Below are positions 1-58,501 of a DNA stretch of 58,501 nucleotides, one piece after another. The notes beneath the pieces were generated by a model. The model was not told where the DNA came from. It worked only from the letters and a program-made list of their open reading frames with translations, and searched no databases. Source of the stretch: Nemertoderma westbladi (Eukaryota > Animalia > Xenacoelomorpha); NCBI GenBank assembly GCA_032718475.1, contig JAUCBJ010002109.1:1-58501 (forward strand), in the 5' to 3' direction. Position 1 is the first letter of the stretch. Each line of letters begins with the position of its first letter. The position numbers and the translations under genes are program-made.

Positions 1-9
1 GTATTGAAC

Positions 10-2540
10 AACTGAGTATCTAAAAGCTAAAACAACTGACTATATTAAACTGAGTATCTAAAAGCTAAAACAACTGACTATATTAAACTGAGTATCTAAA
101 AGCTAAAACAACTGACTATATTAAACGGAGTACCGGTATCTAAAAGCTAAAACAACTGACTTTTCAAAGGAGTATTTAAAAGCTAAAACAACTGACTATA
201 TTAAACTGAGTATTTAAAAGCTAAAACAACTGACTTTTCAAAGGAGTATTTAAAAGCTAAAACAACTGACTATATTAAACTGAGTATTTAAAAGCTAAAA
301 CAACTGACTATATTAATCGGAGTATTTAAAAGCTAAAACAACTGACTATATTAAACGGGGTATCTAAAAGCTAAAACAACTGACTATATTAAACGGGGTA
401 TCTAAAAGCTAAAACAACTGACTATATTAAACTGAGTATTTAAAAGCTAAAACAACTGACTATATTAATCGGAGTATTTAAAAGCTAAAACAATTGACTA
501 TATTAATCGGAGTATTTAAAAGCTAAAACAACTGACTATATTAAACGGAGTATTTAAAAGCTAAAACAACTGACTATATTAAACTGAGTATCTAAAAGCC
601 CAAAACAACTGACTATATTAAACGGAGTACCGGTATCTAAAAGCTAAAACAACTGACTATATTAAACGGAGTACCGGTATCTAAAAGCTAAAACAACTGA
701 CTATATTAAACTGAGTACCTAAAAGCTAAAACAACTGACTATATTAAACTGAGTATTTAAAAGCTAAAACAACTGACTATATTAAACTGAGTATCTAAAA
801 GCTAAAACAACTGACTATATTAATCGGAGTATTTAAAAGCTAAAACAACTGACTATATTAATCGGAGTATTTAAAAGCTAAAACAACTGACTATATTAAA
901 CGGAGTATTTAAAAGCTAAAACAACTGACTATATTAATCGGAGTATTTAAAAGCTAAAACAACTGACTATATTAAACTGAGTATTTAAAAGCTAAAACAA
1001 CTGACTATATTAAACTGAGTATCTAAAAGCTAAAACAACTGACTATATTAATCGGAGTATTTAAAAGCTAAAACAACTGACTATATTAATCGGAGTATTT
1101 AAAAGCTAAAACAACTGACTATATTAAACGGAGTATTTAAAAGCTAAAACAACTGACTATATTAAACTGAGTATCTAAAAGCTAAAACAACTGACTATAT
1201 TAAACGGAGTACCGGTATCTAAAAGCTAAAACAACTGACTATATTAAACGGAGTACCGGTATCTAAAAGCTAAAACAACTGACTATATTAAACTGAGTAC
1301 CTAAAAGCTAAAACAACTGACTATATTAAACTGAGTATTTAAAAGCTAAAACAACTGACTATATTAAACTGAGTATCTAAAAGCTAAAACAACTGACTAT
1401 ATTAATCGGAGTATTTAAAAGCTAAAACAACTGACTATATTAATCGGAGTATTTAAAAGCTAAAACAACTGACTATATTAAACGGAGTATTTAAAAGCTA
1501 AAACAACTGACTATATTAATCGGAGTATTTAAAAGCTAAAACAACTGACTATATTAAACGGAGTATCTAAAAGCTAAAACAACTGACTATATTAAACTGA
1601 GTATTTAAAAGCTAAAACAACTGACTATATTAAACGGAGTATTTAAAAGCTAAAACAACTGACTATATTAAACGGAGTATCTAAAAGCTAAAACAACTGA
1701 CTATATTAAACTGTGTATTTAAAAGCTAAAACAACTGACTATATTAAACGGAGTATTTAAAAGCTAAAACAACTGACTATATTAAACGGAGTATTTAAAA
1801 GCTAAAACAACTGACTATATTAAACGGAGTATTTAAAAGCTAAAACAACTGACTATATTAAACTGAGTATCTAAAAGCTAAAACAACTGACTATATTAAA
1901 CGGAGTATTTAAAAGCTAAAACAACTGACTATATTAAACGGAGTATCTAAAAGCTAAAACAACTGACTATATTAAACGGAGTATTTAAAAGCTAAAACAA
2001 CTGACTATATTAAACGGAGTATCTAAAAGCTAAAACAACTGACTATATTAAACTGAGTATCTAAAAGCTAAAACAACTGACTTTTCAACAGAGTATTTAA
2101 AAGCTAAAACAACTGACTATATTAAACTGAGTATTTAAAAGCTAAAACAACTGACTTTTCAAAGGAGTATTTAAAAGCTAAAACAACTGACTATATTAAA
2201 CTGAGTATTTAAAAGCTAAAACAACTGACTATATTAAACTGAGTATTTAAAAGCTAAAACAACTGACTATATTAATCGGAGTATTTAAAAGTTAAAACAA
2301 CTGACTATATTAAACGGAGTATTTAAAAGCTAAAACAACTGACTATATTAAACGGAGTATCTAAAAGCTAAAACAACTGACTATATTAAACTGAGTATTT
2401 AAAAGCTAAAACAACTGACTATATTAAACTGAGTATTTAAAAGCTAAAACAACTGACTATATTAAACGGAGTATCTAAAAGCTAAAACAACTGACTATAT
2501 TAAACTGAGTATTTAAAAGCTAAAACAACTGACTATATTA
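10..2540. repeat. Tandem satellite, 38-bp monomer (TAAAAGCTAAAACAACTGACTATATTAAAC[T/G]GAGTAT[C/T]), about 65 copies
   Basis: Directly visible; period 38 (21 to 59). Variants include 44-bp units with a CCGGTA insertion and shorter CTTTTCAAAGG units. Confidence 0.98.
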
Positions 2541-2749
2541 GAAACTGAAACTCTGCAGTCTGTCCCACTTCCTGGTCTAAAGAGAAAATGTACAGTGTTG
2601 TGTTTGTAGAAAACGGATAGCACGTGACTGCCTGTATTGAGGTACATGTGGCAAAAAACTTAATAAGAAAAAGTTTGTTGCTAAGAAGTGCAGTAGTTCA
2701 ACTGATGATAATGAACCTGTGTTAGAAGAGCCTACTATTGTGAGGGTGC

Positions 2750-3967
2750 TGTTCGCGCTTTCAGACCTTTGGCAGTTTAACCCGCCAAATTAGAATGTCT
2801 TCTAGATATTAAATCGCTTTTTAGCCTACGACAAGTATTTGATTCACTACACTAGTCGAAACCAATCCGTGCACGATCATTCACCCGCTGGTTATACCCG
2901 GGAGATTGGGTTCGACGGTTTAATCTTATTGCTATGTAAGCCTAATGTATTATTCGACTGACAGTATTATATAATCTCTGACAATATTATTCACCTTCGG
3001 GGAATATTAACAGTTCCTTTAGGACGTGGCGCTCTATCTATATAAACAGAGCTATGACTTAAACTACTCACAACGATATGGTTTAGTTATAATTCACATA
3101 TATGGCGCATTCTTTAGGAAATGCTTCTTTAACAGACTCACTCATACACAATGCTGCACAATACTGCACACTAATCTGCCGATCTTCACTGATTTTAGTC
3201 ACATATAAAAGGAACACAGACTGACTCATGTAGGGTCTATCAAATAACATTCGATTCACTTCAAACCACTTTAACATAAGTCACAATCGTTTATCTGTAA
3301 CCTTTCTCTCTTACCTTCGGTATATCAAGAATATTGGGTTTCGGGGTTATTTATCGTTATTCCAAATATAATAATTCATCAACCATATTATGAAGAACTG
3401 ACAGTAAATAGCAGTATAAAACAACAACTGAACACTGATTGTTATGAGTTTGCAATGTTTCAGCAGTTTGTATGTAAGATCAGTTTCGTCAGGAGTCGTT
3501 AGGTATGCAGTCCGTTAAAGGATATATGTCCTTATAATTAAACCTACTAGTGTTGAGCTAAAAAGCAGAAAAGCACAAAACACTATAAAGCCGTTCTTTC
3601 GTGGCTTTGAAAAACTCGTGACTACTACTCTATACAAGAATACTAACTACACTTATTCCACGAAGCTCCCGTTCAACACAGAGAAAGAGCAGTGAGATAG
3701 GAAAATTTCAGTTCAGTAGCTCTGTGATAGGTCAAATCAAGGCTAACTCAAATTCTATTGGGAGATACAAAAACAAGGCTATGACGCAACCTTCCTAGGC
3801 TGGTTGGCCGATTAAACAGAGCCCAGATCCCTGCGTACAGCAAATCAGCCAATAAGCTGGTAGCTTGCACTATTTTAACTATAGATCCCTTTTTGAGTAT
3901 TCTAGCGACCGGGGGGGGAACTGGCCAGCAAAGCAAATGAACCAGTTATCCCACAAAAGCTTTTACA
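2750..3967 (-). repeat. 3' LTR of the BEL/Pao element (1218 bp)
   Basis: Near-identical to 17356-18572 (by eye about 5 substitutions plus one G-run indel). A short purine-rich GGGAGCGG (PPT-like) precedes it on the minus strand at 3968-3975. Confidence 0.97.
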
Positions 3968-5071
3968 CCGCTCCCAGAAAATGGGATTTAAGTCTATAAA
4001 ATATACAAAATCACAGTTTCTAAAATATAAAAATACTCTAAACAGTTAGTCTTTCTTGCGCGGACGGCGTTTACGCAGTTTCTTGAGGCTAGCAAGAGTC
4101 CTTTTCTCTTTGGGGCGAGCCACTTTATGAGGAGGGCTGTAGCTCCTAGGCGAAGGGTGCAATATGATTGCATTAGAAGGTTTGGGTTTACGGTCGGTGT
4201 CTCGTCCATTTCGATATGCTTCTCCTCGAGCTGATTTTCCTCCGCTTGTCATGGGATACGTTCGTCCAAAACTCTCGCAAAGAATAGGGTTTTCTAAGCT
4301 TGATATCTTCTTTGAGATTCGAGATTTCCCAATCGAACTGAGATAAGGCCAATTCGTTTATCGATTGGACTTACTGTTATAACTTACGTTTATCTGAACA
4401 AACGCAGATTTCTTTTTTGATCTTTATAGAATAGCGTTTAACTCGTTTCGTACAACGCTCTCCTTCACCTTGATGAAGGGTTGTATCGCATTAAACGGGA
4501 CGACCATACGGTTGGATAGTGATATTAGGTGTCCGCGTCATAATCCGGCTAGGTAAGATGGGCGGCTAGGTAGAAATCACTGTCGGAGTGTTACCGATTA
4601 ATTGTTAGGGTAGCACTAGATCTTTGAACAGTGAATACAGTCCGCGAGGATCCGCGACACCACCAGGATCGCAGGTCTGAGGTCCAACTAAGGAATGAGG
4701 AGGTTTGACCGAGTATTCCGGGACTTTGATCGTAGGTTTACTCCAGGATCGTTCGAGCCGAGTGAGCATAGGTGATACGTCAAACAAGTTTCGCTCGAAA
4801 CTCCAGTAAATATAACGAGCACAACTGTGTTTAACACAACGTTTCCGTGGATGTTTATGTCTTTCCGTTTATTAGTTGGGTCTAGGGCATTTATCGTAAT
4901 AATACTAAAGACGCACGTCTGGTAGGGGAAACGCGGGTGATATTTATTTGTTGTTACAATGCTTCTGTCAAGAATTCCAAATATACGTTGGAGTTACCGC
5001 GTTTATTTGTTTCTTTAGTGTCTTTTCTTTCGAGTCGATTTCGAATAGAAATTTCGCACTCGAATTTCAGT

Positions 5072-5455
5072 TTATGGTTCCGACTCCGCTGGGCAGGATA
5101 TATAGTCGACATAGTCCGTATTATGTAAATCGATAGGATGACCAGTAGTTAAGAAGACCATATACGTACCATTACGCTGCGTATATCGAGCGGCGAATTT
5201 TCTATAGTCCAACTCGCGCGCGAGCTGCTCTTGGGACATTGGCGGTTCGATATAACGACCATCGTCCTCCGCAGCAGTTGGACTAACGTCTCCGCGTATT
5301 AAGCTATCAACAAACGCTTGTAAAAGTAGAGTATATCGCTCCCCGATACCAAGACCATCTTCTATCAACTCCGTCATATCTGCTATATATGAGTTTATCC
5401 ATATTATAATGAGTTTATATTTAGGCGAGCGGGCGTCGCTGCCTACTCCAATCAA
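5072..5455 (-). other. Short ORF of unknown function in the 3-kb post-pol region of the BEL element; possible decayed accessory gene
   Basis: 127-aa ORF in a coding-like stretch (about 4000-5600) that has further broken minus-strand frames; no domain recognised. Confidence 0.25.
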
Positions 5456-6199
5456 CCCCCGGACAGTACGAGATCCTCAGCGCCGATGTGTCGTCGCCGC
5501 TGTACTTTCGCCAACGACGTAGCCGCACAACGACAACGACAACCGGCACAAGTCACTCGACTGTCCGTCCCAAAGGCTTAGATATACCTCAGGTTCTTAC
5601 TGGAGAGTTAGGGTTACTTTCACAATTGCGACTCGCTACTGTAAACACACCTTAGTAGTAACATTCGCCTATAAACTCACAAATACCACACACACAACTT
5701 GTCACAAATTACACACACTCGGGTCACTTGTCCGTTAGTCAATGCCTTCCAGAATGTCACTGTATTATTATGTATACTTGGATACTAGCAGTGCGCTATT
5801 TATTCCCTATGCTATTCAATGGGACAAGCTTTCTATTGTTCCTTTTAACTCAATTCTAATTCTAGCGTGGTTGTTGCTATGGTGACATTATGTAAAGCTA
5901 GCGGTAGAATTAGGGTAATTCCAATGCATACAGATCTGGGATGTTATTTAATAGTAATTCTTTAATAGTCAATGTCCTGTTTATACATGACTTTACGAAT
6001 TTTATCGGCTATTGACTATGTTGGGGAGACTTTCGTACACGCATACGCATAATAATATAAATCTCCGCTCCCTTGATCTATTAATTAATGGAATTTTGGG
6101 AATGTTATAAATTGCGTAAAATGGCAATTTATTAAATTCATTAAAAGACATGAATTTAAATTTATTCCCTGAAATTTTATTATTTGATAATTAAATAGA

Positions 6200-6515
6200 C
6201 ATATTTTGATTCTAGAACATGTCTGGGGACACAAGATCCTTAATTCTAAGAAAATTGTCTCTTTAAGAATATCGGTAAATGCTACGATATCTTAATTGAC
6301 TAGAATCGTTGAAGGATCTGAATTTTACAGATTTTGACATATTAGATTTGCAAATATTAAATAATTAATATTTGAGATGGGCACCGATTTATTCCAGAAC
6401 TTGTCTGGGGACGTTAACCACTGATTCTATAATTTGTCTTTCAAGTATATCGGTGGGTGCCACGATATCTTAATCGACTAGAATTACAGATGGTCAAAGG
6501 GTTTAACAGATTTAT
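6200..6515. repeat. Diverged ~180-bp tandem duplication in the BEL 3' non-coding region
   Basis: AGAAC.TGTCTGGGGAC...TATCGGT...ACGATATCTTAAT.GACTAGAAT occurs at about 6214 and 6396. Confidence 0.8.
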
Positions 6516-7031
6516 TTTGCGTTATACGCTACTGTTAAAGGGACATCACGCTACTATATGTATTATTTAATATACGGTATGAGAGCAATATCGCACGAAG
6601 CAATGTCAGTGTGAAGAGGCAAGTCGTTTCCAAGGTCTACCCAGAGCTTGGTTTAGCCGAGACACAAGGATCTGAACTTTGCATTCCTAATACTCTGCCT
6701 ACCAATAATACTTGAATATAGTAGTGGCTTTATTGTACTTTAATAAGTACGGACATTTCATCTTACCGTAGTTACGTATTTATAATATAATACGGACAGT
6801 AAGGAAAGAGAAAAAATAATTATTTCTTCGCCGTCGCACTAAATATAATATAAGTAATTACGTACGTAATAAACACGAATATATTGCACTATTCTACTAA
6901 ATAATCGCTAAATAATATTCTACTAAATTAAATAAAACGATTATAATAAAATTACATAGTAATACATACATAAATATAAAAATGATAAAATAATATAAAA
7001 TAATAGAGTCACACGCCCACTCCAAACGATA

Positions 7032-10000
7032 TTAAGTTGGGGAGTCCCTAGATGTCGGTTGGATTAGGGAAGTGGTCGTGGGAAGAGTTTCTTGCCTTCC
7101 ATAGTTTCCGGAGAGCTCTCTGTCTCTTTCCAGTAAACATAAACGACCCACTGGGCGATTGAGCTGTTGAGTCTCAAAGACTATCCCTGGTTTCTTAAAG
7201 TTCCGCCGCATGACGACGAGCTCTACTGATCGCACCAAACCATCGCTCGAGATATAAGTCTCGATGATACGTCCTGTTTGCCATCGCTTACGTGGGAGAT
7301 CGGGGTCCACAATAAGCACCATGTCTCCAGCGCTGACGTTTTCTCGCTGCGCAAACCACTTAGTTCGAAGTTGTAGCGTGGGCAGGTAATGTTTCTCGAA
7401 ATGGTCAGCGAAACGACGGGATAGCAACTGCATAAGTTGCCAGGTTCGACGGCAGTACTCGTCTCCGTCTGTGATCTCCGATCGTGGGAGCATGGCTACG
7501 GGCTTCTTCAGTTGAAAATGCGCGGGTGTTAGCACTTCCAGGGAATCAGGATTTGAAGAGACTGACATAAGCGGTCTTTCGTTGAGATAGGCGGCGATTT
7601 CCTCCATTAACGTCCACAATAATTCGTCGGTGAGATAAGCGCGACAAGGCACAATAAAGTGGAACGCAGTCTTCACGCTCCTAATCAATCTCTCCCAACT
7701 TCCTCCCCACCAAGGGGCGTCGGCGGCGTTGAAGGTCCAGCTAGACGCTGTTATCTTTAGCTGATCGTCCACCTGTCTTTTGTTCCAGTCCTTCACGTAA
7801 GCTTGTATTTCGTTGTTGGCGCCAATGAAGTTCGTTCCCTTATCCGATCTCATCGTGTTACTGGTTCCGAAACGAGCGATCTGTCGTCGTAAACTCAACA
7901 CGAAGCTGTTGGTGGATAGATCGTTTACCATATCGAGATGGATAGCTCTACAAGTCATACAAACGAAGATGACACACCATCTTTTAACTATAGTCCGGGC
8001 ACGATATACTTCAATAGGGCCAAATAAATCCACACCGGTATTAGTAAAGGGTGGTTCATAGAAGCTTACTCTTTCCCTAGGTAATTCTGCCTCTCGCTGT
8101 GTTAAAGGCCTACTGAATGCTTTCCTACAGGGTATGCAGTTCCTAAGAACTTGGTTCAGAGCCCTACGGGGTTTATAAAAATAGTAGCGAGTTCGAATTT
8201 CGCTCAGAACTCGTTCTCTACCAGCATGGTACAGTTTGCTATGAACATCTACAATCATTTTGATTTGTATATCAAGATTTCTAATGAGTATGGGAAACTT
8301 AGTGTCAAAGGATAACGGGGCGTTAGTGAGCCTACCTCCAACACGTATTAACCCATCTATCATGGTGCTAGAGAAGCGATCCCTTAAGCGCATCTGCGGA
8401 TTTCTTAACAGCAGGAAATACTTATCGGAATCTTCATAACATTGTAGGAGTCTCAGCATCTGTTTGTTGGTTTCATCATGCTCCTGGTGACTGATCTTTT
8501 CCTTTAGAAACCTGTCGGGTATCTTGTATGTAGGAAGATCTTTAACAACATGGACTCGTGCAGATGCTGATGGGGCATCATCACTATTGGTCTTTGTCCC
8601 GGAGTAACGATGATGAAAACATCGTTTCAAATAAGTGACAGCTTTACAGAGCCGATTCCAGGAGCTGTAGTGACGTATCGCTCTCTGCAAGAGAGGTGAG
8701 AGTCCTTGCGCGATATCTGGTATTCCAGATTTCCAATCCTTGTCACGGATTTGCAAGACTTCTTTGGTCGTGGCGGTGGGTTTCTGATCTAAAGCATCTG
8801 CTCCGGAAGTAAATAATACAGATAGATCAACCGCAGGTTTAAACAACTTCGATTTACTCGCTCGAGTTTTGGGTTTAACTTTCTCCGCTCCCTTGGCCTG
8901 TCTGATCTCTGCTGTTGTGAGGTGGGGAGGCCATTCTTCTTCTTCTTGGTAGAGAAAGTCGGGTCCTCCTAACCATTCGGGAGTATTTACCAATTCCTTT
9001 GGAGTCGCTCCTCGGGAAGCGATGTCTGCTGGATTAATCGTTCCGGGGCAATGTCTCCATTGGTCCATCGTCGTGCGACTAAGTATGATGGCTACCCTGT
9101 TGGTAACGAAGACGCTGAACTGACAGACTTCATTGGTTATATACTCTAACACGAGTAAAGCGTCGGTCCAATAGACAGTTTTCTCTAATGGATAGTCAAT
9201 CTGTTCTGTTACATTCCGGCCGATGGCTGTAGCGTATAGAGCCGCCTTCAACTCCGCTCGAGGAACTTTCAACTTGTTGTTGATTAATGCCTTAGAAGTA
9301 ACCAAGGCGACTTTGATTCCATCCGGAGTTTCCACTCTTAGGTAGGCTACTATACCTATTCCCATATCGCTGGCGTCTCCAAACACATGGAGTTGATAGG
9401 AATACGTAGGGAGAACATGACCAAAATATGAACGGGAAATTATAAAATCCTCGATAGCCGGTTGAGAATCTTCCCATTTCATCCACTTCTTTAATAATTC
9501 TCCCTTAAGTGGATCGTCCCATGAGTGGTTTTCAAGCCACATTTGTTGCACCAAACTATGAGCAATCAATATAACTGGGCTAATAAATCCCAATGGATCA
9601 AAATAAGTGCTCAGTATACTTAAACAAATCCGTTTGGTTCGAACTGGATTATCTCGCTGTTTTAGTTGGAAAAACAGGATATCTCTCTCTGTGTCCCATT
9701 TCAAGCCGAGTGTCTTGGTTTCTGGCAGATCATCTTTGATCAAATCGAGATCTTTCGCTCCTCGATCCTCCGCAGGGATCGACTCCAGAAACTCACGGGA
9801 GTTGATGGTGAATTTCGTTAATCGAAACCCACCTCTTTTTAAGCACTCTACCGTTCCTTTAGCGACCTCAATGGCTTCCTCAACTGATGGTAGGGACTTC
9901 AGATTGTCGTCCATGTATATGTCCCTCTTGATGTTGTCGATCACTTCCTTAGAGAAGGCCTCTCGGTTGTCCTCTGCAGTGGTACGCACTACCGAACAGG

Positions 10001-13000
10001 CATTGGAAGGGCTTGAGATTATCCCAAAGGCCTGGATGGTCATCCAGTACTCCACCGATTTCTGGTTGAGGTCTCCTTCGGGCCACCATAGAAATCGTAG
10101 GCTATCTCGATCCCTATCCAACACTTTGACTTGCAAGAACATGCCTTCTATATCGGAGGCGAAAGCAATCGAATATTGTCTCAATCTTAAAAGAATTCCC
10201 AACAAAGATTGAAGTAAGTTGGGTCCGGGTAACAATTCAGAGTTAAGGGATTGACCCATGTAAAGAGCGGAGCCATCAAACACTACTCTCACTTCATTGG
10301 GTTTACCGGGTTTAGGAACGTAATGGTGAGTTAAATAATACGTTCTTTCAGTCACAGGTGTTTCTTCCGGTACCCTCTCCGCGTATCCCTTATTAATAAA
10401 TTTTTCCAGCTGTGTTTGATACATTGCTTTAGCTGAAGAATTAGCCGTAAGGCGTCGATGGAGTTGCGCGATTCTTTTTTCCGCCAAAGGTCTGTTATTG
10501 ATGAACTTCGGTTCTTTCTTGCGAAAAGGTAAACCGACTTCATACCTACCTTGATCTTTGATGAAACGTGTAGTAGTCTCTTGGATCTGCTTGGCCCTTT
10601 CCTCTTCCACTGATAAGGCCTTATCGTAGGAATTGGGCTCTACTGCCTCTTGCGTAAAGAATCGTACAGCATGTTCATCTCGAGTCTTGGCATTACAACG
10701 CTCAATGACGTCATTTAACTCGTCGTTATAAGCTTCTCGTTCAGATGGATAAAGAAGTTGACATAAGTTCACTTGGTTTTGCCAAGCCTCGTTTTCCTTA
10801 AGGAGATCGATAGTATTCTCCTCGTCAAAAAGCTGGTGAATGTCGTTGTTATCTGAGGAGTATGGAGTTCCCTCAGTTAAATCGTCTCCTTCACTAGTAT
10901 CATCTTCCCATTCACTCACCTGGCAAACTCGCTCTTGCGGTAGTCTTTCTCTGAGTGTTCTACGGGAAGGTCCAGTAAAGTACCAACCTACTCTAGTTCT
11001 TACCGCATAGGTCTGTAGTGGCTGCGGTTGAGCAGGCCGTTTCTCTAATGTCTCCAGCGCCTCATGCGCGTTTTGGCCGATGAGTATTTGCACTCCAGGA
11101 TAATCAGTCTGAAATCGAGGTATGTTAAGATGTTGGATGCTCTCATCCTCGTCCCAATTATAAAGGTCTGCTTGGGTAGTAGCGAAGTTCTTTATAGCTA
11201 CCATTTTCACTGACCTGATGCTATGTTCTCCTAGTTCGTCCTGGGGGGTGGACAACGCTCCTACATAATAATCCGCTGTTATTGTGGATTTCCAGACTTG
11301 CATAATGCCTGACATGTTTAGCGTAGTTCGGAACTTGGGTTGTCCAGCAAATATGTCTTCGGCTAGCTCTTGGTCGATGAATGTTCCTGTACTACCGGAG
11401 TCAAGGAGGGCGTTCACTACGTAACTCCGTTTAGGTCCGTGAAGCCTCACCTGTACCACAGGAAACTCTCGGATCCCTACATTGGAAGATGGCTCTTTCC
11501 CAGATGGTTGTCGCTCAGAAGTAGTTAGAGTGAGGTCGCTGTCTGTATCTTTTTCATATGTGAGTGCTCGATACACTGCGGTATTTATCAGGTAACAGGA
11601 TTCGTTTTCGTCGGAGAACTCATCCGTATAGAATCCTTCCATCTCAGATTGGTCAGTGTCGTTCACATCACTGAATTGGACATGTAGTTCGGAATCACTT
11701 ACCTGATTCGGAGTATTTCGCTCGAATTCAGCGTGCAACAAGATATGATGTTTCGCACCACACTTAGCACACCTTATGTCAGAGAAACAGGTTCGCCGTT
11801 GGTGTCCTTGTCTGAGGCAATTATAACATAACCGCTTATCCCACATGACTTCGCGTCTCTCCGTTAATGACTTCTTCAGGAATTCATCACACATGTTCAA
11901 ACGGTGGGTCCCGTCACACAGCGCACATTTCGGTTTGATGTTACTCACCTTATTCTGAGTCACATTGTGTACACTTGCTTTTTCTTCGGGCTTTCTCACC
12001 TGAATTCTCTTGGGAGACGTAGGAGGAGTTTTTCTTACCTGTTCTCTCCTGTCATTTGTTCGAGACTTGAATTTACTCACCTGATCTTTAGGCATTTTAT
12101 TCACGTAATAAGATCTATCAGTGTCCTTCCCGCTATCTTCTCCTTGAGAAGTCTGGCTTTCGCCGTCGTCTGTGTAACACACTGGTGTTACCCTTCTCCT
12201 AGAGACGGGTTTTTCACTTACCTTGTTTTCCGGTGTCTTCTCTCTGGATTGCTTGAGGAGTTGCAATTTCACTTCTCCATCCAGGAATGACATGAGATCT
12301 GCCATGGTAGGGTCTCGTCGTTGTTGTTCCATCATATATAGTACTTTCTTATCCCAGCGTGTGCCTACCCCACCTTTCGGTAAAGTAGAAGCCACAGCTC
12401 CAATGACCATAGAACTTTGGTATTCATGAGACTTACCTAACCAATCTAATTGTCTACAGACCTCTTGAATCTCATCGGAAAACTCTATTATCCCACTGCT
12501 GATGAACTTTCTGGGCGCTACTAATTTTGCATATAAATACTTAGCGATATTATTCCTATTACCATACCTGATGTTTAGTGTATCCCAAACTTGTCTTAAT
12601 CCGTCTGGATGTCCAATAAACTTTAACGCCATTAACTTGGGAGATCCTTCCAAGCACTCGATGAGGAATCTAAGTTTCTCTCCATTAGATAGTACAGAGT
12701 TCTGTATGTTATCTTTGTAATATTCATTAAAAGGTAACCATTTCATCTCATCTCCATTGAATTTGACTATCTCTCCCACCTTCACCGCTTGCCGGGCTTC
12801 GGTTCTAGCCATTTGACGCGTAAAACTTTCTTGGGCCATCGTGTTATTTAATATCGAGTTATCGGTATATAAATTTCTCGGATTATGATCAGTTCTATAT
12901 GGGATATCATTATCAACAGGTCTATAATTACCCTTAATAGGGTTCACTATAGGAGTTTCTACTTCGCTAGCAGTATAGATGCGTGTAGGCTCCACACCTT

Positions 13001-13700
13001 GCGCATGTGTTACTTCAGACCTAACAGGTTGACACATTGTTACAGGGGGTGGTGATATACCCCTTTTTGTGTTTACTAATTTATCGCGCTCTAGCGCGAT
13101 ACTTTGCTGCACTTCTTGCAACTCTAGTCTACTTTCCCTTACTGTGCCCTTAAATTGTTGAACAGTCTCCTGCATCTGCCCGAGCAGGAGATCCATCCCC
13201 CGCCGTCTCTCGTCCACCCATTCGACCGCCGAAGCGGGAGTCGCCAACGATGTAGCGGGCGGACGAGGGACAACGGGCGACAAATTATGAATATTTCGCT
13301 CGGGGTCCAGGACCTGAACTGTCTCCTGGGCAGTTCTACGGGGCACAGGTAGCTTAGTGCTATGTAGAGGGAATTTAGAGGTAACTTCAGGGAGCACAGA
13401 TGTGTCTATCACCGAAGGGGTGATTTCAAGAACAGGCCTAATTATTTCAGGCTCATCTACTATAGTAGGGAGTCTTTCTATTTTAATTATTTGGTCTGTG
13501 GGTTCTGTACTGCCTAAGTTGGTGTTATTTAGTTGCCTTCTAACAGCTGGAGGCAAATCAGGCAATTTCTGACGGTGGAATGTTCTTTTACGTCTGCTTA
13601 GGCGAGATCGATTTCCTCCGCCTTCAATGTCGGTGGTATCGCCTTCCTCAGATGATGTATAACCTTGTCGTTTGGGAGTAGATCGATTCATCATCTGCAT
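7032..13700 (-). CDS. gag-pol: BEL/Pao Gag-Pol polyprotein (2222 aa, uninterrupted)
   Basis: Three BEL-type Zn knuckles (CALCDGTHRLNMC, CYNCLRQGHQRRTC, CAKCGAKHHILLH); protease LLDSGS; RT ASDIEGMF...YMDD; RNase H FGDAS / PRAELKAA / WTDA; integrase H-H-C-C, GVDLFGP, SDKGTNF, WERLI. Confidence 0.97.
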   Translation of the reverse strand: MQMMNRSTPKRQGYTSSEEGDTTDIEGGGNRSRLSRRKRTFHRQKLPDLPPAVRRQLNNTNLGSTEPTDQIIKIERLPTIVDEPEIIRPVLEITPSVIDTSVLPEVTSKFPLHSTKLPVPRRTAQETVQVLDPERNIHNLSPVVPRPPATSLATPASAVEWVDERRRGMDLLLGQMQETVQQFKGTVRESRLELQEVQQSIALERDKLVNTKRGISPPPVTMCQPVRSEVTHAQGVEPTRIYTASEVETPIVNPIKGNYRPVDNDIPYRTDHNPRNLYTDNSILNNTMAQESFTRQMARTEARQAVKVGEIVKFNGDEMKWLPFNEYYKDNIQNSVLSNGEKLRFLIECLEGSPKLMALKFIGHPDGLRQVWDTLNIRYGNRNNIAKYLYAKLVAPRKFISSGIIEFSDEIQEVCRQLDWLGKSHEYQSSMVIGAVASTLPKGGVGTRWDKKVLYMMEQQRRDPTMADLMSFLDGEVKLQLLKQSREKTPENKVSEKPVSRRRVTPVCYTDDGESQTSQGEDSGKDTDRSYYVNKMPKDQVSKFKSRTNDRREQVRKTPPTSPKRIQVRKPEEKASVHNVTQNKVSNIKPKCALCDGTHRLNMCDEFLKKSLTERREVMWDKRLCYNCLRQGHQRRTCFSDIRCAKCGAKHHILLHAEFERNTPNQVSDSELHVQFSDVNDTDQSEMEGFYTDEFSDENESCYLINTAVYRALTYEKDTDSDLTLTTSERQPSGKEPSSNVGIREFPVVQVRLHGPKRSYVVNALLDSGSTGTFIDQELAEDIFAGQPKFRTTLNMSGIMQVWKSTITADYYVGALSTPQDELGEHSIRSVKMVAIKNFATTQADLYNWDEDESIQHLNIPRFQTDYPGVQILIGQNAHEALETLEKRPAQPQPLQTYAVRTRVGWYFTGPSRRTLRERLPQERVCQVSEWEDDTSEGDDLTEGTPYSSDNNDIHQLFDEENTIDLLKENEAWQNQVNLCQLLYPSEREAYNDELNDVIERCNAKTRDEHAVRFFTQEAVEPNSYDKALSVEEERAKQIQETTTRFIKDQGRYEVGLPFRKKEPKFINNRPLAEKRIAQLHRRLTANSSAKAMYQTQLEKFINKGYAERVPEETPVTERTYYLTHHYVPKPGKPNEVRVVFDGSALYMGQSLNSELLPGPNLLQSLLGILLRLRQYSIAFASDIEGMFLQVKVLDRDRDSLRFLWWPEGDLNQKSVEYWMTIQAFGIISSPSNACSVVRTTAEDNREAFSKEVIDNIKRDIYMDDNLKSLPSVEEAIEVAKGTVECLKRGGFRLTKFTINSREFLESIPAEDRGAKDLDLIKDDLPETKTLGLKWDTERDILFFQLKQRDNPVRTKRICLSILSTYFDPLGFISPVILIAHSLVQQMWLENHSWDDPLKGELLKKWMKWEDSQPAIEDFIISRSYFGHVLPTYSYQLHVFGDASDMGIGIVAYLRVETPDGIKVALVTSKALINNKLKVPRAELKAALYATAIGRNVTEQIDYPLEKTVYWTDALLVLEYITNEVCQFSVFVTNRVAIILSRTTMDQWRHCPGTINPADIASRGATPKELVNTPEWLGGPDFLYQEEEEWPPHLTTAEIRQAKGAEKVKPKTRASKSKLFKPAVDLSVLFTSGADALDQKPTATTKEVLQIRDKDWKSGIPDIAQGLSPLLQRAIRHYSSWNRLCKAVTYLKRCFHHRYSGTKTNSDDAPSASARVHVVKDLPTYKIPDRFLKEKISHQEHDETNKQMLRLLQCYEDSDKYFLLLRNPQMRLRDRFSSTMIDGLIRVGGRLTNAPLSFDTKFPILIRNLDIQIKMIVDVHSKLYHAGRERVLSEIRTRYYFYKPRRALNQVLRNCIPCRKAFSRPLTQREAELPRERVSFYEPPFTNTGVDLFGPIEVYRARTIVKRWCVIFVCMTCRAIHLDMVNDLSTNSFVLSLRRQIARFGTSNTMRSDKGTNFIGANNEIQAYVKDWNKRQVDDQLKITASSWTFNAADAPWWGGSWERLIRSVKTAFHFIVPCRAYLTDELLWTLMEEIAAYLNERPLMSVSSNPDSLEVLTPAHFQLKKPVAMLPRSEITDGDEYCRRTWQLMQLLSRRFADHFEKHYLPTLQLRTKWFAQRENVSAGDMVLIVDPDLPRKRWQTGRIIETYISSDGLVRSVELVVMRRNFKKPGIVFETQQLNRPVGRLCLLERDRELSGNYGRQETLPTTTSLIQPTSRDSPT

Positions 13701-13712
13701 ATTACTAGCTTT

Positions 13713-15107
13713 TTACTGTTTATTTATGCAGTCTTGATTCTCCTGAATGTTTTCCAATTCTAATTGAGTGGTTTCTTCAGTCGCTCTCCGTTCGGCTTCT
13801 GCCACTGCCTCCGCCACTTTTGCCTCTGCCGCTGCCTCTGCCGCTGCCGCTTTTGCCTCTGCCGCTGCCTCTGCCGCTGCCGTTTTTCTTTCTGCTTCTG
13901 CAGCTGCCACTGCTGCTGCTACTGCCGCTGCCTTTCGGTCTTCTATACGTTTTTTCTTTACTTGTTCTTCTTGGACTCGTGTCAGGCGGAGTTGTTCATC
14001 AAATTTAGCCTGATTCGCAGCCCTCATTTCCACATCGATGGCATCCAACACAAGCTTGGTTCCTTCACTATTAGGGTCAAGTCCCTCTAACCTTCTCCTC
14101 AACTCGTCATCACCTAAAAAACGTTGATAGTCTGACAGATAGATGTCAATGGCATCCCTCTTATGCGGTTTCTCTGCCGTCGCTTCACTTTCCACTTGGG
14201 AAAAAGTAGCGTCCGTTGATTCTCCATGGGTTGAGCGCTCCTCCAACTGAGCTTTCCACTGAGCTGCTCCTTGAACCTGGCGATTCACTCGTTGAAACCA
14301 AGTCTTTACGGCAACTTGCAACGTCGTGTCTTGTCTTCTTTTAGAAGCCTCCTCAAAGGCTGATAAGATTAGCCTGATTCGTATAATTCTTTCTCTAACT
14401 TGATAAAGCAGTTGTCCCTGCTCTTGAGGTCCTTGAGGTTGTTGTAACAGTTGTTTTTCTACTCGCTCCATAGAGCTGAAGAATCCTTGTGCGTATCCGG
14501 CTGCGGACCTCTTCCATACAGCTGGATCGATGGTTTCCTTGGCTACTCCCATCCGGTGTATGTCTTCCCAGGCAGCTTCTGATAAATCAAACGGGAGTCC
14601 GGGTCCGGGGAAGTTCCATTGCGACTCGACAATAGACTTCAGTTCTTCCCTCGTGTATCCCGCATAACTATCTCTAGTTGATCGTTGACTTCTCGACCAA
14701 TCGATCTGGTGTTCTTCCACCGCGATCAATAACCTAGTGAGTACGGCTGCAGGAAGGATGAGAAGGGGATCCGTATAAACCGCATCCGTCATCTCTGCTC
14801 CGCGCTCGGGTGTCAGCTCTACAGTATCCTCACTACTGGAGCTGCTGGGCCGCTGAGTAATAAGTTCTTGACTCGCGGGTTGTTGCTGTTCTGCTGCTGC
14901 TTGGTCCCGCTTGACCTGAGCTCGAGTGCCTATGATAGACCTACGATGTTGGACCAGCCTAGGTTCTTTTATTATTACTGGAGGGATGACCTTCCTCACA
15001 GTGGGAGGTGAACTGAACTTACGACTAGATGGTTCTACACCTCTATCTGAGTCGCAGATAGTTACATCTAATAGACTGTCTGACAAGTTCTGCTTAGTAT
15101 CAGACAT
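13713..15107 (-). CDS. Upstream ORF of the BEL element (464 aa, helical, Ala/Glu-rich C-terminus), in frame with gag-pol
   Basis: Long ATG ORF inside the element; ends TAA-AAA-GCT-AGT-AAT-ATG directly into gag-pol. Confidence 0.75.
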   Translation of the reverse strand: MSDTKQNLSDSLLDVTICDSDRGVEPSSRKFSSPPTVRKVIPPVIIKEPRLVQHRRSIIGTRAQVKRDQAAAEQQQPASQELITQRPSSSSSEDTVELTPERGAEMTDAVYTDPLLILPAAVLTRLLIAVEEHQIDWSRSQRSTRDSYAGYTREELKSIVESQWNFPGPGLPFDLSEAAWEDIHRMGVAKETIDPAVWKRSAAGYAQGFFSSMERVEKQLLQQPQGPQEQGQLLYQVRERIIRIRLILSAFEEASKRRQDTTLQVAVKTWFQRVNRQVQGAAQWKAQLEERSTHGESTDATFSQVESEATAEKPHKRDAIDIYLSDYQRFLGDDELRRRLEGLDPNSEGTKLVLDAIDVEMRAANQAKFDEQLRLTRVQEEQVKKKRIEDRKAAAVAAAVAAAEAERKTAAAEAAAEAKAAAAEAAAEAKVAEAVAEAERRATEETTQLELENIQENQDCINKQ

Positions 15108-16471
15108 GTTTGTGAGTACAGTTGAATGCCTACTGCTATATTACAGTCTAAGCAAGTCTAGTAATTCAGTATTAACTGCTAGCCTAGTAATTAATTACCG
15201 ATATTGCTACTCAATGTAGAGTGATATATATATAATATATTAGAATACCGGTATGCTTATATTATATATAAGTATTATTACAGACTAGGTTTATCTCAGA
15301 ATACCGGTATAATTTTAGCACAAATATATATAAATATATAATAGGCCTATCGGGAATACCGGTATACAGCTTACAGTTTGTAGTATATATAATTCTGGAC
15401 TAGAATTAATTACAAGTACCGGTATAATTTCAGCCTAAATTTATAGAAATAAAGATAATAGGCCTATCGTAAATACCGGTATATCAATTATTTTAAATAA
15501 TTGAATTTCCGAATTTTAGGGTTACTTTGTTACTTTATTACCGTTATTTGAGCAGTAGTCCAACTGATATTGAGACCTAATGGTTATATGGTAGGCCTAC
15601 TATTTATAAATCGTTAGATTTGATTTATAATATATATATACCCGTTTTAATGGGTTTTGTCAATGTTTGAAATAAATGTTATTATTTCTGGGGGGTAATC
15701 ACTGCACAAAGCGGTACGCTTTCAGTGAAGTGTTACTTATAAGACACTAAAACAAATAATGCTAATTTACCTAAGTTACTTAATACTACAAATTACGTAC
15801 GATTCCGATTGAGATTACAATCTCTAAATAAACACAAAAATTTACAAAAAAAACACAAAATACAAATTTTTAGGGTAATTTTACAAGAAGTCTACAAACC
15901 AGCCTAACAAAGGGTTAGAATCTGGTTATTACAACGAACAGGGTTCTACGGTATTTGAAAATAATAAGTAGTAGTAAATACACTGCGTTGTCCAGATAGG
16001 AAAATACCACCGCCTGACGACCTATAGCCGTATCGCTATAGGTTCTACGTTATGTATCACGGAGTGTTCCTACCTAGAAGCTAATAGAGCTAATCGAAGG
16101 TGCCTATCAACCACTTTACAACACAAATATAATGCCTACAATAATTACTTTCGGAAAGCACTGTACACTAAACCCTAAATTAGGTACGAGTACTTGTACA
16201 ACAGATAATCAGTAGTTAAATATACTTGAACAGCTAAAAGAACCACGGCATCTGCTGGAGTAACCGGTGCACAAAATCACCAGTCTTTACCTACGCCAAG
16301 CAGCCCGTGTAGTACCGGGGTTAATTTAACTATAACGGTATGTATAACAAACACAATTACTGTAGGAACAAACTTGGGGAATGAATGTTGCGGATAATCG
16401 CATAAACTCTGAATAATAAATATTACGCTACTCTTACAAACTACTCAAACAAAATGCAGACCAAACACTGA

Positions 16472-16990
16472 CAGACTACTATCAAGCCTAAACAAACTAC
16501 GGTATATGCAGACTCCGAAATATTTAGGTAGTATGCGTTCTAACCCAGTAGTACGACTTATTCTTTAATTGGGGGTTTACCTTACAGCATTCGCTGCCCC
16601 TACTTCCTAACCGTTCTTTATCGGACAAGTGATCTACACACGCTGCAATCCGTTCAGACCCAACAACAGCCAGACAACTATCTAGCCTACAAATTATCTA
16701 AATAAAATTATACGCTACCCGTACAGACTTACACAAACAAAGTACAGACTAAACGATGGCAGACTACTCTCAAGCCTAAATAAACTACAGGACATGCAGA
16801 CTCCGAAATAATTAGGTAGTATGCGTTCTAACCCAGTAGTACGACTTATTCTTTAATTGGGGGTTTACCTTACAGCATTCGCTGCCCCTACTTCCTAACC
16901 GTTCTTTATCGGACAGGTGATCTACACATACTGCAATCCGTTCAGACTTAACAGCAATCAGACAACAGCTCAGCCTACAAATTGTCTGTA
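16472..16990. repeat. ~288-bp-period duplication in the BEL 5' leader
   Basis: Core GCAGACTCCGAAATA...CTGCAATCCGTTCAGAC is nearly identical at about 16508-16658 and 16796-16947. Confidence 0.9.
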
Positions 16991-17355
16991 TAATCTGATC
17001 AGGCTTACACGTCTTCTGTTCAATACTGGCCTACAAACAAATAAAACTTGACAGAAATAAGTAAAATCTCAATAAAAAACCAGGGCTGCAGTCCCTGATT
17101 AATTACTAAGACCTACCGGTATACAACAATCAAATCGAATAATACTAATGTACTTATACGGGAAGTACCGGTTAGGACAGTTAGGCCTACGGACCTACAG
17201 AAGTACCGGTTCTGGCAGTTGGACCTACGGGCCTACAGCAGTACCGGTTCTGGCAGTTGGGCCTACTGACCTACAGAAGTACCGGTTCAAGTTTACCGGT
17301 TGACCGGTACTTTCAACTTTATTGCTTACTGCAATAAAGAAGCTATATCCTTTAA

Positions 17356-18572
17356 TGTTCGCGCTTTCAGACCTTTGGCAGTTTAACCCGCCAAATTAGA
17401 ATGTCTTCTAGATATTAAATCGCTTTTTAGCCTACGACAAGTATTTGATTCACTACACTATTCGAAACCAATCCGTGCGCGATCATTCACCCGCTGGTTA
17501 TACCCGGGAGATTGGGTTCGACGGTTTAATCTTATTGCTATGTAAGCCTAATGTATTATTCGACTGACAGTATTATATAATCTCTGACAATATTATTCAC
17601 CTTCGGGGAATATTAACAGTTCCTTTAGGACGTGGCGCTCTATCTATATAAACAGAGCTATGACTTAAACTACTCACAACGATATGGTTTAGTTATAATT
17701 CACATATATGGCGCATTCTTTAGGAAATGCTTCTTTAACAGACTCACTCATACACAATGCTGCACAATACTGCACACTAATCTGCCGATCTTCACTGATT
17801 TTAGTCACATATAAAAGGAACACAGACTGACTCATGTAGGGTCTATCAAATAACATTCGATTCACTTCAAACCACTTTAACATAAGTCACAATCGTTTAT
17901 CTGTAACCTTTCTCTCTTACCTTCGGTATATCAAGAATATTGGGTTTCGGGGTTATTTATCGTTATTCCAAATATAATAATTCATCAACCATATTATGAA
18001 GAACTGACAGTAAATAGCAGTATAAAACAACAACTGAACACTGATTGTTATGAGTTTGCAATGTTTCAGCAGTTTGTATGTAAGATCAGTTTCGTCAGGA
18101 GTCGTTAGGTATGCAGTCCGTTAAAGGATATATGTCCTTATAATTAAACCTACTAGTGTTGAGCTAAAAAGCAGAAAAGCACAAAACACTATAAAGCCGT
18201 TCTTTCGTGGCTTTGAAATACTCGTGACTACTACTCTATACGAGAATACTAACTACACTTATTCCACGAAGCTCCCGTTCAACACAGAGAAAGAGCAGTG
18301 AGATAGGAAAATTTCAGTTCAGTAGCTCTGTGATAGGTCAAATCAAGGCTAACTCAAATTCTATTGGGAGATACAAAAACAAGGCTATGACGCAACCTTC
18401 CTAGGCTGGTTGGCCGATTAAACAGAGCCCAGATCCCTGCGTACAGCAAATCAGCCAATAAGCTGGTAGCTTGCACTATTTTAACTATAGATCCCTTTTT
18501 GAGTATTCTAGCGACCGGGGGGGAACTGGCCAGCAAAGCAAACGAACCAGTTATCCCACAAAAGCTTTTACA
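17356..18572 (-). repeat. 5' LTR of the BEL/Pao element (1217 bp)
   Basis: Direct repeat of 2750-3967; duplicated small ORFs at 3026/17632 and 3083/17689. Confidence 0.97.
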
Positions 18573-19495
18573 GGTGCCACAAAGCAAACGTTCTACATGG
18601 GCTACCTGTGGTACTGTAGGCTGTTCCAACCATGTTGGAAAAGGAAGTACAAAAGTGTAGACCCTGTTTGAATATTCAAAATAAGAAATATTGTTAGTAT
18701 GTATAATGCAATAAAACACTGATAAATAAAGTAAATTTAAAGTATTGTAGAAATTGCATGAAGCATAAACGCCGGCTTGAAAGAGAAAGTTTATCAGAGA
18801 ACAGTAATGTTTCTCTGAGTGATAAATCAATAAAAATCTTGCCTGATACACCAAAGAGAACTTGCAAATATTGCAGCAAAATTCTTACCCATAAATTTGT
18901 GCGAAAATTCTGCAACAAAGTTTGTATGCAGACACAAACAATGGAAGGTAATAGTTCTGAGAGGGTCGTTGTAGAGGATACTGATAATGTCCCTACCAGC
19001 AGTGCTTAGAAAGGTATTTTTGACCAACAGTCTATTTCTAGTGCCATCACTGAAGTTATGATGGAGTTGTATCCTGATCGCGATCTTTTGCACCTAGAAA
19101 TCCTAATGAAATCAGAGATTATCTCAAAAACATTATGAGAGACAACATGCCATGGTTGCATATGCCTATGTCGGGTGAAGCTGAACTTAAATGTCTTGGT
19201 AAAGAAAACTATTATAATGCAGCCCAGGACAAGATGATGATAGATGGCAATGGCTTAATGATGCTGTTTTCGATTAATTGAAGAACTTTTTCCATATACT
19301 GCGATCATGAATGTGTTGTTTACATTCAAATTACGTCAACAGAGTTTTGATGAACTGAGAGCAGTAAAATATGTAGCCCGGCGGTATCTTACAAGGCCCT
19401 CTCAGACATCTCATACTCTCGGCCCTCCAAATAGTAACATTATTAATTATTAAAGTCAATAAACTATTAATAATTATAATTTATTAAATTAAATA

Positions 19496-19830
19496 AAGGT
19501 ACACTATGCCGCAGTGTGCGAGGATCGTCGGATCTCCTTCACCCCCCTAGTCAGAACCACCGACGGGGTGTGGTGCAAGGAGGCCGATATCCTAATCCAC
19601 CACATCGCGGCGACCCTGGTGGCCTGGCAGCATGGGATGCGTGAGCAAGGCCTCGTCTGTGTGCTGGGCGGAGTGCGGAGGTACCTACTGTTTGCGCTGC
19701 TGCGCTCTAACTCCCTGTGCCTGCGTGGCGGTAGGCAGCCATGGAGGGCGCTCGGGTTTGGGGACGGTGCCGGTCTGCGGGGGTTTGACCTCCAAGACCA
19801 GTACTGAATCCAAGTTTTAGACTAGTGTTT
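19496..19830 (+). mobile_element. 3' fragment of a CRE-type (REL endonuclease) non-LTR retrotransposon
   Basis: VHYAAVCEDRRISFTPLV..TDG.W...FALLRSNSLCLRGGR; close paralog at 44325-44760. Confidence 0.75.
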
Positions 19831-20174
19831 GGTGGAGGGATGTAAAAATCTTACTAAATTAAATTTTGGTGGTGGTGGAAATTTAAATTAATAATAATTT
19901 ATGTTTGAAGAGATAATAATTATTAAATGAAGATAAATTAAATCTTAATTCTCCATTAAATGGAGATGAAATTGAATGTATAACTTATCTAACACGTATT
20001 GCTAAACACTGAACAGCCAAAAGTCTACTACTACTACTAGGATCGGCATGCTGCATTGCAGCTGCATTTTTAAGAATGCTGTGCCGGCTTATCGACAAAA
20101 TCGCACCGCCACAACTCCCTATCACCCATGACATTTGCTAGATCATCCGCATCTTCAAGGCCAGTGTCCTTTAA

Positions 20175-21729
20175 CCCTATTAGTACCGGGCTATAAAATG
20201 TTGTACAAATACCGGGAGGGGGTCATATTGACCCCCCCCCTCTAAAATCTACAAATATTTACGAAAACGTCTGATTTTTTGTTTGTACGTAGGTATCACT
20301 TGTCTGGATCCGACCGAAAAAAAAAATTTTCGAAAAAATGTACTGGGGTGGTTATATTGCAGCACCAAAATTACAAGTAGTGCACAATTTTCACAAAATT
20401 TGAAAGTTACATTTTCGGCTATTTATTTTTCAATACAGGTTTTCTGGGGTGCAAAATACATTTGGAAAATATTTAAAAATGATATGATCACTATAAATGG
20501 TTGTTTAGTCCTCTCTGCGTAGGAAAAAAATGAAAAAATCAAGTAACCAGCACTTTTCAGTTAGAACACAAAATTTTTAATTCACTTATACGATGCTATA
20601 AATTCACATTTTCAGGTTTTCGAGGGCGCTGATTCTAATGGAATACATTTCTAATATGCCTGATCATTGCTACTTGTATTTTTCGGCGTAATTTTCAAAT
20701 TTTGGTGCTAGCACCAAATTTCGTACTCATCACCAAAAAGTACAAGTTTGCGATGTCCAGTGCTGTTTTTATTGATTCCATCGGATTCAGGACCCTCATA
20801 AACCCGTATAACGCAAGAAACAAGGTGATACTATCTACTTATCAATTTGCATATTTTCCAAAATTTGGTGCTGGCACAACAATTTTCACCCACCGGCGAA
20901 AAATACAAGTTTGAGAACTCTTATGAAATTTTTACTGATTTCATTGAATTCAGAACCATCACAAACCCGTATAACACAAGAAACAAGGTGACACAATCAA
21001 TTGATATATTTGATGGTTTTCAAAATTTGGTGCTAGCACCACATTTTGCACCCACATCCGAAAAATACAAGTTTGAGATGTCTAGTTCGATAATTATGTT
21101 TTCCATTGAATTCAGAACAGCCATAAACCTCTTAAAACGCAAGAAATAAATTGTCACAAGCAATTTTGTATATTGAATGGATTTTCAAAATTTCGTGCTG
21201 GCACCAAAATTTGCACACAGCACCGAAAAATACAAGTTTGATACGCTTGGTGCAACTCGTATATATTTCATCGAATCCAGAACCCCAAAAAACCCCAATT
21301 GCGTAAAAAACAAGTTTCAAACAATCAATTTACAAAATTGACTTATTTCAAAATTTGGTGCTGGCACCAAAATTTGGCACCCATCGAAAAAAACAAGTTT
21401 GAAATTTCTAAATCAATTTATTTGAATTCCATCCAATTTCTAACACCAAAAAACCGGCGTAAATCAAAAATAGAGATGTTACAATTCATATTTAATGAAA
21501 TGTAATTTTCAAAAAACGTCTCAAAAAAAAGTGCCAAAAGTAGGGTTAAAAAATGGTGCTATAACTCGAAAAGTACCCAATATTTTTGAAAACGGTTTTC
21601 ACTACCATGAAGACAATAGATTTTTAGGAAAAGTCATAAAATTTCAGATTCCCAACTGCGTTTATTTCAGAATTATAATAAAAAAACCACGGGAGGGGTC
21701 ATATTGACCCCCCCCCGGGTTTAATAGGG
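20175..21729. mobile_element. Non-autonomous piggyBac-like DNA transposon (1555 bp)
   Basis: TTAA TSD (20171-20174, 21730-21733); CCCTATTA...TAATAGGG termini; GGGGTCATATTGACCCC subterminal motifs; internal degenerate repeats; no transposase. Confidence 0.85.
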
Positions 21730-21733
21730 TTAA

Positions 21734-23385
21734 GATGCGTCTCAAGAAAGTCATGGGTTGTCCACCATGCTTATTCACTCCATGAGGCTGCCAAAGTACA
21801 AGATTATGCACTGGCTGGTCCTCACGGCGAAAGCAATGTCCTGCAAAGCGGAGCCGATTTTGTTCTAGTGTCAAGCTTGGGGGAACCAATGAGACACCTC
21901 CAATGTTATATAGTGTCTGGTTGGAGATGTGTGCATTGTACTTGACACAATGTACCCGGCGTAGCATTCTTGTGAATGTGCCATCCAGAGATTTGGTGTC
22001 CTCAGCAGTTAGAGCCCAGCATGGACTCCCGTAGAGGAGTACTGGAACTACTGCTGCTCTAAATAATCGGACCTTAAGTTTCCGATTAATTCTAGGTGAC
22101 TTCCAAATCCTAGAAAGCCTATTCAAGGCTGCCCATGCCTTTCCCTTACGTATTCGAAGGTCCTCACCTGACTTCCGGATCCATGATCCCAGGTAACAGA
22201 AGTCGTCCACATGCTCAAGCATACCATCCTTTGAGCTTATGCTCATCCGATCAGAGACTTGCTGAGGACTTTCAAAGTTAACTGTCAGAATTTTGGTCTT
22301 TCTGGAGTTAATAAAAAGACCAACACTAGAAGCAGCATGTTCTAATGAGCTGAGGAGCCGCTGGGCTCCCTCTAATGATTCTGAGAGTACAGGAGTACAG
22401 TCATCAGCAAAGTCTAGATCAGTTAGGTACTTGGCAGGATTTCCTCGACTTCTGGAGCCAGTAGGTGGAGTTATCATCACCCCATCATCATTATGATGAT
22501 CTAAGGACATGCGTAGAACATAGTCAACCACAATAATGAACAAGAATGGTGCAAGTGTGTCTCCTTGGAGGACGCCCCATAACACTTCAAATGGTTCTGT
22601 GTCACCGTCAACAGTAGACACAAATGTTGTTGAACCATCGTATACTGATCTGATTGCTGCAATAATTTCATCAGGAATCCCATATAATGAAAGTATGCTG
22701 AACATACGTGAGCGAGAGACTGAATCAAAGGCCTTGAAGAAATCAACAAAGATAACAGCCAGATGCCTGTCTTTCTTTTTTGATAACTCTTCAATTATCC
22801 TTCTAAGTGCCAAAATGGGCTCCATGGTCCCACGACCTTTACGGAACCCATTCTGATTTCCACGTAGCAGTCTCTCAATGGGATCCCTGATGCGATTTAA
22901 TAGAATTCTATTGTATAGTTTTGCAGCAATCGAGATCAATGAGATTCCCCGAAAAGAACCATAGAGTGTTAGGTTGCCTTTCTTGGGAACTGGCACCAAC
23001 TTATTTGTTTTCATTTCTTGTGGGACTCTTGTTGTACGGTACATGTCTACTATGATGGGATAGATGAGCTTTAAACACTCAGGTATTTTAAAGACCTCAG
23101 GGGGAACACCATCTACTCCACTGGCACGATTGGTCTTAATGCTCTTTGCAGCAGCATTCACTTCTGCAAAGGAGATATCGCCAATGGGAATATCTGGGAG
23201 TACAGACTCAGACACTTTTACTTCTATAAAGTTATCAGGCAATACCCTGTCATTATTGAGGAGCTTTTCAAAGTGGGCTTTCCAACCATTGAGGCGATCG
23301 GCTGGTGATTCAGCCTTAACCTTGGTGGTTGGTTGGCTTTTCCGCCCAGTAAGCAGATTGATCGATTTCCATGCCTGGGATGATT
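21734..23385 (-). pseudogene. RTE LINE reverse transcriptase (C-terminus continues at 20070-20170)
   Basis: PVPKKG, FRGISL, QNGFRKGRG, FVDFFKAFDSV, GVLQGDTLAPFLF, LDFADD, FCYLGS motifs. Confidence 0.93.
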
Positions 23386-23714
23386 GCCAAAAGTCTAAAT
23401 TAAGCATAGGTGCTGATAAAACAATGCCAACATTATAATTTCACGTAATTTCTATATTACAGGGGTTTTCGAATATGCTTAATGCAATGGAAATCTTTAA
23501 ATTTTGTGAAAGTGACTAGAAATGGTGCTTTTCTGGGGTGCAGCTAACACCAAAAATACAAGATCCTCAAAAATTTTGAAAGTCACCATCAAGATCCGTC
23601 ACCTTAAATGACCACAACTCGGAATATAGAGCTACTGAATACAACTAATGATATTGCCAACTATTGTTTTTAGAGATCAAAAGAATAGTCATGAGTTAAC
23701 GTATTACACTGTTC

Positions 23715-24180
23715 TGCAGGTTAATGGAGTTCCGGGATGTGCAGGCGATCCGGTACGGCAGCCCCATGGTGGCGGTGCCGAGTCGGTGCGACGGGTGCGG
23801 GGCCGCCTTCGATCTAAACCACAGTTTAAATTGTAAAAAAGGTGGCCTCGTAATCCAAAGACTGAGCTCTGGGATGTGGTCAGTGATCTCGCGGCGCCGC
23901 GCATTCGGGCCCCGGAACATCACCCTCAAGACGGTGGTCCGCGAACAGCAGGGAGTAGACGAAGCAGCAGGTCTTGGTGTGACGTGGGGATTCCGGGTGC
24001 GCAAATCCTGAAGACCCAGGCGTTGGTTGATATTCGGGTTGAAAACCTTGGCGCCGGGCCATATGCTGGTCGCACTCCAATGTCTGTCCTCGAGTTGGCC
24101 GAAGACCAGAAGAAGAGGCTTTACACGGACACAGTGACGGCCCAACGGGGCAACTTCTCGCCGCGTTGCCTCCTGCGACA
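23715..24180 (+). mobile_element. CRE-type non-LTR fragment (CCHC knuckle plus REL nuclease), frameshifted
   Basis: EFRD...RYG...[25 protein letters not shown], then ALVDIRV...AEDQKKRLY...FSP. Confidence 0.75.
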
Positions 24181-24274
24181 GAGCTCTCATGCCGCAAGCG
24201 AACCATCTTCTCCATGTGGTGTTAAATCGATATCCCCATGGCTTTCATTTCTGCTTAACCCTTTAACCTTTGCT

Positions 24275-24810
24275 TAAACCCGGGGAGGGGGGGGGGGGTG
24301 GGTCCGTATGACCCCCTCCGTGGTTTTTTTATTATAATTCTGAAACAAACCCAGTTGGGAATCTGAAATTTTATGACTTTTCCTAAAAATCGATTGTCTT
24401 CCTAGTAGTGAAAACCGTTTTCAAAAATATTGGGTAGTTTTCGAGTTATAGCACCATTTTTTAACCCTACTTTTGGCACTTTTTTTGAGACGTTTTTTGA
24501 AAATTACATTTCATTAAATATTAATTGTAACATCTCTATTTTTGATTTACACCGGTTTTTTTGGTGTTAGCAATTGGATGGAATTCATATAAATTGATTT
24601 AGAAATTTCAAACTTGTTTTTTTCGGCGGGTGTCAAATTTTGGTGCCAGCCAAATTTTGAAATATGTCAATTTTGTAAATTGATTGTTTGAAACTTGTTT
24701 TTTACGCAATTGGGGTTTTTTGGGGTTCTGGTTTCGATGAAATATATACGAGTTGGACCAAGCGTATAAAACTTGTATTTTTCGGTGCTGTGTGCAAATT
24801 TTGGTGCTTG
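24275..24810 (-). mobile_element. Truncated inverted copy of the right part of the piggyBac-like element
   Basis: Reverse complement of about 21200-21720. Confidence 0.88.
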
Positions 24811-25349
24811 CATCTTATTATATCTACACATATTATATAGAAACACTTACATCATAAACACCATAGTGTTGTAATTTAATCGGAGCTTTTTTGACGCCGC
24901 TTCTCCTTTCTTATCTCTTTTCTTTTTTACACCGTTTGATATGTGTAGTATCACTGCTTCGATGAAGGTTCCGTTGATGTCCCTCCCCTGGCTACTACTG
25001 ATTTTACTTCCGTGGGAAGATTATTCATTATTAATTATATGATAATGAGATTAAAGATTAAATGAGATTAAGTAAATATTTCTTAGTATTGCTAATTCTT
25101 AGTATAAATACAGAAAGATCTACTGTATAAATACAGAAAGATCTATTGTATAAATACAGAATGATAGGCATCATATTGCCCTGAATTGATTACACCACGC
25201 CGATATATTTATATGTTTAAGCTTTAATATGTAATGCGATCGACACTGCCAGATATTTTTCAGCTATTTATTCCTTCGGCTAATAGATATTAGTTTTCTT
25301 AATGATTTTATGAAATTCTTATAATCTTACTCTTATTTTTTTTTCTGTA

Positions 25350-25630
25350 TTTTATATGTATGTCATATATATCTTATATGTATCTTATATGTATCTTGTA
25401 TGTATCTTATGTATCTTGTATCTTATATGAATCTTATATGTATCTTATATATCTTGTATCTTATATGTATCTTATGTATCTTGTATCTTATATGTATCTT
25501 ATATGTATCTTATATGTATCTTATATGTATCTTATGTAGCTTGTATCTTATATGTATCTTATGTATCTTATGTATCTTGTATCTTATATGTATCTTGTAT
25601 CTTATATATATCTTTTATATATCTTATCTA
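25350..25630. repeat. Low-complexity (TATATGTATCT/TGTATCT)n array
   Basis: Directly visible; explains the spurious Y/L/I-rich ORFs here. Confidence 0.95.
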
Positions 25631-25866
25631 TCTTATATTCTCAATCTTTATATTTAATACAAATTCATCTCACTATAATATATTATTTAGTCTTTATATT
25701 ATATAATAGTATTATATTGTCTGTCGGTTTATCGGCTTATTCTGTCATGAATTCCTAGATCAATGAAACTCTTTGGAGCTGTTGATAAAATATCCAAATA
25801 TATTCAGATATCAGTTCAATTCTCAAATATAAAAGTTAGGAAACAGAAAAAAGTTTGGCTTATAAT

Positions 25867-27908
25867 CTAATATAATCCAGAAGAATATGACTCATCTTCT
25901 TCAGCAGCTAGTCTAGCCATTTTAGCCAGATGCGAACATCTACGACTGTCTTTTGTATTTTCTTTTGCAATACTGGAATTGATTCGTTTATAGTCTTTAC
26001 GTGTCTGAGCTCTTGATGTCATAATAGGAATGTCTGCTGTAAGTTTCTTGAGAATGATTGATCGAGCTTGAGATCTACAATTGTAGTACAGAACTGCACT
26101 CATAGCAGCCAACTCGATGCGTCTCAAACCAAAAAAGCGGTGCTTTGGTGCACGGTTCCATACCATGGCGTTTATTCCTTCGGACTGGTTCTGGGTCAAC
26201 CCTGGAAGAACTTGTCTGAGCATGTTTGCACAAACGCCGGTAGATTGGAAGGAGGTGACCCAGAAATCCAGAGTCTAGATGATGAGTTTTGTCTGATGGT
26301 TGTTTACCAGTCCTTCTGTAGAAGCAAAAGGAATCCTTGCCCTCAGGACAATATACATGTGCCTTCGTTCTGGTGTCCCACCTTTTACAGAATGACGGAG
26401 TGAGGCTAAAATTTCCCTCTTTAGATGGTGAAGACGCTCACTTTCCGGTTTCCCGATCGTCTTCTGAACAGATCTATGTAGAGCGGTTCCCATATATTTG
26501 CTCAGTTTATCTATGGCTGTTAGGGTCAGTTGATGTTTACCTCCACCAATTGGCTTCTTGTCTTCGGGGAGTTTACCTGAACTGATTAGTTTTTTACGAA
26601 GATCTCGCAAACTGCAACCGAGTCTCTTTTGGTAATGGTTGATGCAATCTATTTTGTATATTCTTCGACATTTATCAACGAGACCCTGACTGTGCGACTC
26701 CCAGTGTTGAATTCCAGCATCACTGAAATCAAATTCCGTTTTCATATCGTCCTTCATCGCTGAATAATCTTCACATTGTTTACAAGCTCCATATATGTTC
26801 CAGACCTATAAAAGTAACAGTGGGTTAGGCTATTTATAATACTTAAATATTTGTACACCAAATTCCATTATATAAGGTACTTTAGATATTACGGTAGATT
26901 ATTAATTAACATTATATATATACATTACTAGTTTATAAGATAAAATACCGTGTTGTATGTGTTCGAATCCCCATCAGAAATCAGTGATGTATACAGTAAA
27001 CCGTGATCTGGTTTATCAGAGTCTGATCTAGACCTAGAAAAGATCTCCTCCCCAATGCTGACCTCCATAGCACCACTTAATCCCTTGAATACTCCCTTGC
27101 AGCTGGATTTGTGATTTTCGAACCATTTCTTGTATTCTTCTGAGTCCTTCTTGAAAGGGGCAAGGGTACATTTTTCACAAATCTTTGAGCGCACAGCGTA
27201 GTCCAAAACTTTTCCCGTCTCCATGCCAATCGCAAACCCGATACCATAATTAGAAGTGAAACCCCGCTTCGACCACGATCCGTCAAAACTAATCGCTGTC
27301 TCTACGTTTGTATTCCCATTCGAAATTTCCCTCCTAGCACTTACCATTTCCTCGTTCACTGCTTCCTTGGTCGCATCATAGACTTTTCCTTGGTGATTCT
27401 GGAAGCTTGATTTAGAGAAAGAACAAGGAATACCCATGACTTCTGTAAACATCTGGATTCCTTCAAGCCCCACTCCCATCTCTGTTATTATATATACAAG
27501 TTTGTCATTTATTGGGTTAGCTTCTTGGCTATAGGGCGGCCGGTACAGAGTGCTACTATCGGTTGAATTTCCGAGGAATAGTTCAATGTTACAATTTTCA
27601 CACTCGAACTTTAGAGTTGTCTGTATTCCCTGAGTTTGGAATACCTTTAGGGTTGTTTCGCCAGTGCAACCGCCAGAGTTGTGAACTGCTTGTGTGAAAC
27701 ACAGCAAGTTGTTGTAACTGTTCAACAAGGTAAAATTTGAAGAATTTCCCTCAGTTTCAAGTGCGCGAGATGAAGGTGATAAAAACTTTGTTGCTGCCAA
27801 GGTTCGCGGTACTTTCGAATCCTTCTTGAACAGTATTTTGAATGGTAAACTTCCTTTTTGCGTAAAACTAATGCCTGCCGCCTTAGAAGCACGCTTTTTA
27901 TGAGGCAT
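25867..27908 (-). pseudogene. Mutator-like / Kolobok-type DDE transposase, split by a probable intron and a frameshift
   Basis: SFDGSWSKRGFTSNYG, TGKVLDY..SKIC..C, SGAMEV, LISDGDS, KIDCINHYQKRLG, TQNQSEGINAMVWNRAPK. One candidate terminus, TTAA-GGGG on the minus strand, at about 28478. Confidence 0.85.
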
Positions 27909-28589
27909 ACTGCTTTATTGCGACTATAGTTGGTTATTTGTAAATGACTTGAAAGTGATAAGAACTCAAAATTGGATGAGTATACCGGTACCTTCAGTTA
28001 CTTGCACTGGCCAGTAGGCTACTGCTTTACTTGCAGTTCAAATTTCCCTCTCTACAGCTTCTACACCTTCTACATACAGTTATATAAAATAAAACTGACA
28101 AATATCTAATAAATATTGATTAATTATATTTTGATGTACACGTTGACTGACAGACAGACAAACGGACAGACAGACAAACTGACAGAAAAACAGACATACA
28201 GACTTAGTGATTAGAAAATTCCAAACAAGAAAAAGTACATCGAGAACAATAAAAATCACAACAACAAATATTTCAGATTGCTTATATGCTTTTTAAGCAA
28301 AGATGGACAGACAGACAGACATACAGATGGAAAGCCTGCCATTACTCGAGAAGTAAAAGAGATCTCGCTAAGCCGTTTCCAGATTTGAAATCCTCATTAA
28401 ATTCTGCTCTAGATGAAATGAAAAAACAAAAATTGAAAATTTTGACCTGAGGGGAGGTGAACCCCCCCCCCCCCCCCTTAATAATGTATGTAAACAAAGA
28501 GGTACTAATAGAAAGTATAAGATGTCTACTCCAAAACTTATGTTGACACAATTCGATAAAGAATTTTATTATTTACATTTGAAACCGAA

Positions 28590-28762
28590 ATATATGTTGC
28601 TACAGTCCAACCAATGCATCAGAGCCAGAACAAGCAGTCAAGTTTTATGAAGAACTGACTGGACTTATTAAGGACATCCCGAAACACAATGTTAAAGTCA
28701 TTGCTGGTGACCTGAATGCGCAAATTGGCCCAGAAGACATCAAGGGTTACACCTATAATTAA
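28590..28762 (+). pseudogene. RTE-type APE endonuclease fragment
   Basis: Manual translation ICCYSPTNA...KFYEEL...IPKHNVKVIAGDLNAQIG. Confidence 0.75.
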
Positions 28763-29311
28763 TCAGGTTATCAGAATTAATCAGAATTAATCAGGTTAAG
28801 CCAATAGTGGGCAGGAAAGCACATTGGGGAGGATAAGAGCGCATCTATTGGATATTAAGGCCACCCTGTAGTGTAGGAGTAATCTAACATGTCGACGGAT
28901 ATTTTTCAAAAGGTCCCAAGCACCAACTTTCCCCAAAATCACTTTTTGATATTAAAATATTCAGCGAGGTAAACACACTTTTGTCTGTAAACGGCTTGGC
29001 AATAGCTTCATCAGTAGAGAGTTATTAACTAAATAAAAACCGCCCAAGCGCCAAACTTCATAATGAGTTTGTTTCAAAATGTCCCAAGCACCACAAAACT
29101 TTCCTAAGATAATGACATAAATCAAATTGATTTGGTATTACTTTGGATAGGCTGCCTACAGCTGTACAGCTGTACCCTGTCTGCCTTAATGTATTTCTAA
29201 TAAGTGACTACCTGATATCTGATTAACTTACCGATACGGCACCGGGCAGCCGGGCTGCTGCTGATCGGCCCATTTTTAGATCCTATAGACCATCGTTCCA
29301 GCTCCACTAAG

Positions 29312-30002
29312 ATGCCACCAAAGAACGACATCGCATTAATTAATGCCCGTCTGGCTGAGCAGGACGGACTGCTAAAATCAATGGCATCAAATATTGAATT
29401 TATAACTACGCAACAAAAACAACTCAGTCCATCGGATGGTACAGATCCCCCAACCTTGGCTGATACAATCCTTCAATTACGCAAAGAAAATAACGATTTA
29501 AAGAACGACCTTAAAGATTTACGCCAGGACAACGATTCGCTGGACCAGTACACCCGCCGTAATAATGTCCTCATCCATGGCATTAACGAATCTAACCAGG
29601 AAACAGACCTTGCCAAAGTTCTCGAAATCATCTCAACACTTAATATAAACTAGGTCCTGGTCGATGTCATACATCGCTTAGGCCCACTCAAGCCCGGTAC
29701 GAAAAAACCCCGCCCAATCCTAGTTCGTTTTCTCGGACATACTCCAAGATCAACACTTTTCAAAGGTAAACTAAACCTTCCTAAAGGAGTTTATCCGTCT
29801 GACCATCTGACTCCATACCGCTCATCTTTACTACGCTCAATGGTAGAAATTAAAAAGAAGAATCAAATCCACGCAGCTTACTCGTTTAATGGATCTGTCT
29901 ATATCCGCTTCCATAAAGATGATAAACCAACTCCGATCCGTGACAAAAGTGATGTCTCGCGGGCATTTCTCGCGGTAAACAGCGACTACCGGCCAACCTA
30001 GC
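29312..30002 (+). pseudogene. CR1/L2-type LINE ORF1 (premature stop at 29651-29653)
   Basis: Coiled coil, then LDQYTRRNNVLIHGINES; after the stop VIHRLG...KPRPILVRF...DHLTPYR. Confidence 0.82.
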
Positions 30003-30229
30003 TGCTGGAGGCAGGAAATCACCTTCCAGCCTCGGTACCGGTACCTCGTCCTATTATGAAGTTCTTCGTGAACAGTCCGGAAATCGTGGTGATCGCAACC
30101 TTCTAAATTCGTCGCCAATCCAAACGACAAGGGCTCCAGTTCCAGAACGCTACGCGATTTCCGATAATGACGTTTTAACAATGCAGTAATGTAAGACATT
30201 TAGTAGGTTATCGATCAACCTATATATAT

Positions 30230-30560
30230 TTTTATATCTTTGGTGAGACTTTTAGGTCAGAGACTGATCATACAGTAACTATATACATTTTTTGGTTTAC
30301 TTTTAGATCAGAGACTGTTAAAACTATATATATAATTTTTTTGGTGTGATAATCAGAGACTGATCAAACTTTATATATTTTTATTTTTTTTTTGTTGAGA
30401 CCTTTAGGCAAGAGACTGATCACAATCATATAGATTTTTTTGGTCTGACTTTTGGCCAGAAACTGATCATAATTATATTATATATATTTTTTGGATTGAC
30501 TTTTGAACAGAGACTGATCATAATTCTATATACTTTTTGGTTTAACCTTCAGGCCAGAGA
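30230..30560. repeat. Degenerate ~55-60-bp tandem repeat between LINE ORF1 and ORF2
   Basis: About six units of TTTTGG..GACTTTT....CAGAGACTGATCA. Confidence 0.8.
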
Positions 30561-30878
30561 CACCTTGAGTTTGGGTAAGTCTCTGGATATGTAAGAGTAT
30601 GGTTACAAGCCTGATAGTTATTTGGGGCAGGGTTATATATATTATTTTTCTTTCTTTCAGTCTTTTTGTTTTGACCTGAGCCTGGTCATAAATACGAATA
30701 TTTTAGTTTTTTATTTGTGTGACTGTTTTGAGATATCCTTGTCGATATATCCATACCCGGTTCCTTTATCTTTGATACAAATACTGTATTATTCAGATTA
30801 TCAGTGGTCCCAACCCTGTCATTTATTCGGTACTTTTTTTTTAGATAAGCCCCTATAAAAGGCTCCCCATAATTTCCC

Positions 30879-32210
30879 ATGCCGGTTCTATTTCCTTCTG
30901 ATTGTGCATTTTGTTTCTCGGTAGTATCCCGTAATAAACCTTTATTTAACTGTATATTATGCGAGAATCTTTACCACTTTCAATGTGGGACCTGCCTAGA
31001 TCTGTCCGATTTCACTGAATCTGTAACTGCTGTATATCATGATTACTGTATTTATTGTTACCACGAAATTTTTCCTTTCACACATATTCTTTCCACCGAT
31101 ACTGATATATTCCCTTCCGAAGACGACACTGAACAAATTGACTTCACGGACTCAAACAACCACCTGCGATCCAGCGACCCTGATACTAACCTCATTTCTA
31201 CTATAGACAGCTCTGAATACTTCACCCACGAATCTTTCAACTTACTTTCCAACCACTCCAACTCTAATAAAAAATCTCTTACGGTATTTCATCTTAATTG
31301 TAGAAGTCTAAGTAAAAATTTACAGGATACGACAAACTACCTCCACCTACTAAACAAACAGTTTGATATATTACCTTTTACCGAAACTTTTTTGACTGAC
31401 GGAACTGATCTATCATTAATTAAAATTGAAGGATATGTAGGCCCCCTAATAAATAATAGACAATACGGTAAACGAGATCGAGGTGGGACTGCAATATACA
31501 TCAAAGAAGGACTACAATATGAATATGACACTACGAAAATACAATTTACTGTAGATGGGTGTGAGTCTTCTTGGATATTATTGACCCCAGGCAGAGCTAC
31601 CGCCAACCGCAAACCACTATTAGTAGGAACCATCTACAGACCTGGGAAATGCCCTGAAGAACATTTTTTGAATGAACTAACGACTCTACTAAATAATATT
31701 ACTGACGCGAAATACGATACCATAATTACGGGAGATTTTAACATTAATACTCTAAATATATCAAGCTCATCAAATAAATATATCAATACATTAAATACCT
31801 ATTGTTTCAACCAACTTATCAAACAACCGACTAGAATAACTCCATATACAAAATCCACAATTGATCACATTTCAACTAATATTACCGATAAATTTATTAC
31901 AGCCGGGGTTTTCCTTACTGAACTAGGCACTACTGACCATTTAGCAACGTTTATAATAATTAATGATTTTGATTGCTACTTGAAGCCTACTGAAATAACT
32001 ACAATTTTCGACTATAGTAAATTTAATAAAGAACATTTTCTCAATGATATTTGTAAATCTGAAACCTGGACATACAGAGATGAAAATATACAAAATAATG
32101 ATAAATTTGATATTTTTTATAAAAATCTGGGAAACGTATGTAAAACTCATCTACCGAAAAAAGAAATAGCGCCACATCTAATTCCAAAAAAACCTTGGAT
32201 GACTCAAAAT
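30879..32210 (+). pseudogene. CR1/L2-type ORF2 N-terminus (Cys-rich PHD-like region plus APE endonuclease), truncated before RT
   Basis: CAFC...CILC..YH..C...CIYC; HLNCRSL, FTETFL, RGGTAIYIK, GTIYRP, GDFNIN, PTRIT...IDHI, TDH, KKPWMT. Confidence 0.9.
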
Positions 32211-32212
32211 TT

Positions 32213-32720
32213 GTCATTAGAGGCATACGGAGCGGCACTCTACTTAGTACAACGAGAGGGGGCTCACAAGCCCAGACTCGCATTCAGCAAAGCGAAGTCG
32301 ACACCGCCAGATTCAGCATCAGTTCTGAAATTCGAGTTGACAGCTGCGAGGTTAGGAGTTAGGGCCACAGCCTACTTGATGGACGCTATTCCCAACATAG
32401 TGGAAACACACTACTGGACGGACTCCATGGTAGTGCTTGGTTGGCTACACAATTAAAGGACGAGATACCCTATATTCGTCGCAAATAGGGTGGACGAAAT
32501 AGGAGCAACTACGGAATTGGAAAGGTGGCACTAATGCCCAATGGATGAGAACCCAGCGGACTTGTTATCGAGGGGCGTGGCACGGCACGCCCTACTTTCT
32601 TGAAGAAGGAAGTACTGTGGCAGCACGGGCCACAATTCCTGAACAACAGGACAGCCTGGCCACCGATGAAGAAGGTGGACCTGGGCTCAGGGGAAGTAGC
32701 ACTAGAGGAGGAAGGAGGAG
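32213..32720 (+). pseudogene. BEL/Pao RNase H fragment (different family from the full-length element)
   Basis: SLEAYGAALY...SKAK..P...KFELTAA...YWTDSMVVLGW*..FVANRV...NPADLLSRG...WQHGPQFL. Confidence 0.87.
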
Positions 32721-33013
32721 ATTCGGAAGCTGAGGAGATATATAGCCAGATGGTAAGGGCTTCATTTTCTTTTCTCTTTGACTTAAGTTTGCTTTATAGC
32801 CAGATGGTGAGGGCTTCATTTTCTTTTCTCTTTGACTTAAGTTTGCTTGTGTTTTGTTCTTTTTAAATTCATTGATTGAAGTAGTACAATGGTTGGGGGG
32901 AACATCCTTGTCCTTTTTTTTATAATATTCTATAGTTCTAGTTATATCTGTGTAATCTCTATGGGCGTCAGTGGCCCAGATTAAAATAAAATAAATAAAT
33001 AAATAAATACCGC

Positions 33014-33703
33014 ACATCCCCTAGCAGGGGATGAATTCTATCTTAGATTGCTACTTAACCACAACCATAGCAAGGGCAAAATAAGTTTTAAGGATATTTC
33101 TTTTTATGATTAACATATCTATAAATTGTATAAATTATTAATTATTTTGGACCTTCTTTGGATGAACAGCTCTATTGTAAATGGAGGGAAAAATTGAACT
33201 CACCACAAGCGGCCCAAGTCTCCTGATAAAAGTTCAGGTATGCTGACCACTACACCATGAAGGCAAGTGTCTGCTGTGGTCTGCATACCTGAACGGTTAT
33301 TGGGAGACAAGGTTTCGAACCCCGCTGGTGGTGGCGAGTTCATTTTTTCGCTCAATTTGTAATAGAGTTATTCATCCAAAGTCCAGTTTAAAATATATAA
33401 ATAATACATAAATTATAAAATAGTGTTCTGAGGGAGGCTGATGAGATGAAACTGTGCCCTGCAATTCGCAGTTTATTTGTAGTAATTCTAATTCACTGCA
33501 ATCCCTCTAATCCATTAGCATTGTTTAACGCACATCAACACGAGTGGACTCACGACTTCAGCCGCCGCTTCCCGAACTCTTCTGTTGATGATATTCGAAT
33601 TCTACTCCTCAATGATATACAAACTAAACTTCAGCAGAAAGATAAACAACTGAAAGACTTTGGGCTTCCTACTCCAACTCAGGGAGACATACGCCTGACA
33701 TAA
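33014..33703 (+). pseudogene. Helitron RepHel fragment (inter-domain region), interrupted at about 33095-33420
   Basis: HPLAGDEFYLRLLLNH..KGKISFKD, then LREA...IRSLFVVILIHCNPSNPLALF...KQLKDFGLPTP. Confidence 0.8.
33120..33415. repeat. Head-to-head inverted pair of tRNA-derived (SINE-like) sequences
   Basis: CTTTGGATGAA/TTCATCCAAAG arms; A-box-like TGGTGTAGTGG (minus strand, about 33247-33257); B-box-like GGTTTCGAACCC (33311-33322). Confidence 0.6.
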
Positions 33704-33856
33704 TTCTACTCTCAGAGAGTCAACCCCATTTCCCTGTCATTATACAGGTTAGAATCCGTTTGCAAAATCATTTAGGCGTAGACAACACTTTAAAAAAATG
33801 TAATTAAAGATAGTCTCAGCTTGGGCCTTGGACATGGACCTCAGAGGTCACACAGG

Positions 33857-34605
33857 AAAACACAGACCCCCCAGGTACAAAACACAGGCCCCCCCAGGTA
33901 CAAAACACAGACCCCCCCAGGTAAAAAACACAGACCCCCCTAATACTATAGGTAGTATGCTTTAATTTAATTTAATCGTACACCCACCGAGATGGGGGAA
34001 CTAAACTATGCTTAACTATGCTATGCACACTCAGACACTTAGGCGTACTGTATAATGTAGTAATATAATCACTAATAATGATTTACAATTAAATGCCAGA
34101 ATGCCAAAGTGCCTTTAGGGAACTCTTAAGGATTTATACTACAGTTCCCAAAAAGCACTCTGGCATTTTGGCATTTACGCTGGTTGCAATTATTTAGGTA
34201 CCTGGAAAAAATGCCAAAGTGCCTTTTGGGAACTATTCGTGTGACTTAGCCACACGTGCTATATGCTACAATGCTATAGCTGTATAGGCCTAGCACAGTT
34301 CCAATCCTTATCCTGTTATCTGGTTATCGTCGCCGTTGACAGGTTGAAGACTGAAAACATATACCGGTTGCCGCTACTGGCAGACTGGTAGTACCCGACC
34401 CGGTACCGACCCGGAAAAGTGTCAACCTGATTACAGGATTATTAGGTCTGTAGTGCCTACTGCTGTAGTACTACTGCACTGACTGAAGTGTGTGTACTAA
34501 CTAACCACTAACTTTGTACCTGGGGGGTCTGTGTTTTGAACCTGGGGGTGGGTCTGTGTTTTGTACCTGGGGGTCTGGGGTCTTGGGTCTGTGTTTTGTA
34601 CACAA
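33857..34605. mobile_element. MITE-like element with tandem-repeat inverted ends
   Basis: (AAAACACAGACCCCCCAGGTAC)n on the left and its reverse complement at 34515-34600; internal inverted repeat at about 34090-34177. Confidence 0.65.
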
Positions 34606-34859
34606 CCCGGGGTGTAGTGTCGTATCTCCGGGGTTGGAAGAAGGGGGGCTCGTTTACTTGGCGGCGAGGTTGCCTCCCTTTGAATCGTCGGGATTCCGGG
34701 GGCCCATGCATTGTGGTAGGGGGGTGGTTTCCCCCCGTGCCAGCCGCTGACCGCGCCACGACCATATAAGTTACCACCAACCCTACCCACGAAGACGTCG
34801 CTTCCCGGTATCGCTTTACCACCTTGTTTGGTATCGGATCCGAACCCTCGATATACGAA

Positions 34860-35295
34860 TCCATATACGAATTACTTTGTACCGGGGCGAAAGTTGGCAT
34901 CTTTTCTGCTAAAAGGTCACAAACCGGTGACTGATCATAGGGGCGTAATATATAGGATCCCATGCGAATGTGGGCTAACATATATAGGTGAAACTAAATA
35001 CAGTATGGATGTCTGTTTAACGCAACATGACAGTGATGTAAGACACGGTAGGTACAAAGCATCGGATCTAGCAGCTCACCATGTGGATACTGGTCATGTG
35101 CCAAGTTTTGAGTTAGCAGAAGTCATAGGTAGACAAACCCAGTTACGTAGGAGAAAAATCTTAGAAAGTAACCGATTATTGACCGATTATTGATTAACGG
35201 ATATCCGATTATTGGGGGACAAAGCTATTAATAAAAGGACATCGGTGGACGTTGACCATTTAAGTGTAGGGGCATTACAAAAATATATAAACTAA
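34860..35295 (+). pseudogene. Penelope-like element GIY-YIG endonuclease, 3' fragment
   Basis: GVIYRIPCECGLTYIGET....R/L..H...SDLAAHHVDTGH..F......RKILES...IN. Confidence 0.88.
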
Positions 35296-35903
35296 TATTT
35301 GTAGTACATTGTGTGTATGTGTGGGTGAATGTGTATTTTTTCTTCTTGTGATTGTGCCAATTGTTTGTAATATACTGTATGTTTAGTACTGTAGTTGTGG
35401 TCTCATGTAGTGTTTTTTATATTATACTGCTTTTGTGCTATAATATCCGTTAAGTTACTGTATGGTGGTTATTTGTCTTGTCAGTCAGTGCATTGGTTAT
35501 TTTCAGTATTTTGCAGTATTACAACTTAGGTTAGTACTGGGTTAGGTATTATTATACAGTTTTGATTTTAGGTACCTTACTGTGACTATGGTTAGGCCAG
35601 TTTGCAGGACTGTGTTATTATTCCATTATTATTATTATGCGATTAGGATTACATACATATCTCACTTTCACTATATCTATCTTCTATTAGTTAGTTGTGT
35701 TTGTTATTGACAATGAATTATAATATTAATTCGAAATATATTTATATCGCTGTATTGCTCCGTTTACTTATTATTATTAATTTTGCAACTATCTACACTA
35801 ACTTGAATTACATTATTTCATCATTACACATCATCATTAAATAAATTTCCGTATTAAGAAAAAGAAAATGTCTTACATTATTCTTATACGAAGTTGAATC
35901 ATA

Positions 35904-36500
35904 GCAGTAGCAAACTAAAAAGTTGAAAGTAACTGGACCTATAGACGTTACATGCAATCGGAGATGAACTAACGGCAGTCAGCTGATCAGTAGGTTTCAC
36001 CTCACAGTGGAAGGCATTCTCAGGAGGCCAAGCCTTGAAAAAACAGTGAGAGTGAAGTCCCTCTTGTGTGGGGAATATGTTGATGTTGAATACACTAATA
36101 TATTAGACACGAGTCCAATACTTGGCTGACCGACTGGCGTAAGATTTAAATACTTCAAAGTAATTTCACGGCACTCTTTGCGGCCTGTTTTGCAAAAAAT
36201 ATGTATTACATTCGCTCGCGCATGCCCATTATCAACAAACAGAAACATGATTGGTGCAAGTTTGTGGTGCTGCTTCCCAGTGCTTAGTTATTAGTACACA
36301 CCTCTCTTCATTACATAACCGTTTCCTTCTACATAACTTTCCTTCTCCCTTTTGGGACTTCACCATCACTGTTATATCCAGGCCTCTTGAGAATTCCTTA
36401 AACTGCGAGGCGATACCTACCAATCAGCTGCCTGCCGTTAGCTGATCCACTGATTGCATGCAACGTCTTAGGTCAAGTTGCTTTTTAGTTTGGTACTGCT
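35904..36500. mobile_element. MITE with ~100-bp imperfect TIRs
   Basis: GCAGTAGCAAACTAAAAAG...CTAACGGCAG versus CTGCCGTTAG...CTTTTTAGTTTGGTACTGC. Confidence 0.65.
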
Positions 36501-37574
36501 GTACGTACCTACTTGTAAGGTTTGTTTTTTAAATAAATAAATAATTTAATAAACTCGAAACGCATAGTGATATTATATTTACATATTTGTCGCTGGCCAC
36601 GAGAAAAGGGACCTTATGTCACCGGAGGTCGATTTTGAGTTATTAGGCCTATGAGATGTAGAAAAACGAAAAAAACGGTGTCTCAATATCTATTTCCAAA
36701 AAAAAGGTACAGCGATTTATGTGAAGGTGAATCGGGTAGCAAAAAAATTTTTATTAAGAGCGGTTACAGTACAGGCCACCAGAAAACGCAGATTTGTACA
36801 ATTGTGAACACATTTTATCAAATGTGTACCAGTGTAATGTAATGTTGTTGAACGGGACAATTGAACATAATTGAACATAATTGAATTGGAAACAACCAAA
36901 ATTTTTTCGCCAAAGGATACAATTGAATACTTTTGAAACGCTTAGTAATCTGGAAACTCTCTGTAGTTTGCCGCTAACAGTCACTCACTGCAGCTGGAAA
37001 TGCGATAAGGATTTTGTTTACCTTCATAGTGTGCGGTTAATAGTGTCCAGTAAGCAGGCCTATAGTTAGTGATGTTAAGGCATCTGCTGGTGTTTCTCTG
37101 TGCCCTGTCGGTGTCAGACTAATGGCGCGACATCTCCCTGCACTAAATTAATTATTCAATGGTCTAGGCTCCTCCATCCATATACCCATCCACTCCCATA
37201 CACTCCATGAACCTCCCATGTGGTCTTGTATGTACAGTCCCAATCCCAATAAACATTAACTTGGTCGTTTTGGCAGCCAAAATGACCAAAATCACCAAAA
37301 AAATGTACTGTATTTCTATGGGCTACTTGGTCGTTTTGGCGAAGCGATTTAACTCGAATCAGCTCAATCCAGACAGTCTGTCTCCTTGGCCATCCATTTG
37401 GTGGATCTGACTAAATGTCGGCTCGCTTTCATTTTTATTATTGACAGATTGTTAACTTACCCGGCGCTGAGCCTTGCAGTACTGGAGTCCACCCACTGAG
37501 GCATTAATAGAGTACACAGTCTTATAAAAGGAGTTGAATGGAGCTTCGTTAAAGGAGTATGTATAATAAATCTG

Positions 37575-37835
37575 AACGTCCCCAAATTAATTTATGGACG
37601 TCCCGAAATTAATTTATGGACGTCCCGAAATTAATTTATGGACGTCCCGAAATTAACTATATGGACGTCCCGAAATTAACTTATGGACGTCCCGAATTTA
37701 ACTTATGGACGTCCCGAAATTAATTTATGGACGTCCCGAAATTAATTTATGGATGTCCCGAAATTAATCTATCAACCAATCAGAATCGTAATGAAATAAC
37801 TAATTAATGGACGTCCATAAATTAATTTCGGGATG
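37575..37835. repeat. ~22-bp tandem repeat (GGACGTCCCGAAATTAATTTAT) with one inverted copy
   Basis: About nine direct copies at 37575-37770 and an inverted copy at about 37809-37833. Confidence 0.92.
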
Positions 37836-37916
37836 TTAATTTCGGAAATTAATTTCAATAATATTTTTAAATTTTTTTAAATATTTTTTTACAATGTATA
37901 ATTCGCGGACACTGCG

Positions 37917-38482
37917 GGGTGACTACAAAACAAAGACCCAATTATAAAGACCTGCATAATCTTGTTACATGTGTTAACTTTCGTTAATTGTTTTGAATAC
38001 CCCGTTACGCCTCTGTAACTTGCTCCTTTACTAACCTGCTCCTTTAAATAGCAATAGTGATATTTTTCATTCTACTTTAGTTACTTTCTACCGTATAGTT
38101 TACCTTATAGTCTGTTAGTTATACTATATTTAATATTTGTGCTATTATTATGTACTGTACACTGATATGAACCATAGTCGGTTTGGTGTAAATAAATAAA
38201 TAAAAATAAAATAAATAGTACATATAACGCTCATTGTGACCTGTACAAAACAAAGAGGTAAAGTCGCGTTACGTCCCAAAGAGCGTTAGGTTCCAAAGAG
38301 CTTTAGGTCCCATTGCCAGAGAGCGTGAGGTCACATTGCCATTTAAAGGAGCAGGTTAGTAAAGAAGCAGGTTACAGAGGCGTGTTGGGGAACCAAAACA
38401 ATAAACGAAAGTTAACACATGTGTTTTGTATTTGTACAGGTCTTTATTATTTGGGTCGTTTGTCTGTGTTTTGTAGTCACCC
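37917..38482. mobile_element. MULE-like MITE (inner member of the nest)
   Basis: ~140-bp TIRs GGGTGACTACAAAACA...; 9-bp TSD GACACTGCG at 37908-37916 and 38483-38491. Confidence 0.85.
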
Positions 38483-39782
38483 GACACTGCGGTGCGGTGT
38501 TGCGTGGGGGCCACCAATCCACCCACCCACACTCAACTCCCAACTTCCTGGATACTAGGATACTGAGTGAAAGCGTCTGAAACTACTACAGGAACTCCAT
38601 GACATACTATGGGCTAGCGACTAGGGACTGGCGCCCTTGAACATGTTTACTGTAGTACCTACTGTACCACCTACCTTAGTGACCTGTGGGACCAGCCCAT
38701 TATTAGTGAGGTCGGCATTTCTCTTTATCCTGCCGCTCTCTTTGTATTACAATAGCATACAGCTAACCAATGGCAATGGTCTCGAAATCCGGAAATCGAA
38801 GCCTTTTTCTATCTGCCAACATCCTGGGCTTTACTTACACTCAGCCTCTATTCACTGGCTGTGATTGACAAGCCAACTTGCCTCAGAAGTTCCTTTCATG
38901 AATGCCGCAATTTATATTTGGCCATTTTGGTCGCCAAAATGACCAAGTTAATGTTTATTGGGATTGGGACTGTAGTTCTCTCTCTACCAATACAGCCCAT
39001 GTCCGCAATGTTACGCCCTGGGGGCTCTCTCATCTACCTGATATCAGACATACAGGCGCACGGCACACAAATCCTTTGTCGGTCCCAGCAAGTTAGCCTC
39101 CTGCTGTGTGATCTAGAAGATAACTCGCCATAACCTGCCAATCAGATGACTTGAACAAATGTGTTCACATGTGATAACATTGGTCGAAATCTGCTTTTTC
39201 TGGTGGCCTGTACTGTATAATAAGCGGTTATTTAAAAAAATGGACAATATTAATAATATCATAGCAATTCTTACTATATAGTTAGGCAGCTCAATGTTAT
39301 TCGGCTTTTTATACAATAACTTTTAACACTTTGAAACTATTAATATTGTTCATGAACTATTTAAAAAAAAATTTTGCAAAATTTTCAAAAAAACTTGTAA
39401 CCAAAAATTTTTTTTTTAATTTAAAATTTTCAAAAATATTTTTTTTTACAAATTTTAAAATTAATTCGTATTTTGAATTCTTTATTGGGAGTGTTGTAGA
39501 TGTTTGTCCACCTTGTCCCACCCATATTGTAGAAGGTGTCTAGAAAATTTCAAAACAAACGGACAGGAATTAACAAAATGACAAGCAATTTACATTTTAG
39601 AACATTATCGCCCCCTAGCGGCAGACAATTGAATATTACAGTCTAGGATTCATTTCGTTCTATTTGTATTACTGCACCCACTAGAGGGACCTACCACACT
39701 AACATATGTATCTGCATATGTATGAAGATCACCAGAAGTACCTCCACTCACACAATCTAATGGCACAGACACACCAGAACGC

Positions 39783-40226
39783 TCAGCCACACACACGCCC
39801 AGCATTATCATCACCCACATCATCCACAACACAAACACCACCACTGACAATTGAATTCTTCTCAATAGTTAATTCAGTAGAATTAACATCTACCATCAGT
39901 TTATGTATTGTTTTTTCGTTAACCTCCTTCCCCATCTTTCTGACAAATGCAACTAATAGATTGCATTTCGCACCAAGCGACTTACATTTCATCGATTTTA
40001 TTTCCAGGTCCACTATCTCTGATTCTAATGTCGTATTGGATCGTTTTGCTATCTTAACCAACTGTCCAGCTTTGTTTGGTGATATTTTGTGTGTTGATGT
40101 TAGATGATCTTTTAAATATTTTAATGTTTTAGAACAGCCGTCAATAGGGCATACTTTCTCGTGGCGAGTTGGTATTTTCGTTGTGTTTGCAGCTTCGGAC
40201 TCATTGGAGTAACCTTGATTAGACAT
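39783..40226 (-). CDS. Small ORF or exon with one C2H2 zinc finger, function unknown
   Basis: CPIDGCSKTLKYLKDHLTSTH (Cx4C-x10-H-x4-H). Confidence 0.4.
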   Translation of the reverse strand: MSNQGYSNESEAANTTKIPTRHEKVCPIDGCSKTLKYLKDHLTSTHKISPNKAGQLVKIAKRSNTTLESEIVDLEIKSMKCKSLGAKCNLLVAFVRKMGKEVNEKTIHKLMVDVNSTELTIEKNSIVSGGVCVVDDVGDDNAGRVCG

Positions 40227-40432
40227 CTAATAAAAAAAATTATATATAGTAAATACAATTAAAAAATTATTATATTCATGCAATAATAAATTCCCATTTT
40301 AACCAATATAATTAAACCCACCCACCACCCTAAGCATGCACTCCCTGTGATCCCCTCTGGTAGTCTGGCAAAATTTAAAAAATATGTTATAGTGTTTGTA
40401 ACTTACTTGAATTATTGTTATTGCAGAAACTT

Positions 40433-41347
40433 TGAAATCAGGAAAGAAGAATCATAAGCAGAAATCAGGAAAGAAGAATCATAAGCAAAAATCAGGAAAG
40501 AAGAATCATAAGCAGAAATCAGGAAAGAAGAATCATAAGCAGAAATCAGGAGAGAAGAATCATAAGCAGAAATCAGGAAAGAAGAAGCATAAGCAGAAAT
40601 CAGGAAAGAAGAATCATAAGCAGAAATCAGGAAAGAAGAAGCATAAGCAGAAATCAGGAAAGAAGGATCATAAGCAGAAATCAGGAAAGAAGAAGCATAA
40701 GCAGAAATCAGGAAAGAAGAATCATAAGCAGAAATCAGGAAAGAAGAATCATAAGCAGAAATCAGGAAAGAAGAATCATAAGCAGAAATCAGGAAAGAAG
40801 AAGCATAAGCAGAAATCAGGAAAGAAGAATCATAAGCAGAAATCAGGAAAGAAGAAGCATAAGCAGAAATCAGGAAAGAAGAATCATAAGCAGAAATCAG
40901 GAAAGAAGAATCATAAGCAGAAATCAGGAAAGAAGAAGCATAAGCAGAAATCAGGAAAGAAGAATCATAAGCAGAAATCAGGAAAGAAGAAGCATAAGCA
41001 GAAATCAGGAAAGAAGAATCATAAGCAGAAATCAGGAAAGAAGAATCATAAGCAGAAATCAGGAAAGAAGAATCATAAGCAGAAATCAGGAAAGAAGAAT
41101 CATAAGCAGAAATCAGGAAAGAAGAAGCATAAGCAGATATCAGGAAAGTAGAATCATAAGCAGAAATCAGGACAGAAGAATCATAAGCAGAAATCAAGAA
41201 AGAAGAATCATAAGCAGAAATCAGGAAAGAAGAAGCATAAGCAGAAATCAGGAAAGAAGAATCATAAGCAGAAATCAGGAAAGAAGAATCATAAGCAGAA
41301 ATCAGGAAAGAAGAATCATAAGCAGAAATCAGGAAAGAAGAAGCATA
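40433..41347. repeat. 27-bp minisatellite (GAAATCAGGAAAGAAGAA[T/G]CATAAGCA), about 34 copies
   Basis: Directly visible; produces the (KSGKKNHKQ)n and (SSFLISAYD)n ORFs. Confidence 0.98.
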
Positions 41348-41639
41348 ATTATTGAAATGCAGCAGATGTAATATCGAAATATTGAGATATTGAGATATAT
41401 TAAGATATATATTGAGAGTTGACTAAGAAATATTGAGTGATGAATGCAACACTACATCAAATTTTCATAAAATACATACAATATCATATAGCATTGAAAT
41501 GCAGCAGATGGGCTAAGAAGTATTATGGTAAGTATGATGAATCCAACTACATAACATTTTCACAAAATAAATATACAAATAGATTGCATAAACTAACAAA
41601 AGAAAAAAATATAAAAAAAGAGAATTCCATTAACAATCC

Positions 41640-42335
41640 GTGAATCATGGCTTCCAAGTAAACAGCACATGGCATGGCTGGCTTTCTACAAAATGTTACT
41701 TTGGAAAATCCAGTACCACATTTTGTTGATGTTAGCCCCAATGGGGCATATGATGCCCTACTGGTTGTTGGGAACACATAAACGATGCAGAACCACTTCC
41801 ACTGAATGTAGCCCTTAACAAATATGTGCCCAGTGATTTTCAATTTGCAACCAAACAAAAACTTGTAGGTTTAAAAGATGGCTGGTTAGCAACTAAAATG
41901 TTCCTTCATCACTGGGAGGTAGCACCATTTATTTTAGTTACAACTGAGTTAGGTATATGTTTACTTACTTGTAAGAATCATAAGGGTGGCAATTCCTTAA
42001 AGTATTTATATCCCCCTACCAATCCTGCTATTGATTGCTTTCCGACTCAATGTTCTGACAGACTGGGTCAAGCTGTTTTTGTACCTAGGACCTTCTATAA
42101 TGCTAGGCTAGGTAAAGCAACACATACATTCCGGATGGTTAAAATTTGAAGGAAGTAGTTTTTTGATGTCCACTGTACGCAAGTGGGATATACATTCTGA
42201 CAGATTGGCTAAGGTTGAAAATTTAATTATGGAAAACAGGCCAGACAGCAGAGCATTGATTCAAAATTTAATAGCTGATGAAACTTTGCCTTTATCAGTT
42301 GGAGAATGGTTTTTGAACACTCCATCCCTGATTGA
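41640..42335 (+). pseudogene. Decayed coding fragment of unknown family, cut off by an LTR-like insertion
   Basis: Consecutive protein-like frames (...CPTGCWEH...LLTCKNHKGG...YPPTNP...DRLGQAVFVPR...) broken by stops. Confidence 0.35.
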
Positions 42336-43020
42336 TGTAAGCGGATTCAATTCCCTTACATTACCCACCCGAAAATGGGACCAGTGGCATTTTACCAATA
42401 TAGTTGGCGATACTAGATTACCAATAATAATCTTGCCTCATAACCAACTCGGGGGGCGATACAGGCCCTAAAGCCACAGAGAGAGGTGAGAGGTCAAACC
42501 ACCTCACAGGGAGAACAGCTAGTCGAGGTTAGCGGTAGGGGGTAACACTTACAGGGAGTGCCAAAGTGACAATTAGTATATAAGCCAATAGTGGGCAGAG
42601 GAGCACATGGGGAAAGATAGGAAAGCATCTATTGGGTAGCAAAAGGCCGAAGTAGAGTAGAGGTGAAACCAATATCTATGTGTATCAATCATATAGTTGT
42701 CCTGATTACTGATTTACCGGTCAGTTCATTAATCACAGAGTTGCAGACCGGTTATAGTTTTAACCATCACTTCATCACTTTACACACTGCTGTTGTAATT
42801 CTGTATTGCAATTTCAATCATATACTGTTATACATTCTGTGCTATTATCATTGGAACATTAACATCGAGAAACACAAACTCTGTTATTTTCCTGACGGCC
42901 TTCGGCCAAGATATAAGTTCAGCAGCCCAGCAGAAAGTGACACATATAACACACAGACAGACAGAAGTAGCACACAGACAGAACCACAGGAAACTTCTCA
43001 ACCAGTCTTCCAGAACATGA
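42336..43020 (+). repeat. LTR-like dispersed repeat (starts TGTAAGCGG)
   Basis: About 600 bp similar to the reverse complement of 55380-55995; partial copy at about 28798-28890; followed by PBS-like TGGCAACGG at about 43025. Confidence 0.55.
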
Positions 43021-43085
43021 TAAGTGGCAACGGATGATGAGGCAACCCCCCCCCCCCCCCCCCATGTTCTTAATCAGACAGAACC

Positions 43086-43415
43086 TCAAACTCCAGAATC
43101 CCTCTCCCCCTCATAATCTGGTCTCCCTGGTGACCCAGGGTTTGGGCCAGAAAGGACATCAGTAAAGGGACTCACAAAATTGTTGGCAGCAGTCATCCCA
43201 CTCCATACCACATCCCAAAAAAAAATAGCAGGTGAATTGTCATCAAATATTGTCAAACTTTCACTAATTATTCGATTATGTTTGCATAAAAACCAGACAT
43301 TAAGAAAGTTTGTAGCAACACATGGGCATATCTCACCCAAAATGCTGTGGAAGTTTATACTCTGGTCGTTTCCATGATTAATCACAATGAACATCATGGA
43401 TGATGTCAAATCTCT
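43086..43415 (-). other. Putative exon, paralogous to 56741-57048
   Basis: TTTTTTCAG acceptor, then DLTSSMMFIVINHGNDQS..F. Confidence 0.35.
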
Positions 43416-43469
43416 GAAAAAAATTTATTTAAAATAAAATATATATTTTTCAAAAGTATATGACCATAT

Positions 43470-43770
43470 AAGAAATTCCACAAATAATAGACATGATATG
43501 ATAAATAAAAAAATATAACTTACAAAAATAACTTAGAAATACACGTATGCAAATTTAAAAATTTTCAAATTACGTTATGCAAATTTAAAAATTTTCAAAT
43601 TAAGAGTCTTTCCAAAAAAAAGAAACTTATATTTAACAATTCCACAAATAATAGACATGATATGATAAATATAAAAATATAACTTACAAAAATAACTTAG
43701 AAACACACATATGCAAATTTAAAAATTTTCAAATTAAGAGTCTTTCCAAAAAAAAGAAACTTATATTTAC
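43470..43770. repeat. ~165-bp AT-rich tandem duplication
   Basis: AATTCCACAAATAATAGACATGATATGATAAAT at about 43473 and 43638. Confidence 0.88.
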
Positions 43771-44324
43771 AAAAAACTACAAGGTATGTTCAATTCAATT
43801 CAATTCAAATTTATTCAAACAAACAAACAAAACATTTAAAATCTAATATATAGCCTATACCAGGACCCATAGCCAGCCACATATCTTACATAACCAGAAT
43901 ATTTCTAGTTGCAATTAAGTAATATTAGTAATATAATCAGGGGGCTGGATTGAGTCGGTAACTACTGTAGATGGTTATTAATGTATGAAGTTTGTTTGTT
44001 TCAGGAGAACAGCAAAATAGCAGTGCCAGTGACTATGATGTGTATTATTAAGGTATCTCATCGAAAATAAAACAAAATAATTTGAAATAAAATTAAGCCT
44101 CACAAAAGAAAAAACTGCTGCGTTAGAGCAAAACATATTTCAATAAATTGATTAGATAAATTAAATAGACGCTACATAAATTTATTTAAGATAATTATAT
44201 CAAAGAATATCACTGCAATTCTAACATTTGTAAACTTCAATTCAAAATAACTTTGATTTAAAAAAAATCCATCGATTTTAAATACTGCAAAATACAATAC
44301 ACTTACAGAAGCGTCTTACAGAGT

Positions 44325-44760
44325 CTGGACCGAGCAGAGGGTGGCGTCTTTCGATATTGCGATCATAAACGCCGACGCCCCCTCATATGCTCACTGGTCC
44401 TTGGACTCTGTCCTCGAGCAGAGAGTCCAAGCCAAGAAGGTGCACTATAGCGCGGTGTGCGAGGATAGAAGGTTCTCCTTCACCCCCCTTGTCGGAACCA
44501 CTGATGGGGTGTGGTGCAAGGAGACTGATACCTTCATCAGCCACCTCGCTGAGACCCTTGTGGCTCGGCGGCAGGGGATGCGGGATCGTGGCCTAGCCTT
44601 CGTTCTCGGGGGAGTTCGGAGGCGGCTTCAGTTCGCGCTCCTCCGCTCCAACTCCCTCTGTTTGCGTGGTGGCCGGCGTCCCTGGAGGGTGCTGGGCTTT
44701 GGGGATGGTGCGGGTCTGCGGGGGAATGACCTCGCAGACCATTATTAATTCACGGTGCAC
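44325..44760 (+). mobile_element. 3' fragment of a CRE-type non-LTR retrotransposon (REL domain)
   Basis: ASFDIAIINADAPSY......K...Y...C....FTPLV.TTDG.W...LQFALLRSNSLCLRG. Confidence 0.78.
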
Positions 44761-45648
44761 CATTTTTAATTGTATGTTAAATTTTATTGTCTTAATTGTT
44801 TTGTTCTGATTGGTGGTGGGATGCTGGTGCAGTTTTATATCTAATTTTGGTTTTATGGATGATTTTGCACATTCAATATATTATAAGTATTATTATACAC
44901 TTACAGAATAGCATATAAAAATTACTTTTAATTTCCATGATTGAATTCATAACTTTTCATATTGGTTGAAACTTCACAAATATTGATAATAATCAATAAT
45001 GGAATATGTACAACTTCCATACAGTACATTTCATCTACATTTCATCACTACATTGAGAGTAAGAAAAAAGACAAAATGAAAACAAACATGTGTAACTCCG
45101 AGGAAACGTGAAATCTAGCAAATACCCAAGTCTACCAACACATGAAGTATCTCCTTCAATGACTTACTACGAATCTCACTACCGAAAAATTAACAGAAAA
45201 AAACAAAACTAATAACGTAATGAATATTAAATACTTACAACAAATATACCATGGTATTACAATTCGGCATAGGCCTTTCGATGTTTTACCACCCATAGGA
45301 TTAATTGTCTTTCGCGCTTTATAACCGGTTACGACATGGACTACCCGAACTTCCATAAAACGATCTTCAACTCTAGTCCTCGCCGACAAAACATCAGCAA
45401 GGACAATTATTGCTGCCATTCTATAACAAAAATATAAATATACAATGTAAATAAGACAATATGACAATGCTCTCCATAGCGAAAAATATATAGATATATA
45501 TAAATAATATAAATATATATAAATAAATATATATATAAATATAATATATATAAAAATAATAGCGGCACTATTTCCGCACACCTCCAGTTGCATCTCCCGG
45601 CCGAAGAATATCGGGATCGGTACACCGGCGTAATACTCCAGCCGTCGG

Positions 45649-47471
45649 TCACTTTTGGGATACTCGCAGTTGACGGTAGCCCGCGGAATGCTGGGCTTTG
45701 GCGGAGTATGTTCTCGCTACGATAACCTTCCTTATAGCCCGCCGGTCGCATCCCTCGAGCCCGTTTCTGGCGGTGGATCCACTTGGTTTGTTCGGCGTAC
45801 CATCGGGTAAGTCGCATAGGGTCTTGTGTACCGGGCCGTTCGCCGGAGGAATTCCGAGGAGGTCTATAGGGGTTGGAGCAACACTGGGACCCTTCGCTAC
45901 CTGTATAGCTGAGCGGGTCCGCTGGGTGCTGGTACTCGGGATCTCCGAAGACCAGTCTTCTCCTCCTGGGAACGGATATGGAGACAACCTCTGACATATG
46001 GCGCTGAAGTCGCTAAGCGTGAAGGTGGTTACTAACTCCCTAGCGGGACTGCCAGAGCCCAGTGGGGTGGTTATGCTTGCCTCCGTTACAGGTTCGGCCG
46101 CAGCGACCCGTTTGGCGGCTGGTCCGTAAGCAACTTCCGGATCGAGTTGTCGCTTTGGGGTGGACAGCAGGACACCTTCCTGTAGCCATAATTCCTCCCT
46201 GTCCGATGATATCAATGGTTCCTCTGCACCGAGGAGATCAACAATTGTAGGGATGTCGAACGGTCCATTATCATCCCAGGATGCGATGACGTTGTGCGTT
46301 TTCGTATCTCCCGGTGGGATATTCTCTACCGCTTTGAACGCGTGGTCGATAACTTCGTTCCACTCATAGTCGATGAAGGATCTAGGAACCGCATTAATGA
46401 GTTTATAGAGAGTCTTGCAGATGAACTTGGCAACCGTATATGATTCCATTATGACGTAGATAAAGTTCCCTCAATCCGGATTCTCCTATTTCTGGTGGAT
46501 CGTCCATTTTCTTTCTACGTCCCTCCAACGATTCTCTCGCTCATTCGTTATCTCTAATTCCGGGTGTGCGCCATATATCTTGTTATATTCTAGGAATTTC
46601 TGAGGTTTAACGTCTATACCGCTGTTAAGCACCGCGAGGTAGCCAATACCGGATTTCGTCGGTCTCACTTCCCAGAATCCACGCATGAATTCTGTGGATC
46701 ACAACCAGGCTAACAGGGTTTGGGTGTCGACAAAGTGACTAATGGCGCTGAGGTCTTCTCGTCGGTTTCTTCCGAAGGGAGCGTTGGCGTAGTCATTCCG
46801 AATATCCGCCTTTAAATCCGACACAATCTTGATAACATCGAAATCGAATAGGATCTGTTGGATCTCCGGTGGTAATAACCAGATCGCTCTGGCTGTCCGC
46901 ACCTCCTGTTTGGGTGTCGGGAAGATAGGACATATTATCACTAGACCATCTAGGGTTCCGAGGACAATGACTAATGATCGACCGTATTCCTTCACCCCAT
47001 ACTTCTCCTGGTAGTCGTCGCGGTTCTGGATGACCGATATACGCTCCTCTCGTAGCGTCGTTGTACATTCCGCTAGGTTTCCCCAGTGGGTGAGGTATGT
47101 ACTCTTGTCGTCGACGAAACTTTGGCATCGCGCCAATGTAATCGCTTTCGAGGTGGTATATCCTCGTTGTCGTATATCAAACATCGGGATTTGTAGACGC
47201 TTCGCCGGAACGCGTTCCAGAACGACAACTCCTCTCCTCCGGTTGCCTTTGCGTTCCGAGTCCTTTTCAGGCTCATACTGACATCGGACAACCGGAGCTC
47301 TCGTAGATTACGGGAATCCGGTTCCTCCCACCCGGAGAATTTAACGACTCGCACGTTCTCTGTTATCAGGGCGTTCAATTTCGTATCGAAGTTAGGAGAT
47401 CCAGGCTGTGGATATTCCAGCAAATTGAGTATGTTACGTAATTCGCTGAGAATTTGGCGATTTGATTCCAT
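45649..47471 (-). pseudogene. Fragmented gene with a WRN/EXD-like (DnaQ) 3'-5' exonuclease-like core
   Basis: Four abutting ORFs; LLPPEIQQILFDFDVIKIVSDLKADIR...FVDTQTL...SGIGYLA resembles WRN_exo ExoII-region motifs. The ExoI DxE motif was not found. Confidence 0.4.
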
Positions 47472-47613
47472 ATTTTAAATTATGTCCGTTGCAAATTTAC
47501 ATCAGTTAATTATAAATCCAGAAAGTCTGATTCTATAGTGACTGCAGAATAATTCAGTTTATTATTATTCAGTTTATTATTGCTATATAGGCATCTACCA
47601 TCTTATTGCTACT

Positions 47614-47742
47614 ACATTCAGTATTTACAGTTACTATAGCTATACAATGTATAGCTATAGTAACTGTAAATACTGAATGTGTGAAAAAAAACTGGTTGGA
47701 TATTAATGTATAGTATACATTAATATCCAACCAGTTTTTTTT
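47614..47742. repeat. Two adjacent perfect palindromes (33-bp and 29-bp arms, 1-nt centres)
   Basis: 47614-47680 centred at 47647; 47684-47742 centred at 47713. Confidence 0.95.
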
Positions 47743-48264
47743 TACTTTTTATGTCCTCTTCTTTTTCCAATTCTTTTCTTTTCTACATTTTCTACATTTT
47801 TTTTTCTTTTTTATTTTTTCATTTCTCATTTATTATTCATTTCACATTTCACTATTTTTTCCACATTTCATCATTTATTTCCACGTCCTTCATCAACATT
47901 GAAGATGATAACGCAGTATTTGCAAGCCACAATTTATACAAATATGTATACTATACTATAGATGTTTGTATGTCTTCTATATTGCTTCTAATAATATATG
48001 AAATTCACTAGGCCTAAACTAAACGTAATGTAAATCCATGAATGTACCAGTACCATTGTCCTCTTCAGAACATGGTAAGAAATTACACTTGTTAGCAATA
48101 GAACTAAATGGATAAAATTGAAGTCAGTGAGATAGTTTTGAAGCTTTGCCAATACCTATCTCCAATGAAGAACATGGTCTCTCATAGGTATGGTCTCTCG
48201 TAGGTTGGTAATTATACTCAGTAATAATGGATAATTGATTAACCCAATTAGTCGCTTGGCAGTT

Positions 48265-48385
48265 GTTAGAGCACTCTCAGGGAGAATCGGGGTGGTTGTT
48301 AGAACGTGCTCGGGGAGAATAATGTCGGTTGGTAGAGCGTGCTCAGGGAGAATAACAGCGGTTGGTAGAGCGTGCTCGGGGAATA
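48265..48385. repeat. 33-bp tandem repeat, about four copies
   Basis: (GGTTGGTAGAGCGTGCTCAGGGAGAATAA...)n. Confidence 0.75.
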
Positions 48386-50193
48386 TTTGTGCGGGCAAAT
48401 ATATATTAGGTTCTAAATGGAAAAAGTTATATCTATGTGTGATATTCCCCTTAGGGACTAGATTAAGGGGTAACGGGTATGTTGCTGTTCCCGTTCAGTG
48501 GCAGTTTAAACAGTAATCATTCCGGGGATTTTCTAAGTTGATTGTCAACAGTTCATTTAAGAATCAGAATGAATCAGTTCTATATTAGGGGTATTACCTG
48601 TTGTAGGAAGAAGACTGGTGATTTCTGAGAGGCTATCAGTTCTAGAATGGGCTTCTGCTAACGCCTCCTCGATGGGACCAAGGGAATCTGTTCCTCCGGT
48701 TACCTGGGTTTCAGGAACTGGACCAGTAGAGTCAACTTGAGGGCAGCGACGGCAACTAGAGAGTTTATTAGAATATAATAATTTGCACAACCGGCATTTA
48801 GGATTTGTAAGCTTTCTTCTTTTTGGGGGCATCTTGTAAAGTAGAATATATCGCCTATAACGGAATAATAACGGTATTTTATTTCATGGAGTGAAATTAA
48901 ATGAGATAACAAATAAGGAAATTATAGTTTTTCATTCATTAATTGAAAAAATAAAAAAGCCCTACCTTTTTACTAATTATATATAATAATATTATTAATA
49001 TAATTATTGGAATCATTGCGGAGTCAGCTGCTGGTAGTTTTTGATGTGGATGGGGGGGGGGGGGAGCATACTTTTGTTCTTCAATAGATTCAGCAGGTTG
49101 GCCAGATGCCTGTGGAAGTTGTGGAATCCAGTCACTAGGTTGCTCCTGTGTATATAATATAAGGTCATTGGTACCAGGTATGAATGATATTTTGTATACT
49201 CCGATCTGTATGCAGAGCTTTTGCTATAGAATTCTTATTTTCAAAAATATGAGCACCTGCTTCTAGCAGCATGGCTTCTTCCTGCAACATTGACATTGAA
49301 ACCACTGGAGTACCATAACACGTTAAATCATCTGTCAAAATAACTTATTGTATACAGTGATAGGCAGTCACAATGTATTTATCATGTGTATGTGTTCCTC
49401 CAGGTAAATATTGCCACTGCTCTAAGGCATATTGCAATGTTAATTTTTTTACATCAGCCACATTATAGTTATCATCAATCCCTAGTTCCCAGAGAAGGCC
49501 ACATTTTACCATGGATTCACGTATATTTGGAACAATAAAAATGTCATACTCTGTCTCAAAACGTCCCAAACTTAAAATTAAATTAATAATAAATTTGATT
49601 GGGTTCAAGTTGATTGGTTGCAATTTTTATAAACAAATCTGTCATAAAATTCAGGATCCTTTTCAATTTTGTCAAGCACTTTAATAAAAGTAATACAGTA
49701 TTGTATATAATTTAAATTTTGTGACTGAAACTCAACTGCAAATTTTCTAGCTGGTTCTAAAGCTGAAGGCCTGATTTTCATAATACAACCTTCTCCATTA
49801 ACCCAGTCAGATTTAAAAATGTCAGCATCCAGGTGATATTTTGGAGCAATAATCCCCACAAACCATACAAGATATTGATCTAGAGCATTTATAAATAAAA
49901 GCTCTGGTGGCTGCAGAACAAAGGATGATATGGGATCGATGGTAACTGTACTGTGGCATCTATCCATCATTAGCATTTCTTGCATTTGGGTGAACTGACG
50001 TTCATTTGGAAGATGAAGATTCCGACGTACCCTTACAGCTTCATTAAATTCACCATGAGCACCATCTTCAGGAAAAACTGCAACATTGCTGCTAGGTGCC
50101 TGACCAGTTTCTCCAGCAGTCTTCATAACACACATATCCCTTAAACTAGGGGTCTACGTCTAGTACAATTGATTGGCCCTAAATACTAGGTAT

Positions 50194-52296
50194 CTAAATG
50201 GATGGCACGTTATCATTAATCTGCGGTAGTAAATATTTGTTATACTGGTCTGCCAAGTACAGAACCATAGAGTTCTGAATTATACAGTCACTACATTTTG
50301 TTTCGGACTTCTCTCCTGGCAGTTGTACTACTACCCGCCCGTTTATGGTAGCACATCCCATGATGTAAATTCTCCTGAAATTTGCCAAAAACCCCTCTAG
50401 TTCATTATTGTTACAGATCGCAAGAAGAATGTTCTCTGCGTGAATCAATTTGGCAATCCCCTCTAGCCTAGCTAGAGTGCTTGGTAGGTACTCGGCCCAA
50501 TTGGTTATACCTTCAGACTCTACTATTAACTGCATCGCTAACTAATGTACGATGCTGGCAGTTTGGATTCGAATGCGTGACAAGCCTCGGTTATGTCGTA
50601 TCTTGACGGGCCACATCCCAAGTCTGTAACAAATGACTGATATGTCCGCTCTGACGCCGTCCTCTGGTTCTTTATAATGGAAAATCGTGCAATCGCGATA
50701 AATCTCCTTCGCCTTTATGGCGACTGAGCGGTCTACCATTTGGAATATAATGAGAGGCAGATTTGCAGAATCGCTTGTTAAATGTGCAGGGCGTTTTATT
50801 ACTGCCCCGTGTATCATTCGTGTACATTCTTTGTTTACTGTCTCTGTTGTAATTATCGGTAGGACCACAACCCCATCATTCTGGTTATACATATACGATG
50901 CCACTGGGCGTAGCATCGCCTCGTACATCCCTATAAATTCATCTCCAATGGTTGGACTGAATGTTGATAATACTTGCTCACTGATGTTAATAGCTTCATC
51001 ATCTACCTCGTTGTATGTTTTCCGTCCTATGGATGGCAGTGTCCCTTCTGGATTTGCATTACCTAAGTATGCTACGAATTCCTCGACTAATGGATCTACC
51101 TTTGCAGGCGGTATTACAAAGTTATGTAAAGTCATTCCCTCATCGAGGAACACTCTCTTTCTAGCCTCCTTTGCACGACCAACACCTAATAATTTCTTCT
51201 CAGCTTTTGATAACATGTCGTTTGACCTTCTAGGCTCTTTTACGTTATTTACCCAGTGGGGAAGACATCTCCTAATTGTATCCTCGAATTCATGATTTGT
51301 GTCTTGATTGGGCACTAAACGCGCTAGTAAATTCTCACATGCTTTGGAATTGGCAGTTTGGTCTTTCAGGGGTGCTTTTTTCATCCCCAATGGGAACATC
51401 GTCTTCCATCGCACCTTGCAACCTTCTTCTAAAGGTGTACCATCTGCATGTGTCAACAACTCGAAATGTTTACGAGGTGTATACATACTTTGCAATGCGA
51501 TATGAAGACACTCCTTTCTCAAGTCCATTCTCTTTGCCATGCATTTGGGTACTTCCCTATCTGGTCCCACGTCTCGCTGTTTAAACAATTTTACAACTTC
51601 TGTAGGCATTTCTAACACTTGAGGAGCCTCTTGGGTCCTGGCCACTACTCGTATTCTTTCACAATCGTGGTCGGATAGCTGGAGCCGTATTTTAATCAAA
51701 GCATCTTTAATATAGGACAACTGTTGGTTATTTAGACTGTCTACATCACAACAAATCACTTCTGGCTGGAAGAAATCCACAGCTAATATTGAGGTAATGT
51801 TACATACCCCTTTGACAGTTAGTGTCTCTACCTTCCTATCGTATGATCTATTGGAGTTTCCCACGTAAGATACTGCAACCTCAACAAGTTGGGGTTCTAT
51901 TTCCATCTGGGTTAAACTCTTATTCTGGTTGTATTCTGTGCCGTTTGTAATTATCCCCTTTTTGATGAGGTCGGGCATATAATTCTTTAATCTCTCCTCC
52001 CATTCGGGGGGGTGTGTATGTGTAATGTCGCCGTGTTGAGATGGAAGTACCTCTATCCAGACCCTCGAGCACCACATATTCATCAACCACACACTCCCCT
52101 TTATTAAAAAGCAGTCATGTATCTATCTGCGAGCAAATTATATAATGTATGCACCACATCCACTTTGATAGGGATTGCTGCTCCTCGTTTCCTCTAAACC
52201 ATCCAGATTGTGTGGTGTTGGGTATCAGTGTTAGTACATCAGCAGGAATAGTGCTGAGGAGTTTCGCCATTATTATAAGAACCTCTTGCTATTGCT
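50194..52296 (-). pseudogene. PA: Endogenous viral element: orthomyxovirus-like polymerase acidic subunit (PA), about 690 codons from ATG 52270 to stop 50194
   Basis: Cap-snatching endonuclease motifs CIHYIIC, VLEGLDR, MPDLI, VEVAVS, YDRK; C-terminal motifs VLPIIT..IHGAVIKRPAHLTSD and NELEGFLANFRR...DCIIQNSMVL; 5' end AGCAATAGCAAG. Two stops and one frameshift. Confidence 0.9.
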
Positions 52297-54229
52297 ATTA
52301 ATAAAAACAAGAACGTACGAATCTATCAATTTATTGTAACAAATACAATAAAAATAAGGCCCCCCAACACCCTGATGTGGTCCACCTTGAGCACCCTTAT
52401 CCAATTTTCTTAAAAACCCTCCTCGGTTTTCTAGTGGAACTGTAGGGATAAAAATGAATTCTATTCCTGCCACAGTAATTGGGAATTTTAAAGAATGCCA
52501 AATCATTTCTGGTAGGCCAATCAGCCGCCCAGTTTGTGCAACTCTCCCTTTTGTTTCCATTTCTACATTCTTAGATTTTATGTTTCCTTGAGAAGTAATT
52601 TTGGTATTATGCAGATCTAATACTTTAGTTTTCATTATATCTTTTTCTTGACCAGTTTTAATAATAATCTCTGCCTTTTCATCCTGACGAGCACTATATT
52701 TTGTACAATAGTCAACACAGCCACGACTATCAAGTCTTAATAAATTATCATTAGAACAAGTAGCAGCAAACAGCCGGGGGTTGCAGGGGGAAAATTTCTG
52801 ATTTGGAAGGCTATCATATGTATAGGTACCTGCTCTTAAGGGATCTAACATAATAGGCCCCTCACCATAGGGATCATATGGGTGTTCCATTGCAAGACCT
52901 ATAGCAAGATATACTTTGACAGCATCAGCACTATGCTTTAATGGAATTGGTTTATAATCCCAATAATTTGATGGTTCATAGTCATGGAAACGCAAAAGGT
53001 TTGATCAGTGCCCTTTTTAACTTTTTGGCAGCGGGATCCCGACTTATTACAATCATGAAATTGCCTATTAAAACATGAAGTAATAAATTTTAAATGATGA
53101 AGATCTTTTATAAGACCACACTTATAAAATTCAAAAGCTTCATCATTTGAAATCATAGACTTGGTACTACCACGAATTATTGACATTATAACTTTATCAT
53201 CAGTGTCATCTGTCCATATCAAACTATGAACATGGCATTGATTACCACGGTAACCTTGCCATTCACAGGTGCGCCATATCTCGGGCTTTGGCCCCAAAAC
53301 CTCTTCATGAGAATTTTCAATATAGTCAAAATGGTTTTCAATTTTACGCTGCCAAGCCCGGGTTAATGTAACCAATGCTGCATCAGTTACAGATTTTTTA
53401 AATTCGAGATGCGAAGGTTCATGTTCAAGATCTTTAAATTTTGTAAAATCATCAACTTGTTCAAAAATTGGCCATGTGTATCCATGCCTAGGGAATGTGT
53501 ATAAAAATATTTCGTTATCCCACGCCTTTTAATTAAAGCAGACAACACTTGAACATTTAACCTACTGCTAACCTAATCAAGAGGATTTCGAGTGGCTATC
53601 ACTGGTGTTGGTCGAATTGATGATTGAAAGGGTCCCAACCACGTTTCAAAATATATCGTGTATCAACATATTTTAATAGTACATTTAGCATCACATCAAA
53701 AGTAAATGATAAATAATTGGGGTCGGTGGCTGTTAATAAATCACCGCTTAAAATGCAGACAGGCAAATCGTCATGTAATGATGCAAACCCATGTGATTTA
53801 TTAAATTTATCAGAATTCTATAATGGGTGTGGCAATGCGCCTATAGCAGTGCCATCTTTCTCTAATCTGAAAAATAGTGATGGAAACAAGTTGGCTTCTG
53901 GATACATCAGTGGAACTGACTTTGTTGTATTTGTTGCAACTAAGTTTTGTAAAAATCGTTCTGCAATAGCACCACCAGTCAAAATTCTTCCTTTACGTTG
54001 CAACAAACCAATACCAGCATTAAGCAAAACATGTCCTGGTCCATAGTTGGAATCACCTTCAAACTGTATAAATCTGTTACTGCTTGCTGTTTGGGGGATT
54101 GCATAATGTCTGTCAACTATATCATCCTCTGGAAAGGGATCGAAAATTCCTGGATTCATCACATAGTCTAATTCATCAATGGTCTCTGGTCTCGTAAGAC
54201 CTTCGTCAACCAATTCAGAGTCAGGCATA

Positions 54230-54295
54230 CTAGGATCGGCATGCTGCATTGCAGCTGCATTTTAAGAATGCTGTGCCGGCTTGTCAACAAAAGGC
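54230..54295 (-). mobile_element. 66-bp 5'-truncated copy of the RTE LINE 3' end
   Basis: Matches about 20036-20100; 11-bp TSD AGTCAGGCATA at 54219-54229 and 54296-54306. Confidence 0.88.
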
Positions 54296-55117
54296 AGTCA
54301 GGCATATGTTCATCTGACTCTGTCCCATGAGACTATCGTCATCAGACTGTGAACCTAGTTCATTTTGAGCCTCAGCTGGTCCATCTAGATGCTGATTAAC
54401 CAAAATATTTTCAGCAGCTGTCCAATGCGTTTTGCATAAGGCTGCAGTACAATTTTGAACTGGACATCTTCTATGTGCTGATTTGAGTTTGCATAAAATA
54501 TTTCTTGTATTGGCACTGCATTTTATCCAGAAGCTAAAATATCTAGTTAAAGGATATTTATGCTCATGGCATTTTACAGTTGGCTTTCCACCCATATACT
54601 GAAAGTATTCCTCACTATAATTTTGTATACCCAAAACCTCAGTTTTTGAAAAAACAGCAATTGTCCAATTATTAAATATGTGCCGATTATGTACAGAATT
54701 CTCATCACTTCGCATGGGTTTAATAGTATTGGAAAACTCCCAAAATTTATTAGCGATATCTGTACCGTGACTTAACAAGACATTAACATTCCAACTTGTG
54801 CCTAGAGTTATTTCTTTGCTTGGTGGTGCATCAGATTTTATAGAAGTTGATATACCACGTTGACTGTTCCATAATATAAAAACAGCTTCATTTCCTGCTG
54901 GAAATAGAGATAGATTTCCAGTATTCCTCAACACTTAATATATTGCTTTGTACTAAAAATGTTGCATCTGGGCTGCGATTAGGTATTTCCTTTATACCAA
55001 CCTGTCCCAATTTGTCAAAAAGTAACGCAACCCTTTGTGTATCATTGATACAATGTCCACCATCAATGCTACCATTAAGAATTGATTTAAATTAAAATTG
55101 TGTCTTCTCATCTTTAA

Positions 55118-55185
55118 CCCTATTGGTACCGGGCTATAAAATGTTGTACAAATACCAGGGGGGGGGGGGGGGGGTCATATTGACT
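55118..55185 (+). mobile_element. Isolated left terminus of the piggyBac-like element
   Basis: TTAA-CCCTATTGGTACCGGGCTATAAAATGTTGTACAAATACC matches 20171-20232. Confidence 0.85.
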
Positions 55186-55379
55186 GTGGCTGGCTGGCGA
55201 CTTCGGTACTCTGACCACCATCGTGCGTCGACTCGTTTCTCCCTCGTGGTTGACGGCCGCCCTCCGCTTGGGCTACCGGATCGTCCCTCGTCGGCGAATC
55301 CAGCGTCGCTGGCCGATACCGTCTCGTCGCGGCCTCACTGACTGTTGACTGTGACGGGATCAGAGATCCCAACCGGGTA

Positions 55380-55995
55380 TTTGTAGTATGCGTCACCGTT
55401 CTGCTTTGGGATGGTGCTAACAGCTTGGCCGAGGCCGTTGGAGAAAACAATAAGAGTTTGGTGTTGTCTCTTGATGTTAGAAAATGATAGCACAATTAAT
55501 ACGGCAGAAATACAGATATAATAGATACCGGTATGATAGTGCCGATGATGGTCAATAATTGTTACTGGTCTGCACTAAACTGAATAACCAACTGATGTAC
55601 CAATCCAAGAATCTGACATAATATATGATTGATACACTAAATATTGCTTCACCTCCTACTCTACCTTGGCCTCCTACCCAATTGATGCTTTCCTGCTCCC
55701 TATCACATGCTTCCCTCCCCTCTATTGGCTACTATGCTATTTGTCACCTTGGCACTCTCAGGGAGTGTTTCCCCTCTGCTGCTAGCCTCTACTAGCTGTG
55801 TTCCCTCCAAGGTGGTTTGACCTCTAACCTTCCTTTCCATGTGGCGTCGGGGCTTGTGTTGCCCCCCCCCCCCCCCCCCCCAATGTTGGTTTTGATACAA
55901 GATTAATATTGGTAATCTCGTATCTCCAACATATTGCTAAAATGCCACTATCCCATTTTCTGGTGGGTAATGAAGTGGAATTGAATCCGCTTACA
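55380..55995 (-). repeat. LTR-like repeat, same family as 42336-43020
   Basis: Reverse complement starts TGTAAGCGGATTCAATTCC...ATTACCCACC.GAAAATGGGA. Confidence 0.6.
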
Positions 55996-56740
55996 ATAAT
56001 AATAACAAATGCATCATACAATGGTATTGATAATAATAAAATAACTGCAGAGGGACAGCGGGAAATTCAAATTCACATTAAAAATGTTATTCTGTATTAT
56101 ATAACAATGAGAAACTGGTTCTGCATGTAAAAAATCGTAATATGGTAATATGCCTACTGTATTGTAATATAGTAGTGACTCAATGCAATATTATGATAAT
56201 GTACTGTAGATAAATAATAAGTTAATTACAAAAAATATTTCTCGATATTTTAATTGAAGAAATGGGTATTTAGTCCTAATATTATTACTCCCGAATATAT
56301 ATAATATAGTTTTAATAATAGGAAATTGAAGATAATCATTTAATTTTCCAAAAGTTTTTCTTTAACGCTCGGGGACTATTGGATTCTGGAAAGGGAAGGA
56401 TTGAAGAATCAATTTATAAAAATTATACAAGTCATGTTTTACTAAATAATTTCGATAGGGCATGACCGACCGACTAACTGGATTAATATCCCGCATCAAT
56501 GTTAAGTTCTCAATGTAGGGAAAGGGGCAGGTTACTGTGGCACATTATTTTAACCAAAACAATAAACTAAACTCAATAGAACAGGTAACAGTTTTATTTT
56601 TGAGAGTATTCATCTGTTATTTGCGTCCAATTTACCCTGGAGAGGGATGAATTTCTATTGCGTCCAGTTTTCCTCCTTTATCTTAATACATATCGTAAAA
56701 TAACGATTATATACTGAATGTAATACTATAATTAACTAAA

Positions 56741-57048
56741 CTACTTCGTTCTTGAACTTACCCCTTCTAGTTGTAATTGCGGGATATTTATGTTGAATCC
56801 CGTGACTTCTTCTGAATGAAGAGATATCTCCTTTGGCGGACATACTGCCGTTGGTTCTATCACAATGGTACTAGGGCTGTTCGCTTCAACAAAGGGGATG
56901 ACTCCCTGGGATTTGTTCCCGCGGTAGGTCGGCTCCCAGATCTCCACTACCTTCCCGATACCAACATCGCGGGTAAAAAATCTATTGCTTTCGGCATTCC
57001 CATGGTTTATTACTGCGAACGTTTGCGCTGTCGACAAATCCCTAAAAC
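56741..57048 (-). other. Putative exon, paralogous to 43086-43415
   Basis: TTTTAG acceptor, then DLSTAQTFAVINHGNAES..F. Confidence 0.35.
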
Positions 57049-57729
57049 CATATAAATTAATTGAAGTGAAAGTTAAACATTAAAGACATAATAATAACGG
57101 AAATCAGTCAATGCGCTATATAGTATAAAATACAATTTTGTTCATAAACGAAAACATATAAAATATTTTGTTACCAAAACATACTGAACTCACACAAATG
57201 AACATAATTTAGTATATACACCCGGAAAAAAGCATACTTTTAATTAAAAACATTTACCGATAAGAGCATTTTGAAATCCGACTCAAGCATAATTTCCTAA
57301 AACTGTCTGTTGGACGTCCTGTTAGTTTACATACATTTAAATCAATAACAATTATTATATGGAATGAAATACTTCATTAAATACAGTATATCATCATATT
57401 ATATCCCAAATTTGGCTTTTTGGAATATCCTCCCTCCTTGGTGGTTTTAGTGTTAAATCTCTTCGCCGGTGTTACTATGTGCATGATCCTTGCTTCGAGG
57501 AACCTTCCCTCCATCGCTCCATCAACGTCCTCCACTGAGTCAGAGTGCGCAGATCGACGATCTACCTATGAGCAGCCATTCTCTGAAACGTACTATTCGT
57601 AATAAAACGTAATATTAAAAACATTATCAAAGTTTTATCATACGATTACTGTTGTCACGTAACTTGTGTTTTGGCATGGTCACTGTTCAGCCCTGATTTT
57701 TTATTATGCTACATCAAAATTATCTAAAC

Positions 57730-57879
57730 GTTCTAAAAATTTTGTCTACTAAACAGTGTTTAGTAGACAAAATTTTTAGAACTTACTAATTCTTAAATTT
57801 AAAACTTAAATTTAATTTTTTTTTGAATTTTTGTATGTGTGTTTAGTAAACACACATACAAAAATTCAAAAAAAAATTA
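57730..57879. repeat. Two adjacent perfect palindromes (26-bp and ~33-bp arms, 1-nt G centres)
   Basis: 57730-57782 (...ACTAAACA-G-TGTTTAGT...); 57812-57879 (...GTGTTTA-G-TAAACAC...). Confidence 0.93.
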
Positions 57880-58501
57880 CCAAGCCATTGCTGAGATATA
57901 AGCGTCCAAAGATTAGACCGACCGACAGACAACATGATGATTTATGACATTGATCTGTAGGTCCTATTAATAATGTAGTGTACAGATACAGTATTTCTAT
58001 ATTTCTCTACATTACTTCTCATTGGTTCCAAAATTTCTGCTTGATTCCGATCTCCATACTGTAGTATGGGGGGAGGGGGGGAGGGGGGCAACCACTATTA
58101 TTTATGATAATTTTGAACATTTTTGTTATGTTAAAATGTTAAAATATAAGAAGTAATCTTGGACAAAATCTATCTTCTTGTCTAAACTTGAAATCTACGG
58201 CCGTAATCATTGCTGATATTTGATCATGAAATTTAAGATGAAATCTAATTCAAAATAAAGGACACTATTGTAAGTGACTTACACTTAGGTAGATACTATA
58301 AAGAAGTTAATACTGAACACTGGAATTAAACTGAAAATGAAATCTAAAACCGAAATTACTGAAATTAGGAAACTGAAACTTTAGGATTTACTCGAACTTC
58401 CTGTAGGGACGACTCTAAATTAATAATTCGGCATCCGATACTAATAACTGGTAAATATCCGGTTGTAATTGTCCTGCAGCAATGGGAAGAAATACCTCAT
58501 C

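Follow-up and report, generated by a model that had tools for sequence, protein, structure and literature searches.

Elements of the BEL/Pao type (family Belpaoviridae) are described by the ICTV as 4.2–10 kb long, with an 18-nt site for the 3′ end of tRNA-Arg or tRNA-Gly (PMC8742986) and LTRs of 0.2–1.2 kb; the consulted part of the report on the BEL/Pao element Achilles gives a tRNA-Tyr site (PMC4580426). Self-priming is known from Tf1 of Schizosaccharomyces pombe, in which, according to the sections consulted, pairing involves the first 11 bases and RNase H cleavage falls between bases 11 and 12 (PMC7175516, PMC5341516, PMC4600332). A complement of at least 10 bp starting 0–5 bp after the LTR has been used as a rule for the prediction of self-primers, in the consulted part of the source for plant Tcn1 chromoviruses and TAR (Houba, Osr-1) Copia elements (PMC6317226); these belong to plant Gypsy/Copia lineages and have contiguous primers, and no BEL/Pao case appears in that part. 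Neither self-priming in BEL/Pao elements nor a primer built by splicing was found described in the literature searched, outside the scope of which lay most subscription journals, Repbase Reports, GyDB and supplements; the supplements of PMC6317226, PMC3118150 and PMC6238403 may bear on the novelty of BEL/Pao self-priming.

The element described here occupies the minus strand from 18572 to 2750 of a 58,501-nt stretch of Nemertoderma westbladi DNA (the window), and represents one LTR retrotransposon of 15.8 kb. Its sequence suggests, with good probability, that it primes reverse transcription with RNA of its own LTR and not with a tRNA. Its features are listed in Table 1.

Table 1. Features of the window element and their positions in the window.
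Feature	Position	Strand	Remarks
Target-site duplication, upstream copy	18573..18577	.	5 bp
5′ LTR	17356..18572	-	1217 nt, TG..CA
Pyrimidine tract ending in AG	18164..18185	-	top-scoring acceptor-like site in the LTR, 13.6 bits
Possible second helix with bases just past the primer site	18135..18140	-	predicted duplex -17.0 vs -12.8 kcal/mol
Candidate self-primer	18121..18132	-	complements the primer site exactly; 3′ end predicted at 18121; putative function
Internal bipartite complement of 18111–18150 (competing partner)	17686..17748	-	-31.0 kcal/mol, 0/100 shuffles
Candidate polyadenylation signal ATTAAA	17525..17530	-	AATAAA absent from the LTR
Candidate primer-binding site, non-tRNA	17344..17355	-	offset 0 from the LTR end; TTAAAGGATATA
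Tandem repeat in leader	17162..17288	.	38 nt x 3.3 copies
Tandem duplication in leader	16408..16994	.	288 nt
Extra upstream ORF	13713..15107	-	first ATG 15107; shares the gag-pol frame, from which one TAA separates it
gag-pol frame	7032..13712	-	2226 codons; triple Cys-His box, DSGS protease, YMDD RT, DAS RNase H, integrase
3′ region, no long ORF	3976..7031	-	3 kb; 5 short ORFs scanned, no Pfam match
Purine-rich tract adjoining 3′ LTR	3968..3975	-	GGGAGCGG
3′ LTR	2750..3967	-	1218 nt, TG..CA; second 12-mer copy at 3515–3526
Target-site duplication, downstream copy	2745..2749	.	5 bp

Identity and anatomy of the element

Between the LTRs, protease, RT, RNase H and integrase follow one another in the BEL/Pao order, together with the purine tract. 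The gag-pol frame is free of stop codons over its whole length and matches Peptidase_A17 (1e-34), DUF1759, DUF5641 and Integrase_H2C2 in Pfam; the Cys-His knuckles are located at residues 596, 629 and 648, DSGS at 771, YMDD at 1266, DAS at 1446 and the integrase after 1818. The LLDxG and LIG motifs and the triple Cys-His box, which define Pao-like elements in the consulted part of PMC554778, were all found, in addition to Pao-type Pol and Gag domains. The BEL/Pao assignment made in an earlier, sequence-only reading of this DNA is therefore upheld: judged by its predicted proteins, the element is BEL/Pao. The best protein-search matches carry the same Pfam families; the closest relatives show 38–44% identity (one 33%), and those named come from sea urchins, corals, pipefishes and a tunicate.

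The triple Cys-His box, the PR-RT-RH-IN order and the TG..CA LTRs are shared with the Belpaoviridae Tas, Sinbad and Achilles, and the protease motif ALLDSGS is identical to that of Sinbad, whereas the third knuckle is not of the form given for Suzu in the consulted part of its description (PMC554778). The element departs from the Belpaoviridae description in its size, its extra upstream ORF and its lack of a tRNA site (the last taken here as a described trait, since the family is filed on Pol relatedness), and its LTR lies at the upper edge of the described range.

Alignment of the LTR pair gave 1212 matches, 5 mismatches and one 1-nt indel (99.5% identity). The LTRs are thus near-identical, as had been noted before, which points to a recent insertion.

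The upstream ORF is Ala/Glu-rich at one end, and no homologue was found for it in Pfam, in the Atlas or in a protein search restricted to lengths of 255–812; it may be a readthrough extension or a separate accessory gene. The 3′ region, where an env gene might sit, holds only the short ORFs and a 100-nt internal repeat.

Other repetitive DNA was observed elsewhere in the window. Two satellite arrays are present, one (38 nt x 66 copies, 10–2540) 200 bp from the 3′ end of the element and the other (27 nt x 34 copies) at 40434–41348. The region 21165–24843 contains an RT ORF (21662–23440; RVT_1, weak DUF6451) flanked by long inverted arms with 88–95% complementarity, and is adjoined by a 163-nt tandem array. 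Mutator-like transposase pieces and an ORF matching endonuclease and Pao-peptidase were found at 26275–27914 and 30873–32456, and these may be nested fragments.

Complementarity at the LTR end of the window element

The first 12 nt after the 5′ LTR (17355–17344) are the exact reverse complement of 18132–18121 within it. This match at the LTR edge, on which the sequence-only reading was built, was reproduced, and no TGG-initiated site is present nearby, the first TGG lying 274 nt downstream of the LTR. With 12 nt at offset 0, the match falls within the published rule for self-primers, and it is like the LTR-complementary sites of about 11–12 nt that adjoin the LTR in Tf1/Tf2 of S. pombe, Tj1 and the Tf1/sushi elements of Ty3/gypsy, as far as these are covered by the descriptions consulted. 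The self-primer is located 765 nt from the LTR end, compared to 46–324 nt in the relatives examined below; the predicted strong-stop product would have a DNA part of 765 nt, or 777 nt with the 12-nt primer. Pairing with the primer site is predicted to be extendable upstream to about 18140.

The element nevertheless belongs to another superfamily than Tf1/sushi, with a Pao-type Pol, a loop of 765 nt and no chromodomain family match in Pfam. It is like Tf1 in the way it would work, yet is not a member of the Tf1/sushi group.

A 12-nt match in the 1217-nt LTR is expected by chance at 2.7–3.2e-4 (three composition models). Empirically, matches of this length were observed at 18 of 111,784 other positions of the window and at 2 of 13,377 internal positions, one of which is the site itself. 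When in-silico GT-AG joining of the LTR was allowed, two of 300 random internal positions reached 12 nt with any GT and none (0/300) with GTRAG.

These values bear on the explanation that a local deletion removed a normal tRNA site from this copy, the 12-mer match being fortuitous. Its nearest relatives are just 36–45% identical and no sister copy of its family was seen, which leaves room for such an event; the chance expectation of about 3e-4, the near-identical LTRs and the unbroken gag-pol argue against it. Since the relatives too are without a tRNA site (only one of 28 families has TGG among its first 8 nt), a local deletion, which the sequence-only reading had named as a possible refutation, is considered highly improbable.

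Primer sites and predicted LTR introns in related elements

Relatives were collected with a polyprotein alignment including 36 matches, which led to 79 metagenome loci; LTR ends could be mapped from 5′/3′ repeats or from sister loci in 15 families. Scans of viral contigs revealed no relatives. In one locus (L016), identical LTR-plus-leader copies at 1–2561 and 12277–14837 suggest tandem elements with a common LTR, or an assembly repeat.

Contiguous exact matching explained only two of the 15 mapped families, F040 (10 nt) and F076 (11 nt), and duplex energies with the unspliced LTR were mostly not significant; the matching was therefore repeated with a GT-AG junction allowed within the LTR. This analysis revealed perfect complements of 10–15 nt at offsets 0–5 in 12 more families, with 4–10 nt contributed by exon 1 and 5–8 nt by exon 2. 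Each family was compared with 300 random internal positions, scored identically to the real site. Fourteen of the 15 beat this null (at most 7/300 positions reached the observed length with any GT); in 12 of them the complement exists only across the junction, and in two it is contiguous. The remaining family, F020, fails the strict null (232/300), yet has 13 contiguous nt from offset 6. For F067 and F020, the LTR ends were revised after inspection. F051 was represented by L053, because L051, with a G-U pair, scored 9; the L057 site, which scored 8 when paired with the LTR of L069, was dropped as that of a diverged member of the F049 family. Since one core is common to four spliced families, the 12 represent nine independent types.

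A later scan provided a held-out set of 14 more BEL/Pao loci (L080–L093), animal-type contigs inside bacterial genome bins that are most likely host contamination. Four of the five with mappable ends passed the self-complement test: L082 and L084 with spliced 11-mers (1 and 2/300 with GTRAG, 8 and 4/300 with any GT), L087, whose LTRs are 100% identical, with a contiguous 11-mer (0–1/300), and L092, of the same family as F009, with a spliced 12-mer (0/300). L088 failed, with 8 nt (18 and 87/300); in both of its LTRs, a single mismatch interrupts what would be an 11-nt match. Copies with a mismatched site or junction (L088; L057, L069) may tolerate one mismatch or be mobilised in another way.

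For loci with unmapped ends, a blind search gave spliced matches in 8 of 35 loci compared to 0 of 35 on the reverse strand, and under looser rules in 14 of 40 compared to 3 of 40; the control is imperfect and not composition-matched, because pyrimidine tracts are scarcer on the reverse strand. Contiguous matches did not exceed the control in this search (12/40 vs 11/40); this applies also to those of L023, L035 and L062, which are plausible in position.

The splice sites in the 12 spliced families were picked by complementarity alone. The donor is nonetheless GTRAG in 11 of the 12, compared to 25 of 577 GTs, and, ranked by pyrimidine richness among 15–61 AGs, the acceptor comes first in 8/12 and within the first three in 11/12. 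The predicted introns measure 71–366 nt, and the joined form pairs 4–11 kcal/mol better than the best unspliced side in these families. The junctions thus resemble real introns in sequence, the splicing itself being a prediction.

Primer sites were compared in 28 families (16 mapped, including the window element, and 12 with inferred ends; L036, with its LTR in two pieces, was excluded). The complement abuts the LTR end at offsets 0–6 in all of them. The primer-site cores comprise 24 different 10-mers with a mean identity of 46%; the window element shares the edge pattern of its relatives, T as the second site base (27/28) and C after the primer (22/28). In the spliced families, sites scored 10–15 against their own junction and 2–8 against those of others, except within the four-family group with the common core. 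Between the sisters L082 and L084, differences occur at two of the three terminal bases of exon 1, together with the two site bases that face these, and the score falls from 11 to 8 when their sites are swapped. The covariation between site and LTR that had been suggested as a check is therefore found: each site pairs with its own LTR, and the sites differ. The self-priming reading gains from this and from the self-complements of the mapped and held-out families; what it had missed is that most relatives would need splicing.

The diversity of the sites and their tracking of their own junctions argue against a common host primer. A shared tRNA T-loop-like primer (GTTCGAA core) was rejected, as only 5/28 families have the identical 10-mer, for which their own junctions provide a match. 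Priming by a host RNA fragment, such as a half tRNA or another small RNA, with the LTR complement secondary, has a precedent in half-tRNA priming without TGG in Copia lineages (in the consulted part of PMC6317226). The relative F011, the single family with TGG in the first 8 nt, also fits such a primer, but bears a 14-nt junction complement as well. In the window, no Rfam match was found in 15000–18700 and no tRNA gene was detected, both searches being blind to a 12-nt match. With 24 different cores, each matching its own LTR, a host primer appears very unlikely.

In an RT-RNase H tree (FastTree; 34 sequences, no true root, named BEL/Pao reference elements absent), a contiguous family is sister to a spliced one in two cases, L040/L043 (support 1.0) and L035/L015 (0.998), the LTR ends of L035, L043 and L015 being inferred. 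At least seven changes of primer form are required, for which, on this unrooted tree, repeated intron loss via reverse transcription is the simpler reading. The window element is an outlier with a branch of 1.1 substitutions per site, and has the contiguous form, as in a few scattered relatives. This form may have arisen when a spliced 3′ copy was reverse-transcribed, or an intron may never have been present. TACTTAC-like words are repeated near the LTR start in L015, L023, L035, L043, L062 and L040; they read as splice donors on the opposite strand and occur in one clade, to which the majority of contiguous-primer families belong.

Predicted folding and proposed mode of priming

In the Tf1/sushi group, a stable U5-IR-like stem is reported to hold the primer duplex. 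For the window element, the outcome predicted under this criterion flips with the ends of the construct. A duplex probability of 0.93–0.99 was predicted only for 5′ ends at 18132–18148 in RNAs truncated at 17200 or earlier; for 5′ ends from 18152 upstream it was ≤0.03, or 0.45 at best, in the shortest construct of another series. With 100–300 nt more leader the duplex costs 9–17 kcal/mol and is lost for every start tried, the primer being taken by a competing helix at 17686–17748. Pairing between this region and 18111–18150 is possibly a folding switch. Since the outcome depends on the construct ends, folding can neither serve as proof of the duplex nor pin down the start. A TATAA at 18142, 10 nt upstream of the 12-mer, would, if used, place the start downstream of the 12-mer.

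An upstream spliced exon is possible in the window element, as judged from its sequence. The acceptor-like site at 18164 is within the range of the relatives' sites (3.4–17.2 bits), and the best donor upstream of it, at 18253, is weak (5.8). Removal of the intron 18253–18164 lowered the duplex cost in 4/6 constructs, never to zero. An intron excising the competing helix, with a donor at 17920, was rejected: this donor is outside the top five, downstream acceptors reach at most 2.6, and a gain was seen only in constructs cut at 17300.

The mechanism that we propose follows Tf1 for fold-back, cleavage, extension into U5/R and strand transfer (consulted parts of PMC7175516 and PMC5341516); the start site and cleavage, demonstrated in Tf1, are predicted for the window element. 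The transcript would start at or slightly upstream of 18132–18148, and its 5′ end would fold back onto the primer site. The RNA would then be cut near 18121/18120, as by RNase H in Tf1, providing a 3′ OH, from which RT would copy U5 and R before jumping to the 3′ R. In the spliced relatives, removal of the LTR intron at the 5′ end would assemble the primer, while the unspliced 3′ LTR copy would hand the intron on; a primer spanning an intron is absent from the Tf1 descriptions consulted. By eye, poly(A)-signal-like hexamers are located 3′ of the acceptor in several relatives, so R would remain for transfer.

The pairing might also be real without being a fold-back of the 5′ end, if the RNA circularises or dimerises, or if priming is by the 3′ LTR copy or, in trans, by a separate short LTR transcript. 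The presence of the 12-mer in the 3′ LTR too, the position of the TATAA and the predicted instability of a long fold-back with longer leaders are consistent with this. However, the match abuts the LTR end in all scored families, at the position required of a primer, and no competing site is found at this position. Moreover, since both LTRs of the spliced relatives keep the intron, the 3′ copy templating a new LTR would have to be unspliced. Such arrangements are therefore regarded as unlikely, and priming by fold-back of the 5′ end is preferred.

On a broader scale, it seems moderately probable that a wide animal BEL/Pao lineage is tRNA-free and builds its primer by splicing. An LTR intron would split the primer, so that only the spliced 5′ end could pair, while the unspliced 3′ copy could not compete and would pass the intron on; the intron would have been lost repeatedly. 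The window element would then be a giant, deeply diverged contiguous form, in which the anti-primer helix at 17686–17748 may act as a gate instead.

If these interpretations are correct, self-priming would extend to a third LTR superfamily, one that the ICTV profile calls tRNA-primed, and the failure of tRNA-based primer-site searches on these elements would be explained. Their base-exact predictions (junction reads and the strong-stop RNA-DNA joint) could be checked in existing transcriptomes. Such elements would presumably be beyond the reach of tRNA-fragment control, and host splicing would assemble a replication primer, a checkpoint for which no counterpart was found in the literature searched.
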